NCBI RefSeq assembly: GCF_044324875.1 | Contig: NZ_CP172185.1 | DNA: 64,000 nt | Reading direction: 5' to 3' (one strand) | Origin: Escherichia coli | Lineage (GTDB): Bacteria > Pseudomonadota > Gammaproteobacteria > Enterobacterales > Enterobacteriaceae | In this document: positions 1-64,000 of the stretch, one piece after another | Layout of the letters: every line of letters begins with the position of its first letter | How positions within the stretch are numbered: position 1 is the first letter of the stretch | Position numbers and translations under genes: made by a program | Notes under the pieces: model-generated | The model's input: only the letters and a program-made list of their open reading frames with translations | What the model was told of the DNA's origin: nothing | Databases searched by the model: none

Positions 1-736
1 GCACCAGCCGGATGTGATTGGCCTGCAGGAGACAAAAGTTCATGACGATATGTTTCCACTCGAAGAGGTGGCGAAGCTCGGCTACAACGTGTTTTATCAC
101 GGGCAGAAAGGCCATTATGGCGTGGCGCTGCTGACCAAAGAGACGCCGATTGCCGTGCGTCGCGGTTTTCCCGGTGACGACGAAGAGGCGCAGCGGCGGA
201 TTATTATGGCGGAAATCCCCTCACCGCTGGGTAATGTCACCGTGATCAACGGTTACTTCCCGCAGGGTGAAAGCCGCGACCATCCGATAAAATTCCCGGC
301 AAAGGCGCAGTTTTATCAGAATCTGCAAAACTACCTGGAAACCGAACTCAAGCGTGAAAATCCGGTGCTGATTATGGGCGATATGAATATCAGTCCTGGC
401 GACCTGGATATTGGCATTGGCGAAGAGAACCGTAAGCGCTGGCTGCGTACCGGAAAATGCTCTTTCCTTCCGGAAGAACGCGAATGGATGGAGAGACTGA
501 TGAGCTGGGGGTTGGTCGATACCTTCCGCCATGCGAATCCGCAAACAGCCGATCGTTTCTCATGGTTTGATTACCGCTCAAAAGGTTTTGACGATAACCG
601 CGGTCTGCGTATCGACCTGCTTCTCGCCAGCCAACCGCTGGCAGAATGTTGCGTAGAAACCGGCATCGACTATGAAATCCGCAGCATGGAAAAACCGTCC
701 GATCACGCCCCCGTCTGGGCGACCTTCCGCCGCTAA
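1..736 (+). CDS. xthA: Exodeoxyribonuclease III, C-terminal 240 aa (5' end lies outside the window)
   Basis: ORF 14..736 translation matches the XthA C-terminal region as recalled; reading frame is open to the window start. Confidence 0.9.
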
Positions 737-902
737 TTTAGCTGTTCTCCTGGCTCAAACTGGGTCAGGAGAATTAACCTTGAGAAAAATCAACAAACTG
801 TCAGTAATGATTTGTTGCCTGCCGCCCTTTGTTATACCGTCACTGCGTTTTTAGTTGTCTGACCACTTCTCTATTATCAAGTTTGATATAGGAAACTCCA
901 CA

Positions 903-1613
903 ATGAACGCTGAGCGTAAATTTCTTTTTGCCTGTCTTATTTTTGCGCTGGTCATTTACGCTTTCCACGCTTTCGGTTTATTCGAGCTGCTCACCGATTT
1001 ACCTCATTTACTGACACTCATTCGCCAGAGCGGATTGTTCGGTTATAGCCTCTATATTCTGTTATTCATCATTGCCACCCTCTTTCTGTTACCAGGAAGC
1101 ATACTGGTGATCGCTGGAGGAATAGTTTTTGGCCCGCTCTTAGGGACACTACTATCATTAATTGCCGCCACGCTGGCCTCCTCGTGCTCATTCCTGCTGG
1201 CGCGCTGGCTGGGACGTGATTTACTGCTGAAATACGTTGGCCATAGCCATACCTTCCAGGCCATTGAGAAAGGCATTGCGCGTAACGGTATTGATTTTCT
1301 TATTCTGACCCGCTTAATCCCGTTGTTTCCTTACAATATTCAAAATTACGCTTACGGATTAACCACAATCGCCTTCTGGCCTTATACCCTTATTTCAGCA
1401 CTCACGACTCTGCCCGGTATTGTTATTTATACCGTGATGGCAAGCGATCTCGCCAATGAAGGCATTACGCTGCGCTTTATTTTACAACTCTGTCTGGCGG
1501 GCCTGGCGCTGTTTATTCTCGTCCAGCTCGCCAAACTCTATGCTCGACACAAACATGTGGATCTGTCTGCTTCGCGCCGCAGCCCACTTACTCACCCAAA
1601 AAATGAAGGATAG
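903..1613 (+). CDS. ydjX: DedA/TVP38-family inner membrane protein YdjX
   Basis: ORF 855..1613; internal Met MNAERKFLFACL at 903 matches the recalled YdjX N-terminus; hydrophobic multi-pass profile; synteny after xthA. Confidence 0.85.
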   Translation: MNAERKFLFACLIFALVIYAFHAFGLFELLTDLPHLLTLIRQSGLFGYSLYILLFIIATLFLLPGSILVIAGGIVFGPLLGTLLSLIAATLASSCSFLLARWLGRDLLLKYVGHSHTFQAIEKGIARNGIDFLILTRLIPLFPYNIQNYAYGLTTIAFWPYTLISALTTLPGIVIYTVMASDLANEGITLRFILQLCLAGLALFILVQLAKLYARHKHVDLSASRRSPLTHPKNEG

Positions 1614-1888
1614 AACGATGTTGCAACATTATTCAGCGTCATGGAAAAAAGGACTGACTGCACTCTGCTTACTGGCTGTTGCCGGGCTTAGCGGCTGCGA
1701 TCAAAAAGAGAATGCGGCGGCAAAAGTGGAATACGACGAACTTTCGAACAGCCAACCGCTGCGTGTCGATGCTAATAACCATACGGTAACCATGCTGGTG
1801 CAAATTAATGGTCGTTTCCTCACCGACGACACTCGTCACGGTATTGTGAACCGCCCCGGGTTTCCTGGAGAGTGTTTTATCTGTGAAC

Positions 1889-2779
1889 TCAGGCTGCCAG
1901 ATCATCGTTTCCGATGGAAGCATAATAAGCTTTTTCTGCTTCTGCCGGTGGGATATGGCCCAGCCTTTCCAGCAATCGTCGATTGTTATACCAGTCCACC
2001 CACGTGAGTGTGGCCAGCTCCACTTCTGTCCGGTTTTTCCAGCTCTTACGGTGTATTACCTCCGCTTTGTAAAGGCCATTGATGCTCTCCGCCATCGCGT
2101 TGTCATACGAGTCACCAGTACTTCCTGTTGATGCCAGTAATCCGGCTTCCTTAAGCCGCTGTGTGTAGGCCAGCGATACATACTGAGAACCTTTATCACT
2201 GTGATGGACTGTGCCGGACGGTCGACGGGCCCATAACGCCTGCTCCAGAGCATCCAGCACGAATGTCGTTTCCATAGACGATGAGACCCGCCACCCCACG
2301 ATGTATCCGGCAAACACATCAATGATGAACGCCACATAGACGACCCCCTGCCATGTGCTGACGTAAGTAAAATCAGCCACCCACAACTGGTCAGGACGTT
2401 CTGCCACAAACTGACGGTTTACGCGGTCGCCTGCGGCAACGGCTTTCCGGCTGACGGTAGTGCGGACCTTTTTACCCCGGAGAACACCGGCAAGTCCCAT
2501 AACCGCCATGAGGCGCGCCACTGTACATCTGGCTACCCTGATTCCTTCCCGTAACAACTGACGCCAGACTTTACGCACACCGTATACCTGATGATTCCCA
2601 TCGTATACGCGCAGTATCTCTTTCTTCAGCCAGTCATCGCGCTGCGCACGGGCACTGCGTTTATCCGGATGATGTCGCTGTTGCTGACAGTGGTAATACG
2701 TTGACGGGGCAATATGTAGTTCACTGCATACCGGTCCGACCCCGTACAGCTTACGCAGCTTATCCAGCAGTGGCATCAC
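1889..2779 (-). CDS. IS629 OrfB (DDE transposase catalytic subunit)
   Basis: 296 aa rve-domain ORF with IS3-family DDE motifs. Confidence 0.9.
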
Positions 2780-3102
2780 TTTTTCCAGAGGCGGTCGAAC
2801 TCCGCCTTCGCAAAATAAGCGGAAGCCTGGCGAAGGATATCGTTACTGCGGCGCAGTTCACGATTTTCACGTTCCAGCTCTTTCAGACGCTGACGTTCAG
2901 CGGTGGTGAGCCCGCCATCACCGCCTCCGGTATCCCGCTCATGCTGGCGTACCCAGACACGCAGAGTCTCCGGTGTACAGCCAATCTTTGGGGCAATGGA
3001 ACAAATTGCCGCCCACTGTGAGTCATATTCGCCCTGACTTTCCAGAACCATACGAATCGCCCTCTGACGGACTTCGGGGGAAAAACGAGTATTTTTAGTC
3101 AT
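2776..3102 (-). CDS. IS629 OrfA (HTH transposase subunit)
   Basis: 108 aa [19 protein letters not shown]...; overlaps OrfB as in IS3-family programmed -1 frameshift organisation. Confidence 0.9.
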
Positions 3103-3622
3103 TCTGTTTACCTCTTTCTCAGGGAGTTTAGTCTCCAGGATTCCCGGGGCGGTTCATTGTGTTTAAAGATGGCTCCAACGGACATAAATCGCTGTTTATG
3201 GGTTATGCGACCCCGAAAGCATTTTATGAAGCCCTGAAAGAGGCAGGTGGTACACCGGGCGAAAACATGACGATGGATAATAAAGAAACGACTCATGTCA
3301 CAGGCAGCAAACTGGATATTTCGGTCAACTGGCAAGGGGCGGCAAAAGCGTATTCCTTCGATGAAGTGATTGTTGACAGTAATGGCAAGAAACTGGACAT
3401 GCGCTTTGGCGGTAATTTAACGGCAGCAGAAGAGAAGAAAACGGGCTGCCTGGTGTGTCTGGATAGCTGCCCGGTCGGCATCGTCAGCAATGCAACATAC
3501 ACTTATGGTGCGGTTGAAAAACGAGGTGAAGTTAAATTCAAAGGCAATGCCTCGGTTCTCCCGGCGGATAACACGCTGGCAACGGTTACCTTTAAAATCA
3601 CCGAATAAAGCCAGGATAAAGA

Positions 3623-4330
3623 ATGATGAAGATGCAATCGAGAAAAATCTGGTACTACCGTATAACCCTCATCATCCTGTTGTTCGCTATGCTGCTGGCA
3701 TGGGCGCTGCTTCCCGGCGTCCATGAGTTTATTAATCGCAGCGTTGCGGCGTTTGCCGCCGTGGACCAACAGGGTATAGAACGCTTTATTCAGTCTTACG
3801 GCGCACTGGCGGCAGTTGTCTCGTTCTTGTTGATGATTTTGCAGGCCATTGCTGCACCGCTACCTGCGTTTCTGATCACCTTTGCAAATGCGTCGCTGTT
3901 TGGCGCGTTCTGGGGCGGCTTGCTGTCGTGGACCAGTTCGATGGCCGGCGCGGCGCTGTGCTTTTTTATCGCCAGAGTGATGGGCCGCGAAGTGGTGGAA
4001 AAGTTAACGGGTAAAACGGTACTCAATAGTATGGACGGCTTTTTTACCCGCTATGGTAAACACACCATTCTGGTATGCCGATTATTGCCTTTTGTGCCTT
4101 TTGATCCCGTAAGCTATGCTGCCGGTTTGACTTCAATACGTTTTCGCTCGTTTTTTATCGCCACCGGGCTTGGTCAGTTACCAGCGACTATTGTTTATTC
4201 CTGGGCGGGCAGCATGTTAACAGGCGGTACTTTCTGGTTTGTCACCGGACTGTTTATTCTGTTTGCCCTGACCGTGGTGATTTTTATGGCGAAGAAAATA
4301 TGGCTTGAGCGCCAGAAGAGGAATGCCTGA
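3623..4330 (+). CDS. ydjZ: TVP38/TMEM64-family inner membrane protein YdjZ
   Basis: 235 aa ORF; N-terminus MMKMQSRKIWYYRITL as recalled for YdjZ; synteny. Confidence 0.85.
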   Translation: MMKMQSRKIWYYRITLIILLFAMLLAWALLPGVHEFINRSVAAFAAVDQQGIERFIQSYGALAAVVSFLLMILQAIAAPLPAFLITFANASLFGAFWGGLLSWTSSMAGAALCFFIARVMGREVVEKLTGKTVLNSMDGFFTRYGKHTILVCRLLPFVPFDPVSYAAGLTSIRFRSFFIATGLGQLPATIVYSWAGSMLTGGTFWFVTGLFILFALTVVIFMAKKIWLERQKRNA

Positions 4331-4878
4331 TGGGTTTACCGCCGCTTAGCAAAATTCCTTTCATTTTACGTCCGCAGGCGTGGCTGCATCGTCGCCATTA
4401 CGGCGAGGTGCTAAGCCCGATTCGCTGGTGGGGGCGGATCCCGTTTATCTTTTATCTGGTGTCGATGTTTGTCGGCTGGCTGGAGCGCAAACGCTCACCG
4501 CTGGATCCAGTAGTGCGATCGCTTGTCAGCGCGCGCATTGCGCAAATGTGTCTGTGTGAGTTTTGCGTGGATATCACCAGTATGAAAGTCGCCGAGCGCA
4601 CTGGCAGCACCGATAAACTGCTGGCAGTGGCTGACTGGCGGCAAAGCCCGCTCTTTAGCGATGAAGAACGGCTGGCGCTGGAGTACGCCGAAGCCGCAAG
4701 CGTAACGCCGCCAACGGTCGATGATGCCCTGCGTACCCGACTGGCTGCGCATTTTGACGCCCAGGCGCTCACCGAACTGACGGCATTGATCGGACTGCAA
4801 AACCTGTCAGCCCGTTTTAATTCTGCCATGGACATTCCCGCTCAGGGGCTGTGCCGTATTCCTGAAAAACGTTCTTAA
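4330..4878 (+). CDS. ynjA: AhpD-like/carboxymuconolactone-decarboxylase-family protein YnjA
   Basis: 182 aa ORF, start overlaps ydjZ stop; synteny with K-12 gene order. Confidence 0.85.
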   Translation: MGLPPLSKIPFILRPQAWLHRRHYGEVLSPIRWWGRIPFIFYLVSMFVGWLERKRSPLDPVVRSLVSARIAQMCLCEFCVDITSMKVAERTGSTDKLLAVADWRQSPLFSDEERLALEYAEAASVTPPTVDDALRTRLAAHFDAQALTELTALIGLQNLSARFNSAMDIPAQGLCRIPEKRS

Positions 4879-5065
4879 GGAGGGTACTACCTTCACTTCT
4901 ACCTCTGCCTCCCAAACTCCGTAAAACTCATGCACAATCACCATATTACAGTCAACCCGAACATTATGAGCTCCACTGAATTCTACTGTTCACCCCCTAA
5001 ATCAAGCATAAAATGGGGGCATATTTGGGGGCCCATTGTGTTCAGTCAGTTTCAGGAGCCCCCAT

Positions 5066-6253
5066 ATGGCACTTACAGCCAGACAAGTCGAAACAGCCAA
5101 ACCTAAAGACAAAGATTATAAACTCTCTGATGAACGTGGTTTATATCTGCTGGTAAAAACCACGGGAGCACGCTACTGGCGCTTTAAGTACAGGATAGCA
5201 GGAAAGGAGAAAAAACTGTCCTTCGGTGTCTATCCTGACGTCTCCCTTGCAGAAGCCAGAACCAAACGCGACGATGCAAGGAAAATTATCTCCGAGGGCG
5301 GTGATCCCGGTGAAAAGAAACGAAGGGAAAAACTCTCACAGAAAATCTCTGTCACCAACACCTTCCATGCTCTCGCAATCGAATGGCATCATCATAAATC
5401 TTTATCATGGTCTGACAGTTACGCCAGAAGCGTACTGGAAGCTCTGGATAAAGACGTTTTCCCGTATCTGAGCAACCGGAGCGTTACTGATATCCTTCCA
5501 CTGGAAATGCTGGAAATACTACGTCGAATTGAAAAACGAGGCTCTCTGGAAAAACTACGCAAGGTCCGGCAATACTGCAATCAGATTTTCCGTTATGCCA
5601 TAGCCACAGGACGAGCCACTGTCAATCCAGCCTCAGAACTGAGCAGCACGCTGGCGGCACCAAAAACCGCACATTTTCCCCATCTGAGAGCGGATGAACT
5701 TCCTGTTTTTCTCCGGAAGCTCGCTGACTATCACGGCAGTCCTGTCACTCGTATGGCTACAAACCTGCTGATTCTGACCGGGCTCAGAACGATTGAATTG
5801 CGACTGGCCGAATGGTCAGAAATTGATTCTAGCAACGCACTCTGGCATATCCCTAGAGAGAGAATGAAAATGCGCCGGCCTCATATTGTTCCTCTGTCAC
5901 GCCAGGTCATTTCTGTTCTGCAGGAATTACATGGTTTTACCGGACAGTATCGCCTTATGCTACCCGGACGTTGCGATGTAAACAAACCTATGAGTGAAGG
6001 CTGCATCAATATGGTGCTCAAACGTATCGGTTACGATGGCAGGGCAACCGGTCATGGTTTTCGTCACACCATGAGTACCATTCTGCACGAACAGGGCTTT
6101 AATTCTGCCTGGATTGAAATGCAGTTAGCTCATGTGGATAAAAACTCCATCAGGGGTACCTATAATCATGCACATTATCTCGATGGTCGCCGTAAAATGA
6201 TGCAGTGGTACGCTGATTACATTGATTCTCTTATGGGAAAAACGCACAAATGA
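5066..6253 (+). CDS. Tyrosine recombinase, P4-type island integrase
   Basis: ORF 5036..6253; likely start MALTARQVETAKPKDKDYKL at 5066 with AGGAG 8 nt upstream; P4-integrase N-terminal signature and C-terminal catalytic region (HGFRHT...Y). Confidence 0.85.
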   Translation: MALTARQVETAKPKDKDYKLSDERGLYLLVKTTGARYWRFKYRIAGKEKKLSFGVYPDVSLAEARTKRDDARKIISEGGDPGEKKRREKLSQKISVTNTFHALAIEWHHHKSLSWSDSYARSVLEALDKDVFPYLSNRSVTDILPLEMLEILRRIEKRGSLEKLRKVRQYCNQIFRYAIATGRATVNPASELSSTLAAPKTAHFPHLRADELPVFLRKLADYHGSPVTRMATNLLILTGLRTIELRLAEWSEIDSSNALWHIPRERMKMRRPHIVPLSRQVISVLQELHGFTGQYRLMLPGRCDVNKPMSEGCINMVLKRIGYDGRATGHGFRHTMSTILHEQGFNSAWIEMQLAHVDKNSIRGTYNHAHYLDGRRKMMQWYADYIDSLMGKTHK

Positions 6254-6263
6254 AATAAACCAT

Positions 6264-6310
6264 CCCCCACCAACTGCAGCGGTTGGTGGGGGCTTAACTG
6301 TTATTTTTTG
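6264..6310 (+). terminator. Perfect 11-bp stem hairpin (CCCCCACCAAC-tgcagcg-GTTGGTGGGGG) followed by T-rich tract
   Basis: Seen directly, 10 nt after the integrase stop; could terminate either strand. Confidence 0.45.
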
Positions 6311-6639
6311 ATTTTTGCCTTCAGGCGTGTCCACAGGAAAATGCAAACTGCGGTATATACCCGTGTGATAAACAACAGTTTAAGGCTGAAATACTCTCCT
6401 GCCTCGCTGGCATTCGTTTCAAACATAGCGAAAAGAACACTCTGCGAGAACTCATGACTATAAATAAAATAATAACAGAGTGCTGTCAGTGACGTAGTCC
6501 AGAGAATAATACCGACAACCGCTGCAATAATTTTTATCCGTTCTGGAAAAAGAAACACGGGTATCCGCCACAGGGAGCTGAATAACAGTGAATCTCGTAT
6601 TCCATTTATTCCACCGTATCCGGTGCTGAAGATAATCAC
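6301..6639 (-). pseudogene. N-terminal ~110 aa fragment of an OpgE/EptA-like membrane phosphoethanolamine transferase
   Basis: ORF MIIFSTGY...FETNASEAGEYFSLKLLF...RLKAKIKK resembles the N-terminal TM region of sulfatase-family pEtN transferases; the catalytic domain is missing. Confidence 0.4.
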
Positions 6640-6803
6640 CTGCAGCAGGGTGGAAAAGATAAAGTATCGCCCCCGTGCGCTCCGGCTGAAAGCAGGTCTG
6701 CTGTTTCCGGCATTTAAATGTATTGACCATCTCCCGGTAAAATGTAATAAATCCCCCGTTACCGGAAAACCGATGAACAGAATTCGGACAGAAAATGAGT
6801 TCC

Positions 6804-7746
6804 TCAGTTACCTGTTGCGTTTCCCCCGGTCTGATGAGCCAGAGACACAATGGTCTGTACCGTTCTGTTGATATTAAACCGGTATTCGATATCTTCTCTG
6901 GCGCTGGCAACCATCATCCTGAAGCGTTCCGGGCGGGACAAAAAATCCCGAAGCGCACTGGTCCATGCAGTCATATCTCCCACAGGTAAAAGTGTTCCTG
7001 TCACATTTTTCTGAATGGCATCCGGGATCCCGCCAGTCTCACTGGCAATAACGGGAACACCGGAGGCTGACGCTTCAGCCAGGACCATGCCAAATGCCTC
7101 ATTTTTCAGAAGGCATGATAGCACACTGGCAACCCGGTATATCGGTAACGCCGGGAAAACAGCACCAGCCATGAAAACATCACCACTCATTCCCAGTGAT
7201 TCAATCTGCAGGCGAAGGCGTTCTTCGTATTCCTCACGACCAGCGCCCACCACGAGCCATCGAAATACTTTCCCTTCCATCTTCAGTTGGTGCAACACCC
7301 GGAGCATAAATTCATGCCCTTTCTCGGGACGCAACATACCCACCTGGACAATCAGCGGGATATTGCCCGCTGATTCTGTCCATCCCTGAATATGCGGAGG
7401 TAACTGTTGCCTGACTTCTCTGTGTAATACAGAAACGATGCCAGCATATCAGACGGCTCAGGCCTGCAATGTTACTGTCATGACCACTGTGGCAGATTAC
7501 CAGATCAGGTCTGAATTACCGGATTACCTGCCGCAGTCTGATGATGGAAGGAAGGTGAAGACTGTTCCTGAAAGGAATAAAAGTAACATCATGTCCGATT
7601 GTTCTGGCTTCATGAGCTATTTTACTTTTTTCCCTGCAGGCGAGTAAAACAGAATGCCCCTGTTTCTGGAGCGCTGTCATCTGTGCCAGAGCCTGTAACT
7701 CCTGGCCACCAATATCTGGTGAAGACTCAGTGAATAAAATCTTCAT
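6804..7746 (-). pseudogene. Family-1 (GT4-type) glycosyltransferase, frameshifted
   Basis: N-terminal ORF 7516..7746 and C-terminal ORF 6804..7343 (motif EAFGMVLAEASASGVPVIASETGGIPD) are in different frames with stops between them. Confidence 0.6.
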
Positions 7747-8401
7747 TATTAATTCTCTGGTAATCTTGGCCCCTTATGAAGAGCCAGTAATGAAGAGAAA
7801 AATGGCGTGATATAATAAAAAGGCACCGTTTCAGCCAACCGCAATATTCCCGTTCTTTTGTACTAATACGTCCTATAAGTAATGAACCTTTTACAGGGCA
7901 GTTCATTCTTCTTTCCGTTGTATATAAATAAGATAAACCAAGTTCTCTGGTGAGATTAATATAATCTCTGCTATAATATCCTGCAGGCCAGCATAGATGG
8001 GGACTACAGTATCCCAGTTTTTCCTTCAGACATTGTTTGCCTGTCATAATAGCTTCTTCCATGAGTCGGCACTGCTCAGTACGTGGTACAGACAGTCTGT
8101 CCCAGCGTTTATGTGAATGGGTATGTAAATGGAATTCAACAAGACCGGAATCACGCATTTCCCGGACTTCAGACCAGCGAAGCATCACTTCATCGGAACG
8201 GTTATCTGCAATCAACTGCTCACAGTCGCGATGCGAATATTCCCGTTTCTGTCTGTAACGCACCTTCCCGTCACCAATCAACCCTGTAATGAGAAAAATA
8301 TGCGTATGAAGATTGTATTCCTTCAGTACCGGCCATGCCCGGAACCAGTTATCAAGATATCCGTCATCGAATGTAATCATGAAGCTCTTTCTTGGAAGCA
8401 T
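7727..8401 (-). CDS. Polysaccharide deacetylase (NodB-homology domain)
   Basis: 224 aa ORF with the TFDDGY motif near the N-terminus; 3' end overlaps the glycosyltransferase start (operon-like). Confidence 0.6.
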   Translation of the reverse strand: MLPRKSFMITFDDGYLDNWFRAWPVLKEYNLHTHIFLITGLIGDGKVRYRQKREYSHRDCEQLIADNRSDEVMLRWSEVREMRDSGLVEFHLHTHSHKRWDRLSVPRTEQCRLMEEAIMTGKQCLKEKLGYCSPHLCWPAGYYSRDYINLTRELGLSYLYTTERRMNCPVKGSLLIGRISTKEREYCGWLKRCLFIISRHFSLHYWLFIRGQDYQRINNEDFIH

Positions 8402-9417
8402 TCCCCCCTGATAAAAATATTAAAGTTCAGCGGATGTTACTGTCCGCCAGTTATTTTTTGCGAGCCACTCTATCTGTTCACAAAATATTTCAGGTGAAAG
8501 TGTCACAAGCCCCGGACAGCGACTGACATGATGGTACATCAGTACGGGAAGATGTCTTGCATTCAACATAAAGCATTATCACCAGTTAGTTATACAGTAA
8601 ATATACCCCGAGTAAAAACAGGGCGGTTTAGGATATGTCTGGCTCCGGGTATTCTACTATGTAATCAGGGAATAATGGACAATGAGAATACAACAGACAC
8701 TTTTAATATTTCCGACTGTTTATCAAAATAATTTTATCCTTTGTGAATATATTGTTTTTATCAGATGATTTACTTATTTTCCAGGAAAATAAAATCCTTC
8801 GATTTCAGGACACTCAGAGGAATATACCTGCTTCCGTCAAAAATCATAAAAACCGTGTCCCGATTAGTTTTAGCAGCAGGATCAAATGCAGTAATATAAT
8901 GATCTTATACCAGTAAGCCACTGGGAAATGCCCTCAAAATGTCGTGCACTGATTTTTCGGTTGAGAGCCTCATAATACCTAATATTACTGGCCGTAATAA
9001 TCCGGAGGCACAGCATAGCTTTCTTGTACAGAGGCATCATGATGAACAGGATTAATACCGTCACAGATGCACAAGTTTTACCCGTGATAAAGAATCCCGT
9101 TTTGTCCGCACTTGCCTGCGCCAGCGTTGAAAACGTGCCGGTTATTGTAGTTAAGTTATTGCCGCTAACTTTTTCACAACCCACCTATCCGGATATTTCC
9201 TTATTCTTCATATATTACATCTCATAAATTTAAATGTGAGTTTCTCATGGGTAAAATAAATTATACGAATCGCATCAATAGGAAAGACAGACGGTGCTGC
9301 CGATATAAAACGGGAAGTGACGGGATAAGCAGTTATGTGAATATTGTTTCAAAAAATGATATTTTGTGTTGTTAAAGTATAACTTTGCAATAAGCTATCC
9401 ATGATGGGATTCTGTAA

Positions 9418-9771
9418 ATGAACAAAACACTCTCTTCAATTCTGCTCATCTTCGGTATCTGTGCATCATCACTGGCTGCTGATAAAAAAGAACCGTCAGT
9501 TTTCCACGATGTGAAGGGCAGGAAGCATCGGCTGTTTCAGCCAGCGTCAAACGGAACTATCTCCAGAAACAGGTGCTTCACAGGAAAGATGACTAGGTGC
9601 TCCTCAGTCAGCAGCGTCCTGTTGTCTGGGTGAATCTTCGTGAGCTGGTAAGTAAAGGTGATAATTTAGTCACAGCGCATCTCACCGCCAGGGGGAATAA
9701 AGCCGATATTCAGTATCGGGTGCGCATTGACTGTAAGAACGAAAACGCTATCTGGCAGCGCCAGGGATGAA
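9418..9771 (+). pseudogene. Small signal-peptide protein, broken by frameshifts and an in-frame amber codon
   Basis: ORF 9418..9633 has an N-terminal signal peptide; the continuation ...VNLRELVSKGDNLVTAHLTARGNKADIQYR.../...VRIDCKNENAIWQRQG lies in other frames; family not recognised. Confidence 0.3.
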
Positions 9772-10267
9772 CGCTTGAAGATAACCACAGAGTATGAACA
9801 AACGGACTCTACATGTTCATTATGACTAAAAAAACGCTGCACGTTCTCTGTTTTATTTTACGTTGCTGTCATAACGTGTTTACCTCAATTTTCGGGAACG
9901 TGTTCTTAGCGCTTAGACTACCCCTGAATCTTCTGCTGTTGAAGGGCCGTAACAGGGTAAGTGATAACAGATGTCTGGACATATAGGAGCAAATTCACCG
10001 ATTTACTTAATCATGATGTTATTTTGTAAAATAAGCTGAGGGGAGTTTCACATAATGTTAGTTTTTGTGTAAACGCAAGAAGGAAAATCAATAAAATTAA
10101 TATATAGTTATATGTTGTAGGTGTGAGTATGACTGTTTGGCCGTGGAGTGCATTCCTAAATTAGGATTGGATCATTTAAGGTTTAACACATTATTAAATA
10201 CGGCAAATTACAGTAAAATACTTTGCCGTATTTAGAAATAAAATTAAATTTTTCTATAGAATATTAT

Positions 10268-10657
10268 TTATCTGAATTTTCGGTGGCCTTCCAGTTTTAT
10301 ATTATTCATTTTATCCAGAGCATCACGTAGTGACTCTATATTCCCCGACTCAACCTTCTCTTTTGCAAGATTGATTTCATTTTGTAGTTTCTTCAACTCA
10401 TTCTTATAACTTTCCACTGCGACTTTATCGTTGCTGTTTATTTTTTCAGGAAGAGTATTCATGGAAGCATTTACAGCTTTGTCCATCATATCAAGAGCAT
10501 TTAATAGAGATTTTTTATCACCAGAGGATTGTAGAGTGCTCATATTTCTTGCAAGGCTCTGCATATTTTTATCCAGTCCGGAAGCCAAAGATATATGACT
10601 GGTAGATAAACACATTACAAGTATAGAACTCACAATAAAGAATTTTTGTTTCTTCAT
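10268..10657 (-). CDS. Cytochrome b562-family periplasmic protein (divergent)
   Basis: 129 aa; signal peptide; four-helix-bundle-like sequence with Met near the mature N-terminus (DKNMQSL) and C-terminal ...EGHRKFR resembling the CybC ...YHQKYR heme-ligand region; AT-rich surroundings. Confidence 0.55.
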   Translation of the reverse strand: MKKQKFFIVSSILVMCLSTSHISLASGLDKNMQSLARNMSTLQSSGDKKSLLNALDMMDKAVNASMNTLPEKINSNDKVAVESYKNELKKLQNEINLAKEKVESGNIESLRDALDKMNNIKLEGHRKFR

Positions 10658-10954
10658 TAATTTACTCCTATTCGAAAGTGATTATCGTCATGGCAATTTA
10701 ACTTTATTATTCTATCTTTTATGGATGTACATCTCCTATATGGGTATACACAAGAAAATGTGATGCATTTCTAAAAACTATTCTACTTTATTCGGTATTG
10801 CTGAATGATTCACCATTAAGAAAATAGATATAACAGTTCTTTATTTCTTTTATTTAACATGGTTGTATTAAATATTCAACAGGTTTTCTAATACCAGTTG
10901 GGCTTTGTTGAAAAAATCTGATTTAGGGTAAGAGCCCCGTAGCTAGTTGTGCTT

Positions 10955-11560
10955 TCAGGCAATACGCACGCTCTCAGGCATACCTACTTTCGTGATTTTA
11001 TTCAGCGCTAGCGCCATGACCATACCCTCTGCAACCTGACCATCGTAGTCACGCAGCGTCAGTGAACCTCCGAACAACTGTTTTACCCGGTACATCGCTG
11101 TTTCCGCTATCGAACGACGGTTATAATCTGTTGTCCATTTACACCGGGCATTACTTCCGGTCAGCCGCTGATTAGCCACTGCACGGTTACGGTCTTCGTA
11201 TTCACCGGGCTAGTAACCCGCACCTTTTCGGGAAGGGGTAAGCGCGCTGATTTTCTTACGCCTCAGTTCATCGTGACAGAGTCGGGGGTCGTAAGCCCCG
11301 TCTACCGCTGCAGCCATGATTTTTCTGTGAGTCTGTTGGAGAAGCCCCGGGAAGGCTTCTGAGTCCGTGACGTTGTTCAGCGACAGGTCTGCACAGACAA
11401 TTTCATGTGTGTTGCCATCAACAGACAGATGCGACGCCCCTCTTTGCCGTGCTTTTTGGCTTTCCTTTCGCCTTCCCCAAAGACTTTTAGCCCGTTGGAA
11501 TCAATCACGAGGTGTATGATTTCACCCCGGGTGGGGATTTATGTATAAGAAACAGCGTAT
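10955..11560 (-). pseudogene. DDE transposase remnant (IS5/IS4-like), several frameshifts and an in-frame TAG
   Basis: Frames read ...LHLAVDSNTHEIVCADLSLNN... and ...RDYDGQVAEGMVMALALNKITKVGMPESVRIA; GAGY*PGEY amber at about 11210. Confidence 0.45.
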
Positions 11561-11689
11561 TCGTGAGGGGTGAGCCATGAATAAAATCCCTTTTGAAGTA
11601 TTAATCCACTCTGAAAATGCATTAATCTGCGCAAAGGAAATGGACGCGTTATTAATTAAGTTAATTGATATTCCGGAAAGTGGCGATAA

Positions 11690-11989
11690 AACATATTCGA
11701 TGACGGACAGGCGACAATGTGGTTATCTGTGCTGGCGTTTGGCAGACAGGCCGAAGCACTGGCCAGACACCAGAAAGGCGAACTGGTAAGCGTGGCAGGT
11801 AACATGCAGGTCAGCCAGTGGACAGGGCAGAACGGGAAAACGCGGCAGGGACGGCAGGTTATCGCAGACAGCGTAATCAGTACTCAAACGGTGCGGCCAG
11901 GAGGAAGCAGACGCGAAACCACAGGTACACAGGGTAATCAGCCACCAACGGGAGGCGACGCCACTTACGGAGATGATATACCCTTATGA
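11690..11989 (+). pseudogene. Single-stranded DNA-binding protein, C-terminal fragment only
   Basis: ...MWLSVLAFGRQAEALARHQKGELVSVAGNMQVSQWTGQNGKTRQG...DDIPL parallels the SSB C-terminal half including the acidic DDIPF-like tail; no N-terminal OB-fold part. Confidence 0.5.
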
Positions 11990-12006
11990 ATTAAGCGGGG
12001 CGCAAC

Positions 12007-12327
12007 ATGAACAACAGCACACTGAAGAGCCGGACAATAAGCGACGCGACAGCGGAAGAACTCGAGAGCAGGGGACTGTGGCGACGTGCTGCCAGAAGGT
12101 GGCAGGATGTGATGATTACTCTTGAGAAAGACAGTCACAGACAGCTTGCAGTAATGAGAGCAAGGGAATGTATCAGGAAGGCAAAACGCCCGATACCTGA
12201 AAGCCGTATTGATATTCATACAGTCAGAAAGGCCGCAGACAGGACAATACAAAAAATGGGGCTACCGTCGCTTACTGATGAAATATGGCGCGATTACCCT
12301 GATAGCGTTAACGATGACGGTTATTAA
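12007..12327 (+). CDS. PerC-family transcriptional activator
   Basis: 106 aa; motif AEELESRGLWRRAARRWQDVM typical of PerC/Pch proteins; later KMGLP motif. Confidence 0.55.
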   Translation: MNNSTLKSRTISDATAEELESRGLWRRAARRWQDVMITLEKDSHRQLAVMRARECIRKAKRPIPESRIDIHTVRKAADRTIQKMGLPSLTDEIWRDYPDSVNDDGY

Positions 12328-12610
12328 CTGGCGGGGGAAACACGATACCAGCGGGCGTGACTCGGGAGAATATATACCGCTGGTGGAACATTACCAGCCC
12401 TGATGGCTGGTGGCGTGCGTTACGACCTGAAAGACCATCCATGCGGGAAGGTGACACAGGAGCACCTGGCGAACGCGGGGAAGCGACTGGATGAGATTAA
12501 GAAAAAACAGCAGGAGCGCAGAAAAAGTAACCGTCTCATTAAAACGTCTTTCGCCTCCCTTTCCTGTTTCCTATGCTAATGTCCATTTTCGCAGTAAAAG
12601 GACATTTACG

Positions 12611-12859
12611 ATGAATGCACGAAAGGCGGTACTGGCAGATAATCCGGAATTGATCCTGCGTTTGCTACAACTGAAATTTGACGAGACACTGTCGTACCCG
12701 CGCATTTCTGCACAGACCGGTGTCAGCAAAACCGCTATTTTTTCTCTGGTGAGGCGATTTCATCAGGTATTCACTGACGGGCATCTTTCTGGTGAATATT
12801 CCTGCGTGCAACTGACCGGGCTCTTTTCCCGGGGCGATAATATTCAGCCCCGACAGTGA
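12611..12859 (+). pseudogene. IS21-family IstA N-terminal HTH fragment
   Basis: MNARKAVLADNPELILRLLQLKFDETLSYPRISAQTGVSKTAIFSLVRRF resembles the N-terminus of the IstA at 16595..18130. Confidence 0.35.
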
Positions 12860-13090
12860 CTCAGCCTGTAAAAACAGAGAAAACCCGTCGGAACCGATTT
12901 TCACCAGAGTAAAAATGGAGACTTGTTCAGCAAACTCTTTTACCCGGAGCCTGTGTGGCCCAGATTGCACGAGAGTCTGGCATCAATGATAATGTTATTT
13001 TCAAATGGCTCAGACTCTGGCAAAACGAAGGGCGTGTTTCGCGGCGTCTTCCGGTAACAACCACTTCTGACGCAGGCGTTGAATTATTAC
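12860..13090 (+). pseudogene. Transposase HTH-subunit fragment (IS66/IS3-type)
   Basis: Frame reads ...FSPE*KWRLVQQTLLPGACVAQIARESGINDNVIFKWLR...; stop-interrupted. Confidence 0.3.
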
Positions 13091-13660
13091 CTATGGAGAT
13101 AACGCCGGATGAGCAGAAAGATCCGATGATTCCCCTACCGCCAGCTTTTCGCCTGCGCCGGTATACGTTTCTTTATCTTTGCCCTGCATCACCCACAGGC
13201 TGGCTCCGCCGATAATGGCGTTTTGTGGTGCATCTTTCGCGTCAGCGTCGTAAGGCATCATGCCTACGCCGTAGTTGAATTTGGCGTACTCGCGAATGTT
13301 GGCAAGAGAACCGGAAGAGGCGGTGGTCATCGCGCAATCACCTCTATAGAACTTCTCGGTGGATTCATCCTTACGCCCGACGTAGATGAAGTCGCCCTTC
13401 TTGTTCATCTCCTCGAGCATGACGATGTGTTTCACCTGCTCCGGCTTGTTGAACTCCAGCACCGCGTCCGTGGCGTCAAAACCGTTGTTTTTGCTGGCAA
13501 ACGGCAGACCGTTCCTGGCGCTAAAGTTTTCCAGTTGTATCCACCTCTTTGCCCATTTCCCCTTCCATAGAGTTCCAAAACGGAATGGTCGTCACTGCCT
13601 GTGCATTGCCCATTAACGCCAGTCCGAGCACCAGTGATGAAGCTGTATAATGTAACGGTT
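13091..13660 (-). pseudogene. ugpB: ugpB (sn-glycerol-3-phosphate ABC transporter binding protein) remnant with internal deletion and 3' truncation
   Basis: Signal peptide [30 protein letters not shown]... at the 5' end and ...[16 protein letters not shown]...[11 protein letters not shown]...[18 protein letters not shown] in ORF 13091..13462; about 160 codons missing between them; frames differ. Confidence 0.8.
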
Positions 13661-14419
13661 TCATCGTTTATCTCTCTTGCTTGTTGTACCTGATGTGCAA
13701 ATTCACTCGTTTTATGCTCGCGGGATTACATATCATGCCCGAATTGCAGAAAAATAACTTTTTATTACATGTGTAAGACAGTAAAACCTCAGAAAGATGA
13801 CAGTGTGGTGCCGGCGCGGGTGAGGAAAAATGGAAGATGGGGAATGTATAAGCGGGAAAATAGGAGGGCCTGTGGATTGTAGATAATGTGCTCATCGTTT
13901 TCATGCCGGATGAGACATAAACACTTTTATCTGAGCATTTCTATGTATTCGGACAGTTGTTCTTGGCATCCAATGGTGCAGGTTCTGTAGTGTGTGGTGG
14001 TAGCAATAGCCTCAGCTTCATTACAATATTTATTATCTCAAACATTCAAATGTCCTTGGCCCACTTTGATAGTCACTTTGTCGTGGTTATTATGTCTTTC
14101 CTTTTCCTAAAGCCCCATTATCTGTGCTGCAGCTTTCCCTCCATCAACGAACCAACAACCAGCAATGCCTGTCCCCCATAACAGCCCGGAAAATGGCACA
14201 TTCTCAGATGATTTATCCCGCGAGCTATCCCGCCTACAGCTAATCGACCTGTTTAATACATCTTGACAGTCTGCTGGCAAGGTTACCCTTCCCAATATTG
14301 TCCGTTTTTAACATATCTAATACGAGCCCCCATCAAATATGCTTCGTGTTCACTGTAAGTGACTAAAAGTGCTGTCTGCCCTGCCTCATGCAAAATATCA
14401 CGAACTTCACGGCTCAGTC

Positions 14420-14921
14420 CTACCCTTGTTTTTTATCCAAGCTGGAAAATGGTTCATCTAGCAACAGGATATCTGGATTTGGAACCAGTGACCTTGCAAG
14501 GGCAATACGTTGCTGCTGACCTCCTGAAAGTTCATGAGGATAGCTGTCTGAATAGTGGAATAAATCCACCATTTTCAACAGTTCTGTAACTCTGGTTCGC
14601 TGTACATCTCTCGGCAGTCTTCTCAGACCAAAGCCACGTTTTGTGAAACTGTAAGGTGGGGAAAGAGCGCATATTCCTGAAAGACTATACCGACATGACA
14701 TTTCTCCGGCGGAAAATGCATATCTGCGCTGGCCACACAATGCTGTGATACAAAAATTTCCCCTTGTTCAGGCGCTCAAAACCAGCTACAGCACGTAGTA
14801 CTGTTGTTTTTCCACAACCTGATGTACCAAGCAGACATGCCAGTTCACCTTTACAGACTGACATACCCCCCGCCCCGCAATACAGGATATGGGCTATTGG
14901 GATAAACAACATGGACATCAT
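14420..14921 (-). pseudogene. ABC transporter ATP-binding protein, frameshifted and truncated
   Basis: Walker A GTSGCGKTTVL in ORF 14685..14921; signature [13 protein letters not shown] and Walker B LLLDEP in ORF 14420..14740; different frames. Confidence 0.6.
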
Positions 14922-14951
14922 TAATACATAAAGCTGTTTCTTCAGACATAA

Positions 14952-15552
14952 TCAATCCTCTGATTTCAGTCTTTCAGCTGGAACAAACAAAATAACCGGA
15001 AATGTCCCTGCAAGAACAATCATTAAAGCAGAGATGGCCCCTTCTTCAAAAGTTCCACGGGCTGCTTCAGCATAAAGAAGTGTTACTGGCAGTTCTTTCA
15101 TCGCATCAGTGAAAACCAGCAGGGCACTGCTCACCAGAGCAACACAGGAAAGTGAACCCGAACAAAAGTTCCTGTACCATTTTCTCCCAGCAGACGTGAG
15201 GCTTGTTCCAGTGACGCTGGTATACGTCCCAGCCGGACATCAAGTGCGCCGATGGCTATTGCCTGAAATCGCATCGTACAGCAAATCACCAACAGGACAC
15301 CGACAGACATTAAAGGTAACCCCCTGTAATCCAGTAGTTCCGCCAGCCAGCGGTCATTTAGGGAGTCAGAAAACCAATCGCCAGAATCGTGCCCGGAAAG
15401 GCATAACCCAGCGACGCCCCTCTCATCACACCGCGCCTGAACAGTGGCATAGCGTTGAGGAATTCCGGGCATTCCAGACTACGAGCAGACTGACAAAAAT
15501 TACGACAAAGCGTTGAAGGAAGCCAGCGCGCGGACTGACAGGACTTTACCAT
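14952..15552 (-). pseudogene. ABC transporter permease remnant
   Basis: Hydrophobic ORFs 15358..15552, 15131..15472 and 14952..15134 in three frames, upstream of the ATPase remnant. Confidence 0.45.
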
Positions 15553-15822
15553 AAAAACACAGGCTAACCGCGCCTGCGTTTTTAATGACGGATGAAACAG
15601 AATCAGGTGCCGATTATGCCGCCGTCGGCTTTTACGATAACGACAGTTGAGGAGCGCGGACGACCAGCCTTATCGCCGTCAGGCCAGCTTGATACTGCCG
15701 TCGGATGCTGCGGATCGCTAAGCTGCGTATTCCGCTCTATTCGATCACGGATTGGCATCGAAGTCCGATCAGCGATTCGCATCCATTCGATCAACCGGGA
15801 ACTTAACTTTTTCTACCGCTTT

Positions 15823-16578
15823 TTAACGCGTTTTTTCGCTGCTTTCCACTACCGGGGGATTTTTCCTCAGTGACTCTCCCTGAAGGACCACTCGGTGTGA
15901 GTTATGTACCAGTCTGTCCAGGATGGCATCTGCTGTTGTTGGGTTCTCCATCAGACCATGCCATTTATCTACCGGGAACTGGCTTACCACTATCGTGCTG
16001 CTTTGTCCGTAACGATCCTCTATGAGCTCCAGAAGGTCATTACACTGGGCGTTACTTAACTGTTCCAGCCCCAGATCGTCCAGGATTAGAACCTGTATTT
16101 TTTGCAACTGTTTCAGATATTTCAGCCAGCTGCCATCAACACGTCCCTGAGCCAGTTGTTCCAGTAATCGCCCGGTTCTACAGTACCGGACGCTGTGTTT
16201 CTGTCGACATGCCTGTTCGCCCAGCGCATTGGCTATCCAGCTCTTGCCACATCCTGTCGGACCGGTTATCAGCAGGTTTTTCCTGTGGGTTATGTAGTGG
16301 CCGTTCAGCAGTTCTCTCATCTGTTCAGCCCGCAGACCTCTTGAGGCCGGATAGCGCAGCCCTTCCGGTGTTGCCTGGTATTTCAGGCCGGCATTTTTTC
16401 TCAACCGTGCCACACGGCTGTTTTCCCTGCTCAGAAGCTCGTCATCAACCAGCAGCGTCAGCCTTTCCTCGAACGACAGTTCGTCGTAGGTCTGAGGCGT
16501 TTCCCGCTGCCGTATCAGGCTCCCGGCCATCGCCGGGAGTTTCAGTTGGGTCAGTTTGTTTAACAGGTTATCACTCAT
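15823..16578 (-). CDS. IstB-like ATPase of the IS21-family element
   Basis: Walker A GPTGCGKS; likely start MSDNLLNKL at 16578 with AAGGAA RBS. Confidence 0.8.
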   Translation of the reverse strand: MSDNLLNKLTQLKLPAMAGSLIRQRETPQTYDELSFEERLTLLVDDELLSRENSRVARLRKNAGLKYQATPEGLRYPASRGLRAEQMRELLNGHYITHRKNLLITGPTGCGKSWIANALGEQACRQKHSVRYCRTGRLLEQLAQGRVDGSWLKYLKQLQKIQVLILDDLGLEQLSNAQCNDLLELIEDRYGQSSTIVVSQFPVDKWHGLMENPTTADAILDRLVHNSHRVVLQGESLRKNPPVVESSEKTR

Positions 16579-16594
16579 ACTGTTGTTCCTTCTG

Positions 16595-18130
16595 TCAGTG
16601 GTAGTAGCCCGGACCACGCAGGTTTTCATGCTCTGAAGCATATGCCGGATGTTGTTCGCCCTGGCGGGATAATGGAAGCTCCAGGTTCTCCCGATGGTGA
16701 CGCAGCAGATTGTCGATAAAGCGTCTGTCAGGGGCGTTATAGTGCAGGGCAACGTAACAGGCCTTTTCCAGCCGTTCCGGGCCGTATTTTTTCTGAAGTG
16801 CCAGCAGCCCCAGAACTGCACGATAAGCCAGTTCCGGATGGGGTTTTGCCTTCAGCATGGATTCAACCACCCGGCCTGTGGACGGGCCCGTACGTTTTCC
16901 CTGCTCGATCAGGCGTTCCGGTGTCCATGTCCCGTGCTGCCGGTGGCGCTCTGGCATGTGAAGCGGATTGGTTGTGTGTTTATATTCATGTGTGCTGCGC
17001 GGATGTTGCGCCACACACTGCCCCTTGTGCCAGAGCTGTACCACCGACTGCCCCGCCTTCAGTGACAGACGCTGACCGACCAGTTCGTGTGGAACGGAGT
17101 ACCAGTGACGGGCATATTCAACGTGGTAGTCAGGGCCAACCTTCACAGCTTTGTATTCCGTGTATTCATAAGGTGCCAGAGGCAGCGGAGAGAGTGCTGG
17201 CGCATCCAGTATGCGGAAGCGTTCTGCACGGGTTTGATTGCCGTACCCCTTCATTGGCCGGTTATTCATGTCTGTCAGTAACTCCCTAAGGCGCGCATTC
17301 AGCGCCCTGAGCGTGTGGAAGGTTTCATTACGGATGCGGGCAAGAAGCCATCGTTCAACGATGAGGACGCCGTTTTCTGCTTTTGGTTTATCTTTAGGTT
17401 TGCGTGGTCGGGCCGGGATGATAACCGTGCCATAGTGCTCAGCCAGTGCCTGATAACTGTCGTTGATGACAGGCTCATATCGATCGGCCTTTTTCACTGC
17501 GCTTCTGAGGTTATCGGGGATGAGCAGCTTCGGTACGCCGCCCAGGAAGGTCAGGCAACGGCTGTGGGCATTTAACCATGACATCATGTCCTGACCTTCG
17601 CACGCTTCAACGTAGGTATAGTTGGACGCCCCCATTACGGCCACGAAGATTGCCACGCGGCGTATCTCACCGGTGTCCGGATTAATAACAGGAACCGTAG
17701 GACCACAGAAGTCGATAAAAAGCTTTTCGCCGGCACGATGCTCCTGGCGCATGGAGAGACGTCGCGTTTTTTTCCACTCCCGGTAGCAACGGCAGAAGTG
17801 CGAGTATCCCATCGCTTTGTTACCCGCCTGTGCCTTGTATTCCATCCACAACAGTTGCCGCGTCACACCTGGTTTTCTCATTTCCGTATCGAAGTACAAC
17901 ATGTCAGGCATTACAAGCTCTGATGCAAAGGTGTCTTTGGGCGGAAAAATGAGTTTCTCCAGCGTGTCATGGGATATATCAGCAGGTAATGGCCATGACA
18001 GAGAAGAGGCTTTGAAGCGGGCAAGAACCTCAAAAACGGTTGAGGCGCTGATGTGTAACGTCAGTCCGATACAACGGTTAGTCAGCTTCTTGTCGAACTT
18101 GAGCTGAAGGATCTTAAAACAGGTTTCCAT
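16595..18130 (-). CDS. IstA-like DDE transposase of the IS21-family element
   Basis: 548 aa ORF; likely start METCFKILQ at 18130 with AGGAG RBS; N-terminal HTH and rve core. Confidence 0.8.
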   Translation of the reverse strand: METCFKILQLKFDKKLTNRCIGLTLHISASTVFEVLARFKASSLSWPLPADISHDTLEKLIFPPKDTFASELVMPDMLYFDTEMRKPGVTRQLLWMEYKAQAGNKAMGYSHFCRCYREWKKTRRLSMRQEHRAGEKLFIDFCGPTVPVINPDTGEIRRVAIFVAVMGASNYTYVEACEGQDMMSWLNAHSRCLTFLGGVPKLLIPDNLRSAVKKADRYEPVINDSYQALAEHYGTVIIPARPRKPKDKPKAENGVLIVERWLLARIRNETFHTLRALNARLRELLTDMNNRPMKGYGNQTRAERFRILDAPALSPLPLAPYEYTEYKAVKVGPDYHVEYARHWYSVPHELVGQRLSLKAGQSVVQLWHKGQCVAQHPRSTHEYKHTTNPLHMPERHRQHGTWTPERLIEQGKRTGPSTGRVVESMLKAKPHPELAYRAVLGLLALQKKYGPERLEKACYVALHYNAPDRRFIDNLLRHHRENLELPLSRQGEQHPAYASEHENLRGPGYYH

Positions 18131-18241
18131 AGTGCTCCTGGATTTTCTCTTTCTGGACATTGACGTCTCCACTGGTTTAAACACGGCAATGGAGACTGTG
18201 GTGAAAAGAGTTAATTCCCGGAGTGACTGGCAGGATGCCAA

Positions 18242-18365
18242 TCAATGATCGGAAGCATGCCAAATCGTGATCGATTGTGATGCCAAACTGTGATCGGAGA
18301 TGGATGCCAAATCATGATCGATTCGAATGCCAAACTGCGATCGATTCAGATGCCATTTTGCACTA
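18242..18365. repeat. Five tandem ~23-bp direct repeats (ATGCCAAAYYRTGATCGRWKNNN), terminal repeats of the IS21-family element
   Basis: Seen directly; inverted versions lie at the other IS end. Confidence 0.6.
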
Positions 18366-20227
18366 AGCCCTTCGCTTGGCTCGCCAGGGTGCTGGATGTT
18401 AATAAACAGCGTCCGGTTATCCGGAGTGAACGCGATGCCGGTGATTTCGCAGCCGCGCGGGCCGGTCAGGAAGCGGCGGAACTCATTGGTACCGGGAATC
18501 GTCGCCACCATCTGGTTGTTGCCCATGCCTTTGTAATCTTTAATATTTATGGTTGATGACGACACGTCGGTCTGGATCCATAGCACGCCGCGGTGATCGA
18601 AGCTCAGGCCATCGGCGCTGCCGAATTCCGCACCCTTCATGCTGCCTTTGGTTTCCGGTTTGTCTGTATCGGTGCGACCGCCCATCACAAGAATATCCCA
18701 GGCAAACTGCAGCGCGGTCGGGTCACCGTTATGCTCCAGCCAGTGAATGATGTGGCCGTAAACGTTTTTGGCGCGCGGGTTGGCCGCATCCACTGGCGCT
18801 TTTCCTTCCTTACCGCGATCGCTGTTGTTGGTGAGCGTGCAGTAAACGCTGCCGGCGTGATATGGATCGACCGCAATCCACTCCGGGCGGTCCATTTTAG
18901 TGGCCCCCACGGCGTCTGCCGCCAGACGGGTTTTAATCAACAGGTCGCCCTGGTTTTCAAACCCTTTACTGGCGTCGAGCCCATTTTGTCCGAACACCAG
19001 CGGTAGCCACTCGCCTTTGCCGTCGTCGTTAAATTTCGCCACGTACAGAGTGCCTTTTTCCAGCAGGTGCATGTTGGCTTTGCGATCCTGCGGGTTGAAT
19101 TTTCCTTCCGAGACAAATTTATATATGTATTCGAATTTCTGGTCATCGCCCATATAGACCACAACGCGGTTATCCGGGGCAATTGTCACCGCTGCGCCTT
19201 CGTGTTTGATGCGACCAAGCGCGGTGTGCTTGCGCGGCACTGAATGCGGATCGTATGGATCGATTTCCACCACCCAGCCGAAGCGGTTCGGCTCGTTCGG
19301 CGTGGCGTCGACGCTGAACCTTTTATCCACTTCGTTCCAGCGGTAAGAGTCGTCGCTCCCGCTGATACCGTAACGTTTTTCCAGCGGGTTCATCTCTGCT
19401 TTTTTTACGAAAATATCGGACCAGTTCTCTTCACACGTCAGATAGGTGCCCCACGGCGTAAATCCGTTGGCACAGTTCTGCATGGTGCCGAGAATGATTT
19501 CGCCTTTCGGATCGTCAACTGTTTGCATCAGTGGGTTATGCAGCGCCGGACCGGTGATTTTCATCGGCGTGTTAACGGTGATGCGGCGTGCGAACGATGA
19601 CGGGCGCACCACTTCCCAGCCCAGGGGCACTTTTTTTACTTCAATGACCGACACGCCCATCGCGTTCTGGCCTTTAAGAGCTTTATCGGCGCTCCAGTTG
19701 GCATCGCCATCTTTAAACAGTAGACCGTTATCGATGTATTCATGGTTTATGGCAAGCAGGCCGTGATCGGAGCTGTTCCCGCCCTGCGGCAGGCTAAACC
19801 ACGCCATGCCGTCGTGGTGCATCCCGGCCTGCGCCGCCTGTTCTTCCGTGGTGTTGCTACCGTCGGTTTTAAAAACCGGCAGATTTCCGGCAATCCCGGT
19901 GGCGTCGCCCCATTTGTAGAAGGGCTTCGCGATGTATCCTTCCGGCACGATAACGGTATCTTCCGTGGAAACCGGCAGGCTGGTGAAACCGAGCGTCGTC
20001 GCTTTGCCGAGGTTACCGCTTGCTTTGGAGACCACTTTCGCCAGCGCGTTTTCCTGTTTCAGCAGAAATGGGAACGCTGCCGCGGCACCGGCGACCGTGC
20101 CTGCCTGTAACAGACGGCGGCGTGACAAATAGACTTCCGCCACCTGCGAAAACGCGCGGTTATCGCTCGGGTTACTGATTTCTTCACTATGCTCACGTTT
20201 GAATAAAGTTTTTAACGGTCTGCCCAT
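18242..20227 (-). pseudogene. PhoX-type (DUF839) Tat-signal phosphatase, C-terminus replaced by the IS21-family end
   Basis: Twin-arginine motif LSRRRLLQAG; beta-propeller phosphatase-like body; the last ~40 codons of the ORF are encoded by the IS terminal repeats. Confidence 0.55.
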
Positions 20228-20649
20228 TGCGGTTTCCTTTCAAAAAATCGATTTCAAGGGGAATCATTTTTATGCACGTGAGTCTACGGAAAGATTGTTA
20301 CGGAAATATAACAATTGTCATAAAAAACCGGCGATAAAATCATCTATGGTCGGGACGCGGTTTCAGGTATGATGTGAGGCTAGAATTCTGAACGCTCTCT
20401 TTTGTTGAGCATATATGGACGTCCCAGATGAGGCAAGTACTGGTTCGATGCGGTTTGCGACCATATATCCGGCGTCGTTAGTAGGTTCAATGACCTGCGC
20501 CATGATGTTATCCGGGCCCTGTTTCCTAATCACTACACCGGTATTTGATTACCCAGGTCAACTTCAGACTGTTACAGGGGCGGTAGCCGTTATCTCATCA
20601 GTGAATGTAAACTCAGTTAAAAATATTTTCTATAACTTACTGTTTTTCT

Positions 20650-20859
20650 TTAATTCATCACAACGGCCTTCTGCATATTAAAATCAATACTATCGCTCAA
20701 AACACGCCAGATGATTCTTGTCAGCTTATTCGCCAGCGCACCAGTGGTTTTCAGGAACCCTCGACGGGCTTCCATCCTTTGCAGACAAATACTCAGACTG
20801 TCAGTGAGCTTTTTCACACAGCGCATTACAGACTGAAATGGCACACTGAATTTGGTCAC
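20650..20859 (-). pseudogene. IS110-family transposase C-terminal fragment
   Basis: ...TGALANKLTRIIWRVL motif. Confidence 0.4.
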
Positions 20860-20869
20860 CTGAACAGAG

Positions 20870-21606
<737 letters not shown>

Positions 21607-21612
21607 CTAGCT

Positions 21613-21649
<37 letters not shown>

Positions 21650-21988
21650 TAATTACACTGTGGGTTGACGCCGGAAGAATCAGAGAACAGATACCGTTCT
21701 TACTGTAAAACGTGGCTAATATTAATTGAGCACTGCAGTGTTCAGAGCACAAAGAAGAAAAAAGATGTGTGCGAATGCCTGTAATGTGTTAAAAGAATGT
21801 TCCGCGTTTCCGGTACGCTTTTCGTAACTAACAATGCAGGGTGACGTAACGCTGGTTGTGCCGGAAACGCGTCCCTCCCCCTATCTTTCCTGTTTGGATT
21901 TGCCCCTATATTTCTGGATTATCCGACAAAACCGGCGTGAAGTATTACTCTCGTCGCCCAGCACCATAAGGATAACGCCCATAAAATC

Positions 21989-22354
21989 ATGAAACTTTTC
22001 TTCCAGATTGGATACAATCAGGCCGTATCCCGTATTACAGGCTTATCACGTGTGACAGTCAGTCTCTGGGTGTGTTCAGGAACATTCCCTGAAATGTCAA
22101 CCCGGCCTCCAGAGCGAGGACTTCTGGCCCCATGGAGGGAGTGGTTAAAAGAGCAACGAGAAAGTGGTAACTTCGGCGCGTGGCTGCAAGGATGGCAGCT
22201 GATGCTGCGGCTATATGTGAGGCAATCAGCAGTCGCTGGAATAATGGGGGTTGTCGAAAGTCATGTAAATCGACTAAAAATGCTGAAAGGCCAGATGTAT
22301 GGTCGAGCCGGATTTGAACTACTCAGGCAGAGGGTCATGAGTCCACTGGCATGA
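21989..22354 (+). CDS. Hypothetical protein with possible HTH (AlpA/Cro-like) N-terminus
   Basis: 121 aa ORF; weak resemblance only. Confidence 0.25.
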   Translation: MKLFFQIGYNQAVSRITGLSRVTVSLWVCSGTFPEMSTRPPERGLLAPWREWLKEQRESGNFGAWLQGWQLMLRLYVRQSAVAGIMGVVESHVNRLKMLKGQMYGRAGFELLRQRVMSPLA

Positions 22355-22562
22355 AAATCTCCATCCAGGTTGCGTAAGAGCCACTTTTCATCCGTCGTCG
22401 ATATCTGGGATAGCCATAGTGAAATAAAAAGCTGTCTGAATTAAATTATTTTGCACATATATTTTAATCCTGCACTGAATTAAGAATGGGTAATCAGTGA
22501 CCGCTTGGACGGTCACTTTTAAGAGAAGGCATTAACAGAGAATGGTAAACAGGCTCAATATA

Positions 22563-23014
22563 TTATGTTGTTGGCACTACAGATGAATGATGGGATGATA
22601 TTTTCCAATCCTTTCCATCCCACTCATAAGCGAAACTATAGCGTGCTGAAACTTGTTTTTTATCTTCAAAAGTAAACGTGTAATTCCCTGTATCAAGAGC
22701 CATATTGCATCCAATGCGAATAGTTCTGAAGTTTATTTCTCCAACAGGTTTTTTTTTCAAAAAATGCTCAAAATAGTCAACTCTTTCTGCATCTGTAATC
22801 CTAATTTTTTTTGATACTGTGGGCAGTAAGATCGCATCACTTAAATAGTTATCAGCAACCTTCTTGGCATCACCTGTTTTTAATGATTCATTCCAGCGAT
22901 CGAATAACCTTTCAATGTCTTTACTATCTACCCGAATACACTTAACATTATCTACGTCACTTGCCCACGACGCTCCAGAAAACAGACACAGAATTAAAAT
23001 ATTTATTTTTTCAT
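22563..23014 (-). pseudogene. NTF2-like (DUF4440/SnoaL-like) secreted protein, frame broken in an A6 tract directly after the ATG
   Basis: AGGAGG-4nt-ATG at 23014; ATG AAA AAA TAA as written; one extra A gives MKKINILILCLFSGASWA signal peptide plus a ~130 aa NTF2-like domain ending ...WKISSHHSS. Confidence 0.5.
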
Positions 23015-23245
23015 AACTCCTCCTGATCAGCCTGAAACTTTTTTAAAGTTTAATCATATTAATACAGTGCAACTATTTGATAGTAAAAACGATGTTCTCT
23101 ATTTTGTTAATAGATACTTCCTATTGTGTATATATTATGAGATTATTAAGAATAATACTCTCTGGGTCGTAGAGACAGGGTATAAGTCACAGGCTGGTGT
23201 GGTTCGGATGTTCTTGCCCCCTCAATATCAGACTGCTATTGTATC

Positions 23246-23611
23246 TTAAGTTAACGTTATCCGCTGACGTCGATATTCCCGTGGTGAGAGATAACCTAAC
23301 GCACTATGCGGATGGTTTTCATTGTAATGCTCGAACGCCTCTGCAAGGTTATGCAATGCCGTTATTACATTCGGTTTCGGTATGAACGCAATGTAGTCTT
23401 CCTTCATCGTTTTCACTAACCTTTCTGCCATTCTATTGCTCTGAGGGCTACTGACTGCCGTCGTGCAGGGCTCCAGATTCAACTCTCTGGCGAATTGCCG
23501 TGTTTCATGAGCCGTATAAGCCGAACCGTTATCCGTCCGCCACTGGATTGCTCGTTCCGGTCCTTTATCGCCAAAGCGTTTTTCTATCGCTCCTAACATC
23601 ACATCCTGCAC
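23246..23611 (-). pseudogene. IS3-family (IS2-like) OrfB C-terminal fragment
   Basis: ...[18 protein letters not shown]...[14 protein letters not shown] motif. Confidence 0.55.
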
Positions 23612-24375
23612 TGTCGGCTTTATCGTAACCTCCCGTACTGGTCACGGGCAGACTGTTCATCATGTTAAACCCAGCCGCTGTCAGATCATGCACCGGCCGG
23701 ATGGCGGGCTGACCTGCCCCGCCGCGCTGCTGCCCGCCAATCCATTTCTTACCTTCCTTCCCGGTGGCCTGACGTCCGGCCTCGTCCCCTTTCACCGCAT
23801 CACCGTCACCGCTGTTCACCACCTTCTTGTACTCTTCCAGCATCGCTGGCCTGCGTCCATTTGCTGCGATCAGAAAAGTCCATCATCCGTTTTGCCATGT
23901 TCTGGCAGTTCAGTTACGCCTTGTCGAAAGCCACATTCGCCTGCAGCACACCGTTGGTGATCATGTCGTACAGGCCGGGGTTGGCACGCTGTATCACCAT
24001 CGCCGGCAGACTGGCAGCGGCGCCGGTCGCCCCCTGAATCACATCCCCCATCAGATTTTTAAAGCCGTCGGTCAATCCGTTAAGATGATTACCCACCGTG
24101 GTCTTCAGGTCAAAGTTGCCGCACATCAGATCGCTGCTCCAGCCCAGGTCCATACCCAGCTTCTGCATGTTGCTGCGCGTGGCCAACTGTGAGATCACCG
24201 AGCCGCCACCCAGCGTATAGAACAGTTTGTCGGATACGGCGCCATCCACGGATTTCCCGTAACCGAACGTGCTGTCATTCAGTTTCGGCAGGGAAAGAAG
24301 ATCAGCCATCGCCGGAATACTGCAGTACAGCATCACACTCAGTGCCACCATACCTGTTTTCATCTTCATCATCAT
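23565..24375 (-). pseudogene. Conjugative-transfer (ICE-type T4SS) TraH-like protein, truncated/frameshifted
   Basis: Signal peptide plus conserved body in ORF 23914..24375; C-terminal part in another frame (ORF 23565..23843); family call from memory, weak. Confidence 0.35.
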
Positions 24376-24381
24376 GGTTCC

Positions 24382-24780
24382 TTAAAAATTCGTACTGCCA
24401 AGGAATCGCTGCCCGCGCTTTTCGAAGCAGCTGTAAGGCTGCCACAGTGCAAAGGCTGCATTACCGTTCTCCGCCGCCTGGTGTTCACCATCCGGGAAAA
24501 CGGCACAGGAACGCGACACTGACGGCGTCAGTCGCTGCCATTTGTGATTGCGGGTGCCGGTGTTTTCCTCCACCGCCTCCGGGGGCCAGTAGCCGTCACG
24601 TTTCACGCCCTTAACCTCCCTGTAGACATGCGACTCCCCCATCCGCGTGATAATGTCGGCCACCCGCTGAGCCCCCACCGCCGCGGCCCGGTCATCATCG
24701 CTCTGCATCACAAAACCACTCCGGTGATAAACGCTCCCCCACATGTTTTTATCGGCCTAGCTGCCAATCTCGCGTTTGCC
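24382..24780 (-). pseudogene. ICE-associated protein with in-frame amber codon near the 5' end
   Basis: ORF 24382..24744 extends upstream in frame across a TAG at about 24758. Confidence 0.3.
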
Positions 24781-24825
24781 GGGAACCTGTGCCTCTGGAT
24801 ACAGGGATTCAGGTAATCCCGTTCG

Positions 24826-25356
24826 CTAGACGATGCTGTCCAGGGTACTGAGGAAATAGGCCATGGCCGGTGTCACCGGTGAATCACAGCTGAATCCGGG
24901 TACCATCCCGCCGATAAGCTGTGTGGCCGGATGACCCAGCGCATCTGCGTATTTGAAACGAATTGCTGAACGGCGCTTCCCCTGTATTTTCATATCCGCC
25001 GGATTTCCCCCGCCGGCACTCAGCCCGGACAGGCCGTCAGTGATGGCATTCTCCGGGCCACCTGCGGTCCGGCTGACCAGCGACATCTCTTTCCAGGGAT
25101 TACCACCCGGTGCCGTATAGGTGGAAATAACCACTTCCGGGATGAAATGTGTCACCTTCACGGAAATTCTGACCGTACAGCCAGACGCGCTGCAGTAAAG
25201 CCAGTAACAAATCCCGCTGACACGCCAGCTGATATAGTCCGGTGCCGCAGTACTGGCGATAATGCTGGCGGTGTTCAGTGATACAGACGCCAGGGGCAGT
25301 GATGCCACACTCAGTAACAGCACGCCGGTACGCAGACTACATTTCAGGGACATCAT
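24826..25356 (-). CDS. Conjugative-transfer TraU-like protein
   Basis: 176 aa; signal peptide; Cys-rich motif GICYWLYCSASGC; weak family call. Confidence 0.35.
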   Translation of the reverse strand: MMSLKCSLRTGVLLLSVASLPLASVSLNTASIIASTAAPDYISWRVSGICYWLYCSASGCTVRISVKVTHFIPEVVISTYTAPGGNPWKEMSLVSRTAGGPENAITDGLSGLSAGGGNPADMKIQGKRRSAIRFKYADALGHPATQLIGGMVPGFSCDSPVTPAMAYFLSTLDSIV

Positions 25357-25748
25357 GGCTGCACTCCTCCCTCAGCACGGATTTTCCCGGCCATCACCAC
25401 ATCCATAGTGCCGTAAACCACCTCACTGTCATCAAACACCACGGCAGGGTATTTCTTCACGCCCAGCGACTAGGCATGTGCCACATCGCGGTAATGACCG
25501 GCCAGTTCCGCCTGCATCGTCTGCCATTCGGGAGACTTCATACGTACCCTGACCACCGATTCAGCCTCACCCGCATCAGCAGGCAACAGGCCCCAAAAGC
25601 GGCTCTGAAGCTGCTCAGGCGCATCCAGCAGAACCACCCTGACACCATCAGGAGGATTAACGGGAAGATGCTGAGAATCGGTATAAATTGTTGTGCCGGC
25701 AGACGCTGCCAGCGGCAGGAAAAACAGGGAACAGAAAATCCGGTACAT
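25330..25748 (-). pseudogene. ICE-associated periplasmic protein with in-frame amber codon
   Basis: ORF 25470..25748 continues in frame after a TAG (...RDVAHA*SLGVKKYPAVVFDD...). Confidence 0.4.
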
Positions 25749-25943
25749 CGTACACCTCAGTCAGATATTATCTGACTGACAGCGTGCGAAGAAAGCGCTC
25801 ATTTATCAGCAATAAATTAAAAACGGGATTAAAAAATTACGGTGGGATCCGGGGAAGTGTATCTGCCAAGCATAACAGACAGTCTGTGATTATACCCGGC
25901 CTTTCACAAAGCCGGGGAACTGATTCATACCAAGTGGTGATTT

Positions 25944-26195
25944 TCAACAATAAGTATAATGAGGTTGTCCCGGCACCGGTGGCAGTGGTTCGAGATAGAC
26001 GTCATCAACAAAAACACAGGGGAATTTTTCAACTGCACATCCAGCACGCTCAGACATTACCTTCAGACTGATACCATGTTTCTCAGCATCAATAAAGAGG
26101 ACATCTGCCCCTGTTTCATCCCGGAGATTTGTCGCATGATGCATGATCCGGTGTACTGAAGGACATGTTTTGTAACCAAAAACACATATACGCAT
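25944..26195 (-). CDS. Small glutaredoxin/thioredoxin-fold-like protein
   Basis: Internal start MRICVFGYKTCP...; weak. Confidence 0.3.
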   Translation of the reverse strand: MRICVFGYKTCPSVHRIMHHATNLRDETGADVLFIDAEKHGISLKVMSERAGCAVEKFPCVFVDDVYLEPLPPVPGQPHYTYC

Positions 26196-26681
26196 GTTGC
26201 ACCTCCTGATCACTGGTTGACGCCGATAATAAAACAATAATGTGAGCGTAAAAAATGCACCTCATACCACATTTCTGTAAAAGGCTCTGGCTATCACTGC
26301 AAAAAGCAAAATCTTAATTCCAGCATCACTTGTTACTCTCATTCCGTCACTTATATTTACCCACATGGCGATGTATTTAATTACTGCCCATAAGAATAAA
26401 AGCCGCTGGCGGATTATTTCTTTATTACCCGGATGCGGTCACAAGCCCACACATCGTCAACTACCTGCCGGTAATATTAACTGTCAGAAGAACGCATACA
26501 TCCGGATGTTTACAGAGTCGCGCGCCTGGTCACAGGTGACAACAGAAGTATGCCATACTAAAGGAGTAAACGGCGGGTCACTGGTGATCAAACACCTGCA
26601 TCGTGTGTTGCTGCCACTGCCCTCAGGTGACAGAGGCAGCATCTTTACGTATTATAATGCGTTATATCGGGTTTGTTGTTA

Positions 26682-28769
26682 TCAGAACTGATAGTTCAGC
26701 GACATCCAGTAATTTCTCTCAGGTATCACATAACCCGTTGTCGATGCCCCCGTCTGGAAGTAATCACCCGCATAAAGCGTACCACTGCCGGCACGATACA
26801 GACTTACGTCACTGTAATCCTTGTTAAGCACATTATTCACCGCTGCATTCAGCATCAGTGCATCCGTCACTTTCCACGACATGCCCGCATCCAGTACCGT
26901 CCAGGCTTTCAGATATTCACCTTTCTCATCATACACTTTCTTCTGTACAGCTGAGAGTGACGAATAATTCTGGGTGAAACGTGGCGTTTTCCCGCGGTAA
27001 CGGGCACCCAGCCATGATGTCACCTCTTCAGTAATCTGCCAGTTCAGTTTCGCATTCACCATATGCTCAGGGGTGTAACTCAGTGGTGCACCTTTATTAT
27101 CCCCATCCCGTTGTTCACTCTGCGTCCAGGTATAATTCAGAGACAGAGTCACATCCTCTGACAACAGAGGCAGTGTGCCGGCAAATTCCACGCCCTGAGT
27201 CCTAGCCTTTCCGCTGTTTGTGTAGCTGCGGGTATTATCATCAATGGAATAAGATACGATCTTGTTGGAGAATTCTGTCATAAAGCCCGTGATATTGGCG
27301 TTCAGACCGGCATGATTATCGTAATACACGCCCGCTTCATAACTGACACTCTCCTCCGGCTTCAGGTCCGGGTTACCGAGAAGATTCGTACGCCCCTGAC
27401 CGGACACACCGCTGATCCCCTTATGTAACTGCCCCATGCTGGGCGCCTTATATCCCGTGGTCACCCCACCTTTCAGCGTCCACGCATCAGTCACATCCCA
27501 GACCATATATGCCCGGGGACTGAAGTGTCCTCCGAACACCTCATAGCGTTCATAGCGGCTACCCGCAGTCAGTGCAAATGCATCCGTGATATACCACTCA
27601 TCCTCAACAAATGCCGACCAGCTTTTCTGACGGAAGGTTTCACCAGTACTGGCGAGAACAACCCCGTCTTTCATGGAGGAGTTCTGATACTCACCACCGA
27701 CGGTAACCTTGTGTGATTCCCCCAGAGGTGCAAACAGTAATGAGCTCAGGATAAGATTCGACTCCTTAAGCTCCCTCGGCTGGCCGGCAAGCCCCCATTT
27801 ATCACGCTGCAGTACGCTACGTACAAGCTGACGGCCTTTATTTTCCGTCTCATTCCAGTTCAGGGATGACTTCCAGGCTCCGAAGGTGAATGTATGATCA
27901 TAGCCTGCTGAAATTTTATTACGCTCATAGCGCAGGGTGCGATCATAACCGCCCGTCAGACTGCCCAGCTGGCCATCTCGGTTATCATAACGCTGCCGGG
28001 CGATATCCATATCAATCCAGAGTACATCCTTGTCCGTCGCTTTCCAGTCAAGACGACCACCTGCATTATAATTCTGTGATTCCGTGGGATAAGGGATACG
28101 CGTAGCTGAGGTGTCGCTCAGTGATGTGACCGATGAGCCCTGACGCTGCTGTGTGCTGCCACGTACCTGAAGGCTGAGTGAATCATCCACAAGGGGACCG
28201 CTGCTCCAGAAATTAAACTGGCTGCTGTTCCCCCATTTGTTACTTTCCTGCAGGTTCAGCCCGGCATTAACCGAAGAGCGCCATTTGTCTGCATTCTTTT
28301 TGGTGATGATATTCACCACGCCCCCCATGGCATCAGAGCCGTACAGAGTGGACATGGGGCCCCTGATAATCTCAATACGTTCGATGGCGGCCAGAGGTGG
28401 CATAAAACCCGTATTCATGGCAGCATAACCGTTTGGGGTTACGTCACTGCTCCCGCCCTGACGGACACCATCGATCAGTATCAGCGTATAACTGGCAGGC
28501 ATTCCGCGGATGCTGATTTCCAGCCCACCTGTTTTACCCGTACCGCTTTCAACATCCACCCCCTCTACGGATCTCAGTGCCTCCCCCAGATCATGATACT
28601 GGCTGGATCGCAAATCCTCCTGGCTGATCACTGAAACACTCGCAGCTGCACTGGTTAATTTTTTTTCATAGCCAGACGCCGTGACTACCATCACATCTTC
28701 CGCAGCCATACTGCTGACTGAAAACCCGAGACAAGGGATGGCTACTGAAGCCAGAGTGGTTACTCGCAT
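26682..28769 (-). CDS. iha: TonB-dependent outer-membrane siderophore receptor/adhesin Iha (IrgA homologue)
   Basis: 695 aa; signal peptide; TonB-box/plug then beta-barrel ending ...YWMSLNYQF; closely matches Iha as recalled. Confidence 0.8.
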   Translation of the reverse strand: MRVTTLASVAIPCLGFSVSSMAAEDVMVVTASGYEKKLTSAAASVSVISQEDLRSSQYHDLGEALRSVEGVDVESGTGKTGGLEISIRGMPASYTLILIDGVRQGGSSDVTPNGYAAMNTGFMPPLAAIERIEIIRGPMSTLYGSDAMGGVVNIITKKNADKWRSSVNAGLNLQESNKWGNSSQFNFWSSGPLVDDSLSLQVRGSTQQRQGSSVTSLSDTSATRIPYPTESQNYNAGGRLDWKATDKDVLWIDMDIARQRYDNRDGQLGSLTGGYDRTLRYERNKISAGYDHTFTFGAWKSSLNWNETENKGRQLVRSVLQRDKWGLAGQPRELKESNLILSSLLFAPLGESHKVTVGGEYQNSSMKDGVVLASTGETFRQKSWSAFVEDEWYITDAFALTAGSRYERYEVFGGHFSPRAYMVWDVTDAWTLKGGVTTGYKAPSMGQLHKGISGVSGQGRTNLLGNPDLKPEESVSYEAGVYYDNHAGLNANITGFMTEFSNKIVSYSIDDNTRSYTNSGKARTQGVEFAGTLPLLSEDVTLSLNYTWTQSEQRDGDNKGAPLSYTPEHMVNAKLNWQITEEVTSWLGARYRGKTPRFTQNYSSLSAVQKKVYDEKGEYLKAWTVLDAGMSWKVTDALMLNAAVNNVLNKDYSDVSLYRAGSGTLYAGDYFQTGASTTGYVIPERNYWMSLNYQF

Positions 28770-28817
28770 ATCTTCTCTCCGATTATATTAATCAGAGAGA
28801 AGATAAACAAACGCAAG

Positions 28818-28834
28818 AGATAATGAGAATGATT
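28818..28834 (-). promoter_or_regulatory. Candidate Fur box upstream of iha (GATAATGAGAATGATTT)
   Basis: Close match to the Fur consensus about 50 bp upstream of the iha start. Confidence 0.4.
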
Positions 28835-29093
28835 TGCTTTTGGTTTTTACATAAAAAAGTAAAAAATTACAAAATATTACATAAGGTTCTACTATACCCC
28901 GAATTTCAGTTGAGGACGTTCTTTTCTCTAGGGGAAAGTAACGGATAGCAATCGTTGACGATCCATATCGGATTTTTGCACTATGGGTATTTATCCAATC
29001 TTTATCAGTTTCTTGTCCTTGGATATGTTAATCATACACTATCGGATATTTCGTACATCAGACAGGTGAATATAATTAATAATGAGGAGTTTT

Positions 29094-29366
29094 ATGGACA
29101 ATAGAACAATTACTCTGCAGGAATTACTCGAGTACATGTCAATGCTTCGAGACGACATGAATGCTCTCACGGTTGCATTTTCATATCTGGCTTCATCGCT
29201 TCCTAAGGAACAGATGATACAAATACTGGCATTCATTCATTTTGAATCAAATAATTCCAGATGGTCTTCAGAACAGCAGAAATCTTTCAAATGGCTAGCA
29301 TCACTACTGGAGGGCTGTTATACAGTTCACACAAACATTTTTGATATACCATCAAAGAACCACTAG
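29094..29366 (+). CDS. Hypothetical 90-aa protein
   Basis: ORF with GAGGAG RBS 6 nt upstream of the Met at 29094; no family recognised. Confidence 0.3.
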   Translation: MDNRTITLQELLEYMSMLRDDMNALTVAFSYLASSLPKEQMIQILAFIHFESNNSRWSSEQQKSFKWLASLLEGCYTVHTNIFDIPSKNH

Positions 29367-30030
29367 TACATTATGATACATTCCCTCTGAAATATATTTC
29401 TACTTTGAGCGCCTCTGACTTTATGAGGCGCTTTGTCCAGCAAACCAAACATACTCGCTGGAAACAGAGTAAAGTATTATTATCCCCGATACATCTATAT
29501 TTTACAACAGCGCATCCATATATTAATTAACGATGCAGTTAAGTTCCCCATTCTACCCAATTTACTGTTTTTGTTGTTTGAAAGAAGACTCTCATTAAGT
29601 GAGAGCCATCTGTAAGTATCCCGCATAATCGCTCCATTCATATTTAGAGATCATCCGGAATAATCAATCTGATAACGAAGAAAATCGCTATGCGTAAAGC
29701 CCGTATTACTGAGTATTAGATCATCGCTGTAATTAAATCGGTTGAAACCGGACGAACAATTAAAGATGTTTGTCGGGAAGCCGGTATTTCTGAAGCCACT
29801 TACTACATCTATTGACTACCTCAGTTTTGCAAGCACTGATTCTGGTTTTGGATTGTTGCTTACATCTATCCGGCATCAGGAAAACCTGTGCCCAAATAGG
29901 GAATCCACACACAATCGCCTCTACAACTGGACGACCTCTGAGGCCAGTACAAAAATCAGGTTCCGATTGTGCAGGTGCAACCCGTCACCATTTCTCAGTA
30001 CGCTGCAACTTTTGCTGAAAGAGATTAACT

Positions 30031-30440
30031 TCACACTGCCTGATATTCTGTATCATTTATCAGCATCGACCAGATTATTCTCGCGTATTTGTTAGCAATC
30101 TCCACAGTAGTTTTATTAAATTCGCGACTCTCCTTTAACTGCTTAACCCACTGATTTAGGTATACATCATTATTATTCGTAGCAACTCTAACGACAGCAC
30201 GGACGCCATGAATAAAAAGTGTTTGCAGATGCTTGTCGCCTTTTTTCGTTATATTCATGAGAACTTACCTGCAGCAACTCTAGTGCAGGCATGGAAGCAG
30301 ACCAAGCCATGCAGCACAGTGACGATCATTCTTAAATTCAGTGCCTTTGCCAATAATAACAGCAACAACGCTCGTGACAATTTCAGGACCAATGCCTTTA
30401 GCTTTTGCAATACGCTGACAGCATTCAGATTGCCTGGACA
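30031..30440 (-). pseudogene. IS110-family transposase fragment
   Basis: C-terminal motifs IGPEIVTSVVA... and ...ANKYARIIWSML in shifted frames. Confidence 0.4.
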
Positions 30441-30502
30441 GGTCTCTATTTATTTATCAAAAAAGTTTATACTACGACCGAGATCGTTAAAGAGATCATC
30501 TA

Positions 30503-31655
30503 AATAGCTGCGCCTAATACCACTACACTTTTGCCAGCCCATGTTTGCCTCCGGGGAACGGGCTGATGGTTTCCATAAAATGGCGAATTTTTTTCAACAG
30601 TTGCCACATTGAGCGGCACTGATGATTACGCGTTATTGTGTCGTGAAGTGCCTGCCATAGCCGTTCAACATGATTCACCCATGGCAAGTAAACCGGCTGA
30701 TAAATGACCCTGAACTTCGGGTTCTCCTTCAACCAGCGCTGTGTTTCCCGGCTTTTGTGGATAATGTAGTTGTCCACGATCAGTGTGATGGTTTTCACCC
30801 GAAGGTATGTCGCTTTAAGCCGCTTCAGCAGGCTGATGAACAGCGCCGAACTTTTGCTGTTGCCGCCCACATAGCTGACTTTACCTGTCCCGCTGTGCAG
30901 CGCTCCGGCCAGATCATATTTTTCATTCTGTCCCGGCGTGACCACCCGTTTTTGCTGTCCGCGCAGTTGCCAGTCCGCACCGATTTTGGGATTAAGATGG
31001 ATATCCACTTCATCTTCATAAAAGACCGGATGCTCTGTGCTGCATTCGTCCAGTGCTTTATGGATTGCTGCCATCTTTTCATCTTTATGCGGGTCACGGA
31101 TACGCAGAGTTGGCGCAGCCCTTCGCCACACAATCCCCGCAGACGGCAACCAGCGGCGAACGGTTCCGGCATTTAACTGGCAATCGGTTATCTCATTGAT
31201 TTTTATTGCCAGCAGTTCTGTACTCCAGCGTGAACGCTGGTAGCCAAAGTCGCCGGGAGAATGTTTTACCAGCTCACGTAACAGTGTGCAGATATGCTCA
31301 AACGACCAGAGACGGGCTCGCCCGGCAGGTAATGATTTCAGTCCCTCAACACCCGACTGCGTGAACCAGTTAATCCAACATCCAACAGAGGAACGGGCGC
31401 AGCAGAGCGTTCTGGCAACGTCGCTGACACGGTCGCCCCGGTGCAGCATCAGCATGGCAGTCAGTCTGCGGGCATAATTTTTATCGTGTGTTTTATGGAT
31501 GGCTTTCTGCATCAGGCGTCGTTCGTCACGGGAAATTGGTGCTATGATCGGCATTGCTCAGTCCGGTTGGTGATTTGTTTTGATTTGGCGATTGATCAGA
31601 TCGCACAATCCAGGCTGAGCTCCCTCAAAGTGATCTACTATTCCGCGCAGCTATT
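30503..31655 (-). mobile_element. IS630, 1153 bp, inserted at CTAG with TA duplication
   Basis: 343 aa transposase matching IS630 as recalled; terminal IR AATAGCTGCGC; TA on both sides. Confidence 0.9.
30523..31554 (-). CDS. IS630 transposase (Tc1/mariner superfamily)
   Basis: 343 aa ORF MPIIAPISRDERRLMQKAIHK... Confidence 0.9.
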   Translation of the reverse strand: MPIIAPISRDERRLMQKAIHKTHDKNYARRLTAMLMLHRGDRVSDVARTLCCARSSVGCWINWFTQSGVEGLKSLPAGRARLWSFEHICTLLRELVKHSPGDFGYQRSRWSTELLAIKINEITDCQLNAGTVRRWLPSAGIVWRRAAPTLRIRDPHKDEKMAAIHKALDECSTEHPVFYEDEVDIHLNPKIGADWQLRGQQKRVVTPGQNEKYDLAGALHSGTGKVSYVGGNSKSSALFISLLKRLKATYLRVKTITLIVDNYIIHKSRETQRWLKENPKFRVIYQPVYLPWVNHVERLWQALHDTITRNHQCRSMWQLLKKIRHFMETISPFPGGKHGLAKV

Positions 31656-31789
31656 TAGTTCCGCTATCGTTCTGCACATACAAGCTTTTAACCCGTTTAT
31701 GCATCCTCAAGGCTCAGCAGAATAGCTGTCAGCGCCAATGATATAAGACAGTAATGGGGATGCGGACGATTTCCTGGACTCTCAGGAGA

Positions 31790-33110
31790 TGAAACATGTT
31801 TACTGAAGAAGAAAAAATCCGCGCCATTGAGCTTTATTTCAAATATGTGACCCGTCCTGAATAGCGTTGACACGTTCCTACTTAAATCCGGAGAACGTAA
31901 TGATGACTTAGCTCAAACGCACCCAACGTGATTATCCTCTATCCTTTAAAATAGCTGTTGTTGAGCAGGTTGAAAAAGGCGAGATGACTTATAAACAGGC
32001 CCAGCAGCGGTATGGCATTCAGGGGCGCTCCACCGTTCTTGTCTGGTTACGTAAATATCCTGGACTTCCTGAGCTGGTGAAGAGGAAACTGCCTGTGACT
32101 CAGACAACTATCCCGCTCACACCCGAGCAAAGAATCAGGGAACTTGAAACGTAGCTTGAGCTGGCGAACCAGAAAGCTACGTTTTTTGAGTCAGTTATCA
32201 ATGTCCTGAAAAATGATTACGGGGTGAGTATCGTAAAAAGCGGCCCGGCAAGTCCTCGCGCAAAGTCCGGTCCCCAAAATAACTGTGACGCGTGCAGTCT
32301 GTTCCTGGGACACAGCAGACAGGCATGGTATCAGGACAATGCAAGGCGCAGAAAACGGCAGGAACATCATGCTCAGGTTCTTGATTTTGTTGCCCGTGTC
32401 AGATGTCGTCAGCCCCGAATCGGTGCGCGTAAGCTGCACTATCTGCTGAACACTCAGGCCGATAAAAGGCTGAATATCGGGCGAGACCGCCTGTTTAACC
32501 TGCCCGATGAATACCGACTCCTGGTGCCAGTAAAACGGTCATATCACAAAACTACCAACAGCCATCATCGCTTCTACCGACATCCAAACCTGCTTAAACC
32601 AGGCCCTGAACAGGTTACTGCTCTTGAACCAGAACAGGTCCGGGTCGCCGATATTACTTACCTTCCACTGCGCAATAGTTCGGCCTATCTGAGTCTGGTC
32701 ACCGATGCCTGCTCCAGAAAAATTATGGGCTACCATGTTGGGGAAAACCTGCAGACAGAAAATGTGGTAAAAGCGTTCAGACAGGTGCTGAAGCTGAGAA
32801 AAACGACGAGTCCCCTGGTGCATCATTCTGGCAGGGGCTGCAATACTGTTCAGCGCTCTATCAGTCAGTTCATGAAAGAAATGAAATAACCTGTTCAATG
32901 ACTGATGGTTATGACTGCTACCAGCATTGGCTGAGTGAATAAATGGTACCCTGAAAAATGAGTTTTTACTCTCGCGTCCTGCAGACCTGGCTCAGGCCCG
33001 GGAAATGGTCCAAGAGTCCGTGGCAATTTATAACCATGAGCGGCCACACCTGGCTCTGAAATACAAAACGCCCTATGACGTTCATCAGGCGTTTTACAGA
33101 CAGAAAAGTG
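31790..33110 (+). pseudogene. Degenerate IS3-family element (OrfA/OrfB with several stops)
   Basis: Frames read ...YPLSFKIAVVEQVEKGEMTYKQAQQRYGIQG... and ...RIGARKLHYLL...VADITYLPL... Confidence 0.5.
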
Positions 33111-33129
33111 TCAACTTATACCAAGACTA

Positions 33130-33750
33130 GTCAATGGTAAGAAGCTGGCTCCCGTCGTACGCGAACTGGGCTACCCTTCGAAAAGAAATCTGCGGCGTTG
33201 GATCCGTTCATAGGAATCAGGTGGCGGAGCAAAAGAATCCATTCGCCATAAGCCCCGTTACACAGATGAGCAAAAACAAGTTGCCGTTGAACATTATCTT
33301 AACCACGGCTGCTGCCTAGCGTTTACCAGTAGAACTCTGGGTTATCCCTGTACCGATGTGCTCGCTCGCTGGGTTAATGAACGTTACCCCGGCAGACGAC
33401 GTATATTTACCAGTAAGACCAGTCCGGTTGCGCCCTTTGAACCAGAAGTCAAACGTCAGGCTGTCATGGCATTCTGTACACGACAAATATCAGCCAGTGA
33501 AATCTCTAGGCGTATTGGTGTCAGTCGTGCGGTATTGTATAAATGGAAAGATGAAATTATCGGCAACAGTGCTTACCAGACTATGCGTAAACATAACGAA
33601 CCTTCCCTGGAGGCAGAACGCGATGCGTTGCGGGAGGAAGTCGCCCGACTGAATCAGGAAATACGCCGCCGGCAGATGGAACTGGATATTCTGAAAAAAG
33701 CGGAGAAAATCATAAAAAATCTATGGTCACCCCCGTTTTTGCTACACTGA
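33130..33750 (+). pseudogene. IS3-family (IS150-group) OrfA with in-frame TAG
   Basis: ...IRS*ESGG...ISRRIGVSRAVLYKWKDE...LDILKKAEKII; its OrfB resumes at 36352. Confidence 0.5.
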
Positions 33751-34178
33751 TTTTTGATTAATGGTGGGCTTGCTTAAATCTATCCGGCGTCTCTGTGGAC
33801 AAGGAGACCCGCGCCTCGATGAGTTCCGCACCTGATAATCCTAAAAAGACCCTCGGCTTCAGTGAGCCATTTTTTCTGTCAGGTTTTTAATCAGGTCTAT
33901 TTGCCGTTCATGTCATCAATAATCAGTCTTCGCAAAACCAGACAGGTAACTTGTATCTTATTTTTTAAAATAAGCTAATTGAGTTTTGTCAGTATCTATA
34001 TCAGGCCTGATATTCTTTGTGCAGAGCAGTGATTGCCCAGGCTATTCGGGCCAGTTTATTTGCCAGAGCGCAGGCGACAATATTTGAATGCTTATTGTCG
34101 AGTTGCTTTTGAACCCATTCAGCAACTCTGCCCTATTGAACCGCCCCGGGTTTCCTGGAGAGTGTTTTATCTGTGAAC

Positions 34179-35069
34179 TCAGGCTGCCAGATCATCGTTT
34201 CCGATGGAAGCATAATAAGATTTTTCTGCTTCTGCCGGTGGGATATGGCCCAGCCTTTCCAGCAATCGTCGATTGTTATACCAGTCCACCCACGTGAGTG
34301 TGGCCAGCTCCACTTCTGTCCGGTTTTTCCAGCTCTTACGGTGTATTACCTCCGCTTTGTAAAGGCCATTGATGCTCTCCGCCATCGCGTTGTCATACGA
34401 GTCACCAGTACTTCCTGTTGATGCCAGTAATCCGGCTTCCTTAAGCCGCTGTGTGTAGGCCAGCGATACATACTGAGAACCTTTATCACTGTGATGGACT
34501 GTGCCGGACGGTCGACGGGCCCATAACGCCTGCTCCAGAGCATCCAGCACGAATGTCGTTTCCATAGACGATGAGACCCGCCACCCCACGATGTATCCGG
34601 CAAACACATCAATGATGAACGCCACATAGACGACCCCCTCCCATGTGCTGACGTAAGTAAAATCAGCCACCCACAACTGGTCAGGACGTTCTGCCACAAA
34701 CTGACGGTTTACGCGGTCGCCTGCGGCAACGGCTTTCCGGCTGACGGTAGTGCGGACCTTTTTACCCCGGAGAACACCGGCAAGTCCCATAACCGCCATG
34801 AGGCGCGCCACTGTACATCTGGCTACCCTGATTCCTTCCCGTAACAACTGACGCCAGACTTTACGCACACCGTATACCTGATGATTCCCATCGTATACGC
34901 GCAGTATCTCTTTCTTCAGCCAGTCATCGCGCTGCGCACGGGCACTGCGTTTATCCGGATGATGTCGCTGTTGCTGACAGTGGTAATACGTTGACGGGGC
35001 AATATGTAGTTCACTGCATACCGGTCCGACCCCGTACAGCTTACGCAGCTTATCCAGCAGTGGCATCAC
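34179..35069 (-). CDS. IS629 OrfB
   Basis: Identical to copy 1 OrfB except for one residue (Q/E). Confidence 0.9.
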
Positions 35070-35392
35070 TTTTTCCAGAGGCGGTCGAACTCCGCCTTCG
35101 CAAAATAAGCGGAAGCCTGGCGAAGGATATCGTTACTGCGGCGCAGTTCACGATTTTCACGTTCCAGCTCTTTCAGACGCTGACGTTCAGCGGTGGTGAG
35201 CCCGCCATCACCGCCTCCGGTATCCCGCTCATGCTGGCGTACCCAGACACGCAGAGTCTCCGGTGTACAGCCAATCTTTGGGGCAATGGAACAAATTGCC
35301 GCCCACTGTGAGTCATATTCGCCCTGACTTTCCAGAACCATACGAATCGCCCTCTGACGGACTTCGGGGGAAAAACGAGTATTTTTAGTCAT
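35066..35392 (-). CDS. IS629 OrfA
   Basis: Identical to copy 1 OrfA except for one residue. Confidence 0.9.
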
Positions 35393-36351
35393 TCTGTTTA
35401 CCTCTTTCTCAGGGAGTTTAGTCTCCAGGATTCCCGGGGCGGTTCACTATTGATGCTCCAGCCGCATCATGAACGAGCGGGCGTACAGAACAAGTAACCG
35501 ACTCGTTTGCTGATCCCCAGCAGCATTGATTTACCACCGGTACTGTATTGTCGGGGAACAAGTCCTGTGGATGCTGCAAAATCCCTACTGCACGAAAATT
35601 GTTTACCATCACCAAGCTGGGATGATAGCAGGCTGGCCGTCATCGGCCCAACACCGGGGATTGTCATGATTCGTTGCACAGTAGCGTCAGCTTTGATTGA
35701 CTGGTTTAACTCTGATTCCAGTTCTGTTATTTGCTCAATACGATAAAGATAGTGAGCATGTAATTTCATCAGCAAGCGACTCAGATATTCAGGTATTTCG
35801 TGTTCAGCTAACGCCAGAGATAACCATTTTATTGCGGCATCCCCTGTCGGCAGTCTGATTCCAAATTCCAGCAAGAAACCGTGGATCTGGTTGTTTTTTT
35901 TCACCTTATCTCTGATGAGCGATTCTCTGACCCGATGTAATGCCCTCATTGCCTGCTGGGTTTCTGTTCTGGGCTGGACAAAACGCATTGATGGTCGTGA
36001 AGCCGCTTTGCATATGGCTTCTGCATCAATAAAATCATTCTTATTACCTTTGACAAACGGACGCACGAATTACGGAGAGATAAGTTTTTCTTCATGACCG
36101 ATGTCGCTGATACGCCGGGCCATAAAATGCGTACCAGCGCAGGCTTCCATAACAACTACTGAGGATGGACATGTTGCCAGAAACTGCATCAGCTTCGTAC
36201 GCGTAAACTTTTTACGCAAAAGCGCATTGCCAGATTTATCTTGACAATGAATATGGAAAGAATGTTTACCGAGATCGATACCAATAAGCGCAACGTTTTA
36301 CATGATGGTGCCCTCTAAAATAACCCACCCTGTCAGCGTACCGCTCACAGG

Positions 36352-37256
36352 GTGGGGGTGACCATCTCATTAGACCCGGGCATCAGTATCAGTCACCTAA
36401 ACAACAGAGAAAAAACAAATATCGCTGATGCCCTGAGACAAACATATCCCCTGACAGAATTACTGCATGTTCTGGGGCTTGCCCGTAGCAGTTATTTTTA
36501 TCACCGGGCTGCACTGAAAGCCGGTGATAAATACGCCACGATACGTACGATGCTGACAGATATAGTTAACAGTAATTACCAGTGTTATGGCTATCGTCGC
36601 CTGCATGCGATGCTCAGGCATGAGGGGGTCAGCTATCAGAAAAGGTTGTAAGCAGACTTATGGTGAAGGAACAGCTTGTCGTCAGCCGTAACCGTCGTCG
36701 CCGCTACAGCTCATATTGCGGAGAAATCGGACCGGATCCGGATAACCTTATCGCCAGAGATTTTAAGGAGGACCAACCTAATCAGAAATGGCTGACAGAT
36801 ATAACGGAGTTCCAGCTTCCTGCAGGAAAAGTCTGGCTGTCACAGGTGGTGGACTGCTTCGATGGAAAAGTTGTGAGCTGGTCTCTCAGTACACGCCCCG
36901 ACGCAGAACTGGTTAACGCTATGCTGGATAACGCTGTCAAAACGTTAAATGCTGGCGAACGACCGATGATACACAGTGGCAGAGGTGGGCATTATCGCTG
37001 GCCAGGCTGGCTGGAAAGAGTTAATGCCGCAGGTCTTATTCACTCAATGTCCCGTAAGGATGATGCCGCATGCGAAGGCTTTTTCGGCAGACTGAAAACG
37101 GAAATGTATTATGGGCGTAAATGGTCGGGCATCATGCCGGAAAAGTTCATGCAGCATGTGGATGCTTACATCAGAGGGTATAACGAGCGGCGTATAAAAT
37201 TATCGCTGGGTGAAGACAGCCCTGAAATGTACCGCCAACAATGTAGGCTGGAATAA
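36352..37256 (+). pseudogene. IS3-family (IS150-group) OrfB, frameshifted
   Basis: ORFs 36352..36651 and 36660..37256 in different frames; ...NQKWLTDITEF... DDE region. Confidence 0.6.
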
Positions 37257-37799
37257 TAAAGAAGTCCAGGAAATCGTCCGCATCCCCAAAACGGCCAATA
37301 ATCTTGGCGTTGACATAGCACGACGATCTCTTGAAACTACCGCGCCGATAGTTATTCCCCAATCAAGCAACAGTCCCCTGATTTGACAAACGGTCACATT
37401 AACAATATGCTGCCTTGCCCGGTGCAAAGCGTAGATATCCTGTTGTTCCGAGCTTTTTGGAGGCATGAACAGCATTGTCGGTTACATCAGAAGCACTGCG
37501 ATGGCCTGTGCATCATTACCGTCATTTTTTGCCCACAGACAAAGGGAGTTACATACTGTGGGTTGAGGACCTTTACGTTATGCCCCAGTTTTTTAAATTC
37601 ACTCTGCCAGTAAAATTCCCATGTGGATGCCCTACATCAATTAGGAAGGCCGGAATATTCGCCACTATTTGGAGTAATTCTTTTCTGCCAATACGTTTTG
37701 AATAAACCGGATTACCGACCTAATTTAACCCGCAGAGCTGAAAGATATTTTTATCCAGATCAATACCCAGGAATACGATATTCATTGTGATTCCCCTGC

Positions 37800-38560
37800 T
37801 GAGTGAGTGCATTTCGTACAGTTAACCGCAAAAGGAGGGGGTACTCCATTCCATGAACTGGAAGCCCAGATACGATGCATAGAGTCACCTGATATTAAAA
37901 AGAACGAGGATCTTGAGGACGAGAACCGACGTCCAAAACAGATGCTTGCCGACCTTAGCCTAGAGAACCGGCATTGAAAGACATTATCGAAAAAAGCTTT
38001 AAAACCAGCCTGTAAGCGTGAGCTTGTTACTCATCAGATAACGACATTTGGACTCAGTGTCCATCAGGCCTGCCGGAGTCTGAACCAGAGCAGAACGGTT
38101 TCCCATTACCGTCCGGATACCACGTGGTACGACCCCGTTATTGTGGTGGTGCAGGCAGTGGACGAGCGATATCCTCGATACGGTTTTTCAAAACTTTTTC
38201 AGGTTCTGAGGCAGCAGGTTCGCGGCAAATCGCAGTTATCCGGTCATGCTGCGCATAGATAATGGTTCGGAATTTATCTCTCTAACGCTGGCTGAATGGG
38301 CTGATATACACGCAGTAAAACGGGAGTTTATCCAGCCGGGTAAGCTGACGTAGAACGCTTTTATTGGGCGTTTTAACAGGACACACCGTACAGAAATACT
38401 CGATTTTTATCTGTTCAGAACGCTGAATGAAGTTCTAGAAATTACGGAGAAATGGTTATCAGAATATAGCTATGAACGCACACATGAATCACTGAACAAT
38501 AAGACGCTGGAAGAATATCGACGACACCATTATTTGACCAAGATATAAAAATGCATGGAA
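37800..38560 (+). pseudogene. Degenerate IS3-family OrfB with several in-frame stops
   Basis: ...MLRIDNGSEFISLTLAEWADIHAVKREFIQPGKLT*NAFIGRFNRTHRTEILDFYLF... Confidence 0.5.
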
Positions 38561-38707
38561 TTAAAACGGGGCATATTTATATATGAATAACACAACTATA
38601 TCGCTAAGGTAAAGGTGTATCCAAACGGAGAATACAGCACTAACAGCATATATTCATCCAAATTAATAAAATATGACCGAGAACATAGAATATTAAACAT
38701 TTTTAAA

Positions 38708-39967
38708 TTATGCTTTTCTCGCTAACGCGTCTATATCCGAAAAATACTCTTTAATTCCCTCTAGGATAGATTCTGCCACTTGTTGTTGGAATCTTGCCGT
38801 TTTCAGTTTGCGCTCTTCCTCAACGTTACTGATAAACGCCGTTTCGACCAGAATGGAGGGAATATCAGGTGCTTTCAGCACGGCAAACCCGGCCTGTTCA
38901 ACCTGATTTTTATGCAGCTTGTTGATTTTACCGAGCTTATTCAGCACCGCTTTACCCAACTTCAGGCTGTCGGCAATGGTCAGAGACTGCACCATATCGA
39001 ACATGGTGTGGTCGACATAGCGGTCACCGCTTTTGCTCACGCCGCCAATCAAGTCCGAGGCGTTCTGGGTTTGTGCCAGATATTTTGCCGCAGTACTTGT
39101 CGCGCCTTTGGTCGAAAGCGCAAACACGGAAGAACCGCTCGGCTGGCGACTGGTAAAGGCATCAGCATGGATAGAAACAAAAAGGTCAGCACGTTGTTTC
39201 TGTGCTTTTGCTACACGCACTTGCAACGGAATGAAGATGTCTTCATTGCGCGTCATGTACACCTTCATATTACCCTCTTTTTCGATCAGAGAGCGCAGAC
39301 GGCGAGCTATTTGCAATACCACGTCTTTTTCGCGTGTTTTGTATTTCCCCACCGCACCGGGGTCTTCGCCACCGTGGCCGGGGTCAAGCATAATGACAAT
39401 CGGACGATCACGCCCTGCTTTACCCGGTTGTGGACCACTTTGTGCTGGCGGCACCTGCTTTTCGAGGTCGCCTTTGTTGTAATCCTCCAGCAGCGCCAGC
39501 AGCGGGTCCTGCATATCCTGTGCATTGGCCGGATAGAGGTCCATCACCAGACGCTCTTTAAACCCGGCGACCGGCGCAAGGGCAAACAGCTGCGGTTTTA
39601 CGTTTTGCTTTAATTCAAAAACCATGCGTACGGTTTGCGGGTCAAATTGCCCGACGCGCGCCGACTTGATGAACGGGTCGTCTGCACGAATTTGTGCCGC
39701 CATCCCCTTGAGTACCGAGTTCAGGTTTACATCTTCGATATCCACCACCACACGTTCAGGGTTACTTAACGCGAACTGCTTATATTGCAGCTGACGATTT
39801 GATTCTACCGTCACGCGGGTGTAGCTGGACGCAGGCCAGACGCGTACCGCCACGACCTGGCTGACCGCAGCCAGGCTGACCTGACTTACGCTCAATAGCC
39901 ACATGGCGCCCGCACCTTGCAGTAAACGACGACGGCTGATTACATAATTATAGTTAGATACCAGCAT
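38708..39967 (-). CDS. amiC: N-acetylmuramoyl-L-alanine amidase AmiC (Tat-exported), divergent 5' end
   Basis: 419 aa; [10 protein letters not shown] Tat motif; body matches AmiC as recalled; first ~10 codons and upstream DNA differ from K-12 and are AT-rich. Confidence 0.8.
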
Positions 39968-40609
39968 ACCTTACCTAAGCAATACAATGTTCAATAATAT
40001 AACTATGCTCTAATAAATTTTTACAGGTGTTTAAAGAAATAATCACACGTATTCTTATCTTTGCAATCTAATCTAATTTTAAATAAAGGTCAATATCTTA
40101 TTTTTTGATATAAGTTTTCTTAAATACCACGATATAAAAACATTTTATTTAAGTGATTTCTTTTAGTTTGTTTTTCAAATAAAAGGGATGTACTCATGAC
40201 ATTTTAAATATGTACATCATGCACAGCAATATTATAGTTTTTTATCTGATTACTGAGAAGTATCTATCAATAGAACAATGTTTTTTAGTTTGTATAGGGA
40301 AGAGTTGGGTTGAATTGAGAATAAAAACTAGAGATTACTGGGGAAGGAACTTTTCAAATCCGAAATCATGGTCTACAATGAAAAAATGATGTTCTAAGTA
40401 TTCCTATCATGAATAAGAATGCACCATATTTTGAATAGTATAATTTTATATTTATATATCCTTTACTGTACGATGATGATATTTTATACCTGAATGACAA
40501 GGGTGTTATTTTATACCACATATAAATTTGCAGAAAATATAAAATGAGAAGCACTGAATAATCGCGGCTTCTGGCTATGATTTAAATGTTTTTACATTTT
40601 TTCAAAGTA

Positions 40610-42045
<1,436 letters not shown>

Positions 42046-42576
42046 ATCCTCTCTGTTCATCGGCAGATAGCCTATTTCATCCAGGATCAACACCCGGGCA
42101 TAACTCAGTTGCTGTAGCTGACGCTCCAGCCGGTTTTCCTGTTTCGCTTTCATCAGTGTCGCGATCAGTCTGTCCAGTGGCATAAACAGTACCCGATGTC
42201 CCGCATCCACCGCTTTCACGCCAAGAGCTATGGCCAGATGAGTTTTTCCGACACCAGGAGGTCCCAGCAGGATCACGTTTTCGCTGCGCTCCACGAACGC
42301 CAGACCAGCCAGTTCCCGGACAACCTTACGGTAGATGCCCGGCTGGAAGGTAAAGTCGAACTGCTCCAGCGTTTTGACCCACGGCAGACGAGCCTGCTTC
42401 AGCCTGGACTCCATACCGCGCTGATGCCTGCCGTTCCATTCCTGCTGTAGCGCCATGCACAGGAACTCCCGGTAGTTCAGCTCTTTTTTAGCTGCCTGTT
42501 CCAGCAGGCTTTCAACGTGATAACTCAGATGCTCCATTTTCAGGCGACTCAGCAGGACTTCCAGCTCATGCATCAC
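42046..42576 (-). pseudogene. istB: IS21 IstB, 3'-truncated by the IS110-family insertion
   Basis: Walker A GPPGVGKT; diverges after ...EIGYLPMNRE. Confidence 0.75.
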
Positions 42577-43745
42577 AACAGCTCCTCATAGGCACTCAGT
42601 AGTCGATGTTCCACCTGACTGACCTGCTGCCAGAGCGGGGTGTGATGCTCCGGCACTGTCTGCCAGCCAGACGATGCCGAACAGAGGCGATGTGAGGCCA
42701 CCAGTTTCTCATTACTGTAGATCCGCAACTCGTCATCCAGCGATATTCGTATCGATACCGGCTGACCACACAGCGCTTCGGGAACGCTGTAACGATTACC
42801 ACCAACCTCGATATAGCTGTCCCAGGACACATGGCGGATGTCAAAGTAACTGGTATCGAAGTCCGTATCCGGTAACGGCTGCAGATATTCCTGCTCCAGC
42901 GCGAAGCGCTGTTCCGGCGTTTCTTTGAACTGACGAAGCTCCCGTTTGTCAGCCACATCGGCTATCCATTGCTCCAGTTGTTGATTGACATGAGTGAAGC
43001 TGTCGAACCTGCGGTACCGGACGAGGAAGTTCTCCTTGAGGTATTTCACCATCCGCTCAACCTTACCTTTTGTTCTGGCCCTGCGTGGACGACATGCCCG
43101 TGGCAGGAAGTTATAGTGGTCAGCCAGCAACAGAAATCCGGAGTTGAACACGACTTTCCCGTTGTTATTCTTCAGCACCGCAGCCTTCTGGTTATCAACC
43201 AGCACCGTTTTCACACAACCACCGAAGTAGCGGAAGGCGCGAACCAGTGATTCGTAGGTATTCTCAGCATCCTGTTTTGGGGCAGCGAAGACATGAAAGC
43301 GGCGGGAGAACCCCAGCGCATTAACCGCAAAGTTAACTTTGCACCGTTGCCCGGCAACTTCCACCTCAACTTCGCCCCAGTCGTGCTGGAGCTGGTATCC
43401 AGGCTGAGTTTCGAAGCGAACTGTTCTTTTTGACGGACGCATTTTACGTTTGGGCTGGATGTAGTAACGCAGCATGGAACGTCCGCCCGTATAGCCCATT
43501 GCCTTAATCTCCGCGAAGATAACCGCGCTATTCCAGACATTCTCTGCCAGGCGCATGTCGATGTAATCCATAAACGGTTTCAGCTTAACCATTTTGTGGC
43601 GGGTCCTTCTGGCTGGCGGTTCAGGGTATTTGAGGTAGCGTCTGACCGTTCGTTCAGAGCAACCAATCTGAGTCACAATATCGACAATGTACGCGCCCTG
43701 CTGGCGCATTTGCTTTATCATGTAAAAGTCCTCTCTGCTCAGCAT
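42573..43745 (-). CDS. istA: IS21 IstA transposase
   Basis: 390 aa ORF MLSREDFYMIKQMRQQGAYIVDIV... Confidence 0.85.
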   Translation of the reverse strand: MLSREDFYMIKQMRQQGAYIVDIVTQIGCSERTVRRYLKYPEPPARRTRHKMVKLKPFMDYIDMRLAENVWNSAVIFAEIKAMGYTGGRSMLRYYIQPKRKMRPSKRTVRFETQPGYQLQHDWGEVEVEVAGQRCKVNFAVNALGFSRRFHVFAAPKQDAENTYESLVRAFRYFGGCVKTVLVDNQKAAVLKNNNGKVVFNSGFLLLADHYNFLPRACRPRRARTKGKVERMVKYLKENFLVRYRRFDSFTHVNQQLEQWIADVADKRELRQFKETPEQRFALEQEYLQPLPDTDFDTSYFDIRHVSWDSYIEVGGNRYSVPEALCGQPVSIRISLDDELRIYSNEKLVASHRLCSASSGWQTVPEHHTPLWQQVSQVEHRLLSAYEELL

Positions 43746-43792
43746 GTTGATGTCCTTTCTGGTGTGAGAACCTTAAGGAAACAACATGTTGG

Positions 43793-44131
43793 GTGGAGCG
43801 GACAATCCAAATGGTGAATTACCGTCTTATATCACTGGCGCTGACAGGCTTTAACGGCCTGTCCTCAAAAGTTCAGAACGTCCTGAAGGATGACCCGTTC
43901 TCCGGGCATATCTTCGTCTTCCGGGGCCGCAGTGGCAAAATGGTGAAAATACTGTGGGCCGATCGTGATGGGTTATGCCTGTTCGCCAAACGCCTGGAAC
44001 GGGGCCGCTTCATCTGGCCGGTGACCCGGGAAGGGAAAGTGCACCTGACGCCAGCTCAGTTATCCATGCTACTGGAGGGGATCGCGTGGCAACATCCCAA
44101 ACGGACAGAACGGCCTGGCATCCGGATATAA
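43793..44131 (+). CDS. IS66-family TnpB-like protein (N-terminus altered at the IS21 junction)
   Basis: ...PFSGHIFVFRGRSGKMVKILWADRDGLCLFAKRLERGRFIWP... Confidence 0.65.
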   Translation: MERTIQMVNYRLISLALTGFNGLSSKVQNVLKDDPFSGHIFVFRGRSGKMVKILWADRDGLCLFAKRLERGRFIWPVTREGKVHLTPAQLSMLLEGIAWQHPKRTERPGIRI

Positions 44132-44691
44132 CCCGTTGCAAAGCGAGTATATGGACACCTCACTTGCTCATGAGAATCCCCGCCTGCGGGCACTGTTGCA
44201 GACGCAACAGGACACCATCCGCCAGATGGCTGAATACAACCGCCTGCTCTCACAGAGGGTGGCGGCTTATGCTTCTGAAATCAACCGGCTGAAGGCGCTG
44301 GTTGCAAAACTGCAACGTATGCATTTCGGTAAAAGCTCAGAAAAACTTCGCGCAAAAACCGAACGACAGATACAGGAAGCACAGGAGAGAATCAGCACAC
44401 TTCAGGAAGAAATGGCGGAAACGCTGGGTGAGCAATATGACCCGGTACTGCCATCCGCCGCCCTGCGTCAGTCTTCAGCCTGTAAACAGTTACCGGCCTC
44501 ACTTCCCCGTGAAACCCGGGTTATCCGGCCAGAAGAGGAATGCTGTCCTGCCTGTGGTGGTGAACTCAGTTCTCTGGGATGTGATGTGTCAGAGCAGCTG
44601 GAGCTTATCAGCTGCGCCTTTAAGGTTATCGAAACACAAGTCCGAAACTGGCCTGTTGTCGGTGTGACCATATCGTGCAGGCGCCGGCTCA

Positions 44692-46645
<1,954 letters not shown>

Positions 46646-48039
46646 GCTCATTCAAAACCCATTGCACACAGTTATGCCGGAGCGGGGCTTCTGGCCCATG
46701 TTGTCACCGGAAAGTATGCAGACCATCTGCCGTTATACCGTCAGTCAGAAATATACCGCAGTCAGGACGTGGAGCTGACACCGTTGCTGAACTGCTGGAG
46801 CCGCTGTATGACGTCCTGCGCCAGTATGTGCTGATGCCCGGTAAAGTCCATGCTGATGATATCCCCGTTCCGGTCCAGGAGCCAGGCAGTGGTAAAAACC
46901 GAACGGACAGGCTGTGGGTCTACGTCCGTGATGACCGTAATGCCGGGTCGGAGATGCCCCCGGCGGTCTGGTTCGCGTACAGTCAGGACCGGAAAGGTAT
47001 CCATCCACAGAATCATCTGGCCGGTTACAGCGGTGTGCTTCAGGCCGATACTTACGGTGGTTACCGGGCGTTATACGAATCCGGCAGAATAACGGAAGCC
47101 GCGTGTATGGCCCATGCCCGGAGGAAAATCCACGATTTGCATGCAAGAGCGCCAACTGACATCACCACGGAAGCCCTGCAGCGTATCGGTGAACTGTATG
47201 CCATCGAGGCAGAAGTCCGGGGATGTACAGCAGAACAGCGTCTGGCGGCAAGAAAAGCCAGAGCTGCGCCACTGATGCAGTCACTGTATGACTGGATACA
47301 GACCCAGATGAAAACACTGTCGCGTCACTCGGATACGGTAAAAGCGTTCGCCTACCTGCTGAAACAGTGGGATAGCCTGAACGTGTACTGCAGTAATGGC
47401 TGGGTGGAAATCGACAACAACATCGCAGAGAACGCCTTACGGGGAGTGGACGTAGGCCGGAAAAACTGGTTGTTCGCGGGTTCCGACAGCGGTGGCGAAC
47501 ATGCGGCGGTGTTGTACTCGCTGATCGGCACATGCCGTCTGAACAATGTTGAACCAGAAAAATGGCTGCGTTACGTCATTGAGCATATCCAGGACTGGCC
47601 GACAAACCGGGTACGCGATCTGTTGCCCTGGAAAGTTGATCTGAGCTCTCAGTAAATATCAATACGGTTCTGGCGAACCGCTTACTGTTCAATGGTCCAT
47701 TGGGGTTTTGACATCAATTATCTCCGGTAAGTTAGTGAATGGATATCGGTAATGCTAACTGACTAAAAATCCCTGTGAAGATGACTTCCCCGTAACGACA
47801 TAAACAAAGCGAACACCCGGACGAAATACTATTTCACAAATTGTTAGGGCATCATTTATGAGCAGCGTTTTAATCGAGTAGTCTTTACTTGCATTGCTGC
47901 CTTTATTCTCAGGTGTTCTCATGTCCAAGATGCTCTGTGAGTTCAGCGCTAAGCTCATCTTTAACAGTACACTTCGTAAGCATGGGTGATGCTGCCAACT
48001 TACTGATTTAGTGTATGATGGTGTTTTTGAGGTGCTCCA

Positions 48040-48315
48040 GTGGCTTCTGTTTCTATCAGCTGTCCCTCCTGTTCAGCTACTGACGGGGTGGTGCGTAACG
48101 GCAAAAGCACCGCCGGACATCAGCGCTATCTCTGCTCTCACTGCCGTAAAACATGGCAACTGCAGTTCACTTACACCGCTTCTCAACCCGGTACGCACCA
48201 GAAAATCATTGATATGGCCATGAATGGCGTTGGATGCCGGGCAACTGCCCGCATTATGGGCGTTGGCCTCAACACGATTTTACGTCACTTAAAAAACTCA
48301 GGCCGCAGTCGGTAA
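48040..48315 (+). CDS. insA: IS1 InsA
   Basis: 91 aa, GTG start; matches IS1 InsA as recalled. Confidence 0.9.
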
Positions 48316-48737
48316 CCTCGCGCATACAGCCGGGCAGTGACGTCATCGTCTGCGCGGAAATGGACGAACAGTGGGGCTATGTCGGGGCTAAATCGCGCCA
48401 GCGCTGGCTGTTTTACGCGTATGACAGGCTCCGGAAGACGGTTGTTGCGCACGTATTCGGTGAACGCACTATGGCGACGCTGGGGCGTCTTATGAGCCTG
48501 CTGTCACCCTTTGACGTGGTGATATGGATGACGGATGGCTGGCCACTGTATGAATCCCGCCTGAAGGGAAAGCTGCACGTAATCAGCAAGCGATATACGC
48601 AGCGAATTGAGCGGCATAACCTGAATCTGAGGCAGCACCTGGCACGGCTGGGACGGAAGTCGCTGTCGTTCTCAAAATCGGTGGAGCTGCATGACAAAGT
48701 CATCGGGCATTATCTGAACATAAAACACTATCAATAA
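48234..48737 (+). CDS. insB: IS1 InsB frame (expressed as InsAB' by -1 frameshift)
   Basis: 167 aa ORF. Confidence 0.9.
48291..48297 (+). promoter_or_regulatory. IS1 A6C programmed -1 frameshift site
   Basis: AAAAAAC in the insA/insB overlap. Confidence 0.6.
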
Positions 48738-48925
48738 GTTGGAGTCATTACCGTAAGCATGTATAAAAACAGGTTAAGATCAGATTCGGTTTTAAGGCAA
48801 TTTACCAGTTCGGCAGCAATAGCATTGGATTCTTGTTTATCAATTGCCTGTCTCCACGGTGTAGGGAACATATCAAAAACAGGCAATTACAAAATTTAAA
48901 TTACACTCTCGTCAGAACATAGCCC

Positions 48926-49570
48926 TTAACGAACCGTCCATGCAGGGCTGAAATCCTCTTCCTGAAACAGCTCTGTCAGCCCGCTAATCTGTTTCAGCCT
49001 CAGCACTTCATCCTGGTCCATGCCCAACTCTGTGCCAATACGCTCATCTGTCCAGCCCAGACGTGAGAGGTCCCTGACAATGTCAGACATTGACGTTACC
49101 TGGTGTTTTCCCCTGGCACGGTTATGCCGTATGGTTGCGGCAATACGTGATGCCTGTCCCTTTCTCTCTGGATTAATACAGGCCACTGGCAGCCAGCCCT
49201 TCAGACGTTTTCTCGTATCCGCTTTCCTGCCCAGCAACTGACGATGAAAACCATCCACGACCAGATAATGCTCCTTCTCTTCCGAAACCACCACAGGCTG
49301 CGTGAATCCATCCTGCTCCAGTGAATGTTTAAGCAGTTTTTTTTCACTGGAAGACATGACATTGGGATTGTAATCGTTGGCCACCACCTCATCCGCTTTC
49401 ACCCACAACACACAGTCCACAGGCTCCTGTGCAAAAGGGCTGACCTCATGCAACACCCTGCGCAGATGATTAAGGGCTCGTATGGTCTCTTCTTCAGATC
49501 GTTCCTGACTGAAGTACTGTCGAATCATGTTGCTCAATACTTCCACCTCAGGTGTCACAGAATCCCCCAT
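48926..49570 (-). CDS. ParB-like nuclease-domain protein (IbrB/YbdM-like)
   Basis: 214 aa; VVDGFHR motif; 16-bp overlap with the upstream partner; symbol withheld because homology is from memory. Confidence 0.6.
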   Translation of the reverse strand: MGDSVTPEVEVLSNMIRQYFSQERSEEETIRALNHLRRVLHEVSPFAQEPVDCVLWVKADEVVANDYNPNVMSSSEKKLLKHSLEQDGFTQPVVVSEEKEHYLVVDGFHRQLLGRKADTRKRLKGWLPVACINPERKGQASRIAATIRHNRARGKHQVTSMSDIVRDLSRLGWTDERIGTELGMDQDEVLRLKQISGLTELFQEEDFSPAWTVR

Positions 49571-50781
49571 TCCTTCCTCCTTTCTTTCATACGCTGCAGA
49601 TAACGTTCATAGTGCCGGGGTTTGTTCGGACTGAAGGAGAGGGTCCGACACCAGAAATCATTCTTTATGAGTGTCTTACAGATACGTCGCCAGGACGGGA
49701 TATCCCGGCTCCCCAGGTCATTCTCCTGTTCATCCGGGATGTCATCCGGGAAGCCCCGCGTCTGATACCAGCGCAGGTAGACAGCAATTTTATTACGGTA
49801 ATGTTCTGCCGTTCTTTCCGGCATCACATCCAGCAGGAACATCGCATAGCTACGCCAGGTATGATGAGGTGGCTTCGTGATACGCTTACGCAGGGCAAAA
49901 TAGGCACCGCTCTCATTGGCATAAAGCGCCCCGCTGGCAGCACCCGACACCCGCTCACACATCCTGGCCCAGGTTTCCGGCTCCAGAACATGGTAAAGCC
50001 ACAGTCCCTTACGCTGTTCCGGGCCAAAAGGCTCACAGACCCGCATGTTGCGTAACGGCACGCCGGCACGGTACATCAGGTCATACAGGGGATTGTAGAT
50101 AGCCCGGGTTCTGGCGTTATATATCCATATATCACGGGCTTTCCAGTCATACAACGGATACAAGGTGTAATAAAACCCTTCAGGTGACGCTGTGGTCCAG
50201 GGTTTATCATCTGCATATCTCAGTTTGCGCTGAGACACCAGTCCCATAAAGCGATTGAGCGATTCATCAGCACGAACACCAGTCAGTATTGCCACTCCAC
50301 ACCGGTTACCGGCAAACCAGGAAGAAAATGCCGGAACAAATTCTTCAAACGTCATGGCATACCGATAAAATGGGAAATACGACATATCTGTAATAGCGTC
50401 ATCTGGTGGCTGACGAACCCACTCCACACCTGGTTCCCAGCATATCCATTCCGGCTGAAACTGAGAGACACCGTTTACCGTAGTCAGGGGGAGTGCCACC
50501 CAGTAAAAGGTATCCGTCACATCCCGGTACATTTCCCGCATCTTCTGAACATGTTCAATGGTGCACTGATACTGAGCTTCCCAGTCAATGAATAATACAG
50601 AGAAACGACGTTTCTTCCTGCGAGCCACATCAGCCGCAAGATGGAGCAGCACAGTGGAGTCTTTTCCTCCGGAAAAAGACAAACAGACAGAAGAGAATGT
50701 TTCAAACAACCATTCAATACGGCGAATAGAAGAATGAAATACATCATCCTCTTTTATTATCTTTCGTATAGTTCCTGACAT
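49555..50781 (-). CDS. PAPS-reductase-like (DUF3440) protein (IbrA/YbdN-like)
   Basis: 408 aa; SGGKDS PP-loop motif near the N-terminus; paired with the ParB-like gene. Confidence 0.6.
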   Translation of the reverse strand: MSGTIRKIIKEDDVFHSSIRRIEWLFETFSSVCLSFSGGKDSTVLLHLAADVARRKKRRFSVLFIDWEAQYQCTIEHVQKMREMYRDVTDTFYWVALPLTTVNGVSQFQPEWICWEPGVEWVRQPPDDAITDMSYFPFYRYAMTFEEFVPAFSSWFAGNRCGVAILTGVRADESLNRFMGLVSQRKLRYADDKPWTTASPEGFYYTLYPLYDWKARDIWIYNARTRAIYNPLYDLMYRAGVPLRNMRVCEPFGPEQRKGLWLYHVLEPETWARMCERVSGAASGALYANESGAYFALRKRITKPPHHTWRSYAMFLLDVMPERTAEHYRNKIAVYLRWYQTRGFPDDIPDEQENDLGSRDIPSWRRICKTLIKNDFWCRTLSFSPNKPRHYERYLQRMKERRKEWGIL

Positions 50782-51312
50782 GTTGTATATAACAAAAATT
50801 AAAGAACTAATTAATATTTTGAATTATAATAAATAAACACTTTGAACGACAATGAAACTCTTTTGACTTAAAATTAGTTTGTATTCTTCTTAAAAATCAA
50901 ACCTGTGTCAACGCTGCCCCAATAGATACCACCAATTAAAACCATAGAAAAAACCACTAATACTCTTATTTATTACGGTTATTTAATCTATTGATTAAGG
51001 CTGAATTTAATATAATTTATTGCTGTGTTTTTACAAACATTTAGCATGATTGAACAAGTCATCCCGTTTTTTTCATGAAATGATTGATAGAAAGCTGAAC
51101 AGTACAGAATGATGTATCAGGGGACTCGTCATTTTTCCCAGCCTCAGAGTCTGTCTGAACGCTTTTACCACATTTTCTGTCTGCAGGGCTGCCGCCATTC
51201 TGGTTGTGTTATCAGACGCAGTAGCCGTTCTATCCGTCTGGAGGTGCCGGTAGCTGCCTATGTGGCAAGATTGCGTTGCATTTCGCTAGCGCGTCATCAG
51301 CGCCATGTTTCC

Positions 51313-52253
51313 TTAATATCCATCGCTGACCCTCCCGGGTTCACCTGTGTACGATCCGGAGACATGGTAGACAGGTGTTCGGGGACATGGTGAACACTTT
51401 TTAACATTCTTTGCCATGGTGATCGACTTATTTTTCAGGTCGATCACCCCCACTTTTGTACTGTACCACCAGACTTCATACTGACCGTCTTCCTGCGTCT
51501 CCTTCAGCCCCAGGCGTTCATTTCTGAATGCCTTGCCCGCACTCAGACTGACACCTCTCAGACTCAGTTTACCCCTGATATCCACCTTCCTGACTACCAC
51601 ACCCTCGTCATACTCCGGCGGCTCTACATTGCTCCTGAACTGTCGCGCTGACGGCTGATACCGTGAGGCAGGAACAGCCATATCCAGAGCTTCATGCGGG
51701 CGTTCAAGATTATAGACTGTACGCCAGTGATCGAAGGCGCGCTGCAACTCACCCGCATCTGTAAACCACTTACCCTGCAAAACTTCCGCCTTCAGACTGC
51801 GGTGAAAACGTTCCAGCTTGCCCTGCGTCTGTGGATGGTACGGGCTGGAGTGCCCCACCTTGATACCCTGACGCATCAGCCATAACTCCAGTGCCGTCCA
51901 GGTGCATCCTGTCCGGCAGTCCGTAGTGTTCAAATACGCTGACCAGCTGTTGCTGCACGGTCGTCCGTTGTTCATTGGCGCAGTGAGCCAGACACAGGGA
52001 AAAACGGGAATGATCATCCAGCAGCGTTAACGGATGGCAGCGTCCACCGCCAAAGGGAAAGTGCCCCTTAAAATCCATCTGCCAGAGCTGGTTCGGCGTG
52101 TTCGAAGCGGCCCGTCGCCGGGGCTGCCGCAACCAGACCGGGCAGAAGGCCATTGCGGGCCATCAGGTTATGCACCGTGCTGAAGGCGGGCAGAACAAAC
52201 TCAGAACGTAGTGACATGGTATCTCTCGCTTCCCTGGGCATAAGCGGCTCCAT
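51313..52253 (-). pseudogene. rve-core transposase (IS481/IS3-like), frameshifted
   Basis: Three overlapping ORFs in different frames; ...HSSPYHPQTQGKLERFHRSLK... Confidence 0.5.
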
Positions 52254-52537
52254 AAACGGGTTCTGATGCCTTAGTTGTAAGTATCAACCATGTCTCCGAA
52301 CAAGTGTTTACTATGTCTCCGCATCGTACACACCTGTCTGAGGGAGGAGACTGCCCGTCGCACTCTTTGTCTTGATTGCCGCAAATTGGCAGAGGTCGGC
52401 AACGCGAGTGTGATAAGCGTTAATGTCCCAGTGTTTTGCATACATGTCAGAACACCTTTGACTGTAAGCGCATACTGATCTTACCCACCAATAGTGGACA
52501 CAGGACTAAGTGAGTAAACTCTTAACCAGGGTGACTC

Positions 52538-52837
52538 ATGACAAAACCAGTATCAATCAGCAAGAAGCCCCGTAAACAACATACGCCTGAATTTCGTAAC
52601 GAAGCCCTGAAACTCGCTGAACGCATCGGTGTGGCCGCCACAGCCCGTGAACTCAGCCTGTATGAATCTCAGCTTTATGCCTGGCGCAGTAAACAGCAGC
52701 AACAAATGAGTTCGTCAGAGCGCGAAAGCGAACTGGCCGCTGAAAATGTCCGCCTTAAACGACAACTGGCGGAGCAGGCTGAGGAACTGGCCATCCTCCA
52801 AAAGGCCGCGACATACTTCGCGAAGCGCCTGAAATGA
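52538..52837 (+). CDS. IS3 OrfA
   Basis: 99 aa [24 protein letters not shown]... Confidence 0.85.
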
Positions 52838-53235
52838 AGTATGTCTTCATCGAAAATCATCGGGCAGAGTTCAGCATCAAAGCGATGTGTCGTGTACTTC
52901 GGGTTGCCCGCAGCGGCTGGTATGTCTGGCTCAGGCGTCGTCACCAGATGAGCCTGCGCCAACAGTTTCGGCTCACCTGCGATGCCGCTGTCCATAAGGC
53001 ATTCTTTGAGGCAAAGCAGCGATACGGTGCTCCCCGCCTTGCTGACGAACTGCCGGAGTTCAATATTAAAACCATTGCCGCCAGCCTGCGTCGTCAGGGG
53101 CTGCGGGCGAAAGCCAGCCGGAAGTTCAGCCCGGCCAGCTACCGTGCACATGGCCTGCCCGTATTGGAGAATCTGCTGGAGCAGGACTTCAGCGCCAGCG
53201 GCCCGAACCAGAAGTGGGTGGGTGACATCACGTAC

Positions 53236-55505
53236 TGTGTGCCCGGAGTTCAGGGCGAGCATAGACGCTCAAATGAACCACGAGTCTGTCTGGAATATTG
53301 AACCGGTAACTCACGATGAGAAACCCAACAATCCCACCGGGTGTGACGGTGGAGAACCTGAGCGGCAGTGACCTGCGGCATGCCCGCAGGGTGATGTAAC
53401 CCGCTGACAACGGGGATTGAGGCGAGATCACTAAGCCGAGATGATCCTCAAGGTTAAGTACTGAAAGGCTTAAGAATATGAACCCGTTAATCCGCCTCTG
53501 TGGGTTGAAAACGTCACCACGGCCTACGTGATCTGACAGGCCGTGCAGGAGGAACTGGCAGTGATACGTAAGCACTGCCGGTCGAAGGTGTTTTGACATG
53601 TATGCGAAACTCCGGGGCAGCAGCGTCTATCACGCTCGCGTTGCTGACTTCTGCCAACTTGCGGCAAGCAAGGATAAAGAGTGCGACGGGCAGCCTCCTC
53701 AGTATGTCTGAGTCCAGTCAGGCAAACCGGGGAAGGTCAGCGACGGATGTTAAGGGGGCATGGCTCCGATGACGCGCTGGCTGGCGGAGCTTCCGTAGTA
53801 GTCCGCGATGGGGAAAGCCCATTACATGGCGAAGGGAAGCAGTTTGAATGTGTCTGCGACGTAAATTAACTGACCTAACGAGGTGAAGACCTTTGATAAT
53901 CAGCGAAATGCAACGCAAGCTTGCCACATGGGCAGCCACCGATCCGTCCCTACGGATTCAACGGCTGCTGCGTCTGATAACACAACCAGAATGGCTGGCT
54001 GAAGCGGCGCGGATCACGCTTTCATCAAAGGGGGCGAATACCCCCGGTGTTGATGGCGTGAACAAAACAATGCTACAGGCCAGACTGGCTGTTGAGCTGC
54101 AAATCCTCAGGGATGAATTACTCTCAGGCCACTACCAGCCCTTGCCCGCCAGGCGGGTTTACATCCCTAAAAGCAATGGCAAACTGCGACCACTGGGTAT
54201 CCCCGCGTTGCGGGATCGTATTGTTCAGCGGGCCATGCTGATGGCGATGGAGCCGATATGGGAGAGTGATTTTCATACGCTCTCATATGGCTTCCGGCCT
54301 GAGCGCAGTGTCCACCACTCGATCCGCACGGTGAAATTACAGCTCACCGACTGCGGTGAAACCCGGGGACGCTGGGTGATTGAAGGCGACCTGTCCAGTT
54401 ACTTCGACACCGTACATCATCGACTGCTGATGAAGGCTGTACGCCGCAGGATCAGTGACGCACGTTTCATGACTCTGCTGTGGAAAACCATCAAGGCGGG
54501 ACATATCGATGTCGGTCTCTTTCGGGCGGCCAGTGAAGGTGTGCCACAGGGCGGTGTTATATCGCCGCTATTGTCGAACATCATGCTGAATGAGTTCGAT
54601 CAATACCTGCATGAGCGCTACCTGAGCGGGAAAGCAAGAAAAGATCGGTGGTACTGGAATAACAGTATCCAACTGGGCCGAAGTACGGCGGTCAGAGAAA
54701 ACTGGCAGTGGAAACCCGCGGTGGCGTACTGCCGCTATGCCGATGATTTTGTCCTCATCGTCAAAGGCACCAAAGCACAGGCGGAAGCCATCAGGGAGGA
54801 GTGTCGGGGTGTGCTCGAAGGCAGTCTGAAACTCAGGCTGAACATGGATAAGACTAAAATCACCCATGTTAATGACGGCTTTATCTTTCTGGGGCACAGG
54901 ATCATTCGCAAACGCAGTCGTTATGGCGAGATGCAAGTGGTCTCAACGATCCCGCTGGAGAAAGCCAGAAACTTCGCCGCATCGCTGACAGCACTGTTAT
55001 CAGGCAACTACAGTGAAAGCAAAGTCGATATGGCTGAACAACTCAACCGAAAACTGAAAGGCTGGGCCATGTTCTATCAGTTCGTTGATTTTAAGGCCAA
55101 AGTCTTCAGTTATATCGACCGTGTCGTGTTCTGGAAGCTGGCTCACTGGCTGGCCCGCAAATACCGTACAAGTATCGCTTCCCTGATGAGGTGGTGGTGT
55201 AAATCACCGAAACCGGGTCAGAGCAAAACGTGGGTTTTATTTGGTAAAACCAATCACGGCAAGCTCAGCGGCGAAATACTGTACCGGTTGGTGGGGCAAG
55301 GCAAGAAGCTGTTCCGCTGGCGGCTACCCGAAGGTAATCCCTATCTGAGGACGGAAACCAGAAAGACGTATACATCGCGCTTTACAGAAGTGGCAATGGC
55401 GTTCGCCAGCGTTTAAATGGAGAGCCGGATGCGCTGAAAGGTGCATGTCCGGTTCGGGGAGGAGAGGCAGGGAAATAGTCCGACTACGCCCTGCCTCTTA
55501 CTCTA
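53236..55505 (+). mobile_element. Bacterial group II intron with intron-encoded protein (boundaries +/- 3 bp)
   Basis: 5' TGTGTG start; IEP ORF 53893..55416; domain V-like GAGCCGGATGCGCTGAAAGGTGCATGTCCGGTTC at 55422..55455 followed by a domain VI-like stem. Confidence 0.75.
53893..55416 (+). CDS. Group II intron reverse transcriptase/maturase
   Basis: 507 aa, full length; RT motifs including YADD (CRYADDFVLIV) and a C-terminal maturase region. Confidence 0.85.
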   Translation: MIISEMQRKLATWAATDPSLRIQRLLRLITQPEWLAEAARITLSSKGANTPGVDGVNKTMLQARLAVELQILRDELLSGHYQPLPARRVYIPKSNGKLRPLGIPALRDRIVQRAMLMAMEPIWESDFHTLSYGFRPERSVHHSIRTVKLQLTDCGETRGRWVIEGDLSSYFDTVHHRLLMKAVRRRISDARFMTLLWKTIKAGHIDVGLFRAASEGVPQGGVISPLLSNIMLNEFDQYLHERYLSGKARKDRWYWNNSIQLGRSTAVRENWQWKPAVAYCRYADDFVLIVKGTKAQAEAIREECRGVLEGSLKLRLNMDKTKITHVNDGFIFLGHRIIRKRSRYGEMQVVSTIPLEKARNFAASLTALLSGNYSESKVDMAEQLNRKLKGWAMFYQFVDFKAKVFSYIDRVVFWKLAHWLARKYRTSIASLMRWWCKSPKPGQSKTWVLFGKTNHGKLSGEILYRLVGQGKKLFRWRLPEGNPYLRTETRKTYTSRFTEVAMAFASV

Positions 55506-55959
55506 CTGCGTACCGATGAGGGCTGGTTGTATCTCACAGTAGTCATCGACCTGTGGTCACGCGCCGTCATTGGCTGGTCGATGTCACCGCGAATGACAGC
55601 ACAACTGGCCTGTGATGCACGGCAAATGGCGTTGTGGCGGAGAAGACGCCCGGAAAGCGTCATTGCTCATACGGACCGTGGTGGTCAATACTGTTCAGGG
55701 GATTATCAGGCGCTGCTGAAGCGACACAACCTGCGTGGCAGTATGAGTGCGAAAGGCTACTGTTATGACAATGCCTGTGTGGAAAGCTTCTTTCATTCGC
55801 TGAAGGTGGAATGTATCCACGGGGAACGCTTTAGCAGCCGGGAAATAATGCGGGCAACGGTGTTTAATTATATCGAGTGTGATTACAATCGCTGGCGTCG
55901 TCACAGTGCCTGTGGCGGTCTCAGCCCGGAACAATTTGAAAACCATAATCTCGCTTAGG

Positions 55960-56800
<841 letters not shown>

Positions 56801-57322
56801 ATAGTTTCTCCCGTATACCGCTCATGCAACTCCCGCATTAAAATATACTGTTCCTTCCGGATAATTACGTTAAAATATACACCTGCGTGCATCTGTGTCA
56901 GACTCCGTTAGATACCAGCGTACATTGTAAACATGCCGGATGCACGCAATACAATAATCGGTCTTTTCGGAGTTATAGTCACCAGGCTGGCATCCCGTAA
57001 ATATGTATCAGGTAGCAATTCAGGAAGCGAACAAAAGCGCCTGGAGAAGGTTATCTCTGATAATAATTTACATGAAATGTCTCCTTTATTCTTCGCGAAT
57101 AAGGCCTTCAGTGTTCTCCCCTTTTCAGCAATTCTTACCGTAGTAATCACTCCTGCCTGTGTATAACACGAGAATTGCCAGAGTTTAACGTTTCGGTATC
57201 GTTATCCTGCATGATGTTGAACAGAACCGGGCGTGAATTCTGCGCCAGAATTTTCTTTCGAGGAACAGGTGATGCTGCCAACTTACTGATTTAGTGTATG
57301 ATGGTGTTTTTGAGGTGCTCCA

Positions 57323-57598
57323 GTGGCTTCTGTTTCTATCAGCTGTCCCTCCTGTTCAGCTACTGACGGGGTGGTGCGTAACGGCAAAAGCACCGCCGGA
57401 CATCAGCGCTATCTCTGCTCTCACTGCCGTAAAACATGGCAACTGCAGTTCACTTACACCGCTTCTCAACCCGGTACGCACCAGAAAATCATTGATATGG
57501 CCATGAATGGCGTTGGATGCCGGGCAACTGCCCGCATTATGGGCGTTGGCCTCAACACGATTTTACGTCACTTAAAAAACTCAGGCCGCAGTCGGTAA
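57323..57598 (+). CDS. insA: IS1 InsA (copy 2)
   Basis: Identical to copy 1. Confidence 0.9.
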
Positions 57599-58020
57599 CC
57601 TCGCGCATACAGCCGGGCAGTGACGTCATCGTCTGCGCGGAAATGGACGAACAGTGGGGCTATGTCGGGGCTAAATCGCGCCAGCGCTGGCTGTTTTACG
57701 CGTATGACAGGCTCCGGAAGACGGTTGTTGCGCACGTATTCGGTGAACGCACTATGGCGACGCTGGGGCGTCTTATGAGCCTGCTGTCACCCTTTGACGT
57801 GGTGATATGGATGACGGATGGCTGGCCACTGTATGAATCCCGCCTGAAGGGAAAGCTGCACGTAATCAGCAAGCGATATACGCAGCGAATTGAGCGGCAT
57901 AACCTGAATCTGAGGCAGCACCTGGCACGGCTGGGACGGAAGTCGCTGTCGTTCTCAAAATCGGTGGAGCTGCATGACAAAGTCATCGGGCATTATCTGA
58001 ACATAAAACACTATCAATAA
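57517..58020 (+). CDS. insB: IS1 InsB frame (copy 2)
   Basis: Identical to copy 1. Confidence 0.9.
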
Positions 58021-58412
58021 GTTGGAGTCATTACCCGAGGAACATTCCGGGTTATCTGTAGTACAGGAGGAGATTTTCTCCTATTTCAAATAAAATTCAA
58101 TGACAGGTGAATATTTAAATATAAATGCATCGCTTCAACAGAGAAATCGGAATTACGCCCGGAACCAGGCCTGAATGAATAATGGAGGAGGTAAAATAAT
58201 ATTATTGATGAAAATATCAAATTAAGTCCCCCTTCTCCTTCCCCAGCTTAAATATACTTACTTTTTCACTGGATAATATGTTATTGAATTACAAAGTTGA
58301 TCCTGATATACATGATTTCCGGCTCTTGCATCCAGTGATAACTTTATATACTCCTGCAAAGGCGAACTTCGTAAAAGTATACTTTTCTGTTGTAAGCATT
58401 GAGGTATCGAAT

Positions 58413-58637
58413 ATGAGTGAGAATACCGGAAAATCCCATGAAAATAAAATGGTTATTATTGACTGCGGGGAATATGATGAATACCTTCGTAACGCGTGGT
58501 TCCGAGGTTTTCGGGAAGGTTATGATATGGCGATGAAATTTGGATTAGGCTGCCAGCAATGTTATGAAACAGGTGAAAAAATAGCATGCGCAAGAGCTGA
58601 AGAATGCCGTAAAAAGATTAAGGTAATAAAACACTGA
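58413..58637 (+). CDS. Hypothetical small Cys-containing protein (74 aa)
   Basis: Internal Met MSENTGKSHENK with GAGGT RBS; convergent with sodC; no family recognised. Confidence 0.3.
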   Translation: MSENTGKSHENKMVIIDCGEYDEYLRNAWFRGFREGYDMAMKFGLGCQQCYETGEKIACARAEECRKKIKVIKH

Positions 58638-58765
58638 AACGGGCTGTCTGATATTTCTGTGAGCTAAAAAGACACCGTAATACAGGTATCTCACAGTAAC
58701 TGAAAGATATGCACATGCAGCCAGGGAAGATTAAGGGTAAGGGAGGATATCCCTTACCTGATTGA

Positions 58766-59290
58766 TTATGGGATGATACCACAGGCAATTCTTGCACCAC
58801 CGCCACCTAGAGGTTCAGGATGGTCATCATGATTATCACCTCCTGCGTGGAGCATTAGCGAACGGCCATCGAGCTCCTTTAATTCAGATAGTCTTGGCGC
58901 AAGCACCGGGTAGGTTGCTTTTCCGTCATGAGTGACATAAAGCGCAGGGAGATCACCCAGGTGGCCATCAGGAGACCATGGACCGAGATGCTTCCCTGTT
59001 TTTTCCGGGTCAAAGTGACCACCTGCAGATAAAGCAGCGACAGTTTTTCCATCTTTCAGGGCAGGAGCACAACTTGCGTTTTCATGTACATGAAAACCAT
59101 GAATGCCGGCGGGTAAGGAGTGAAGATCAGGGGTGAACAGCAGCCCGTAGGGTGTCTTCTGGATGGTTATTTTACCAATATTTCGCTCTTTTCCGTCACT
59201 ATCAACAAGATTCATTGTTACATCTTTGGTGGCTGCATATCCACAGGATGATGTAGCCAGAATCACAAAGGCAATAAGTTTACGTTTCAT
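58766..59290 (-). CDS. sodC: Periplasmic Cu/Zn superoxide dismutase (island-borne, divergent from chromosomal SodC)
   Basis: 174 aa; signal peptide; metal-ligand motifs HGFHVHE and [12 protein letters not shown]. Confidence 0.85.
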
Positions 59291-59435
59291 AAACCCTCTG
59301 TTAACAGGTTAAAGATTTACTCAATAACTGTTGCGAAATAACAGTCAGCCAGATGATAGCTTATGATAGTTATTGAATGTGACTATCAGTGTAATTAATT
59401 ATGCAAATTAGAAGGAATGTTATGTGTGAAGCGCC

Positions 59436-59594
59436 CCTGTATCCCGCTCATACTGGCTAACCCAGACACGCAGAGTCTGTGGCGTACAGCCAGCATTTGA
59501 GGCAATGGAACAAATTACCCCAATTGTGAATCATACTCATCCTGTTTACCTCTTTCTCAGGGAGTTTAGTCTCCAGGATTCCCGGAGCAGTTCA
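59436..59594 (-). mobile_element. IS629-like right-end remnant with internal deletion
   Basis: Matches the IS629 OrfA-start/right-IR region (...CAGGGAGTTTAGTCTCCAGGATTCCCGG...GTTCA) with about 85 bp missing. Confidence 0.6.
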
Positions 59595-60210
59595 AAGTGC
59601 CCTGTGCTGCTTAAAGTGCCGCTGCATGCCACCACATGGCTGAGCAGCAACAGGTATTGTTGTTCCTTCATGTTGTTCACGCAACCAGCGTAATACCACC
59701 GGCGAGGATGGACTGTCAGTGTGATTACGTTCAGTAATACGTTCATAAAAGGAAGTTCAGAATGCATGAATCTGTTGTCCGTTGATGTTTCCTTCTGTCG
59801 AATTGTGTGTGAAGTGGACAATCAGAAAATGCGGCCAGTGATCCACTGCCTGTTGAATAAAACGCCGGATGTCTCCCGGCTCTGCAAGTAATGCTTCAGT
59901 TTCCTGCACTATTTTATCCCTGTTGAATTTTGTCAAACCGGTGCAGACACGCAGGAAAGTATGCCAGCACTGGTGTAATGCCAGTAACATACAATAAGAA
60001 TGAAATGACGAATCAGTCAGGAAAGGGTGCCCCCATTGGCAACCCATTGACTGAGCAGAGGATACAATCAGGAAGGTTAACGAGAGTATCTCCGACATCA
60101 GGGGCAGGATTGATTTCTACAATACCAGCGCCGGCATTGAGCCTGTACATAGATTTATGTAATTGCCTGATTTTGATATGTTCAATTCAACATCAAATGA
60201 AAGCTAAATT

Positions 60211-60950
60211 ATGGACGACACACAATTGCAGGCTCTGGCTAACGAACTGGCCAAAAATCTCAAAACCCCTGAAGATCTCAGTCAGTTCGATCGCCTGCTC
60301 AAGAAAATAAGTGTTGAGGCAGCTCTCAACGCTGAACTGACTCACCATCTGGGACATGAAAAAAATCAGACCAAATCGGGAACCAACTTCCGTAATGGCT
60401 ATTCCACGAAAACCGTCACCACTACCGACGGGCCGATGGAATTACGTACTCCACCTGATCGTGATGGTTCCTTCGAACCACAACTGGTGAAGAAAAATCA
60501 GACCCGCATTACCGGCATGGACAACCAGATCCTGGCGCTGTATGCCAGAGGGATGACTACCCGCGAAATTACCTCAGCCTTCAAAGAAATGTACGACGCC
60601 GATGTCTCGCCCACGCTGATATCCAAAGTGACCGATGCGGTTAAAGAACAGGTCTCTGAATGGCAAAACCGACCGTTGGATGCACTGTATCCCATTGTTT
60701 ATCTTGACTGTATTGTGGTTAAGGTTCGTCACAGCGGGAGTGTCATTAACAAAGCGGTGTTCCTCGCGCTGGGAATCAATACCGACGGTCAGAAAGAGCT
60801 GCTGGATATGTGGCTGGCCGAAAATGAAGGTGCAAAGTTCTGGCTGAATGTACTGACGGAACTGAAAAATCGCGGCCTGAACGATATCCTTATCGCCTTC
60901 GTGGACGGCCTGAAAGGCTTCCCGGAAGCGATTAATGCCGTCTATCCCAT
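60211..60950 (+). pseudogene. IS256-family (IS1414-like) transposase, 3'-truncated
   Basis: 263 aa ORF matches the N-terminal two-thirds of IS1414-type Tnp; diverges just after AINAVYP. Confidence 0.65.
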
Positions 60951-61181
60951 AAAGCCGGATACGCTCATTTTGGGCGGGATCTCCACAAGCATATGGATAT
61001 GATCTGCACAGCACTCAGCTTCAAGAATCCGTACACTTTTCCACTCACACAGCTTTCTCAAAATAATGCCTGTTGCTTTACGCTTCTCTCTGTAGAACAC
61101 TTTTCTTCGGTATTTTGGCGCAAAAACTATGTGATATTTACAGTTCCATCGGGTATGCGCTAAGCTCTTTTCGTTCCCCAT
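60942..61181 (-). pseudogene. IS200 TnpA N-terminal fragment
   Basis: MGNEKSLAHTRWNCKYHIVFAPKYRR...HIHMLVEIPPKMSVSGFMG; 3' half missing. Confidence 0.7.
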
Positions 61182-61270
61182 TGGGACCCCCTTTTGATTT
61201 CTTGTTTGACACTTGCAGTTGCCAGACCGCAAGGTGTTTTAACAAATCAAAAGGGGTTTTAATAACTGGC

Positions 61271-62417
61271 TCAAAGCTGAAAGCTTTCCGGCCCCCAGCC
61301 TAGCTGGGGGTTTTCTGTGCACAAAAATCCGGAAACGAGTGAGCGTTTCAGGATTCTTAAACAGACCCTGGATCGGTCAACTGCTCCTAAACTGATCGGC
61401 ATTACACCTGTCGGCTGCCGTTTTTTCAGCTCCGTGATCCATGGGCCGGGTTCTTTGGTCAGCAATGCTGCCGCCCTTGCCCCATGGATAAATAATGTCC
61501 GGTGGTAGGTATCCCCACGTTTGCTTATCCCCAGCATGCGAACCTTCCCAGCGGACCCCGTCTGCTTCGGCACCAGACAGACATAAGCGTCAAACTCACG
61601 TCCGGATTTAAATGCTGAGGCCTCGCCCATGGTGGCGACCACCGCCGTAGCGATTAACGGCCCCACACCGGGGATTTCCATTAGGCGCTTACAGTTTTCG
61701 CTCTGCCGTGCCACGCTGTTAATCTGTTTATCAAGGCCATCTATCTGCATGCCCAGCTCACTCAGTCTGTTGTACTGGTATTCAAGCACAGTGATGAGAT
61801 ACGGCGGCAGGTTCGTCTTCATTCGCTCTAGGGCTGTCGGTAGCTTTCTGTCCATCGCTGTCCGATCTTTGTGGAGGATTTCACCAAACTCGAGGAGCGT
61901 GCCAAGGGTATTAATATGCGAGGTTCTGAACTTCACCAGTTGTCTGCGCGAACGGTGCAGGACCAGAACTGACTGCTTCTCTTCCGTTTTAACAGCGATA
62001 TCTTTACTGGGCTGCTGTACCGCCATCCAGATAGCACGCGCATCCATCACATCATTTTTGTTGCCCATGACGAATGCTTTAACGAAGCGAGCTTGCAACA
62101 GCCGAACTTTGTGTCCCAGTTTTTTCCAGTTCCCTCGCCCAATGTTGGGAGCCTCCACAAGCCTCCATACCTATCAGACAGGGTTCCCGGTTGCTGAAGA
62201 ACGTCAGAAAATCCTTGCTACGTAGCTGCTTGTCCACCACTTCGCCCGTGTACTCATTGATGAAGTGAACCTGAATCAGATACTTTGCGATATCAACGCC
62301 AACCGGTGTATATTTCATTTGTGGAGTCGCCAGTCTGAGGGCGCTTTTGCATCCCGTATTGGGCACTATGATGCCGGAAATCTGAGAGGCTCCACAGCAG
62401 ACAATTTTACCCTTCAT
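61271..62417 (-). pseudogene. IS110-family transposase, frameshifted
   Basis: N-terminal ORF 62079..62417 and C-terminal ORF 61271..62158 overlap in different frames. Confidence 0.6.
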
Positions 62418-62556
62418 CCATCACAGTGCACCTCTCTTAACAGGGCAGGATGTGTTCAGTACATTTCTCCTTTTATGGTTACAGTTTATCCATCATGGCG
62501 TAATTGAAGGCTGTCGTGAAGGAGAGGAAGAGCATCTCATCACTTACAAACAAATA

Positions 62557-62577
62557 CATTAATGATAACCATTTGCA
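62557..62577 (+). promoter_or_regulatory. Candidate Fur box upstream of sitA
   Basis: ACATTAATGATAACCATTTGC, Fur-consensus-like. Confidence 0.45.
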
Positions 62578-62597
62578 TTTGTATAGATTATGCTATA

Positions 62598-62619
62598 AAA
62601 CATAGCCGTTGCTATGTTT
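62598..62619 (+). promoter_or_regulatory. MntR operator palindrome upstream of sitA
   Basis: AAACATAGC-cgtt-GCTATGTTT, perfect inverted repeat of MntR-box type. Confidence 0.6.
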
Positions 62620-62651
62620 GTTCTAATTTTGCTCACTATAGGTACTGAATT

Positions 62652-63566
62652 ATGCACTCAATAAAAAAATTAACCATGCTCTTGGGGTTCCTCGCCCTCA
62701 CCTGCTCGATCGCATTTCAGGCGAGTGCAACTGAAAAATTCAAGGTCATTACAACATTTACCATCATCGCAGATATGGCCAAAAACGTGGCTGGAGATGC
62801 TGCAGAAGTCTCATCCATAACCAGGCCCGGTGCAGAAATTCATGAGTATCAGCCTACCCCTGGCGATATTAAACGTGCGCAGGGGGCACAACTGATTCTC
62901 GCCAACGGTATGAATCTGGAATTGTGGTTCCAGCGCTTTTACCAGCATCTCAGTGGTGTTCCAGAAGTGATTGTCTCTTCGGGTGTGACGCCAGTAGGGA
63001 TCACCGAAGGCCCCTACGAGGGAAAACCTAACCCTCATGCCTGGATGTCGCCAGATAATGCTTTGATTTACGTCGATAATATTCGTGATGCGTTGATAAA
63101 ATACGATCCGGCAAATGCAAAAACATACCAACGTAATGCCGATACTTATAAAGCCAAGATTACCCAAACCCTTGCCCCCCTGCGTAAGCAGATTGCTGAA
63201 CTCCCTGAGAATAAAAGATGGATGGTCACCAGTGAAGGGGCTTTTTCTTATCTCGCACGCGATTTGGGGCTAAAAGAGCTTTATCTGTGGCCGATAAATG
63301 CCGATCAACAAGGAACACCCCAGCAGGTACGTAAAGTGGTTGATATAGTGAAGAAAAATAATATCCCAGCGGTATTTAGTGAGAGTACGGTTTCCGATAA
63401 ACCAGCGCGTCAGGTTGCGCGTGAAACCGGCGCACACTACGGCGGTGTGCTCTATGTCGATTCCCTGAGCACAGAAAACGGCCCGGTACCTACGTATATC
63501 GACCTTCTGAAGGTTACTACCAGTACGCTGGTGCAGGGAATTAAAGCCGGGAAAAGGGAGAAGTAA
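62652..63566 (+). CDS. sitA: Mn/Fe ABC transporter periplasmic binding protein SitA
   Basis: 304 aa; signal peptide; TroA/ZnuA-like cluster-9 binding protein; followed by an ATPase gene. Confidence 0.8.
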   Translation: MHSIKKLTMLLGFLALTCSIAFQASATEKFKVITTFTIIADMAKNVAGDAAEVSSITRPGAEIHEYQPTPGDIKRAQGAQLILANGMNLELWFQRFYQHLSGVPEVIVSSGVTPVGITEGPYEGKPNPHAWMSPDNALIYVDNIRDALIKYDPANAKTYQRNADTYKAKITQTLAPLRKQIAELPENKRWMVTSEGAFSYLARDLGLKELYLWPINADQQGTPQQVRKVVDIVKKNNIPAVFSESTVSDKPARQVARETGAHYGGVLYVDSLSTENGPVPTYIDLLKVTTSTLVQGIKAGKREK

Positions 63567-64000
63567 TGATGCAATCTGCGGGTATTGTCGTTAATGGCGT
63601 TACTGTCACCTGGCGTAACGGGCACACAGCACTGCGCGATGCATCCTTCACAGTACCAGGCGGATCTATTGCCGCTCTGGTTGGGGTAAACGGTTCCGGA
63701 AAATCGACGTTATTTAAAGCGATTATGGGATTCGTGCGTCTGACTACCGGAAAGATATCTGTTCTGGGTATTCCCACGCGGCAGGCTCTGCAGAAAAACC
63801 TGATTGCCTACGTCCCGCAGTCAGAAGAAGTGGACTGGTCCTTTCCTGTACTGGTGGAAGATGTGGTGATGATGGGCCGCTATGGGCATATGGGTATGTT
63901 GCGTATAGCCAATAAGAGGGATCGTCAGGTTGTCACCGATGCGCTGGAACGTGTCGATATGGTAGATTTTCGCCATCGACAAATCGGCGAGCTTTCCGGT
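63567..64000 (+). CDS. sitB: Mn/Fe ABC transporter ATP-binding protein SitB (5' part; continues beyond window)
   Basis: Read directly: MMQSAGIVVNGVTVTW...GVNGSGKSTLFKAIMGF...; open to the window end. Confidence 0.75.

Follow-up and report, generated by a model that had tools for sequence, protein, structure and literature searches.

Integrases of the P4 type usually use the 3' end of a tRNA or tmRNA gene as attB, although this is not a strictly defining property. The window considered here (the whole stretch of Escherichia coli DNA analysed, 64,000 nucleotides) raises the question of how such an integrase may come to lie elsewhere. As the initial annotation had stated, a P4-type integrase gene begins 187 bp after ynjA (interval 4879-5065), and its assignment is upheld by the open reading frame and by Pfam matches (Table 1). 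Two explanations had been offered, namely an att site at a non-tRNA locus and a junction created by later rearrangement. The comparisons described below favour the former, and it is considered likely (probability roughly 0.8) that positions 4872-5065 represent the attL of a large mosaic island that was placed in the ynjA-ynjB spacer by its own retargeted integrase.

Table 1. Features at the left end of the island (positions in the window; a point denotes no strand).
Feature	Position	Strand	Basis or remark
ynjA (carboxymuconolactone-decarboxylase family)	4330-4878	+	ORF; Pfam CMD; RefSeq annotation of identical DNA
attL copy of the direct repeat, TTCTTAAGGAG	4872-4882	.	Three-way alignment of K-12, attL and attR
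TAAGGAG, presumed overlap region	4876-4882	.	7 bp; ynjA stop codon and ynjB Shine-Dalgarno sequence
Island left arm (attP-derived)	4883-5065	+	Homologous to the arm after tRNA-Phe in pheU/pheV islands (alignments)
Island body	4883-64000	.	Continues past the window end; annotated regions
Two tandem 12-bp arm-type repeats, AATGGGGGCATA and TTTGGGGGCCCA	5012-5035	+	Likeness to the P4 'attP arm sequence repeat'
Inverted arm-type repeat, GAGCCCCCATAT on the + strand	5057-5068	-	Overlaps integrase ribosome-binding site and ATG
Integrase ORF	5066-6253	+	395 aa; P4-family tyrosine recombinase, intact; RefSeq WP_001218736.1
GC-rich hairpin	6264-6292	.	Terminator-like, T-rich tracts after it on both strands; closes the integrase module
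Phosphoethanolamine-transferase (EptA/CptA-like) pseudogene	6319-6723	-	RefSeq annotation of identical DNA, 'missing C-terminus'

The junction at ynjA

The chromosomal gene immediately preceding the island is ynjA, whose TAA stop codon (4876-4878) forms part of the recombination core. In K-12, with which a comparison had been proposed, the site is empty; ynjA and ynjB are 9 bp apart, and the island sits exactly within this spacer. From the ynjA stop to the ynjB start, the empty site reads CGTTCT / TAAGGAG / AGATGATG, attL reads CGTTCT / TAAGGAG / GGTACTACC, and attR reads TTTTATTCC / TAAGGAG / AGATGATG. The attR sequence was read from related complete genomes, and the attP sequence is a reconstruction from attL and attR. 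Both att sequences are the same in the five complete genomes fetched (attL also in the window), and all 29 island-bearing complete genomes match both halves.

The direct repeat, TTC[T/C]TAAGGAG, is imperfect, being 11 bp long with one mismatch and exact over 7 bp. A search for a copy further to the right had been proposed; the window contains the core a single time (4872-4884), and the second copy was located in related complete genomes, where it closes the island (TTCCTAAGGAG, directly before ynjB and beyond the window). The two att sites differ in the base before TAAGGAG (T in attL versus C in attR) and in the base after it (G versus A), and carry the parental flanks predicted by an exchange inside it. 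The crossover is therefore confined to 4876-4882, and TAAGGAG is probably the overlap region. Beyond TTC.TAAGGAG.G, attB and attP have almost no similarity. Since TAAGGAG holds both the stop codon of ynjA and the Shine-Dalgarno sequence of ynjB, both genes are intact after insertion, and the island splits the putative operon to which they belong. The empty sites inspected (K-12 and VCSW5) are intact.

No tRNA or tmRNA was detected by ARAGORN in the whole 64-kb window, and no Rfam family by cmscan in 4600-5400 even at E ≤ 10, in agreement with the initial annotation, which had recognised none in the interval. Its further implication that a canonical att pair was lacking stands in part: the core and the P4-type arm repeats (see below) are canonical in form, but they do not lie in a tRNA gene, the attB being the ynjA-ynjB spacer.

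If the junction were secondary, the island would have been inserted first at pheU or pheV and moved beside ynjA later by inversion, IS-mediated transposition or another rearrangement. Such a history might be suspected from the many IS elements and pseudogenes of the island, and from the fact that the relatives of the integrase are otherwise all found at tRNA-Phe. However, both ends of the island join the chromosome within one and the same 7-bp segment of the 9-bp spacer, with a direct repeat and with no chromosomal base lost or gained, and neither ARAGORN nor Rfam reveals tRNA-Phe sequence carried along. IS elements are absent from both junctions, and the junctions are identical in different chromosomal backgrounds. 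Rearrangement is thus very improbable, and that alternative may be rejected in view of the precise insertion with a matching repeat. A non-tRNA att site, on the other hand, is supported by the loss-free insertion, the direct repeat, and the same junctions in several unrelated backgrounds.

The attachment-site arms and the integrase

The first island bases, GGTACTA (4883-4889), match the tRNA-Phe 3' end, GGCACCA, at 5/7 positions and are its decayed counterpart; the next 13 bp, CCTTCACTTCTAC, are identical in the sister type. This putative tRNA vestige exists by homology, visible only in alignment to the sister islands, and no tool calls a tRNA there.

The G5/C5 runs noticed earlier in the interval are present, and comparison with phage P4 identifies them as arm-type integrase sites and not as a degenerate tRNA. 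The tandem repeats at 5012-5035 correspond in motif, layout and distance from the core to those annotated in P4 (NC_001609), and are kept in all tRNA-Phe-type relatives aligned. The inverted repeat at 5057-5068 has the geometry of P4 repeat 3915-3926, its C-run likewise ending 3 nt before the MKLN start, and is invariant across the aligned tRNA-Phe-type relatives. The motif TGGGGGC occurs at 5014, at 5026 and, inverted, at 5058, such that 3/12 copies in the window fall within 51 bp (chance roughly estimated at 5 × 10-4). The right arm carries AAGGGGCCTTATTGGTGGCCCC, and 12-bp GGGGGC-type repeats are found on both sides of the core and over the start of int, as is usual in the P4 type. Binding of the integrase to these repeats is probable, judging from the sequence likeness. 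A GGGGCC...GGCCCC element in the right arm was initially taken for a terminator hairpin; this was rejected, as comparison with P4 resolves it into two tandem arm-type repeats. No outward promoter with a sigma-70 consensus was found in the last 650 bp at the right end of the island.

Up to the core, the right arm aligns without indels with the right arms of Nissle pheV and GF153. The central 7 bp are GAGTCCG in the tRNA-Phe type versus TAAGGAG here and differ at 5/7 positions, as against 4/33 in the flanks (Fisher p = 0.003).

In profile searches, the integrase comprises an arm-binding Arm-DNA-bind_3/DUF4102 N-terminus (PF13356, E = 6.6e-28), a SAM-like middle domain (Phage_int_M, PF22022, 1.3e-28) and a tyrosine-recombinase catalytic domain (Phage_integrase, PF00589, 3.5e-22), all passing the curated cut-offs. 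It is homologous to phage P4 Int over its full length (BLASTP, 40% identity, E = 7e-102, aligned residues 1 to 387). R241, K268, H330, R333, H356 and Y366 occupy invariant columns in the protein alignment with relatives and also align with P4 Int; they are presumably the catalytic set (R-K-H-x-x-R-H-Y) of tyrosine recombinases. The PDB matches are only to isolated N-terminal and central domains of CP4-like integrases, together with a weak match to lambda Int.

The module ends as had been described. A strong hairpin (6264-6292; stem 11-13 bp, -26 kcal/mol, z = -3.75) follows the integrase gene, and homology to the tRNA-Phe-type module of strain CM2 stops at about 6299. The truncated neighbour reported on the opposite strand is the phosphoethanolamine-transferase pseudogene, the first cargo remnant, which lacks its C-terminal end toward the hairpin, 27 bp away; Pfam EptA_B_N matches the ORF at 6301-6639.

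The integrase relatives compared (94%, 89%, 80% and 76% amino acid identity) are all located 176-177 bp downstream of tRNA-Phe. The P0121 type (94%) is found at both pheU and pheV, with a full tRNA-Phe gene at 7/10 of the places listed, and the P0002 type (89%) at pheU in strain 2452 and at pheV in NCTC86. The Lelliottia (80%) and Providencia (76%) integrases also adjoin tRNA-Phe. In the contigs examined, the 395-aa ynjA-type variants adjoin ynjA, and the 397-aa variants adjoin tRNA-Phe. By dS, P0121 is the sister of the ynjA-type integrase and the 2452 type is the outgroup. In sequence, therefore, the ynjA type is nested among tRNA-Phe-adjacent integrases and belongs to the clade of tRNA-Phe island integrases (intP4 of GI-pheV/GI-pheU). 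Its site, however, is not that of the clade, whose members immediately follow pheV or pheU and have the final 19-23 bp of tRNA-Phe as direct repeat. The nesting suggests that the switch was from tRNA-Phe to ynjA-ynjB.

Between the integrase and the sister tRNA-Phe type, dS is 0.27 and omega 0.10, values that point to purifying selection and a maintained function. About 23 amino acids separate the integrase from its nearest relative; six of these (S256, R264, L298, G312, C313 and K377) occupy positions that are otherwise invariant. The substitutions are concentrated in residues 256-313 (p = 6e-4). The same stretch is also the most variable between two tRNA-Phe-specific integrase clades, and the clustering alone is therefore no pointer to retargeting and was given less weight.

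The substitutions could alternatively reflect the decay of an inactive relic and not a new specificity. E264R, F298L, A312G, S313C and E377K do indeed stand at columns invariant in all tRNA-Phe-type relatives, and the neighbouring cargo is heavily pseudogenised. This possibility is considered quite unlikely, because all complete genomes inspected have an intact ORF and the identical protein (WP_001218736.1), the candidate active-site residues remain conserved, omega is low, and the occurrence of near-identical islands in divergent backgrounds presupposes an integrase that worked in the recent past.

Occurrence in different chromosomal backgrounds

Of 5426 complete E. coli genomes, 29 have the left junction and these same 29 also have the right one, all at the ynjA-ynjB gap. 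The island is polymorphic for presence and absence; the empty site is precise, and each end of the island bears a copy of the direct repeat. Its size, computed from match coordinates, is 72-99 kb; the copy in NRZ14408 measures 97.8 kb, up to the attR that precedes ynjB. The island is a mosaic of iha, sit and aerobactin genes, many IS elements, pseudogenes and decayed ICE genes, and an AlpA-family gene is annotated in the NRZ14408 island, beyond the window. Among the genome collections searched, the element was seen only in E. coli. It was found in both poultry and human E. coli. A 24-mer from the right half of attL/attP had no match in 100,044 species-representative genomes, and occurred in one metagenome contig only, again adjoining ynjA.

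A base-level comparison covered six of the approximately 30 island-bearing genomes (five complete genomes and the window, the latter on the left side only). Among these six, divergence does not exceed 0.16% over the first 5.6 kb of the island, and is 0.6-6% over the last 3.5 kb of the preceding chromosome. Counted from the first core base, host-specific SNPs come as close as -80 bp on the left side and +25 or +10 bp on the right side. B771 has the K-12 haplotype on both island flanks, and four YnjA protein alleles occur alongside a single Int protein in the genomes inspected. In VCSW5, the left flank is 99.9% identical to that of the window, yet attB is empty and intact. Independent insertions at the same site are therefore found in different hosts. 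The combination of near-identical island ends and divergent flanks indicates repeated site-specific integration, and the island has apparently been acquired in four or more different chromosomal backgrounds.

It may be asked whether one accidental integration at a secondary site by a tRNA-Phe-specific integrase would suffice, the island being immobile thereafter and spreading vertically or by homologous recombination of its flanks. The low frequency of the island and its confinement to one site would fit such an event, as would the minimal attB-attP similarity outside the core and a small recombination patch visible beside the island between the window and NRZ14408. An attP junction, in circular or tandem form, was found neither in the 5426 complete E. 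coli genomes, where a synthetic 93-mer matched only as two separate halves, nor among the metagenome contigs scanned. In B771, SCU-115 and 24A16CRGN010, however, recipient-type SNPs are so near the core that the donor flank would be too short for RecA-mediated transfer. Moreover, the dS of 0.27 from the nearest tRNA-Phe relative under purifying selection fits poorly with a recent accident, and the attP-derived bases beside the core also differ from the tRNA-Phe type. A single accident is therefore regarded as unlikely.

Under the preferred reading, the P4-family tyrosine integrase of the island itself would insert into a non-tRNA attB, the 9-bp ynjA-ynjB spacer, with strand exchange within the TAAGGAG common to attP and attB. 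Integrase and attP would descend from the module of tRNA-Phe (pheU/pheV) islands, having retained its arms together with the GGGGGC arm-type repeats and the core-flanking bases. The central 7 bp, which read GAGTCCG in the 3' end of tRNA-Phe, would have become TAAGGAG, and the protein would have gained its approximately 23 substitutions. Tentatively, the pair may thus be a recently active, natural retargeted derivative of a tRNA-Phe island integrase, in which the 7-bp overlap and no more than about 23 amino acid changes moved the target. In lambda saf mutants, the attP overlap is changeable by passage through a secondary site. By analogy, a plausible route for the switch would be a rare secondary-site integration, followed by an excision that copied the new overlap into attP.

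Known systems and implications

Of the known elements, phage P4 has the same three-domain Int and a similar arrangement of two tandem 12-bp GGGGGC-type repeats on each side of the core, with one inverted repeat over the int start. Its core, however, is the 20-bp 3' end of a tRNA gene (tRNA-Leu, leuX), whereas the ynjA-type core is 7 bp between protein-coding genes, and P4 is an 11.6-kb satellite phage, not an island of 72-99 kb.

Phage 21 and e14 at icd and SGI1 at trmE target protein-coding loci, which they preserve, and duplicate tens of bp of the gene 3' end. The ynjA type likewise restores a conserved functional target, ynjA keeping its stop codon and ynjB its Shine-Dalgarno sequence. In contrast to these elements, it shares only a 7-bp core in an intergenic spacer, and its integrase clade is otherwise tRNA-Phe-specific. 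The integrases of lambda and HK022 are closely related tyrosine recombinases with different core specificities, and identity within the 7-bp overlap determines which site is used. That pair and the saf mutants concern lambdoid integrases and laboratory mutants, whereas the present case is natural, belongs to the P4 family, and involves a change from a tRNA gene to an operon-internal spacer.

The islands at tRNA-Phe are most similar to the present one. The intP4 of GI-pheV and GI-pheU (PMC11537424) is 89-94% identical to the ynjA-type integrase; the left and right arms are homologous and bear the same arm-type repeats; the core and the start of int are 176-183 bp apart; the far end of the island is occupied by a 'yee' module (YeeU/CbtA, DUF957, DUF4942); and the cargo is mosaic and IS-rich. 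They differ in that their attB is tRNA-Phe and not the ynjA-ynjB spacer, and in that their direct repeat is the 19- or 23-bp tRNA 3' end (PMC11537424), as compared with 11 bp with one mismatch in the ynjA type. They also have GAGTCCG in place of TAAGGAG at the attP centre, and GGCACCA where the ynjA type has the decayed GGTACTA.

No description of integration between ynjA and ynjB was found in the literature searched, including the GI-pheV paper, a genomic-island review and the TIGER supplements. What is known of retargeting in tyrosine integrases comes mostly from mutants made in the laboratory and from lambda and HK022. In the present case, two natural enzymes with 94% identity have entirely different targets, one using tRNA-Phe and the other the ynjA-ynjB spacer. 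Since their homologous attPs differ mainly in the central 7 bp, the switch is directly testable. If the proposed history is true, the pair would locate strand exchange for the whole intP4 family and would provide a minimal natural system for dissecting, and perhaps reprogramming, the site specificity of P4-family integrases. Island finders centred on tRNA genes would miss this island, together with its virulence genes (iha, sit and aerobactin). For the host, the insertion splits the putative ydjX-ynjD operon, and could alter the expression of the YnjBCD ABC transporter.

The junction between ynjA and ynjB

In K-12, only 9 bp separate the ynjA stop from the ynjB start, whereas in E. coli NRZ14408, whose chromosome is 100% identical to window 4300-6400, this interval is occupied by 97.8 kb of foreign DNA. 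When K-12, attL and attR are compared, no chromosomal base is lost or duplicated by the insertion except for the repeat TTC[T/C]TAAGGAG. The ynjA-integrase junction is attL. The initial annotation had placed the integrase 187 bp after ynjA, which is exact, and had seen no tRNA or tmRNA there; ARAGORN predicts none across the 64 kb window, and no Rfam family is matched in 4600-5400 even at E ≤ 10. Its suggestion of a non-tRNA att locus agrees with the direct repeat at ynjA-ynjB. A second copy further right, also envisaged, is absent from the window, which holds a single copy of the core, but is present in complete genomes, where attR precedes ynjB. attL and attR are carried by the same genomes (29 of 5426 complete E. 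coli, a set that leaves out the window's own genome), and the islands measure 72-99 kb as calculated from match coordinates.

Immediately before TAAGGAG, attL has T and attR has C; immediately after it, they have G and A, respectively, so that each junction has the parental flank expected from a crossover inside these 7 bp. The overlap of tyrosine recombinases is 6-8 bp and, as a rule, necessarily identical in both partners. On these two grounds, we infer that TAAGGAG is the overlap region. It includes both TAA, the stop codon of ynjA, and AAGGAG, the Shine-Dalgarno sequence of ynjB, and therefore both ORFs survive integration. The likeness between attB and attP is limited to TTC.TAAGGAG.G.

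Features of the locus and att sites (window coordinates)
Feature	Position	Strand	Sequence or description
IS3-family element	1849-3155		1307 bp, in ydjY; ends TGAACCGCCCCGGG...
SNP cluster, ydjY-ynjA	1764-4653		19 of 23 SNPs versus NRZ14408
ynjA	4330-4878	+	Pfam CMD family
attL	4870-4891		CGTTCT-TAAGGAG-GGTACTACC
Core	4876-4882		TAAGGAG
Left arm	4883-5065
Tandem arm repeats	5012-5035		AATGGGGGCATA and TTTGGGGGCCCA
Inverted arm repeat	5057-5068		GAGCCCCCATAT, over int start
Integrase ORF	5066-6253		395 aa; Arm-DNA-bind_3, Phage_int_M, Phage_integrase, typical of P4-like integrases
Hairpin 3' of int	6264-6292		terminator-like; -26 kcal/mol, z = -3.75
TGGGGGC in hairpin	6287-6293		within GTTGGTGGGGGCTT
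Decayed cargo	6301-8401
Shared cargo	11011-25000
Empty site (K-12)			CGTTCT-TAAGGAG-AGATGATG
attR, before ynjB			TTTTATTCC-TAAGGAG-AGATGATG
attP, tRNA-Phe type			...AGTTTCATTCC (left), GAGTCCG (central), GGCACCACCTTCACTTCTAC (right)
attP, ynjA type			...AGTTTTATTCC (left), TAAGGAG (central), GGTACTACCTTCACTTCTAC (right)

The strong hairpin reported at the integrase end is recovered, and RefSeq annotation of identical DNA gives the truncated opposite-strand gene beside it as a phosphoethanolamine-transferase pseudogene without its C-terminus. The TGGGGGC in the 3' half of the hairpin is similar to the arm-type repeat and to the right-arm TTGGTGGCC, and may be due to chance or be a further Int site.

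Ancestry of the integrase and of attP

The ynjA-type integrase forms a separate 90%-identity cluster, of which the named members listed are all E. coli. Every relative examined adjoins tRNA-Phe: the nearest, P0121 (397 aa, 94% aa identity), at pheU and pheV; the P0002 type (89%) at pheU in strain 2452 and at pheV in NCTC86; and the Lelliottia (80%) and Providencia (76%) integrases 176-177 bp after the tRNA. On the contigs examined, 395-aa ynjA-type variants adjoin ynjA and 397-aa variants adjoin tRNA-Phe. The dS of the ynjA type is 0.27 against P0121, which makes the latter its sister, and 0.54-0.56 against the 2452 type (the P0002 type), the outgroup. Omega is about 0.10 throughout; the integrase has been under purifying selection. 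Since the ynjA type is nested in a tRNA-Phe-specific clade, its ancestral target appears to have been tRNA-Phe. P4 Int matches the window's integrase over its full length at 40% identity (E 7e-102).

Of the 23 positions at which the ynjA-type enzyme differs from its sister, ten lie in aa 256-313, the stretch around the K268 hairpin (p = 6e-4). This clustering should not be taken as proof of adaptation, because the same stretch is also the most variable between tRNA-Phe-specific clades. Six derived residues at otherwise invariant columns (S256, R264, L298, G312, C313 and K377) are candidates, judging from the alignment, for changed specificity.

The left arm aligns without indels to the sequence after tRNA-Phe in the relatives, and the right arm, which bears AAGGGGCCTTATTGGTGGCCCC, aligns up to the core with the right-hand termini of two islands, one in GF153 and the pheV island of Nissle. 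The two attP types, reconstructed by joining island halves, differ at 5 of 7 central versus 4 of 33 flanking bases (Fisher p = 0.003). The two C-to-T changes of GGTACTA lie in sequence copied from the acceptor end and CCA tail of the tRNA; this copy no longer must rebuild a tRNA, which would account for the decay. The G5 and C5 runs noticed after ynjA match the layout of the attP arm repeats annotated in phage P4. The P4 record gives 12-bp 'attP arm sequence repeats' (TTGGGGGCAT type): a tandem pair flanks the core on either side, and a further copy, in inverted orientation, covers the start of int. The window's tandem pair is laid out in the same way, and, again as in P4, the C-run of its inverted repeat stops 3 nt short of the ATG; all tRNA-Phe-type relatives keep these blocks.

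At 3 of the 10 locations shown, the P0121 type is found at a tRNA-Phe fragment, behind an SPI-7-type ICE. In several genomes its module directly follows the ICE (ParA, DnaB-PI, ParB), and the junction, about 180 bp upstream of int, is a tRNA-Phe 3' fragment uncalled by ARAGORN; this arrangement suggests that two elements accreted in tandem at a single tRNA-Phe site. Plasmid matches to the integrase query number 173 overall; in the spread sample shown, four plasmids of 102-137 kb (H42-H45) carry a partial homologue (nt 426-1167, 84% identity).

Probable repeated integration and the mosaic surroundings

The window was compared with five complete genomes (NRZ14408, strain 135, SCU-115, B771 and 24A16CRGN010), attR being taken from the five only. 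Among the six, divergence is ≤0.16% over the island's first 5.6 kb and 0.6-6% over the last 3.5 kb of chromosome before it. On the left, host-specific SNPs come to within 80 bp of the junction; on the right, they come as close as the 25th base counted from the core start; SCU-115 has a chromosomal variant at about the 10th base, three bases past the core end (TAAGGAGAGAAGATG). B771 has the K-12 haplotype on both flanks, four YnjA alleles accompany one Int protein (WP_001218736.1), and VCSW5 retains an intact empty attB with a left flank 99.9% identical to the window's. Spread by homologous recombination together with the flanks could not leave so little donor DNA. The simplest reading of these sequences is that site-specific integration into this core has happened repeatedly, in four or more backgrounds. 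Neither an attP circle nor a tandem junction turned up in complete E. coli genomes or a metagenome scan, and a 24-mer search of 100,044 species-representative genomes gave no copy outside E. coli.

The SCU-115 attR (L030 3245-3262), with TAAGGAGAGAAGATG in place of TAAGGAGAGATGATG, is a natural attB variant that removes the first of two ATGs before ynjB. The ydjY IS element, whose matches are annotated as IS1203 family, is absent at that position from NRZ14408 and from the best-matching complete genomes listed. Window 1-1763 is identical to NRZ14408, and just 4 SNPs fall in the island's first 6 kb; the SNP cluster beside the island looks like a small recombination patch, and island-free VCSW5, XJ6.1 and JNEC-KY178 match this flank at 99.9% identity. 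At the right end of the strain 135 island (L029 2000-2600, about 400-1000 bp before attR, DUF957/DUF4942 genes) there are 55 SNPs versus NRZ14408, the last 400 bp before attR being identical, which suggests recombination with another CP4-like island.

The cargo beside the integrase is decayed: in the annotation of related genomes, its phosphoethanolamine transferase is truncated, and both a family-4 glycosyltransferase and a polysaccharide deacetylase are frameshifted. Genomes without the ynjA insertion, e.g. 702/18, PKF4 and PK8275, carry the shared cargo (PhoX phosphatase, ABC-transporter remnants, TIGR03756/03757 ICE-protein pseudogenes) at 99.8% identity, so islands at other loci have modules in common with this one.

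Relation to known modules

No description of the ynjA/ynjB site was found in the literature searched (the GI-pheV paper, an E. coli island review and the TIGER supplements). The ynjA-type module is descended from the intP4/att module of GI-pheV/GI-pheU, whose direct repeats of 19 or 23 bp are tRNA-derived (PMC11537424), and functions in the same way; phage P4 is a more distant likeness. The attB of the ynjA type is not in a tRNA gene, which places it outside the tRNA-Phe-site group, though within that integrase clade. Integrases with non-tRNA sites are common; a traceable switch within a strictly tRNA-specific clade, apparently recent and active, is unusual and experimentally tractable.

Follow-up and report, generated by a model that had tools for sequence, protein, structure and literature searches.

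Background

The ecf operon of pO157 and related EHEC and aEPEC plasmids, ecf1-ecf2-ecf3-ecf4(msbB2), is presented in secondary citations as a system that modifies lipid A/LPS (PMC2323221, PMC2811833), and a thermoregulated promoter and intrinsically curved upstream DNA, BNT2, are attributed to it (PMC2811833); PMC9420067 likewise deals with the operon. A second locus, shf(SfpgdA)-capU/rfbU(Sfgtr4)-virK-msbB2, occurs on Shigella pINV and EAEC pAA2. The Shigella locus is under PhoP control, and mutants of its genes were altered in resistance to lysozyme, in invasion and in biofilm formation; SfPgdA reportedly deacetylates peptidoglycan, and SfGtr4 moves glucose onto lipid A in vitro (PMC7355660).

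The PgaB/IcaB family is characterised by a circularly permuted CE4 domain (PMC5855634). Active-site residues of E. coli PgaB include the N-terminal His55 with Asp114/Asp115 (PMC7112194), and the H49A variant of Bordetella PgaB is inactive (PMC5933820). A report on phosphoethanolamine transferases in O157 (PMC6408774) was considered and set aside; it concerns a different gene, peaX, and not plasmid ecf3.

Identity of the locus

The window, a stretch of 64,000 nucleotides from E. coli, contained at 6322-8569 (minus strand) what is with high confidence a chromosomal copy of an ecf-type envelope-modification operon that has lost its function and is decaying. Its features and those of the surrounding island are given below, where L002 and L006 denote related chromosomal islands and L003 a plasmid operon of pO157 type.

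5066..6253, plus strand, P4-family tyrosine integrase (Pfam Arm-DNA-bind_3, Phage_int_M and Phage_integrase; PGAP)
6264..6292, strand not applicable, GC-rich hairpin with an 11-bp stem, directly past the integrase stop codon (terminator scan)
6322..6327, strand not applicable, deletion junction, hexamer CAGGCG
6322..6723, minus strand, 5' stub of an ecf3-like CptA/EptC-type phosphoethanolamine transferase gene (alignment to L003/L002, NCBIfam, Pfam)
6804..7746, minus strand, ecf2-like GT4 glycosyltransferase pseudogene (tblastn, alignments, Pfam)
7749..8569, minus strand, ecf1-like CE4 (PgaB/IcaB-type) polysaccharide deacetylase pseudogene (tblastn, three-way DNA alignment, Pfam, PGAP)
8570..9417, strand not applicable, AT-rich region (37-39% GC) between ecf1 and the divergent yebF-like gene (composition profile)
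9418..9770, plus strand, broken yebF-family gene, divergent from the operon (three-frame translation, alignment with L002)
6322 to about 9814, block of shared ancestry, taking in the AT-rich upstream region and the broken yebF-like gene

The gene families, their order and their orientation were those of the plasmid ecf operon; deacetylase, GT4 and CptA-type genes followed one another on the minus strand, the fourth gene having been lost via a 3.7-kb deletion. Homology to ecf1, ecf2 and ecf3 was confirmed through DNA alignment with L003 (ecf1-ecf2-membrane protein-msbB2), which gave 84.2% identity for the shared part (2,258 aligned columns), and through comparison of Ecf1-like proteins, that of L002 being 90.5% identical to plasmid Ecf1. 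E. coli LH50-c and Ch1 carry a near-complete operon on the chromosome, to which DNA identity was 95.4%. The ecf1-stop/ecf2-start junction and the gene order were conserved in all three copies (window, chromosomal relative and plasmid), and the full four-gene order was found in L002 and L006 (95% identical) and in L003. Unlike pO157 ecf, which resides on a plasmid, the window copy is chromosomal, lies in a P4-integrase island and belongs to a divergent lineage; moreover, its fourth gene is deleted and the rest inactivated.

The sequences of the Shigella/EAEC locus were much more distant. Its first gene is homologous (69% protein identity between the deacetylase and Shf), and its second and last genes are GT4 and lpxM/msbB2, as in the ecf-type operon. 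Its third gene is virK, as was found in the Shigella sonnei plasmid locus, whereas the third gene of the window is of CptA type.

An earlier note on this DNA had assigned the three genes to NodB-type deacetylases, GT4 glycosyltransferases and phosphoethanolamine transferases, and these assignments were borne out by Pfam and NCBIfam searches at levels far above chance. The operon-like arrangement that it described on the minus strand, adjoining the integrase, was likewise upheld, as were the frameshift in the GT4 gene and the reduction of the transferase to an N-terminal stub (alignment, domain coverage and PGAP). Its view of the cluster as former island cargo that is being lost agrees with the gene order of L002 and L006; the label of LPS or exopolysaccharide modification was too broad, and an ecf-type LPS/lipid A system is the more precise description.

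That the cluster descends from an exopolysaccharide (PGA/PIA-like) or O-antigen/capsule locus instead of an ecf-type operon might be supposed from the deacetylase, whose nearest solved or curated relatives are PgaB and IcaB, and from the frequency of GT4 enzymes in exopolysaccharide loci. The best solved-structure relatives were poly-beta-1,6-GlcNAc de-N-acetylases (4wcj, E=1e-20; also PgaB and BpsB); the Tyr-His of the window deacetylase aligned with IcaB (4wcj), and the DD motif is common to the wider PgaB/IcaB group. However, the ecf1 deacetylase fell far below the equivalog cut-offs (PgaB model 101 against 322 bits, IcaB 71 against 248 bits), no pgaA/C/D-type synthase or exporter gene was present in any relative, and the intact relatives combine deacetylase and GT4 with a CptA-type transferase and lpxM. 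The deacetylase is not a member of a PGA/PIA system, because no signal peptide or lipobox was evident in it and partner synthase and porin genes are absent. Given these scores, the missing synthase and exporter, and homology to ecf1-4 over the whole operon (84% DNA, 90.5% Ecf1 protein), a PGA/PIA-type locus was rejected, and the exopolysaccharide or capsule reading is highly improbable beside that of an ecf-type operon.

Inactivation of the three genes

The three surviving genes of the ecf-type operon were all broken. Approximately 11 discrete lesions, visible directly in the sequence, were mapped in the cluster by alignment with two intact references; nonsense codons, frameshifts, a lost start codon and deletions extended across all three genes, leaving none intact and expressible, and PGAP independently labelled each as a pseudogene. 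With these lesions no gene of the cluster can still yield a full-length product, and the cluster is best described as an ordinary pseudogene remnant resulting from gene decay.

The ancestral start of the ecf1-like gene lies at 8569 and its stop codon at 7751-7749. Search by tblastn with the intact 273-aa L002 deacetylase (93% identity) showed an internal stop and a change of frame: an in-frame TAA occupied 8422-8420 (codon 50), and near codon 250 the T-run at 7821-7817 had lost one base (T6 to T5), shifting the frame by -1. PGAP/RefSeq flags the gene as 'frameshifted; internal stop'. Both lesions and the flag contradict the earlier note, in which the deacetylase was apparently intact; its right-hand limit of 8401 is an internal Met codon (Met-57), and the shared block continues past the ancestral start to about 9814.

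From Met-57, 224 codons remain open (7727-8401), and it could be argued that this ORF is an active NodB-domain enzyme and that only the downstream genes have decayed. Its match to Polysacc_deac_1 (PF01522) was nearly complete (positions 5-123 of the 124-position model; E=2.3e-22, 79.7 bits, cut-off 23.1), and the TFDD and HLHTHSH motifs were kept within it. However, the chromosomal, pO157 and Shigella homologues span ~273 residues from the upstream ATG, and the TAA at codon 50 cuts off an N-terminal segment that includes the Tyr-His motif (codons 12-13), which is absent from the ORF. The N-terminal 50 residues of ecf1 align with solved IcaB-type structures from residue 6 ('vlmYHhv' against 'vlcYHrv'), and Tyr-His stands ~55 residues before the DD motif; judging by this position, and not by alignment with PgaB, the motif probably holds the catalytic histidine of the family. 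As Tyr-His precedes the TAA, the metal-binding and catalytic motifs are no longer in one polypeptide. At the other end, the final 23 residues were exchanged for 38 out-of-frame residues, and the window branch of ecf1 had accumulated 13 non-synonymous against 3 synonymous changes. The lost motif and scrambled C-terminus suggest that the ORF would be without residual activity, and a working deacetylase is very improbable.

The ecf2-like pseudogene contained a nonsense codon (TAA at 7518-7516, codon 78), a frameshifting deletion of 164 bp at the 7433/7432 junction that removed about 50 codons, a pair of 1-bp indels (-1 at ~7121 and +1 in the A-run at 7106-7102, A4 to A5) that scrambled 5 codons, and a third 1-bp indel (-1) at ~6827. 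The intact 368-aa GT4 of L002 was recovered by tblastn in two pieces, in different frames and with codons ~112-160 missing. The two GT4 domains, detected by Pfam as Glycos_transf_1 on ORF 6804-7343 (E=9.9e-27) and Glyco_transf_4 on ORF 7516-7746 (E=1.2e-4), were not in a single chain, being split by the codon-78 stop and the 164-bp deletion; the E-x7-E motif (EAFGMVLAE) was kept. In other strains, IS3 had inserted into the GT4 pseudogene, either alone or together with a group II intron, and therefore erosion of the locus is ongoing.

E. coli possesses a chromosomal LPS-core phosphoethanolamine transferase, CptA/EptC (YijP), whose substrate in the LPS core is heptose I. Both the stub and intact Ecf3 fell within NCBIfam CptA (1061 bits for intact Ecf3; cut-off 404), and relative to CptA/EptC ecf3 is an island/plasmid paralogue. 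The window retains only its transmembrane region, codons 1 to ~134 of 573, and lacks the catalytic periplasmic domain. Accordingly, NCBIfam CptA matched the stub at model positions 22-131 of 556 only (8.2e-43) and Pfam EptA_B_N matched ORF 6301-6639 (E=1.1e-5); no PF00884 sulfatase domain followed the stub, unlike in the relatives, the homologous sequence stopping at 6322, and so membrane and sulfatase-fold catalytic domains did not occur together. Measured against the intact pO165 ecf3 (L003) and L002, the start codon had changed from ATG to ATA (6723-6721), and there were small deletions of 4 bp at ~6673, 7 bp at ~6660 and, in frame, 12 bp at ~6396.

The deletion junction and the history of decay

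L002 and L006, which carry an integrase-3' fragment, a TPR gene, lpxM2, cptA2, GT4, deacetylase and a yebF-like gene, were homologous to both flanks of the deletion junction. Window 6045-6327 corresponded to L006 10384-10674 (78%), and window 6322-7435 to L006 14402-15541 (92%). The hexamer CAGGCG was present at both breakpoints in L006 (10669-10674 and 14397-14402), in whose coordinates the deletion measured 3,728 bp and took out, besides the TPR gene and lpxM2, three-quarters of cptA2 from its 3' end. The 3.7-kb loss is best explained by one microhomology deletion between these two 6-bp repeats. The ancestral operon could thus be rebuilt from intact relatives, as the earlier note had proposed, with lpxM2/msbB2 as the fourth gene lost in this deletion together with the TPR gene.

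The ancestral unit would have comprised four genes read towards the integrase from a promoter upstream of ecf1. Their putative products are a CE4 deacetylase of the circularly permuted PgaB/IcaB type (ecf1), a GT4 glycosyltransferase (ecf2), a CptA/EptC-type phosphoethanolamine transferase (ecf3) and a second lipid A myristoyltransferase (ecf4, lpxM2/msbB2). By homology with pO157 ecf and the Shigella/EAEC locus, the intact operon may have altered LPS and lipid A, and possibly peptidoglycan too, by adding sugars, removing N-acetyl groups, placing phosphoethanolamine on the core and acylating lipid A further. A single deletion from CAGGCG to CAGGCG would then have fused the region downstream of the integrase to ecf3 codon ~134, with loss of the TPR gene, lpxM2 and the ecf3 catalytic domain, while nonsense codons, homopolymer frameshifts and slippage deletions would have built up afterwards or earlier, under relaxed selection.

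Polarised substitutions on the window branch numbered 27 non-synonymous and 12 synonymous, compared with 4 and 12 on the L002 branch, a significant difference (Fisher p = 0.006); evolution on the window branch appears almost neutral. The plasmid outgroup argues against the derived states lying in the 'intact' references rather than in the window.

Homopolymer indels are typical of long-read errors, and the lesions might on that account be artefacts of sequencing or assembly in this single window. The same sequence was carried, however, by 28 complete genomes (18 at 100.0% and 10 at 99.9% over 5000-9500) from different laboratories, hosts and countries, and hence the lesions are not sequencing errors. 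Carriers include strains ECCNB12-2 and SFE8. PGAP, too, reported the same pseudogenes. These matching genomes refute an artefact, which can be given practically no probability.

The short runs affected (T6 to T5 in ecf1, A4 to A5 in ecf2, A9 to A7 in the yebF-like gene) could also be taken for reversible phase-variation switches, making the cluster a contingency locus and not a set of pseudogenes. Yet the runs are only 5-9 bp long, length variants were not apparent among the 28 genomes (99.9-100% identical over the 4.5-kb query), and two nonsense substitutions, a lost start codon and deletions of 164 bp and 3.7 kb are irreversible. Phase variation was rejected on these grounds as exceedingly improbable, and gene decay is retained as the explanation.

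Three generically annotated pseudogenes are hereby tied to the ecf (pO157) / shf-msbB2 (Shigella) family of envelope-modification operons. For annotation, the ORFs for a 224-aa 'deacetylase', a 179-aa 'GT' and a 57-aa 'YebF family protein' should not count as functional, and screens for virulence genes in which ecf or shf homologues are counted could be misled by the remnant. Its biological importance is small; it serves as an example of island-cargo erosion, through one microhomology deletion and then point lesions and IS insertions.

Island context

The integrase stands at the left end of the island, where it adjoins ynjA and is convergent with the dead operon. The hairpin at 6264-6292 was followed by T-runs on both strands and was kept beside the integrase fragment in L006; from its structure it is likely to be a bidirectional terminator. 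No tRNA gene was found in the window (ARAGORN), the ynjA-integrase junction and the sequence before ynjB shared no direct repeat of at least 10 bp, and a literature search on an island at ynjA found no mention of ynjA.

The AT-rich region at 8570-9417, presumed to be the former promoter region, was common to L002 and L006, and homology to L002 reached window 9814. In contrast, homology to the pO157-type plasmid ended at 8616-8621, ~50 bp upstream of the ecf1 start; the upstream regulatory region of plasmid ecf (BNT2) is therefore apparently not shared. A promoter scan showed no excess of sigma-70-like sites (8, against 8.6 expected from shuffled sequence). In the yebF-like gene, whose L002 homologue matched NCBIfam YebF, an A-run has lost 2 bp relative to L002 (A7, not A9), so that signal peptide and YebF domain are parted, and a CAG codon has become a TAG nonsense codon.

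Chromosomal relatives

The operon of LH50-c and Ch1, with 95% DNA identity across 6322-9814 and the same neighbours (yebF-like gene and integrase 3' end), is the direct model for the ancestral state of the window. It belongs to a pheV-type island with the order tRNA-Phe, integrase, TPR, lpxM, cptA, GT4, deacetylase, yebF-like and dolP-like; the TPR and dolP-like genes and the integration context distinguish it from the window. Deacetylase, GT4 and, in LH50-c, lpxM are intact there, and only cptA is broken. Among the near-complete copies examined, deacetylase and GT4 were intact in all, lpxM2 was mostly intact, and the CptA-type gene was broken in all.

A tentative proposal, which is rather doubtful, is that the chromosomal ecf-like lineage constitutes a distinct and still-functional envelope-remodelling module that travels on P4-integrase islands, its transferase having been discarded repeatedly or ancestrally, and that the window represents the end-point of decay after redundancy. 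Were this so, the intact relatives, and not the window, would be worth testing for LPS structure, lysozyme/serum resistance and gut colonisation.

Strain Ch1 harboured both versions of the chromosomal operon. Several carrier strains were from poultry.

Identity of the locus

The window is chromosomal E. coli DNA. The gene order given by RefSeq was ydjX-ydjY-ydjZ-ynjA, a tyrosine integrase, three cluster genes, a YebF-family protein and cytochrome b562; the segment 5000–9500 was matched at 99.9–100% identity by 28 of 5,426 complete E. coli genomes. Counting from the integrase, the cluster genes were annotated as 'phosphoethanolamine transferase domain-containing protein' (partial), 'glycosyltransferase family 4 protein' and 'polysaccharide deacetylase family protein' (the latter two both frameshifted, with an internal stop). 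Domain searches of the open reading frames gave the following matches.

Cluster open reading frames and Pfam matches
7727–8401, minus strand: Polysacc_deac_1 (E = 2.3e-22)
7516–7746, minus strand: Glyco_transf_4 (E = 1.2e-4)
6804–7343, minus strand: Glycos_transf_1 (E = 9.9e-27)
6301–6639, minus strand: EptA_B_N (E = 1.1e-5)

The transferase stub belonged specifically to the CptA family (NCBIfam, 8.2e-43, model positions 22–131 of 556). Since the Pfam and NCBIfam results agreed with the RefSeq calls, the remnant cluster described in the earlier note is real; its deacetylase, GT4 and transferase-stub assignments were supported, while an intact deacetylase was not, and its interpretation as island cargo in the course of being lost was borne out in part.

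A 95%-identical copy in strain LH50-c (L002) was made up of four consecutive genes: those for a deacetylase (273 aa) and a GT4 enzyme (368 aa), both intact, a frameshifted CptA-type transferase gene and a second lpxM. The same arrangement occurred in strain Ch1 (L006), inside an island at tRNA-Phe. Plasmid searches placed the four-gene unit on about 500 pO157-type Escherichia plasmids (~84% DNA identity), where depositors had named the products 'polysaccharide deacetylase Ecf1', 'LPS 1,7-N-acetylglucosamine transferase Ecf2', 'membrane protein' and 'lipid A myristoyl transferase MsbB2'. In a three-way DNA alignment with such a plasmid copy (L003), identities were 95.4% (window-L002), 84.2% (window-L003) and 85.1% (L002-L003). 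The deacetylase protein shared 90.5% identity with plasmid Ecf1 and 69% with Shf/SfPgdA of Shigella/EAEC plasmids, where the operon order is instead shf-capU-virK-lpxM. The locus represents a known operon family in truncated, pseudogenised form, and belongs to a little-noticed chromosomal lineage. Reports on pO157 describe the ecf operon as a thermoregulated lipid A/LPS modification system that contributes, jointly with chromosomal lpxM, to persistence in cattle (PMC2323221, PMC2811833, PMC9420067). In Shigella, PhoP regulates the homologous genes, mutation of which raises sensitivity to lysozyme and neutrophils, and in vitro SfGtr4 glucosylates lipid A (PMC7355660).

Inactivating lesions

Lesions were mapped against L002 and L003, and affected all three genes.

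Lesions in the three genes (minus strand)
8569 to 7749, ecf1-like gene: GAA/GAG to TAA at codon 50 (8422–8420); T6 to T5 at 7821–7817, shifting the frame at ~codon 250 and replacing the last 23 residues
7746 to 6804, ecf2-like gene: GAA to TAA at codon 78 (7518–7516); 164-bp deletion at 7433/7432, flanked by the imperfect repeat TTTC(A/T)GTATTA; a -1/+1 pair at ~7121 and 7106–7102, scrambling five codons; -1 at ~6827
6723 to 6322, ecf3-like gene: start codon ATG to ATA; 4-bp and 7-bp deletions at ~6673 and 6660; 12-bp in-frame slippage deletion at ~6396; nothing left beyond ~codon 134

The frameshift already suspected in the GT4 gene was thereby located, in agreement with the RefSeq flags. The deacetylase gene, previously read as apparently intact, contains both the codon-50 stop and the T6 to T5 frameshift, and RefSeq likewise treats it as frameshifted with an internal stop. 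Its remaining 224-aa open reading frame is unlikely to be active, because a Tyr-His motif lies upstream of the stop and the C-terminus is out of frame. Alignment of the intact protein with solved structures of IcaB type begins at residue 6 ('vlmYHhv' versus 'vlcYHrv'). In the PgaB/IcaB subfamily the CE4 domain is circularly permuted (PMC5855634), and the conserved active-site residues include an N-terminal His; in E. coli PgaB they are His55 and Asp114/Asp115 (PMC7112194); the H49A variant of Bordetella PgaB is inactive (PMC5933820). The Tyr-His motif was equated with PgaB His55 through the IcaB alignment and its spacing to the DD motif, rather than by direct alignment to PgaB.

Loss of the distal genes

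Positions 6045–6327, comprising the 3' end of the integrase, its terminator hairpin and a further ~35 bp, were 78% identical to L006 10384–10674, an integrase 3' fragment that is followed in Ch1 by a TPR gene, lpxM and cptA. Positions 6322–7435 matched L006 14402–15541. Within the window the two matches share the hexamer CAGGCG, and L006 has that hexamer at each breakpoint. This is the signature of one 3.7-kb microhomology-mediated deletion, which removed the TPR gene and lpxM2 along with the catalytic three-quarters of cptA2. The reconstruction across the junction shows that the operon was original cargo adjoining an integrase of this island family, as the earlier note had supposed in calling it former island cargo.

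Proposed ancestral function

No obvious signal peptide could be read in the sequence of Ecf1 or of Ecf2, which suggests a cytoplasmic-face pair. Such a pair might add hexose or GlcNAc to LPS or a lipid-linked acceptor and then de-N-acetylate it, and would resemble the WabH/WabN pair of Klebsiella. Ecf3 would work in the periplasm, adding phosphoethanolamine, and LpxM2 would attach a secondary acyl chain to lipid A. The window's copy can carry out none of these steps.

Substitution pattern and continuing erosion

When substitutions were polarised with the plasmid copy, 27 non-synonymous and 12 synonymous ones fell on the window branch, against 4 and 12 on the L002 branch (Fisher p = 0.006); for ecf1 alone, the window branch had 13 non-synonymous to 3 synonymous. 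This pattern is consistent with neutral drift over a long period rather than with recent accidental damage.

Two other strains carried an IS3-family element in the 5' part of the GT4 pseudogene (L016, NZ_OY754357.1, 6721–10204; L017, NZ_CP120557.1, 4221–5434). In strain F1022 the IS3 was in turn split by a group II intron whose ltrA was intact, so that one mobile element is nested in another within DNA already dead.

The near-complete chromosomal lineage

Ch1 carried both versions: a fully decayed copy (1004170–1008670), 100% identical to the window, and a near-complete copy in the tRNA-Phe island (L006, NZ_CP127316.1, 12047–16840), with lpxM and cptA pseudogenes and intact deacetylase and GT4 genes. 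Wherever a CptA-type gene had been called in the near-complete chromosomal copies examined, it was split into 351-aa and 199-aa open reading frames in L008 (~10068–11735), L010, L012 and L014, and was flagged as a pseudogene by PGAP in L002 and L006; these copies keep an intact deacetylase and GT4 gene and, in most cases, an intact lpxM. The assembly collection listed the exact deacetylase protein in 143 blocks; the near-complete lineage is therefore commoner in draft genomes than the two complete genomes suggest.

Homology to pO157-type loci ended ~50 bp before the start codon of ecf1 (8570–8621 compared with the plasmid loci), where the chromosomal lineage has its own AT-rich (37–39% GC) 850-bp upstream region, common only to L002 and L006. 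Since this region is not shared, chromosomal regulation may differ from that of the thermoregulated plasmid promoter.

The surrounding island

Lying between ynjA and ynjB, the island begins with the P4-family integrase and ends just short of ynjB (~96 kb in strain ECCNB12-2). It is full of IS debris and also carries iha, a PhoX-family gene, an amiC paralogue, ibrB-like and PAPS-reductase genes, sodC, sitABCD and iucABCD-iutA. No tRNA gene was found in the window, nor any flanking direct repeat: the island ends (window 4879–5066 and locus L007 41970–42190) had no word of 10 bp or longer in common.

The yebF-like gene (9418–9770, plus strand), which diverges from the dead operon, is also broken: a 2-bp A-run deletion (A7, against A9 in L002) separates the signal peptide from the YebF domain, and a CAG to TAG change creates a stop. 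RefSeq still counts the C-terminal 57 aa as an intact 'YebF family protein'. The cytochrome b562 paralogue (10268–10657, minus strand) was intact, with 129 aa, a signal peptide and a Pfam match (E = 6.7e-16), and lay in a segment of 31–32% GC just past the block common to L002 and L006. According to the L004/L007 annotation, ~15000–64000 is a graveyard of IS3, IS21, IS66, IS110, IS256 and IS630 fragments, amid which iha, the PhoX-family phosphatase, the extra amiC, the ibrB-like and PAPS-reductase genes and sodC appear intact; many genes for ABC transporters and ICE proteins there are pseudogenes.

An IS3-family element at ~1849–3155 (orfA 2776–3102, orfB 1889–2779, minus strand) interrupts ydjY and was absent from the otherwise near-identical ECCNB12-2, which has ISEc12 at the equivalent of window ~11021, where the window lacks it. 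Given these IS differences, the window derives from another strain within the island-bearing group to which ECCNB12-2 belongs.

Follow-up and report, generated by a model that had tools for sequence, protein, structure and literature searches.

What is a cytochrome b562 gene doing in a decaying island of the Escherichia coli chromosome, and does it still encode a working heme protein? The question is raised by a small open reading frame (ORF) on the minus strand of a 64,000-nucleotide stretch of E. coli DNA, which we refer to as the window. A preliminary description, made from the sequence alone, had read this ORF as a divergent, island-encoded relative of the periplasmic cytochrome b562, CybC. 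The ORF is intact from ATG to stop, and its 129 codons occupy exactly 10268..10657 (-). Its product matched the Pfam family PF07361 (Cytochrom_B562) with an E value of 6.7e-16 and a score of 59.2 bits (cut-off, 30 bits) over profile positions 2-102 of 102, which indicates that it is not a chance ORF, and its sequence matches in the PDB were E. coli and Salmonella b562 chains (best E value, 5e-4). An ORF of 55 aa on the opposite strand (10431..10598) was also considered but found no support.

The protein had been described as small and secreted, and its N terminus fits that claim. Codons 1-25 (10583..10657, -) appear to encode a signal peptide, MKKQKFFIVSSILVMCLSTSHISLA, that precedes an SG cleavage site; by inspection, it has a KKQK n-region, a hydrophobic core, and an SLA/SG site that aligns with the SFA/AD cleavage site of CybC. 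The resulting 129-aa precursor would yield a mature protein of 104 aa with a predicted periplasmic location. Since the N terminus aligns with both the signal and the cleavage site of CybC, the predicted ligand methionine takes position 7 after cleavage, just as it does in CybC.

We aligned 28 family members taken from an exhaustive HMMER search, CybC included, and found six columns that are invariant in all 28, among them Met32, Met58, Pro70, and His125. Met32 (mature Met7; codon at 10562..10564, -) and His125 (mature His100; codon at 10283..10285, -) align with Met7 and His102, the axial ligands of CybC, so that the heme ligands said to be retained are indeed in place; Met58 and Pro70 align with CybC Met33 and Pro45. 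Other heme-pocket positions of the 256B structure, namely L3, L10, F61, F65, R98, Y105, and R106, are either kept (L3, L10, and R106) or conservatively replaced (F61 by Y, F65 by L, R98 by K, and Y105 by F). Some pocket residues differ (N11 to A, P46 to E, and Y101 to G), and these same positions vary among bona fide family members.

An AlphaFold2 (AF2) model built on the 28-member alignment had a pLDDT of >90 over the mature part, with values of <50 for residues 1-24, and placed helices at residues 28-44, 48-66, 78-103, and 107-128 in an antiparallel four-helix bundle. The model superposed on E. coli b562 with a TM score of 0.90 and an rmsd of 1.4 A. When the PDB was searched with Foldseek, the best 30 matches were all b562 or b562-derived constructs with TM scores of ~0.9, including 256b, 2bc5, and 4er9 (TM, 0.88-0.91; rmsd, 1.3-1.6 A over 104 columns). 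The preliminary description had proposed comparison of a predicted structure with CybC as a check, with the lack of a b562-type bundle or of an axial ligand to count against it. Since the bundle and both aligned ligands are present, the b562-like reading stands. Judged from the alignment and the model, the window gene is a real, intact gene for a secreted, four-helix b562-family protein whose predicted Met/His heme site is intact.

The term "divergent" is also fair, since the window protein is only ~20% identical to CybC and scores below the NCBIfam equivalog cut-off. Given that its score against NF011632 (CybC equivalog) is 70.9 bits relative to a cut-off of 130, the window gene is a paralog of cybC rather than its ortholog. 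The protein carries the annotation "cytochrome b562" in public records (WP_001354052.1), and the exact sequence is found under that name on at least 1,000 public contigs. The identity of the gene is thus already known and catalogued, and there is nothing new in it. Absent from the preliminary description were this public name and the linkage of related genes to genes for secreted catalase-peroxidases, described below.

The gene lies off the conserved core chromosome, in an integrase-bearing island adjoining ynjA. At 99.9% identity, the DNA of the b562 locus was found in only 29 of 5,426 complete E. coli genomes, in each case as part of the chromosome, which agrees with the description of the gene as island encoded and horizontally carried. 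In near-identical genomes, ynjA is followed by a tyrosine integrase gene (window 5036..6253) and then by a long, mostly decayed stretch. Its first part comprises a phosphoethanolamine-transferase fragment, frameshifted GT4 and polysaccharide deacetylase genes, a split yebF-like gene, the b562 gene, and an IS5 fragment. Beyond the IS5 fragment lie an SSB fragment, PerC, a ProQ/FinO fragment, IS66 and ABC-transporter fragments, PhoX, and ICE remnants, and further genes include iha, an AmiC paralog, group II intron reverse transcriptases, IbrB/PAPS-reductase, periplasmic SodC, and sitABCD. The b562 gene itself is flanked by the frameshifted yebF-like gene and, beyond a non-coding, AT-rich stretch 5' of the gene, by the IS5 fragment. 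The G+C content is 0.31-0.32 over 10001..11000, compared with ~0.45-0.55 in the flanks; both the AT-rich DNA and the transposase debris noted earlier (the IS5 fragment, IS66 and IS21 elements, and frameshifted genes around b562) were thus recovered.

Two stretches of the island indicate where the b562 segment came from. At 6804..8569 (-), just above the phosphoethanolamine-transferase fragment, lie frameshifted ecf2-like (GT4) and ecf1-like (polysaccharide deacetylase) genes, which were assigned from their identity to pO157 and from Pfam and which RefSeq annotates as pseudogenes. Over window positions 7044..8621, they are 81-85% identical in nucleotide sequence to pO157 (L003 14243-15986), and the order b562, ecf1, ecf2 and their orientation are the same in the window and in pO157. 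Since the frameshifted genes are in the pO157 order, the island holds a decayed piece of a virulence-plasmid LPS-modification operon. On the other side of b562, a PhoX phosphatase gene (18242..20227, -; PF05787, E value of 1e-165) is 92.7% identical in nucleotide sequence to its counterparts on four plasmid-like contigs (L010-L013), in which a 73% identical b562 allele (P0046) follows PhoX at a distance of 1.2 kb. The window has the same order and orientation, with the PhoX-b562 module (15502..20373 region, -) split by an insertion of ~2.6 kb with IS21-like ORFs (15724..18362) and by ~4.8 kb of fragments. This synteny with the pO157 ecf genes and with the plasmid PhoX contigs points to a plasmid-derived module as the source of the b562 segment.

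Other genes of the island were noted in passing. An intact PerC-family transcriptional activator gene (12007..12327, +; PF06069, E value of 6e-28) lies 1.4 kb from b562, between the SSB fragment and the ProQ/FinO fragment, and this stretch looks like the remnant of a plasmid leading region. The island also carries an extra copy of a periplasmic Cu/Zn superoxide dismutase gene (58766..59290, -; PF00080, E value of 6e-32), sitA, the start of sitABCD (62652..63566, +), and iha (26682..28769, -). On the island, b562 is thus clustered with genes that act in periplasmic oxidative stress and metal uptake, although many IS elements lie between them.

The signals around the b562 gene were examined on the minus strand. 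A Shine-Dalgarno sequence, AGGAG, can be read 7 nt 5' of the ATG (10665..10669, -), and it is kept as AGGAG or AGGAA in the plasmid alleles. A candidate -10 element, GATAAT (10681..10686, -), is TATAAT in the plasmid alleles and belongs to a block conserved across the window and two related loci, L002 and L014; the -35 element upstream of it is weak. The -10 assignment is tentative because a scan for consensus sigma-70 promoters did not report it. That scan found no promoter directly upstream of the b562 gene, and the number of sigma-70 sites in the b562 region was not above that in shuffled sequences. Starting 34 nt past the stop codon, RNA folding predicts a hairpin whose core stem (10195..10234, -) is likely a terminator; its folding energy is -20.7 kcal/mol (z = -3.76 relative to shuffles), its stem is conserved in L002 and L014, and its tail is A/U-rich without a clean T-run. 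These elements belong to a conserved "cassette" of ~550 bp (10197..10748, -), defined by blastn, that consists of the gene with ~90 nt upstream and ~70 nt downstream. Over exactly this span, the cassette is 77% identical to L002 and 87% identical to L014, and neither match extends past it.

The likely terminator sits between the b562 gene and the convergent YebF-family gene (9418..9770, +), which shares it. The latter gene is split by a frameshift into an ORF with the signal peptide (9418..9633) and an ORF with the YebF domain (9597..9770; PF13995, E value of 1.4e-11), and in RefSeq only the latter half (57 aa) has a protein annotation. We considered a functional link between the two convergent genes and rejected it, since the yebF-like gene is frameshifted and lies beyond 10197, where the homology between b562 alleles ends.

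Several b562 lineages besides cybC are found in the accessory DNA of E. coli: the island type, the alleles 71-73% identical to it, the PhoX-linked P0046, the pO157 type, P0055, P0063, and P0065. The 71-73% alleles were found on ~87 plasmids and the pO157 type on ~499, and the 72% plasmid allele lies ~3.5 kb from a cluster of iron-type ABC transporter and MFS genes. One allele, P0012, is recombinant: when L014 7904..8449 was compared with window positions 10200..10748 and with L002, the promoter region and signal peptide corresponded to the plasmid (72%) allele, and the DNA of the mature part was identical to the island allele. Judged from neighboring accession numbers, at least 7 of 20 listed island-bearing genomes also carry a 71-73% plasmid allele, and strain ECCNB12-2 was confirmed to carry both; this co-occurrence may be a lineage effect. 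More distant homologs (27-28% identical) were found on conjugative elements, one between an SLT gene and psiA/psiB of an F-like plasmid (L017 5001..5384) and the other adjoining TraG/TraU genes (L016 5001..5390). The carriage of b562 genes on mobile DNA is therefore wider than the subfamily considered next.

In this subfamily, the b562 gene is repeatedly found 28-53 nt downstream of a PF00141 catalase-peroxidase gene: on pO157, in L005 (P0055), in L006-L009 (P0063), and in L015 (P0065). The linked enzymes are 730-738 aa long, and each has an N-terminal Sec-type signal peptide. These KatP-like enzymes are 74-87% identical to each other, while their b562 partners are only 32-57% identical. We did not find such adjacency to be a general b562 trait: KatG adjacency was rejected as such because none of five members outside the subfamily (P0066, P0067, P0069, P0073, and P0086) showed it. 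In three of the four katP-b562 spacers, a G+C-rich inverted repeat was observed just before the b562 Shine-Dalgarno sequence (L003 6554..6599, L005 5963..6000, and L006 5948..6000; example arms, GAGGGAGG..CCTCCCTC and CAGGGGGAG..CTCCCCCTG), and this repeat may act in attenuation or in mRNA stability and so fix how much b562 is made relative to KatP.

We defined the KatP/KatY-linked subgroup from gene neighborhoods, as b562 genes lying <60 nt downstream of a gene for a secreted catalase-peroxidase. The window gene has no such neighbor, and it groups with this subgroup in the phylogeny. In a neighbor-joining tree of the mature regions (200 bootstraps; Yersinia CybC left out), the orphan alleles of island and plasmids formed one clade in 200 of 200 bootstraps, and this clade joined pO157 L7018 and P0055 in 199 of 200. 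Because the wider group that adds P0063 and P0065 appeared in only 111 of 200 bootstraps (55%), KatP linkage is weakly supported as the ancestral state. When the window and the surroundings of the 72% plasmid allele were searched by tblastn with KatP at E values up to 10, no katP remnant was detected, so both alleles are orphans. A KatP partner elsewhere in the genome, if there is any, was not obviously present: the 42 complete genomes with an L005-type katP-b562 pair by megablast included none of the 20 listed island-bearing strains, a weak test that misses the pO157-type katP. From its sequence, then, the window b562 is a member of a mobile E. coli subfamily whose other lineages are coupled to secreted KatP genes, and this linkage hints at a role for the subfamily in peroxide defense.

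Published work also concerns these relatives. The Y. pestis katY-cybC-cybB operon is co-transcribed, as verified by RT-PCR (PMC2231364), and the pO157 L7018 protein has been detected in the infected piglet gut, where it was up 6.3-fold (PMC3686733). Our searches of the literature on katP with b562, L7018, catalase-peroxidase with b562, and cybC function returned omics tables only and no functional study.

The explanation that best joins these observations, and that we consider probable, is that the window gene encodes a periplasmic heme b carrier of a mobile, KatP-linked subfamily, orphaned on a plasmid-derived island module. The protein would be exported by Sec and cut by signal peptidase after Ala25, and its 104 residues would fold into an antiparallel four-helix bundle that holds one non-covalent heme b between helices 1 and 4, with Met32 and His125 as axial ligands. 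Such a low-spin, six-coordinate heme b would presumably carry one electron at a time by alternating between Fe(II) and Fe(III). The periplasm lacks the usual cytoplasmic reductants, and the ancestral job of the subfamily may have been to serve KatP there, most plausibly by supplying electrons to its oxidized intermediates, although no b562 is known to pass electrons to a KatG-type enzyme. The Yersinia operon suggests that such electrons could come from the quinol pool via CybB or a similar membrane cytochrome. A module of plasmid origin, with PhoX, b562, and the ecf genes, would have brought the window copy to the chromosome within the integrase-bearing island adjoining ynjA, and this island has since decayed. 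It would now be an orphan that lost katP and kept its own ribosome-binding site and terminator, and it may either work in trans with something else or be on its way out.

A more specific proposal is that the mobile b562 paralogs are dedicated partners of KatP and form, together with a CybB-like cytochrome, a periplasmic chain from quinol to peroxide, analogous to the chain of cytochrome c and cytochrome c peroxidase. We regard this as rather unlikely. If such a chain did operate, orphan copies may supply the function in trans or may have been recruited by some other periplasmic enzyme of oxidative stress.

Instead of carrying electrons, the protein could bind, buffer, or deliver heme in the periplasm as part of the iron and heme economy, either holding heme b for Sec-exported enzymes such as KatP or sequestering free heme. 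The Sec-type signals of the KatP-like enzymes suggest that these acquire their heme in the periplasm, and in iron-starved Y. pestis, the level of CybC, which is listed with Fur regulation, goes up 3- to 4.7-fold while that of KatY drops (PMC2835676). Iron-related genes are also found nearby, namely iha and sitABCD on the island and the iron-type transporter cluster ~3.5 kb from the 72% plasmid allele, but IS elements lie between these neighbors and b562, and the neighbors change from one context to another. The invariant bis-axial Met/His pair is moreover the signature of a stable electron-transfer site rather than of a transfer site for heme, and we know of no b562 with heme-transfer activity. 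We therefore find a heme-delivery function distinctly unlikely. That the bundle binds no heme at all and was recruited elsewhere, perhaps to bind a metal or to act as an adaptor between proteins, is scarcely credible. The identity to CybC of only 20%, the replacements N11 to A, P46 to E, and Y101 to G, and the fact that apo-b562 is itself folded (PDB 8den is among the Foldseek matches) would permit such a shift, but both ligands, Met58, and Pro70 are invariant in every clade, the replaced positions vary in bona fide members, and the sequence gives no sign of a new site.

The gene might also be intact in appearance only, an unexpressed chance survivor that has no present function in its host while the island around it decays. 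Nearly all of its neighbors are pseudogenes, with frameshifted or truncated ecf1/ecf2-like, phosphoethanolamine transferase, yebF-like, and IS5 sequences on its flanks; the island is present in only the 29 complete genomes; the promoter scan was empty directly upstream; and the G+C content of 31-32% is typical of H-NS-silenced DNA, so H-NS may silence the b562 gene. Against this, the ORF has stayed intact on at least 1,000 contigs while its neighbors decayed, and every heme-site residue has been kept. Conservation between alleles extends to the Shine-Dalgarno sequence, the -10-like GATAAT/TATAAT, and the stem of the terminator, and the pO157 homolog, L7018, is made in vivo. Relative to the plasmid allele, the dN/dS ratio is 0.23 (0.21 for the mature part; pS, 0.45; pN, 0.145), a value that mostly reflects history before the decay of the island. 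The window b562 appears from these comparisons to be still under purifying selection, and we consider it very unlikely to be such a survivor; the evidence as weighed favors a maintained gene.

Taken alone, the window gene only adds another annotated copy of a well-known small heme protein and carries little weight. Cytochrome b562 is among the most used model proteins and engineering scaffolds (BRIL fusions and metal-directed assemblies), and our literature searches did not find an established physiological role for it. The statement in the preliminary description that horizontally carried b562 paralogs have no established role likewise agrees with these searches, which found no functional study. 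The recurrent katP-b562 pair on virulence plasmids and islands offers a concrete, testable lead to a role for b562, and this lead also bears on how pathogenic E. coli and Yersinia use periplasmic heme peroxidases. If true, the reading of b562 as a partner of KatP would give the protein its first function. The window copy is a natural "orphan" control in katP-b562 experiments.

Among the known systems closest to it is CybC (PDB 256B), with which the window protein shares PF07361, a Sec signal, the length class (128 versus 129 aa for the precursor and 106 versus 104 aa for the mature protein, CybC given first), a ligand methionine at mature residue 7, the four-helix bundle (TM, 0.90; rmsd, 1.4 A), the Met/His ligands, and the equivalents of Met33 and Pro45. 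It differs from CybC in its ~20% identity, in a loop between helices 2 and 3 that is two residues shorter, and in its location, a rare island rather than the core cybC locus. L7018 of pO157 (UniProt O32554), whose gene starts 46 nt past katP on the virulence plasmid of EHEC, belongs to the same subfamily as the window protein, with 50% identity between the precursors and 56% between the mature parts, the same length, and the same gene order relative to ecf1/ecf2. In contrast to L7018, which is coupled to katP and has been detected as a protein in vivo, the window gene is chromosomal, lacks katP, and has an upstream region of its own.

The katY-cybC-cybB operon of Y. pestis, with a gene for a periplasmic catalase-peroxidase followed by a b562 gene, has the arrangement of the sister lineages of the window protein and adds cybB, the gene for a membrane cytochrome b561, whereas the window locus has neither katY/katP nor cybB adjoining it. 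The nearest paralogs are the 71-73% identical alleles on IncK2/Z and other plasmids (WP_045146805 and relatives). Like the window gene, they are orphans without katP, and they share with it the ~550-bp cassette with its ribosome-binding site and terminator hairpin, although their flanks and signal-peptide sequences differ. These plasmid alleles co-occur with the island allele in at least seven of the listed strains and have recombined with it, as P0012 illustrates.

Follow-up and report, generated by a model that had tools for sequence, protein, structure and literature searches.

Is an intact PerC-family reading frame that lies among broken genes a virulence regulator kept by selection, or a gene that has survived for other reasons? 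The question is raised by a short frame in a stretch of 64,000 nucleotides of Escherichia coli DNA (contig NZ_CP172185.1; hereafter the window), which the original prediction had described as an intact PerC/Pch-type activator of virulence regulons, retained among degraded prophage/ICE debris. In our judgement it is quite probable that this frame is a PchE-type gene on the remnant of a PICI, that the promoter region typical of pchE is gone, that the frame is intact through youth and chance, and that it is poorly or not transcribed. The features of the locus are compiled in Table 1.

Table 1 Features of the perC locus and its surroundings in the window.
Feature	Position	Strand	Remarks
P4-type tyrosine integrase of the host island, by ynjA	5066..6253	+	Context; 6.9 kb upstream of perC, same orientation
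IS5-family transposase remnant, frameshifted and truncated	10955..11535	-	Partial match to NCBIfam transpos_IS5_2; left boundary; PGAP pseudogene in identical copies
AT-rich filler, 163 bp	11536..11698	.	Between IS5 remnant and PICI breakpoint
PICI-derived segment 1	11699..12390	+	3' two-thirds of ssb, 17-nt spacer, perC and 63 nt downstream; 88% by blastn
5'-truncated SSB gene	11717..11989	+	Pfam SSB positions 49-101 of 104 only
Intact PerC-family ORF	12007..12327	+	ATG to TAA, 106 codons plus stop, 321 bp; PchE-type positional homologue
PICI-derived segment 2, internal piece of ProQ/FinO gene	12398..12524	+	94.5% to L002 20765-20891 by blastn
IS66-like TnpA pseudogene	12611..13215	+	Partial match to NCBIfam IS66_access_TnpA; PGAP 'frameshifted; internal stop'

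The product of the frame matches the Pfam PerC profile (PF06069) with 97.4 bits (E 5.9e-28; gathering cutoff 22.6 bits) over profile positions 2-89 of 90, a similarity far beyond chance, and scores 98.8 bits against the PHROG profile phrog_994. All five columns that are invariant in an alignment of 68 family members are kept (R26, R27, A28, W32 and C55), as are all eight that are conserved in at least 90% of them (A16, L19, E20, G23, R31, A76, M84 and G85). The core motif G-[LF]-[WY]-R-R-A-x-x-R-W, the Cys and the C-terminal M-G are likewise present. The protein is identical in sequence to RefSeq WP_001066120.1, which PGAP names "PerC family transcriptional regulator". These findings confirm that the window contains a real and intact PerC/Pch-family gene with a full PerC domain, and in these two respects the original prediction was right. 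A PDB sequence search with the protein gave nothing meaningful (the best match was ribosomal protein S3, E 0.07), a word-indexed protein search returned eight close matches or fragments and no named distant relative, and a literature search on WP_001066120 found no paper. No RNA family was matched near the perC locus in an Rfam scan of the window. The gene and its family are already public, as is the association of PerC alleles with E. coli PICIs, which has been published (PMC6092414, PMC11773190, PMC3378721).

To compare the protein with characterised relatives, whose sequences were taken by coordinates from Sakai, pMAR2 and MP1, we determined amino acid identities and Pfam PerC scores. The allele of an intact PICI (L002) is 87% identical to the window protein (93.5 bits), followed by PchE with 50% (153 bits), the PICI allele of locus L005 with 48%, PchA with 35% (149 bits), and EPEC PerC and EcCIMP1_025 with 34% each (143 and 105 bits, respectively). 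These values place the window protein in a divergent branch, of which PchE is the nearest studied member. The alignment to PerC and PchABC that had been proposed as a check therefore gave a split result: family and core residues are shared, but the identity to the LEE activators is only 34% (PerC) and 35% (PchA), and the protein is closer to PchE. The locus, too, differs from theirs, as it is a PICI block with perC following ssb, and neither a lambdoid prophage nor a per operon.

PchE (ECs_1588) is encoded by a capsid-forming PICI of EHEC O157:H7 Sakai, where its gene directly follows ssb and precedes the capsid module. It has 90 aa, compared with 106 aa for the window protein, which has additional stretches of nine residues at the N-terminus and eight at the C-terminus. 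In the subclade of the window gene perC is followed by proQ/finO, whereas pchE is followed by a small hypothetical gene, and the window copy has lost the promoter region ahead of hyp-ssb that drives pchE. EPEC PerC (pEAF/pMAR2) shares the core motif LE..G.[WY]RRA..RW..[VI]M and the conserved Cys; however, this proven LEE1/ler activator is encoded in the plasmid-borne perABC operon, after perA-perB and together with the AraC-type PerA, whereas the window gene is chromosomal and PICI-derived. PchA, PchB and PchC of the EHEC lambdoid prophages Sp4, Sp11 and Sp14 belong to the same family and are of similar length (104 aa), but their genes lie among lysis-region and IS629 genes of these prophages (pchA in Sp4 adjoins lysis genes), not in a PICI, and their C-terminal tail is unlike that of the window protein. 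EcCIMP1_025 from PICI EcCIMP1 of E. coli MP1 is a PICI-encoded family member as well, yet its gene occupies another position and orientation in its island.

The neighbours of perC are indeed degraded, as had been claimed for the SSB and transposase fragments: the SSB, ProQ, IS5 and IS66 profiles are each matched in part only, and PGAP flags the IS pieces as pseudogenes. According to PGAP, the SSB stub starts at 11693 and has 98 aa, compared with 136 aa in full-length homologues. About 40 N-terminal residues of the OB-fold are absent; full-length ssb measures 411 bp in the intact PICI loci L002 and L003 and in Sp7. The ProQ/FinO frame (12403-12579) has 58 aa instead of the 194 aa of full-length proteins and covers positions 70-108 of 109 in the Pfam ProQ profile. 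Segment 1 aligns to 19693-20383 of both L002 and L003. Compared to intact PICIs, 381 bp are deleted at window positions 12391-12397, the gap corresponding to L002 20384-20764. Within the 7-bp junction of this deletion, position 12396 is A in the window and G in all five genomes compared (L001, L010, L091-L093), and no other site between 11536 and 12600 sets the window apart from all five. On the right, the end of the IS66-like element adjoins the PICI breakpoint at about 12525, which bounds the remnant. As judged from these junctions, the neighbours were lost through IS or deletion breakpoints and not by slow erosion.

What element did the fragment come from? Two perC copies with 92% identity (WP_001066127.1) sit inside intact elements of 10-11 kb: that of strain LH50-c is flanked by tRNA-Pro/yejM and yejO, that of strain Br_112 by cspD/yljB and clpS. 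Each of them encodes, in this order, an integrase, a small HTH regulator, an Icd-like protein, DUF4222, a RepA helicase or primase, a hypothetical protein, SSB (136 aa), PerC and ProQ/FinO (194 aa), followed by the major capsid and decoration proteins in one element and the small terminase subunit in the other. Neither element contains tail or lysis genes. Such a layout from int to capsid/terS is the architecture of Gram-negative PICIs (PMC6092414). The surviving piece in the window, 826 bp in total (11699-12390 plus 12398-12524), is colinear with the hyp-ssb-perC-proQ block of these intact PICIs. Because the block lies with 88-94% identity within intact satellites, because the same layout surrounds pchE, and because perC is syntenic with ssb, we assign the fragment to a PICI; the SSB stub, perC and the ProQ stub are by colinear blastn parts of one such remnant, and the description as prophage/ICE debris was not borne out. 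As neither alpA, primase, ori iterons nor capsid/terS adjoin it, the 826-bp piece is, by its gene content, the remnant of a PICI and not a PICI. In L002, tandem repeats of the GTGGGGA(G/A) type were read from the alignment at about 19200-19330, between the RepA helicase gene and the hyp-ssb-perC operon, and these look like a PICI ori. In the Sakai region homologous to this repeat site, the promoter of the pchE operon has been mapped experimentally.

On the most probable reading, a PchE-type perC gene was carried into the island as the middle of a PICI. A breakpoint within ssb on the IS5 side, the insertion of IS66 and the internal 381-bp deletion removed all but 826 bp, and it was by chance that the whole perC ORF lay in the part that survived. 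Alternatively, the ssb'-perC-'proQ block might be debris of a lambdoid prophage, an ICE or a conjugative plasmid. Conjugative elements often carry SSB and ProQ/FinO genes, the island itself has pseudogenes of the ICE families TIGR03756 and TIGR03757 some 9-10 kb further downstream, and PerC-family genes were found on 307 plasmid and 70 phage records. However, in a plasmid megablast the ssb-perC-proQ part matched no plasmid and only the IS66 end did, with matches beginning at query position ~1018-1026 (window 12517-12525). The best protein match on a plasmid (48%) is itself a PICI by phoQ in a record filed as plasmid, and phage matches are partial and at most 40% identical, while the close DNA relatives of the block (88-94%) occur exclusively in 10-11 kb int-to-capsid/terS satellites. 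This origin is therefore highly improbable. The plasmid record in question (locus L005; CP061267.1, filed as the 171-kb plasmid pSTEC1024_3) has its PICI beside phoQ-phoP, where Sp7/OI-51 resides in the chromosome. The record is probably no true plasmid but a piece of the chromosome or an assembly error.

The PICI origin is also reflected in the gene order around perC in other satellites. A scan of IMG/VR with the 68-sequence PerC alignment yielded 309 confirmed loci. The best 80 of these (42-87% identity to the query), a set biased to close relatives and consisting mostly of viral-catalogue contigs of 6-16 kb, were kept. Of these 80, 75 include 600 bp or more of sequence upstream of perC, and tblastn with L002, L003 and Sp7 proteins identified ssb as the gene immediately preceding perC in 68 of the 75. 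A few loci lack ssb (L021, L034, L035, L047 and L063) or have proQ upstream of perC (L058 and L088). In the same set, the arrangement that recurs is int ... DUF4222 - primase or RepA helicase - hyp (phrog_1231) - ssb - perC, and perC is followed by a capsid module of the mcp, decoration and terS type in 43 loci and of the mcp, portal and terL type in 22. The hyp-ssb-perC block is nearly invariant in enterobacterial PICIs, although it occurs with two types of replicase, with various integrases and with either of two capsid modules. Examples are found in L002 (19325-20985) and L006 (9104-10045). A composite of the intact relatives reads int - alpA - ... - DUF4222 - primase or helicase - ori iterons - hyp - ssb - perC - (proQ/finO or small hyp) - capsid/terS module. 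In Sakai Sp7 (O-island 51, EcCIEDL933), the locus of pchE (PMC3378721), ECs_1586 (hyp), ECs_1587 (ssb) and ECs_1588 (pchE) are followed by a hypothetical gene and by head, protease, portal and terminase genes, and the L005 PICI has the same layout around its perC. Within the best 80 of the 309 loci, perC is hence a fixed gene at the boundary between replication and packaging modules.

We next consider whether the window copy is transcribed. In EHEC PA20, pchE is part of a polycistronic hyp-ssb-pchE mRNA, the start of which was mapped by 5'RACE and RNA-seq to 10 nt upstream of ECs1586, that is, 675-700 nt upstream of pchE (PMC7369912). In the window, the PICI DNA ahead of perC is only 308 nt long, so that the pchE-type promoter region is gone. 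In the PA20 RNA-seq data, 5' ends also clustered 110-115 nt upstream of pchE, but RACE did not confirm this second cluster (PMC7369912). The region matching this cluster is still present in the window, and by analogy an internal promoter within the retained sequence upstream of perC is conceivable. A scan of the + strand for consensus sigma-70 promoters between 10600 and 12007 gave no site. A relaxed scan gave a single weak site at the junction, TTGATA-16-TAAAAC at 11665-11692, with 9 of 12 matches and without the -7 T. A terminator-like hairpin lies at 11520-11536, and where the intact allele has a Shine-Dalgarno-like GGGGAG, the window has GGGGCG. Transcripts of perC could arise by read-through on the IS5 side or from the weak junction site, and expression of the gene appears doubtful but possible; judging by its upstream sequence, perC is probably poorly or not transcribed and a silent hitch-hiker. 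Since the SSB stub, perC and the ProQ stub together are a satellite remnant that lacks the pchE-type promoter region, the ORF should not be taken for an active virulence regulator by default.

Does its intactness then indicate selection? A query of 1.4 kb around perC was found at full length and 99.9% identity in 49 of 5,426 complete E. coli genomes, in every case on the chromosome and with a PGAP-annotated PerC gene between IS5 and IS66 pseudogenes. The perC ORF alone was found in 51 genomes, in 49 with at least 99% and in two with 92.2% identity. The carrier strains stem from poultry, human faeces, urine, ascites and a wild bird. Across the 49 genomes the fragment shows about 99.9% identity, and PGAP gives all inspected copies one and the same protein accession. 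In a base-by-base comparison of five copies, the ORF showed a single SNP (12082 C>A, synonymous at Arg26), common to three strains whose copies are 99.7% identical. The ssb and proQ stubs are still in frame, without stops and without decay by point mutation, which argues that perC is intact because the fragment is young and not because it was selected; we infer youth and chance as the reason for its intactness. Compared to the intact-PICI allele, perC has a dN/dS of 0.38 (10 synonymous and 15 nonsynonymous changes), a divergence mostly older than the truncation. The value mostly reflects history within working satellites, and indicates that, until recently at least, the protein evolved under constraint. 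The dN/dS values of the stubs are 0.25 for ssb and 1.7 (on seven changes) for proQ. For perC and the stubs alike, the counts are too small and the divergence mostly too old to tell anything about present selection. The occurrence of the module with identical junctions in 49 genomes, from chickens, humans and one wild bird, agrees with neutral evolution without proving it. Taken together, breakpoints in place of decay, stubs that are open as well, a lone synonymous SNP and the missing pchE-type promoter region do not support the claim that perC was retained. Two frameshifted PerC variants in the larger protein collection, P0005 and P0006, have several frame changes each; we set them aside as signs of decay, as they may be homopolymer assembly errors.

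What would the protein do if it were made? The best-described mechanism in the PerC family is the relief of H-NS silencing: PchA lowers the occupancy of H-NS, StpA and Hha at LEE1, and its activating effect depends wholly on that silencing (PMC4764244). PchE increases flagellar gene expression and motility, decreases curli and cell adhesion, and influences csgD, stpA, ler and flhDC (PMC7369912). The PICI-encoded PerC-like proteins of EDL933 and CFT073, as far as Porter et al. (2005) is cited in PMC11773190 and PMC6092414, had no effect on LEE1 fusions, and EcCIMP1_025 represses LEE1 in C. rodentium (PMC11773190). As published homologues variously activate, have no effect or repress, family membership does not predict virulence activation, and the repression by EcCIMP1_025 shows that a PICI allele does not have to activate LEE. 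By analogy to other family members, the window protein (about 12 kDa and all-helical), if made, would remodel nucleoprotein complexes silenced by H-NS and StpA as PchA does, and it would shift adhesin and flagellar regulons as PchE does rather than act as a dedicated LEE activator.

Against this background, the proposal of a functional virulence activator, selectively retained amid decay and switching on a LEE-like or other regulon in the strain, appears unlikely. It would be in line with the intact ORF and its full set of family-conserved residues, with the dN/dS of 0.38, with the conservation of the module in 49 genomes, and with the fact that PerC and PchA-C are proven LEE1 activators. The window protein, however, is less similar to PerC and PchA than to PchE, and PICI-encoded homologues did not activate LEE1, one of them even repressing it, so that the designation as a PerC/Pch-type virulence-regulon activator is not supported. 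The promoter region of the homologous pchE operon is deleted, the neighbours were removed by breakpoints rather than slow decay, there is no polymorphism from which selection could be deduced, and the range of carrier sources, from poultry to ascites, also speaks against such an activator. No LEE genes were seen in the examined parts of the 64-kb window.

Another reading starts from a resemblance of the protein to the ANR family. Residues 15-61 of the window protein (12049-12189) align to positions 8-54 of 54 of the NCBIfam model ANR_neg_reg (NF033650) with 15.4 bits and E 0.012, and the predicted fold, a TPR-like helical hairpin, is typical of protein-protein interaction modules. The family resemblance lies in an N-terminal three-helix core, and ANR proteins such as Aar and Rnr are likewise small, helical regulators with ties to H-NS and to virulence regulons. 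The protein might accordingly be an ANR-like anti-activator or repressor that dampens virulence or adhesin genes in trans via contacts to AraC-family proteins and H-NS, as proposed for EcCIMP1_025, which represses LEE1 and scores 31.1 bits with this model. Nevertheless, the window protein falls far short of the curated cutoff (32 bits) and scores no better than the activators PerC (18.2 bits) and PchA (13.6 bits). The model matches 63 of 68 PerC-family proteins at E <= 0.1 (best E 6e-12), and because activators score like the window protein, the match is a family-wide trait and no guide to the direction of action. ANR proteins measure 4.4-9.5 kDa (PMC10148876); the window protein with its 106 aa is about twice the size and has an additional C-terminal two-helix part with a conserved MG[IL] motif. 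As a repressor would face the same loss of the promoter, we regard this explanation, too, as improbable. In their architecture, PerC proteins resemble an ANR-type core of three helices that is extended at the C-terminus by two more, and within the ANR literature searched a link between PerC and ANR is hinted at in PMC11773190 only.

The strict ssb-perC synteny and the near-universal weak match to the ANR model are two modest leads, at the level of the family, to the role of PerC in satellites. The fixed position of perC suggests that the gene serves the life cycle of the satellite and is not accessory cargo. As perC is the last gene of the early hyp-ssb-perC operon, right before the capsid/packaging operon, a late-operon switch or an anti-H-NS role would fit. 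With little confidence, one may even speculate that PerC is a core, ANR-related regulator of satellites instead of virulence cargo, and that orphan copies with new upstream DNA are then possibly constitutive. If this were true, orphan copies, here by way of the putative junction promoter at 11665-11692, might rewire H-NS-silenced adhesin and flagellar regulons in poultry- and human-associated carriers.

The island around the PICI remnant follows ynjA and comprises a P4-type integrase, many IS fragments, the pseudogenised ICE genes TIGR03756/TIGR03757, PhoX and iha. The integrase shares 61% aa identity with its counterparts in EcCIMP1 (L009) and in the L058 element. We considered it as part of the same former PICI but rejected this, as it occurs at >=99% in 29 records versus 49 with the perC remnant, and the intervening DNA is unrelated to PICIs. 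Compared to strain LR-31, the window has an inserted IS21-family element at 15723-18363 (istA/istB ORFs 15823-18241, - strand), while strain ECCNB12-2 instead carries a copy of ISEc12 between cytochrome b562 and the IS5 remnant. As these insertions differ between the window, LR-31 and ECCNB12-2, IS activity in the island is recent. The window further holds two near-identical IS3-family copies at 1661-3156 and 33728-36605 (transposase ORFs 1889-2779 and 34179-35069) with ALIL frameshifting pseudoknots at 2705-2821 and 34995-35111; at 1661-3156, in the ydjX-ydjY region, it has about 1.35 kb of DNA in addition to that of LR-31. A group II intron reverse transcriptase/maturase of 507 aa (53893-55506; TIGR04416, 335 bits) is accompanied by an Rfam match to domains V-VI at 55420-55506; lying amid IS debris, this retroelement seems to be intact. 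Rfam matches to Hfq-binding sRNAs were obtained for isrN (38001-38143, - strand, 138 bits) and STnc490 (61191-61312, - strand, 134 bits), the latter overlapping the start of an IS110-family transposase ORF. Like perC, several other genes are intact amid pseudogenes, namely a second cytochrome b562 homologue (129 aa; 10268-10657, - strand), a PhoX-family phosphatase ORF (18242-20227, - strand), the siderophore receptor/adhesin gene iha (26682-28769, - strand) and an ORF for a Mn/Fe ABC substrate-binding protein resembling SitA (62652-63566, + strand).

Follow-up and report, generated by a model that had tools for sequence, protein, structure and literature searches.

Decayed ugpB and ABC-transporter genes carried by a genomic island between ynjA and ynjB in Escherichia coli

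Mosaic pathogenicity islands of the SHI-2/SHI-3 type and of the pheV type in Escherichia coli and Shigella carry genes for aerobactin (iuc/iut), sitABCD and iha. UgpB of E. coli (b3453) is the periplasmic binding protein for sn-glycerol-3-phosphate and glycerophosphodiesters of the UgpBAEC importer. YnjB, YnjC and YnjD (b1754–b1756 in K-12) are a binding protein, a fused permease of the 12-helix type and a short ATPase of about 220 residues, respectively. Another three-gene operon, with genes for a binding protein (345 aa), a fused permease (562 aa) and, in the last position, an ATPase (227–231 aa), is found intact in Citrobacter freundii, Buttiauxella agrestis and Rahnella. It is labelled "iron(III) transport system" or "FbpC 2" by different sources, which is a putative substrate assignment only.

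The sequence studied here, called the window below, is a stretch of 64,000 nucleotides from E. coli (RefSeq assembly GCF_044324875.1, contig NZ_CP172185.1). An initial annotation placed a ugpB remnant beside decayed ABC-transporter genes at 13091–15552 and explained them as backbone genes dislocated within the host lineage. A deleted and truncated ugpB copy does adjoin frameshifted ABC ATPase and permease genes there, and all three matches are far beyond chance. The limits 13091 and 15552 are the ends of incidental open reading frames; the real features occupy 13148–13922, 14283–14949 and 14952–15509, all on the minus strand. It is also true that ugpB normally lies far from xthA (3.59 Mb versus 1.83 Mb in K-12). 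Most of the explanation did not hold. The relics at 13148–15509 are very probably old pseudogenes, inert cargo of a mosaic, integrase-bearing genomic island in the 9-bp spacer between ynjA and ynjB, and not pieces of the host's own backbone. As such they are an ordinary finding; RefSeq already labels them pseudogenes in dozens of genomes. The features of the region, in window coordinates, are the following.

12611–13147, plus strand: remnant of an IS66-family tnpA gene, frameshifted and 3'-truncated, tail to tail with the truncated ugpB (PGAP annotation in strains SCU-115, PK8275 and NRZ14408)
13148–13664, minus strand: ugpB remnant as a whole, lacking 461 bp internally and cut short at the 3' end; some 260 bp of DNA from upstream of ugpB are retained next to it
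13148–13543, minus strand: distal piece of ugpB (nt 583–977), 95.5% identical to K-12 (E 0), with a putative recombination patch of about 180 bp and allele-unique changes
13521–13664, minus strand: proximal piece of ugpB (start codon, signal peptide, approximately nt 1–121), RefSeq hypothetical protein WP_001470085.1
13665–13922, minus strand: upstream (promoter) DNA native to ugpB and transferred together with it; identity to the livF–ugpB intergenic region of K-12, 84.6%
13923–14282, no strand: 360-bp spacer separating the ugpB upstream DNA from the ATPase pseudogene, without K-12 homology
14283–14949, minus strand: ABC ATPase pseudogene (short form, FbpC/PotA/PhnT-like) with four frameshifts, near 14862, 14764, 14630 and 14427, and a substitution of the H-loop histidine by tyrosine
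14952–15509, minus strand: ABC permease pseudogene, the last third of a fused permease, with three frameshifts, near 15454, 15356 and 15132, and an in-frame loss of 13 residues

The lesions of the ABC genes were mapped by frameshift-aware protein-to-DNA alignment to intact Citrobacter and Buttiauxella proteins. Residues 1–218 of approximately 230 of the ATPase align to 14949–14295 (tblastn E 1e-58), the stop codon being at 14283–14285, and residues 359–554 of 562 of the permease align to 15509–14982 (tblastn E 1e-47). The first 358 permease codons and the binding-protein gene are deleted, and no remnant of the cognate binding-protein gene was found anywhere in the 64-kb window. The ATPase remnant matches the Pfam domain PF00005 (ABC_tran, E 1.3e-29), and its Walker A, signature and Walker B motifs, including ILLLDEP, can be read after frame correction. 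Its reading frame is interrupted by the four frameshifts, and the H-loop reads VTYSEHEA compared to VTHSEHEA in homologues. Pfam yielded no domain match for the permease remnant; its identification is based on the alignment, at 82% identity over the aligned residues, to intact permeases that contain PF00528. NCBIfam models assign the ATPase to the PotA/PhnT/FbpC group with no equivalog cut-off reached. The best matches in a search of 5.8 billion proteins were ATPases of 227–233 residues from Buttiauxella, Citrobacter, Rahnella and Salmonella diarizonae, with about 70% identity. Both remnants are 71–73% identical to proteins of Citrobacter freundii and Buttiauxella agrestis.

Two other assignments of the ABC genes were considered. 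The initial annotation had raised ynjCD as a candidate. In direct alignment the ATPase and YnjD share 34.9% identity across 172 residues; the permease matches YnjC with E 2.4 at best, and a tblastn search with YnjC gave no match. The remnants also lie on the strand opposite to ynjCD and 10 kb into the island, and intact ynjBCD follow the island in SCU-115. The remnants are not ynjCD. The second assignment, in which phoX and the ABC genes form an ancestral functional unit, was rejected as well, given that the neighbourhoods of the intact Buttiauxella and Citrobacter operons contain neither phoX nor ugpB. The adjacency of these genes in the window therefore looks like a result of mosaic island assembly.

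The ugpB remnant consists of two pieces brought together by a deletion. Nucleotides 1–126 of K-12 ugpB align to 13664–13539 (93.7% identity, E 5e-52). Approximately nucleotides 122–582 (461 bp) are gone; the junction at about 13543 reads AAAGAGG|TGGATA, with only the 2-bp microhomology TG, and the frame is shifted. The last 340 bp of the gene (nt 978–1317) are missing too, with homology ending at 13148. Instead of a full-length UgpB frame of about 438 residues, the native start opens a frame of only 47 codons (13521–13664), which reads across the deletion junction and encodes the signal peptide and a few further residues. The spliced fragment matches the NCBIfam UgpB equivalog NF008211 (E 1.1e-73, 248 bits); with two thirds of the UgpB protein missing, the score stays under the full-length cut-off of 411 bits. 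No ugpA–ugpE–ugpC genes adjoin the copy, either in the window or in E. coli EC6563. The Rfam search of 12500–16000 gave no match, and promoter-like sites are not above the shuffled expectation; for the 360-bp spacer in particular, K-12 homology, Rfam matches and an excess of promoter-like sites were all looked for, with a negative result.

The surroundings of these relics are those of a genomic island. Homology to the K-12 backbone (xthA–ydjX–ydjY–ydjZ–ynjA) ends at 4882, directly after ynjA, and homology to the SCU-115 backbone has the same limit. Past 4882 there is a tyrosine-recombinase gene, and the remainder of the window is foreign DNA. The relics are located some 8–10 kb into this DNA and about 8 kb from ynjA. 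The island, phoX and the IS elements that are extra in the window relative to SCU-115 are located as follows.

1849–3155: IS3-family element in ydjX, extra relative to SCU-115
4883–64000, no strand: genomic island in the ynjA–ynjB spacer, continuing past the window's right-hand limit; the backbone match breaks off at 4882
5066–6253, plus strand: gene for a tyrosine recombinase (integrase) at the left end of the island, RefSeq WP_001218736.1 in the identical SCU-115 locus (listed as an open reading frame at 5036–6253)
15603–15723, minus strand: displaced 3' end of phoX, approximately the last 39 codons and the stop codon, cut off by ISSso4; phoX is continuous in SCU-115 (15604–17583)
15724–18362, minus strand: ISSso4 (IS21 family) in the 3' end of phoX, 2639 extra bases relative to SCU-115, 100% identical to elements annotated as ISSso4
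18363–20227, minus strand: 5' part of phoX (1865 bp), fused to IS-derived codons; an exact look-up of the resulting fusion protein gave no record
34140–35446: second copy of the IS3-family element, extra relative to SCU-115
47985–48751: IS1 copy, extra relative to SCU-115
57268–58035: IS1 copy, extra relative to SCU-115

Within the window the cargo comprises iha, sodC, the start of sitABCD and many IS remnants. The same island in E. coli SCU-115, a commensal rectal isolate from a healthy student, is about 90 kb long and carries iha, sodC, sitABCD, iucABCD–iutA and dozens of IS fragments and pseudogenes; its aerobactin genes (iuc/iut) correspond to DNA beyond the end of the window. At its far end a CP4-type toxin–antitoxin and antirestriction module is followed directly by intact ynjB, ynjC and ynjD. 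The 7-bp direct repeat TAAGGAG is present at both ends of the island in SCU-115. In NRZ14408, as in SCU-115 and the window, the island with its integrase gene directly follows ynjA, whereas K-12 has just the 9-bp spacer between ynjA and ynjB there. A comparison of the window with SCU-115 gives 9 SNPs and no indels in 10.8 kb of the island (0.08%), versus 35 SNPs in about 880 bp of the adjacent backbone (4%); hence the history of the island is decoupled from that of its hosts. Thus the segment is present or absent at a fixed backbone site, has an integrase gene at one end and direct repeats at both, and diverges independently of the backbone. We searched the literature for an island at ynjA/ynjB or a phoX–ABC–ugpB module and found no paper describing either.

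Of 5,426 complete E. coli genomes, 51 (about 1%) contain the entire stretch 13091–15552 (2462 bp) with at least 99% identity, in every case on the chromosome. The carriers come from human, chicken, swine and wild-bird (kite) sources. Within this stretch the window and SCU-115 differ by two SNPs and no indels. As the lesions are common to SCU-115 and the other carriers, the frameshifts, the deletion and the truncation predate the host of the window. In PK8275 the same module has a different left flank, with type I restriction, RhuM and MobI genes; the module acts like one building block within a mosaic island.

These comparisons leave hardly any room for the frameshifts and deletions being sequencing or assembly errors in genes that are in fact intact, an outcome that the initial annotation had named as one that would overturn its reading. 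We found nothing in support of it. The same indels recur in the 51 independent complete assemblies, with no gap differences between them, and errors in base calling cannot produce a 461-bp deletion or the loss of at least 358 codons together with a whole gene.

The explanation proposed initially was that the host's own ugpB and ynjCD had been moved and broken by IS-mediated rearrangement in the course of reductive evolution of a host-restricted lineage. Several observations agree with it: the host is IS-rich, five IS insertions in the 64 kb being absent from SCU-115, the truncated end of ugpB abuts the IS66 fragment, and the relics are only about 8 kb from ynjA. Nevertheless, we consider this explanation extremely unlikely. 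The window-specific IS elements all lie outside 13091–15552, which is untouched by any of them, and these five insertions did not create the relics. Their types (ISSso4, IS1 and an IS3-family element) would suit an IS-rich, possibly Shigella-like host. Identical lesions are present in the 51 genomes, that of the commensal from a healthy person among them; commensal, poultry and swine E. coli share all of the lesions with zero indel differences, which contradicts reductive decay of a host-restricted lineage. Moreover, ynjBCD are intact beyond the island in SCU-115, the ABC remnants are only 35% identical to YnjD with no significant match to YnjC, and the ugpB allele is divergent from K-12 both in the gene (dS 0.21) and in its promoter region. 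Of the proposed IS-mediated scrambling, a single element stands: the 3' junction of ugpB (13147/13148) does abut the IS66 tnpA fragment, and this junction predates the host. The internal deletion of ugpB is associated with a 2-bp microhomology instead, and the lesions of the ABC genes are small indels.

The island copy of ugpB exists in three states. Four E. coli genomes have it at full length, again adjoining phoX and the decayed ABC genes; of these four, EC6563 was inspected, and its copy is an intact gene of 1317 bp. In EC17CM2 and HCM-27C-1 the gene has the 461-bp deletion and retains the 3' end. Both the deletion and the truncation are found in about 46 genomes and in the window. The ABC region aligns among all three types (intact, deleted, deleted and truncated) without gaps. 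As the ABC lesions are identical in all three, the decay of the ABC genes probably came first.

The intact allele of EC6563 differs from K-12 ugpB with dS 0.206, dN 0.015 and omega 0.07; 13 of 438 residues are changed. The region upstream of the island gene is only 76–85% identical to those of K-12, E. whittamii and the other sampled Escherichia loci, that is, to K-12 and four other loci in all. Neither value is that of a resident allele, and carriers such as SCU-115 have a second, native place matching ugpB. These values indicate that the island ugpB is a divergent foreign allele, a gene that was still functional while it diverged in a lineage far beyond the usual allelic range of E. coli. 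The donor was sought by a contig scan with the first 20 nucleotides of ugpB, by which only genomes containing that 20-mer were sampled; it returned four Escherichia loci and two irrelevant ones. None of the four Escherichia loci is closer than 92–97% in any coding segment or than 83% upstream. In EC6563 an IS110-family pseudogene lies 3' of ugpB, and the match to the ugp locus breaks off within a REP-like sequence about 57 bp past the stop codon. To judge from these alignments, a single gene and its promoter would have been captured, with intergenic repeats as the limits.

Differences between the truncated and the merely deleted alleles are distributed unevenly. The segment 13544–13930 of the window type is 100% identical to EC17CM2, and in 13299–13481 the two disagree at ten sites, each with the K-12-like base in the window type. 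Such clustering points to a recombination tract with a resident-type ugpB. The patch at 13299–13481 (about 180 bp) would then be the product of an exchange with a resident-type gene. The direction may also be the reverse, with the allele of EC6563 and EC17CM2 being the converted one. The window-type allele has another seven or eight changes of its own, most of them non-synonymous, as would be expected of a pseudogene under drift.

The following history would account for these data. The island may once have held three genes for an ABC importer, namely its binding protein, fused permease and short ATPase, akin to the operon of Citrobacter, Buttiauxella and Rahnella, and, separately, an orphan ugpB with its own upstream region from an Escherichia-like donor. 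At the first step a deletion would have removed the binding-protein gene and 358 permease codons, leaving the remainder 94 bp from the phoX stop codon; seven small frameshifting indels and the H-loop substitution would have followed, giving the stage common to every carrier. At the second step the 461-bp deletion at the 2-bp microhomology would have eliminated approximately nucleotides 122–582 of ugpB and shifted its frame. At the third step the 3' end of ugpB was probably lost at the junction with the IS66 tnpA fragment; a resident ugpB of the E. coli type would have exchanged the patch of about 180 bp with the island copy, in which drift would also have fixed several non-synonymous changes. 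The island then may have spread, or may have been inherited, in the already decayed state. Insertion of ISSso4 into the neighbouring phoX would have occurred later and in the present host only, as this element is absent at the phoX site from all island-bearing E. coli compared. The statements on intact ynjBCD and on the second ugpB-matching place refer to carriers such as SCU-115 only.

Given their lesions, the relics are presumably without function. An alternative is that the ugpB remnant has been kept for a function, for instance as a PhoB-bound upstream region driving a 47-aa secreted peptide induced by phosphate starvation, or as a PhoB decoy. The 258 bp upstream and the first 121 nucleotides are 100% conserved among carriers (13665–13922 is 100% identical to the island copies of both EC6563 and EC17CM2), the alignment shows partial preservation of the CTGTCAT-type motifs of the ugpB promoter of K-12, the 47-aa frame remains with an intact signal peptide, and phoX is nearby on the same strand. 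However, the whole island is 99.9% conserved and so the conservation of this segment is uninformative on selection; in addition, the remnant gathers non-synonymous changes and shows neither promoter enrichment nor a match to an RNA family. We regard retention for such a function as very unlikely.

A broader reading joins the original composition of the module with the exchange patch, and we put it forward as a rather unlikely but conceivable one. The module might originally have served phosphate scavenging, with phoX and an orphan ugpB under a Pho-type promoter of its own, joined in the EC6563-type variant by a phytase-like esterase. The intact extra UgpB in the four E. coli genomes might act as an accessory binding protein feeding the resident UgpAEC, and the dead copy of the window might still exchange sequence with the resident ugpB by ectopic gene conversion. 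If this were true, pseudogenes of an island could serve a core gene as a reservoir of allelic variation, or as a sink for it.

With the relics read as inert island cargo, neither a scrambled backbone nor reductive evolution of this host can be argued from them, and beyond correct annotation the finding is of small consequence. Synteny analyses and pseudogene counts that include such island-borne pseudogenes would over-estimate lineage-specific decay. The three-stage allele series and the putative 180-bp exchange illustrate on a small scale the decay of island cargo and its interplay with a core homologue.

Compared with the systems described above, the island as a whole is similar to the SHI-2/SHI-3-type and pheV-type islands in having an integrase gene at one end, iron-uptake and adhesin genes among its cargo, dense IS fragments and pseudogenes and, as seen in SCU-115, a CP4-type toxin–antitoxin and antirestriction module at the far end. 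It differs from them in its site, which is the ynjA–ynjB spacer and not a tRNA gene. The ugpB remnant is 94–95% identical to E. coli ugpB over nt 1–126 and 583–977, retains the ugpB upstream region and matches the NCBIfam UgpB model, and the intact EC6563 allele is identical at 425 of 438 residues. Unlike b3453, the island copy is an orphan without ugpAEC, located near phoX, with dS 0.21 and a promoter region about 80–85% identical, and the copy in the window has a frameshifting deletion of 461 bp and lacks the last 340 bp. The ABC remnants share with the Citrobacter freundii, Buttiauxella agrestis and Rahnella operon the order of permease and then ATPase and the same short form of the ATPase; in contrast to that operon, the window lacks the binding-protein gene and two thirds of the permease, and what is left has seven frameshifts and has lost the H-loop histidine. 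YnjB/YnjC/YnjD, which are the integration neighbour of the island, resemble the lost importer in general composition, whereas the remnant ATPase is 35% identical to its counterpart there, the permease has no significant similarity, and the orientation is opposite.

The island (approximately 90 kb) is integrated not at a tRNA gene but between ynjA and ynjB, in the 9 bp that separate the stop codon of the former from the start of the latter, and the 7-bp direct repeat TAAGGAG is present at both ends of the island. The right end was located in E. coli SCU-115. A literature search found no published account of the ynjA-ynjB spacer as an integration site. The island features are as follows.

Window 4876-4890: left island end.
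SCU-115 right-hand locus (L009), about 27432-27445: right island end.
Window 6319-8570 and 21000-25800: decayed cargo, including pseudogenes for phosphoethanolamine transferase, glycosyltransferase and polysaccharide deacetylase, together with ICE genes (TIGR03756/TIGR03757) that are interrupted by internal stops.
Window 15603-20227: interrupted phoX, encoding a PhoX-family phosphatase.
E. coli EC6563 locus (L010, NZ_CP095856.1), 11823-15977: island variant.

The cargo of the two decayed segments is degraded in all carriers inspected. Disruption of phoX is confined to the window; the gene is intact in every inspected E. coli carrier. The 2639-bp element ISSso4 (IS21 family) is inserted about 120 bp ahead of the phoX stop codon, so that codons derived from the IS take the place of the final ~39. 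Within the otherwise island-type ugpB pseudogene, ten K-12-like bases cluster at 13299-13481; this segment is likely a tract of ectopic gene conversion involving the resident ugpB and its island counterpart. In the EC6563 variant the orphan ugpB is intact and lies next to phoX; after it come an IS110-family pseudogene and a gene annotated as "esterase-like activity of phytase family protein". Such a gene set could represent former phosphate-scavenging cargo.

Identity of the xthA-ynjA backbone (window 1-4882) to K-12 and to SCU-115 reaches only about 97%, and it is 99.9% to a small number of E. coli strains (VCSW5, XJ6.1, JNEC-KY178). The backbone allele at this locus is therefore an uncommon one. 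Matches at 99% identity or above were found in 147 of 5,423 records. Besides ISSso4, four IS insertions in the window are absent from the otherwise 99.9%-identical SCU-115 locus.

Window 1849-3155: IS3-family element within ydjX.
Window 34140-35446: second copy of the same IS3-family element.
Window 47985-48751: IS1 copy.
Window 57268-58035: IS1 copy.

Five lineage-specific insertions in 64 kb, ISSso4 included, suggest that the host is IS-expanded, resembling Shigella in this respect.

What the first reader, a model, noticed from the sequence alone, without database searches (positions are those of the whole stretch)
18242..20227. Tat-exported PhoX-type phosphatase gene whose 3' end is replaced by the terminal repeats of an IS21-family element
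The last ~40 codons of the 661-aa ORF are translated from the IS terminal repeat array, so the native C-terminus is lost. Whether the fusion retains activity is unknown.
Basis: partly seen in the sequence, partly recalled or inferred. Interest (0 to 1): 0.35.

Follow-up and report, generated by a model that had tools for sequence, protein, structure and literature searches.

The report
IS-interrupted phoX phosphatase gene
An accessory E. coli phosphatase gene (phoX) has been split by a recent insertion of a common mobile element (ISSso4); the gene's last 37 codons are still present on the far side of the element, so this is an ordinary, probably dead, insertion allele.

Summary
ORF 18242-20227 (-) is a 661-aa PhoX-family protein with a twin-arginine leader. 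Its last 39 codons are read from the repeat-bearing left end of an IS21-family element.

A complete 2,639-bp ISSso4-like element (15724-18362, intact istA and istB, TG...CA ends) sits inside phoX, flanked by a perfect 6-bp target duplication, GCTTAG. The native last 37 codons, the stop codon and a terminator-like hairpin lie just beyond the other IS end (15603-15717).

Removing the IS and one GCTTAG in silico restores a 659-aa ORF. It is 658/659 identical to an annotated intact E. coli PhoX, and its DNA is 99.8-99.9% identical over its full length in 98 complete E. coli genomes. All 21 homologues examined, and the solved P. fluorescens PhoX, run to that restored end. None stops at residue 622.

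The displaced segment is as conserved as the rest of the enzyme and contains the last predicted beta-strand. I infer that the fusion protein misfolds, fails Tat export and is inactive. This was not tested.

This is an ordinary IS-disrupted accessory gene in a decaying genomic island. Interest is low.

The parts
18242..20227 (-). Fusion ORF of 661 aa: 622 PhoX residues followed by 39 IS-encoded residues and a TGA stop
18363..20227 (-). phoX 5' part: native nucleotides 1-1865 of 1980
   Evidence: The 22-kb region matches E. coli SCU-115 at 99.9% up to this point.
20069..20128 (-). Twin-arginine (Tat) leader, residues 34-53 (SRRRLLQAG...)
   Evidence: TAT_signal at 20.4 bits, just below the 22.7-bit cut-off. 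Homologues are named Tat pathway signal proteins.
18363..18368 (.). Target-site duplication GCTTAG, copy at the IS left end
15724..18362 (-). Complete ISSso4-like IS21-family element, 2,639 bp, with TG...CA termini
   Evidence: It is 99.7-100% identical over its full length to copies in E. coli genomes annotated as ISSso4 family. The match limits, query 225-2863, equal these coordinates.
18233..18362 (-). IS left terminal repeat array with 23-bp period (IstA-binding-type repeats). This DNA supplies the 39-codon tail of the ORF.
   Evidence: Family architecture is described in PMC10122671.
16595..18130 (-). istA transposase, 511 aa and intact
   Evidence: It is 511/511 identical to WP_045147483.1.
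15823..16578 (-). istB helper AAA+ ATPase, 251 aa and intact
   Evidence: The length equals that of the annotated istB in L001.
15724..15800 (-). IS right terminal repeats
   Evidence: inverted copy of the motif at 15753-15770.
15718..15723 (.). Target-site duplication GCTTAG, copy at the IS right end
15603..15717 (-). Displaced native phoX 3' end: codons 623-659 and the TGA stop (DPQHPTAVSSWPDGDKAGRPRSSTVVIVKADGGIIGT*)
15560..15576 (-). Terminator-like hairpin after the native stop (CAGGC-N7-GCCTG followed by TGTTTTTAT on the - strand)
   Evidence: The stem is listed. The - strand tail is read.

Best explanation
A recent transposition of an intact ISSso4-like IS21-family element into codon 622 of a 659-codon phoX gene split the gene in two.

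Shown:
- The element (2,639 bp, TG...CA ends, multiple 23-bp-spaced terminal repeats, intact IstA transposase and IstB helper ATPase) is bounded by a 6-bp target duplication.
- The empty site, with a single GCTTAG, exists in other E. coli genomes.
- Removing the IS restores a full-length ORF that is otherwise unchanged.

Inferred:
- Transcription from the phoX promoter now runs into the IS left end.
- Translation continues for 39 unrelated codons through the terminal repeats to a TGA. The product is a 661-aa protein lacking the last 37 native residues.
- Those residues include the final beta-strand of the six-bladed propeller and 16 family-invariant positions, so the product most likely does not fold correctly.
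- PhoX is a Tat substrate and Tat exports only folded proteins (established knowledge, not tested here). The product is therefore probably neither exported nor active, which makes this a null allele.
- The downstream genes were already pseudogenes, so no further polar effect is expected.
For: 1. Both junctions and the 6-bp duplication GCTTAG were read directly.
2. The three-way alignment with intact E. coli F1022 phoX shows one GCTTAG at the empty site and exact continuity on both sides.
3. The in-silico excised gene (1,980 nt) matches 98 complete E. coli genomes at 100% coverage and 99.8-99.9% identity, annotated 'PhoX family protein'. The protein is 658/659 identical to WP_000533456.1.
4. 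The 22-kb region 8000-30000 matches E. coli SCU-115 and others at 99.9% in two pieces covering 88%, that is, everything except the IS. The record span of 19,356 bp equals 22,001 - 2,639 - 6.
5. The IS is 99.7-100% identical to ISSso4-annotated copies. IstA is 511/511 identical, and the IstA and IstB family models are passed.
6. All 21 homologues at 65-96% identity run to the restored C-terminus. In the displaced 37 aa, 16 columns are invariant (43%, against 44% for the rest of the mature enzyme).
7. P. fluorescens PhoX (3ZWU) aligns to residues 70-658, including KPRSS...DGGI.G.
8. The AF2 model of the restored protein matches 3ZWU at TM 0.91 and places its last strand at 645-651 with pLDDT 86-90.
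9. In the AF2 model of the fusion, residues 614-661 are unstructured with pLDDT below 50. Confidence in the N-terminal segment 82-137 also collapses, from 65-94 to 40-57 per 10-residue block, and strand 98-105 is lost. This is consistent with the C-terminal strand packing against the N-terminal one.
Against: The whole Pfam PhoX profile (positions 2-515 of 515) lies within the retained residues 80-615. A curated domain definition therefore does not require the missing tail, and only 5.6% of the protein is lost.

AlphaFold confidence changes with a 22-sequence alignment are not a stability measurement. No expression, export or activity data exist. No Pho box was found upstream within 3 mismatches of the consensus, so even the intact gene's regulation is unverified.
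Confidence: 0.9

Rival explanations
1. The fusion protein is still a working, exported phosphatase. On this reading the C-terminal 37 residues are dispensable, or the IS-encoded tail is tolerated.
For: The Pfam PhoX domain is entirely within the retained part. 622 of 659 residues are kept, and the leader and start are untouched.
Against: The missing segment is as conserved as the catalytic body: 16 of 37 columns are invariant, including the W-P, R-P-R, TVVI and GG-IG motifs. It is present in the crystallised enzyme and contains the last predicted strand. No natural homologue among those examined ends there. The tail has no predicted structure and no family match.
Confidence: 0.08
2. One reading: the 3' end of phoX was deleted and replaced by the IS end, through IS-mediated adjacent deletion or recombination between IS copies, so the native C-terminal coding sequence is gone from the genome.
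For: This is how one junction looks when viewed alone.
Against: The missing 115 nt lie immediately beyond the other IS end. The two flanks carry the same 6-bp direct repeat, and the flanks join seamlessly when compared with intact alleles.
Confidence: 0.01
3. Assembly artefact: a repeated IS was placed wrongly into phoX by the assembler.
For: ISSso4 is multi-copy in many E. coli genomes, up to 23 places per genome. The exact fusion protein is not on record elsewhere, and no complete E. coli genome has this allele.
Against: A misplaced repeat would not create a perfect 6-bp duplication of the target with exact TG...CA element ends. Two other IS copies in the window also have clean target duplications.
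Confidence: 0.02

Closest known systems
E. coli 'PhoX family protein' WP_000533456.1 (for example strain F1022, NZ_OY754357.1, 2330095-2332074), the intact allele of this gene
   Same: 658/659 amino acids are identical after in-silico excision. The island context is the same: iha, decayed ICE genes and degraded iron ABC transporter genes.
   Different: The window allele carries a 2,639-bp IS plus a 6-bp duplication after nucleotide 1865, and one substitution (P524 here, L in F1022).
Pseudomonas fluorescens Pf0-1 PhoX (PDB 3ZWU, 4A9V, 4A9X, 4ALF, 4AMF), the Tat-exported Fe/Ca-dependent alkaline phosphatase
   Same: E 1e-167 over residues 70-658, 47% identity, and model-to-structure TM 0.91. The other fold matches are six-bladed propellers.
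   Different: It is a different species and only 47% identical. The window's encoded product lacks the equivalent of the last ~35 residues of the crystallised chain.
ISSso4 (IS21 family; the name used by RefSeq for the IstB of identical copies), with IS21/IS5376 as mechanistic models
   Same: It has IstA and IstB, TG...CA ends, multiple terminal direct repeats spaced 23 bp apart, and a short target duplication (PMC10122671).
   Different: The target duplication here is 6 bp, whereas IS5376 gives 5 bp in vitro (PMC10122671). The left end shows five or six repeat units rather than the 'usually at least two' described for the family. It was not compared with the ISfinder reference entry itself.

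Membership tests
PhoX alkaline phosphatase family (Pfam PF05787) | Significant match to the family profile above the curated cut-off | tested here: met
   553 bits against a cut-off of 24, profile positions 2-515 of 515.
PhoX alkaline phosphatase family (Pfam PF05787) | Homology and fold match to the solved PhoX (six-bladed beta-propeller) | tested here: met
   phmmer E 1.3e-167 to 3zwu_A. Foldseek TM 0.91 and 47% identity for the restored protein.
PhoX alkaline phosphatase family (Pfam PF05787) | Twin-arginine (Tat) signal peptide | tested here: inconclusive
   The SRRRLLQAG motif is present. TAT_signal scores 20.4 bits, E 4.7e-4, just under the 22.7-bit cut-off. Homologues are named Tat pathway signal proteins.
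PhoX alkaline phosphatase family (Pfam PF05787) | Complete coding sequence through the conserved C-terminus (...RPRS.TVVI....GG.IG) | tested here: not met
   The contiguous ORF stops being PhoX at residue 622. The conserved end is separated from it by the IS. The locus is therefore an interrupted gene, not a functional member as it stands.
PhoX alkaline phosphatase family (Pfam PF05787) | Fe3+/Ca2+-dependent phosphomonoesterase activity | not testable with these tools
   This needs an enzyme assay.
IS21 family insertion sequence | istA (DDE transposase) followed by istB (AAA+ helper) | tested here: met
   NF033546 at 285 bits (cut-off 160), NF038214 at 258 bits (cut-off 200), Pfam IstB_IS21 at 204 bits.
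IS21 family insertion sequence | Terminal inverted repeats made of multiple direct repeats (~23-bp spacing) ending in 5'-TG...CA-3' | tested here: met
   The family description is in PMC10122671.
IS21 family insertion sequence | Short direct target duplication flanking the element | tested here: met
   GCTTAG occurs twice in the window and once at the empty site. IS5376 gives 5 bp (PMC10122671). The family range of 4-8 bp is from my own knowledge of ISfinder.
ISSso4 (specific element) | Near-identity over full length to elements carrying that name | tested here: met
   99.7-100% identity over 2,639 bp to copies whose istB RefSeq labels 'ISSso4 family'. IstA is 511/511 identical. The ISfinder reference was not available.

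The most novel reading that the evidence does not exclude
The 661-aa PhoX::IS-tail fusion could be a folded, exported enzyme whose IS-encoded tail changes its properties, such as stability, localisation or substrate range. On that reading, reading through an IS21 terminal-repeat array would have created a new functional C-terminus rather than a dead gene.
Probability: 0.03. Interest if true: 0.3.

Novelty: already known. Interest (0 to 1): 0.07.

Why it matters
It matters little beyond correct annotation. The locus should be annotated as one phoX pseudogene interrupted by ISSso4, with its two parts at 18363-20227 and 15603-15717. It should not be annotated as a 661-aa phosphatase or as a 3'-deleted gene.

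It is one of three recent IS insertions with intact target duplications in this window that are absent from the closest reference island. That points to an IS-active strain in which a mostly decayed iha-bearing genomic island is losing one of its last intact cargo genes. The junction sequence could serve as a lineage marker.

Tried and rejected
- The PhoX structure paper (Yong et al. 2014) is not held. Other papers gave no residue-level detail on the C-terminus. The role of the last strand therefore rests on conservation and AlphaFold only.
- NCBIfam has no model that matches PhoX.
- The Pho-box consensus search found no match within 3 mismatches anywhere in the window. Promoter-like sites were not above shuffled expectation (3 found against 3.8 expected).
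- An exact-sequence look-up of the fusion protein found nothing. No complete E. coli genome carries the same interrupted allele (0 places with at least 80% coverage).
- Locus L002 was not available to scripts. I used DNA alignment and L003 instead.
- '3' end deleted or replaced' was rejected because of the displaced remnant and the target duplication.
- 'ORF is complete as is' was rejected because every homologue runs 37 residues further.
- Model coordinates are not exposed, so strand-strand contacts could not be measured.

Full report
**Observation.** The ORF listing gives a 661-aa ORF at 18242..20227 on the - strand. It matches Pfam PhoX (PF05787) at E 1e-165 over residues 80-615. It has a twin-arginine leader (SRRRLLQAG); TAT_signal matches residues 34-53 at 20.4 bits, just under the 22.7-bit cut-off. 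Immediately downstream on the same strand lie IS21-family istA and istB. The last 39 codons of the ORF run through an array of 23-bp-spaced repeats. Five copies of TGGCAT-N5-9-GATC lie at 18247-18355 and one inverted copy lies at 15753-15770. These are the only six matches in the window, against about 1 expected by chance.

Reading the - strand across both IS ends shows the element starting TGCAAAATGGCAT... at 18362 and ending ...GGAATACGCA at 15724. That is 2,639 bp. The hexamer GCTTAG lies immediately outside both ends, at 18363-18368 and 15718-15723. Directly after the right-hand copy the sequence continues in the phoX frame: DPQHPTAVSSWPDGDKAGRPRSSTVVIVKADGGIIGT, then a stop at 15603-15605, then a terminator-like hairpin. 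Deleting the IS and one GCTTAG in silico gives a 659-aa ORF.

**Independent confirmation of the empty site.**
- The restored 1,980-nt gene matches 98 complete E. coli genomes over 100% of its length at 99.8-99.9% identity. All are annotated PhoX family protein or phosphatase.
- The restored protein is 658/659 identical to WP_000533456.1 of strain F1022.
- A three-way alignment of the intact allele with the two window junctions shows a single GCTTAG in the intact gene and exact continuity on either side.
- The 22-kb stretch 8000-30000 matches E. coli SCU-115 and others at 99.9% in two pieces covering 88%. The record span of 19,356 bp equals 22,001 - 2,639 - 6.
- blastn of the window against that region breaks exactly at 15723/18363 with a 6-bp overlap.

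This is therefore a simple transposition with a 6-bp target duplication, not a replacement or deletion.

**The element.** It is 99.7-100% identical over its full length to copies found in many of the 5,426 E. coli genomes. RefSeq names the IstB of these copies 'IS21-like element ISSso4 family'. The shortest common match limits, query 225-2863, equal 15724-18362. IstA is 511/511 identical to WP_045147483.1, and both proteins pass NCBIfam's equivalog cut-offs. TG...CA termini, multiple terminal direct repeats with 23-bp spacing and a short target duplication are the described IS21-family architecture (PMC10122671). The element is intact, so the insertion is probably recent. The only other difference from the closest intact phoX is one amino acid.

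**Consequence for the protein (inferred).** All 21 aligned homologues (65-96% identity, 650-672 aa) extend to the restored C-terminus, and none ends near residue 622.

The displaced 37 residues contain 16 invariant columns: P624, A629, S631, W633, P634, R641, P642, R643, T646, V647, V648, I649, G654, G655, I657 and G658. That is 43%, the same density as the rest of the mature enzyme at 44%. The solved P. fluorescens PhoX aligns through this segment.

An AlphaFold model of the restored protein (pTM 0.81) matches 3ZWU at TM 0.91. Its final strand is at 645-651, with pLDDT 86-90 over the last two 10-residue blocks, which contain it. A model of the fusion has no structure and pLDDT below 50 from residue 614 onward. 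It also loses confidence in residues 82-137, including strand 98-105. That is what one would expect if the last strand packs against the first, closing the propeller. This is a hint only, because the alignments are shallow and AlphaFold is not a stability predictor.

Tat exports only folded substrates (established knowledge). The most likely outcome is therefore no export and no activity. The counter-argument is that the Pfam domain model ends at residue 615 and so lies wholly within the retained part. I put about 0.8 on the null phenotype and about 0.97 on the insertion itself.

**Context.** In reference genomes the gene sits in an integrase-bearing island next to ynjA. The island carries iha, decayed ICE genes (TIGR03756/03757) and many IS fragments. 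The iron ABC-transporter genes downstream of phoX are already frameshifted pseudogenes, so no polar effect matters. phoX of this type is intact in only 98 of 5,426 complete E. coli genomes. The exact fusion protein is not on record elsewhere, and no complete genome has the same allele.

**Verdict.** This is an ordinary IS-interrupted accessory gene. Both components are known, and the mechanism is textbook insertional inactivation. The finding's interpretation needs one correction: the gene is interrupted, not 3'-replaced, and its C-terminal coding sequence is retained 2.6 kb away. Interest is low.

Noticed in passing
window 1847-3156 and 34137-35446: Two near-identical 1,310-bp IS3-family elements lie in the same orientation, with ends TGAACCGCCCCGGG...CCCCGGGGCGGTTCA. 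RefSeq annotates identical copies as 'IS3 family transposase' with an AL1L pseudoknot. They carry clean target duplications (TTG and CTAT). Both are absent from the otherwise collinear E. coli SCU-115 region. By position in SCU-115 the first falls in ydjY and the second in an IS110 pseudogene. Together with ISSso4 this makes three recent insertions in the part of the window that is collinear with SCU-115.
   Followed up: partly
window 15603-15794 (-): The 63-aa TTG-start ORF listed is the mirror image of the finding: IS right-end sequence read in frame into the displaced phoX 3' remnant. It is almost certainly not a gene.
   Followed up: yes
window 16595-18241 (-): The mechanical ORF for istA (548 aa, TTG at 18241) over-extends into the terminal repeats and abuts the phoX fusion stop. 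The annotated IstA is 511 aa, starting at 18130.
   Followed up: yes
window ~14950-15560 (-), and the wider region 8000-30000: The genes downstream of phoX (iron ABC transporter permease, ATP-binding protein and solute-binding protein) are fragmented. They are annotated as frameshifted pseudogenes in reference genomes too. The whole island (integrase next to ynjA, iha, TIGR03756/03757 ICE genes with internal stops, many IS remnants) is in decay.
   Followed up: partly
window 20994-21597 and 56055-56658: A 604-bp transposase-fragment sequence just upstream of phoX recurs in inverted orientation 35 kb away at 99.8% identity.
   Followed up: no
restored PhoX residue 524 (window about 18656-18658): The single amino-acid difference from WP_000533456.1 is Pro here against Leu in strain F1022. 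It lies in a low-confidence loop (pLDDT below 50 at 527-532).
   Followed up: no
L001 9260-9373 (E. coli F344, NZ_OY754421.1): Another E. coli genome carries an ISSso4 copy 0.9 kb from a 114-bp 'alkaline phosphatase' remnant that matches this phoX. This shows independent decay of the same gene in another strain.
   Followed up: no

Follow-up and report, generated by a model that had tools for sequence, protein, structure and literature searches.

A one-base loss behind the start codon probably silences an accessory NTF2-like protein gene in a strain of Escherichia coli

A strong ribosome-binding site and an ATG start codon that lead, after only two lysine codons, into a stop codon raise the question of why a gene so well equipped for translation should end at once. 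The run of adenines between start and stop could be a genetic switch, the site of an ordinary mutation or an error of the assembly, or the gene could be read in spite of it. The locus that poses this question lies on the minus strand of a 64,000-nucleotide stretch of E. coli DNA (contig NZ_CP172185.1 of assembly GCF_044324875.1), which is referred to here as the window. The start site comprises the following features:

23019–23024, minus strand: Shine-Dalgarno sequence AGGAGG, read directly, followed by the 4-nt spacer AGTT and then the ATG
23012–23014, minus strand: ATG start codon of the SgcJ/EcaC-family (NTF2-like) gene, corresponding to the annotated start of WP_029400372.1 in strain ECCNB12-2
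23006–23011, minus strand: homopolymer of six A's (A6), where the intact allele has seven (A7) and where the −1 frameshift arises, from alignment with three other strains and tract counts at 30+ loci
23003–23005, minus strand: premature TAA, codon 4 of the A6 allele by translation, leaving the product M-K-K
22563–23006, minus strand: open frame for residues 4–150 and the stop codon (22563–22565), −1 relative to the ATG, by translation

Read along the minus strand, the order is AGGAGG, four nucleotides, ATG, six A's and TAA, and the description in the earlier note (AGGAGG and an ATG followed by six A's, giving ATG AAA AAA TAA) was accurate in every detail. Its claim that the length of the tract turns the gene off also holds, six A's encoding M-K-K and a stop. 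The −1 frame then runs open from INILILCLFSGASWASDVDNVKC to VVPTT, as far as the TAA at 22565–22563; this remaining frame is free of premature stops, and the deletion in the start tract is its sole indel. Adding one A to the tract yields a 150-aa protein with exactly the sequence of WP_029400372.1, a protein that most E. coli carriers have annotated as intact. In a four-way alignment, the gene is identical throughout except for homopolymer indels, and the alignment bears out the proposal of a clean, single slippage event in a gene that is otherwise unchanged. The AGGAGG is the same in every aligned E. coli allele, the one exception at the site being a G-to-A change in the spacer of two strains. 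Runs of six are commonplace in the window (29 of A6 and 33 of T6), and an A6 run alone would carry little weight; this one is meaningful because the repaired reading frame is that of WP_029400372.1.

The gene is an uncommon one, being present in 51 of 5,426 complete E. coli genomes, and it has the intact length in 44 of these 51 carriers. Seven A's were counted in 48 of the 49 complete genomes whose start tract could be read, which agrees with the earlier suggestion that seven is the intact state; the sole A6 among the 49 belongs to LH50-c. The exact intact protein was found on at least 999 public contigs. A search pattern tolerant of tract length matched three metagenome contigs, all of them A7, a sample too small for an estimate of frequency, and it had no match on the contigs of the GTDB species representatives. 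Across the loci inspected, A6 was seen in the window, in the draft L012 (GCA_025283415.1) and in LH50-c, and A8 in the drafts L010, L011 and L013; the majority, including ECCNB12-2 with its annotated WP_029400372.1, have A7. Among the draft assemblies with A8 are GCA_020091965.1 and GCA_018565005.1. Judged from these comparisons, A7 is ancestral and functional, and the window's allele is derived from it by the loss of one A.

Frameshifts at the start tract have also left a trace in protein annotation. A 147-aa protein (P0123, beginning MNILIL) is the product that annotators call from an ATA start when the start tract is frameshifted; it occurs on 11 contigs, six of them with A8, one with A6 and four beginning inside the tract. 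The drafts whose contigs start inside it are GCA_032553055.1, GCA_026907085.1, GCA_018568025.1 and GCA_018043845.1. Because frameshifted alleles are often entered as pseudogenes that have no protein entry of their own, counts of variants obtained from protein look-ups are lower bounds. The same gene is annotated as 'frameshifted' in LH50-c, PK8276 and 23CRST013. Haplotypes bearing A8 are separated by as many as 12 mismatches over 3,980 nt, and those of the A6 alleles are not the same either. The occurrence of both A6 and A8 on different haplotypes indicates that the start site is a recurrent and, in principle, reversible mutational hot spot. Several short contigs, drawn from different draft assemblies, begin close to the tract: L014, L015 and L016 at a position equivalent to ~23008 of the window, L017 at ~23010, L026 and L027 at ~22991 and L012 at ~23036. 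Such starts in the tract or within ~20 nt of it could reflect either repeated insertion of IS elements or forks of the assembly graph caused by heterogeneous reads.

The protein that the A6 allele would fail to produce can be placed in a family, and two further features describe it:

22569–22928, minus strand: NTF2-like domain (CaMKII-association-domain-like, SnoaL_3, DUF4440; TIGR02246), residues 30–149, from profile and PDB matches
22962–23014, minus strand: region coding for the putative signal peptide MKKINILILCLFSGASWA, with a predicted cut after SWA, broken by the frameshift, from translation and family alignment

The repaired 150-aa protein matches the Pfam profiles CaMKII_AD (E = 5e-13; 49.7 bits against a cutoff of 22.1), SnoaL_3 (E = 1e-7; 32.5 bits, cutoff 22) and DUF4440 (E = 2e-5; 25.2 bits, cutoff 25.2). 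Its score of 42.8 bits for NCBIfam TIGR02246 'SgcJ/EcaC family' (E = 4.6e-11) exceeds the curated cutoff of 33.95 and places it within that family. It also matches PDB 3h51_A at E = 1.1e-30, residues 30–149 aligning to residues 18–142 of the chain. The N-terminus divides into MKK, INILILCLFSGA and SWA-S, a pattern visible in the alignment: a basic n-region, then a hydrophobic core and, ahead of a conserved Cys, a small-X-Ala end recur in 24 of 24 aligned family members. From this pattern, the protein is probably exported by the Sec pathway to the periplasm, with a putative signal-peptide cleavage site after SWA. The earlier identification of a secreted NTF2-like product is supported, by the profile matches and PDB 3h51 for the fold and by sequence pattern for the signal peptide. 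A cytoplasmic protein made from another in-frame start was considered and rejected, there being no ATG, GTG or TTG before residue 86.

The family is widespread in Enterobacterales, with 323 matches at E<1e-10; among the 120 matches listed, all bear signal peptides and 70 start with MKK. The E. coli protein keeps all 53 positions that are invariant in 24 family members, including two Cys and an HHSS motif. It shares with the SgcJ/EcaC family, and with PDB 3h51 ('putative CaMKII association domain'), both a fold-level match and every invariant position, but it departs from the family consensus at several nearly invariant positions, and its gene is the most AT-rich of the family copies examined (35% GC against 39–55%). 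The family also carries the name 'oxidoreductase'; we know of no tested function behind this label. The GC content of 35% compares with 48.9% for the window and 39–55% in eight homologues from other genera, and the E. coli copy has extra Lys residues (in SKKI and DKKQ) at positions for which the family consensus is Asn, Ser or Thr. Such an AT-rich and Lys-rich composition suggests a foreign, AT-rich history for the gene.

The surroundings of the gene are in poor repair. The window consists of the chromosomal region from xthA to ynjA with an island of IS and integrative-element remnants that carries PhoX and iha, and almost all neighbours of the gene are pseudogenes. The region directly upstream is described by one feature:

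23025–23245, minus strand: AT-rich intergenic region, the presumed promoter region, between a fragment of an IS3-family integrase and the gene; a frequent target of IS1 in other strains

A scan for promoter consensus sequences found no promoter-like site on the strand of the gene (minus) at the scan threshold, and a terminator consensus scan called none at the gene. Some 45 nt past the stop codon, at 22496–22517 (minus strand), there is a perfect 9-bp hairpin (GUGACCGUC-CAAG-CGGUCAC-like) that lacks a U-tail; in its context, it is not significantly more stable than shuffled sequences (z = −1.3). On the upstream side, ~23246–26300 is a decayed remnant of an integrative conjugative element, with TIGR03756 and TIGR03757 genes that contain internal stops and with fragments of TraU and DUF1525, and fragments of an IS3-family integrase and transposase also flank the gene; the annotation of loci L001 and L006 was used alongside the window here. 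The nearest intact gene is PhoX (18242–20227), and iha lies a few kilobases beyond it in relatives. Further away, the island at 30000–55000 (compared with locus L033) is a mosaic of IS3, IS110, IS21, IS66 and IS630 fragments; it further contains an extra copy of amiC, sodC, a group II intron whose frame is broken by an internal stop, and an IbrB-like gene together with a PAPS-reductase gene.

Where the gene itself is intact, it has no intact neighbour for several kilobases. Since the intact allele is the majority and keeps the 53 invariant positions, some selection for function is likely, and the pattern points to some purifying selection on the gene rather than pure neutral decay.

The start tract is not the only adenine run in the gene, and the two others offer an internal comparison:

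22805–22812, minus strand: internal run of eight A's (Ser-Lys-Lys-Ile), of normal length; no length variant in any locus examined
22749–22757, minus strand: internal run of nine A's (Leu-Lys-Lys-Lys-Pro), of normal length; the site of the gene most frequently frameshifted in other strains

The run of eight is confined to the E. coli lineage, in which SKKI stands in place of the consensus SNKV. A shortening of the run of nine to eight was found on 90 or more contigs (193 index blocks), spread over at least three upstream haplotypes, and gives a 93-aa product (P0122); the loci examined for this change were L002, L004 and L018–L025, and the complete genomes PK8276 and 23CRST013 carry it. Variants of the start tract, by comparison, were found on 11 contigs. 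From these counts, mutability appears to follow the length of a run and not its position. The rate of indels in E. coli is reported to depend exponentially on run length (PMC8510543), and the fact that frameshifts are commonest at the longest run agrees with this dependence. Runs of nine A's or T's are prone to slippage and are selected against in many bacterial genomes (PMC1088944).

Frameshifts are joined by insertions. IS1 interrupts the gene near codon 66 in SMS-3-5 (L005, 2048–2576); it lies ~200 nt upstream of the gene in 23CRST013 (L004, 154–851) and within an 851-nt region in LH10-b-1 (H1). In NRZ14408, IS1414 replaces the 3' end of the gene (L006, 27562–29292), which results in a 157-aa variant (P0124), and two further proteins (P0126 and P0127) are N-terminal fusions of the gene product with foreign (IS) sequence. 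On the alleles compared, the gene is lost sporadically by several independent routes, with frameshifts commonest at the longest run. The earlier note had set the lesion apart from random decay; this part of its reading sits poorly with the several unrelated lesions that inactivate the gene sporadically in other strains, as under relaxed selection.

The explanation that the earlier note placed first, slipped-strand phase variation, would make the gene a contingency locus that is reversibly on with A7 and off with A6 or A8, at a high frequency and with mixed populations maintained under selection. The position of the tract at codons 2–4 suits such a role, and a change of one unit does switch expression cleanly, A7 being in frame and both A6 and A8 leading to a stop within a few codons; however, seven is short for an A/T tract in E. 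coli, which is proficient in mismatch repair. Length polymorphism is likewise present among related strains, with A6, A7 and A8 alleles on different island haplotypes, but its frequency is low: a single complete genome in 49 differs, that genome (LH50-c) is a suspect assembly, and the run of nine in the same gene is hit far more often than the start tract. That the tract lesion is the only change in the window's copy would fit a switch as well, although IS insertions also cause irreversible loss of the gene. Breaks inside the tract in four independent draft contigs are what heterogeneous reads would cause, but they are explained more simply by IS insertions, which are frequent in the AT-rich region. 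The probable export of the product fits the scheme, yet NTF2-like proteins are, to our knowledge, neither a class typical of contingency loci nor known to phase-vary. For Neisseria, in-silico criteria for phase-variable candidates are a run of six or more together with length polymorphism between strains, and the locus falls within them (PMC5084427).

It also speaks against a switch that the tract shows no sign of having been kept for its length. Of the 16 Lys codons in the gene, 12 are AAA and 4 AAG, and when synonymous codons were shuffled within the gene, the start tract reached A7 or more in 55% of trials (P = 0.55) and three or more runs of at least seven arose in 19%. The runs are KK and KKK motifs written in AAA codons in a gene of 35% GC. 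Among eight homologues that start with MKK and were compared at the DNA level, two have ATG AAA AAA AT, and in six the run is interrupted by AAG (AAG AAA in three, AAA AAG in three). The tract is thus neither kept beyond codon usage nor conserved in orthologues. The earlier note had named an invariant tract and homologues lacking the run as signs against its proposal; the homologues do mostly lack the homopolymer, which speaks against a switch, but A6, A7 and A8 all exist and the length is not invariant. The locus resembles the simple-sequence-repeat (SSR) contingency loci of Neisseria, Haemophilus and Campylobacter (poly-G/C or poly-A/T) in having a 5' tract, an open reading frame for an exported protein and length polymorphism in both directions. 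It differs from them in the shortness of its tract (seven A/T), in a host proficient in mismatch repair, in a tract explained by codon usage and in the rarity of variants. Phase variation as an evolved property of this gene is therefore unsupported by these comparisons, and we regard it as unlikely.

Should the strain truly have A7, the A6 of the window would be a sequencing or assembly error in which the consensus lost one A, the other possibility raised in the earlier note. Consensus errors classically sit at homopolymers, the exact allele of the window occurs in no complete RefSeq E. coli genome, and the comparison was made on consensus sequences, in which a single isolated error at the start tract is possible. 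Against NRZ14408 (~26 kb aligned), however, the window has only two 1-bp indels, the start tract and 23407, the latter outside any homopolymer and within an IS remnant, and against SCU-115 (26.7 kb, 20 mismatches) it has only one, at 45402, again not in a homopolymer. The start tract is therefore the window's only homopolymer indel over ~53 kb compared with close relatives. Longer runs of the window, including the eight and nine A's of the gene itself, are at reference length, and a process that miscounts seven should fail at eight and nine first.

LH50-c, the lone complete A6 genome, shows a different picture, with four one-base homopolymer indels in ~30 kb (A7 to A6, CC to C, T6 to T7 and G5 to G4); this noisy-looking assembly lends weight to the idea of error, and LH50-c was down-weighted as independent support for A6. 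The same A6 was nevertheless found independently in the short-contig draft L012, and the opposite change, A8, in at least three other drafts. Taken together, the clean ~53 kb and the recurrence in L012 make an error rather improbable, and on the consensus assemblies compared the A6 looks real. Two other positions in these alignments may be recorded here. At 45402, a T of SCU-115 is missing in both the window and LH50-c; because the IS100 istB of SCU-115 is annotated as frameshifted, the window's istB is probably intact at this point. At 45587, the window has G5, LH50-c has G4 and SCU-115 has G7 (via a T-to-G change).

The internal run of nine bears on a wider version of the switch hypothesis. 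Transcriptional slippage occurs on A9/T9 runs in Thermus dnaX, Shigella mxiE and IS elements (PMC1088944); the internal run of the gene has the same length, whereas its start tract of 6–7 A's is too short and its homologues are coded in a single frame. By analogy with those sites, the allele shortened to A8 might be partly rescued by slippage of RNA polymerase, and slippage on the A9 allele might in turn produce some truncated protein. If the exported protein were toggled by both poly-A tracts (A7 at codons 2–4 and A9 in mid-gene), with −1 and +1 alleles recurring and slippage of RNA polymerase at A9 perhaps softening the off state, it would represent a rare SSR contingency locus in E. coli, a reading that we hold to be highly doubtful.

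Expression of the A6 allele by recoding was also weighed, and it can take three forms: a −1 slip of tRNA-Lys on A AAA AAA, insertion of an A by RNA polymerase, or initiation at the in-frame AUA. At shifty-stop sites, a stop codon in the A site favours frameshifting, and in the A6 allele the Lys codon in the P site would re-pair perfectly one base back. Single-frame coding in nearly all E. coli carriers and in 8 of 8 homologue genes compared, however, argues that there is no conserved recoding signal, and the two-frame layout conserved in orthologues that marks programmed frameshifting was not found. Six A's are also well under the ~9 nt linked to efficient transcriptional slippage (PMC1088944). 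The AUA overlaps the stop codon and is the very start from which the NCBI annotation calls the 147-aa protein on its 11 contigs, but it lies 12 nt from the Shine-Dalgarno sequence, faces competition from the perfect ATG 8 nt ahead of it, and its product would carry a signal peptide without a basic n-region. Initiation at AUA in E. coli reaches 0.02–3% of the level at AUG (bioRxiv 10.1101/063800). The remaining frame has no in-frame ATG, GTG or TTG ahead of the TTG at 22760, and the 65-aa residual reading frame that begins there is absent from the protein collection. Useful expression by any of these routes is thus very improbable, and the A6 allele would be effectively off, with a residual leak of 3% or less.

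We consider it probable, then, that the A6 of the window is real and recent, a null allele produced by −1 replication slippage in an accessory gene for an exported NTF2-like protein. The ancestral ATG AAA AAA ATA (Met-Lys-Lys-Ile) would have presented a run of seven A's, from which one A would have been lost by slipped-strand mispairing during replication; the event appears recent because the gene is otherwise unchanged. Ribosomes recruited by the strong Shine-Dalgarno sequence and ATG would now terminate after three codons, leaving the remainder of the gene in the −1 frame with no usable start. This loss would be one of several sporadic routes by which the gene fails, alongside gains and losses of one base at A7, the loss of one base at A9, and insertions of IS1 and IS1414. 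The tract itself would simply follow from the Lys-Lys codons of an AT-rich gene and be a mutational hot spot with an ordinary, low rate of switching and not an evolved switch.

The closest likeness of such an allele is to the homopolymer frameshift pseudogenes of enterobacterial accessory genes that NCBI PGAP flags as 'frameshifted'. As in these, one base is lost from a short run in a gene that is otherwise intact, most relatives keep the gene intact, and the gene lies in a horizontally acquired, IS-rich island. Nothing essential differs from them, except that the position of the lesion in codons 2–4 leaves almost no peptide. The finding is ordinary in kind and of a kind already known, its sister alleles carrying a public 'frameshifted' annotation.

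In summary, the A6 allele amounts to a strain-specific knockout of an accessory gene, which matters little as it stands. The fitting annotation for the locus is a frameshifted pseudogene of WP_029400372.1, and not the 147-aa ATA-start protein that stands on 11 public contigs. Runs of A6, A7, A8 and A9 within 453 nt, represented across more than 1,000 sequenced isolates, could be used to relate slippage to run length in wild E. coli. Should switching at the start tract prove to be fast, the gene would become an unusual repeat-mediated, phase-variable locus in E. coli.
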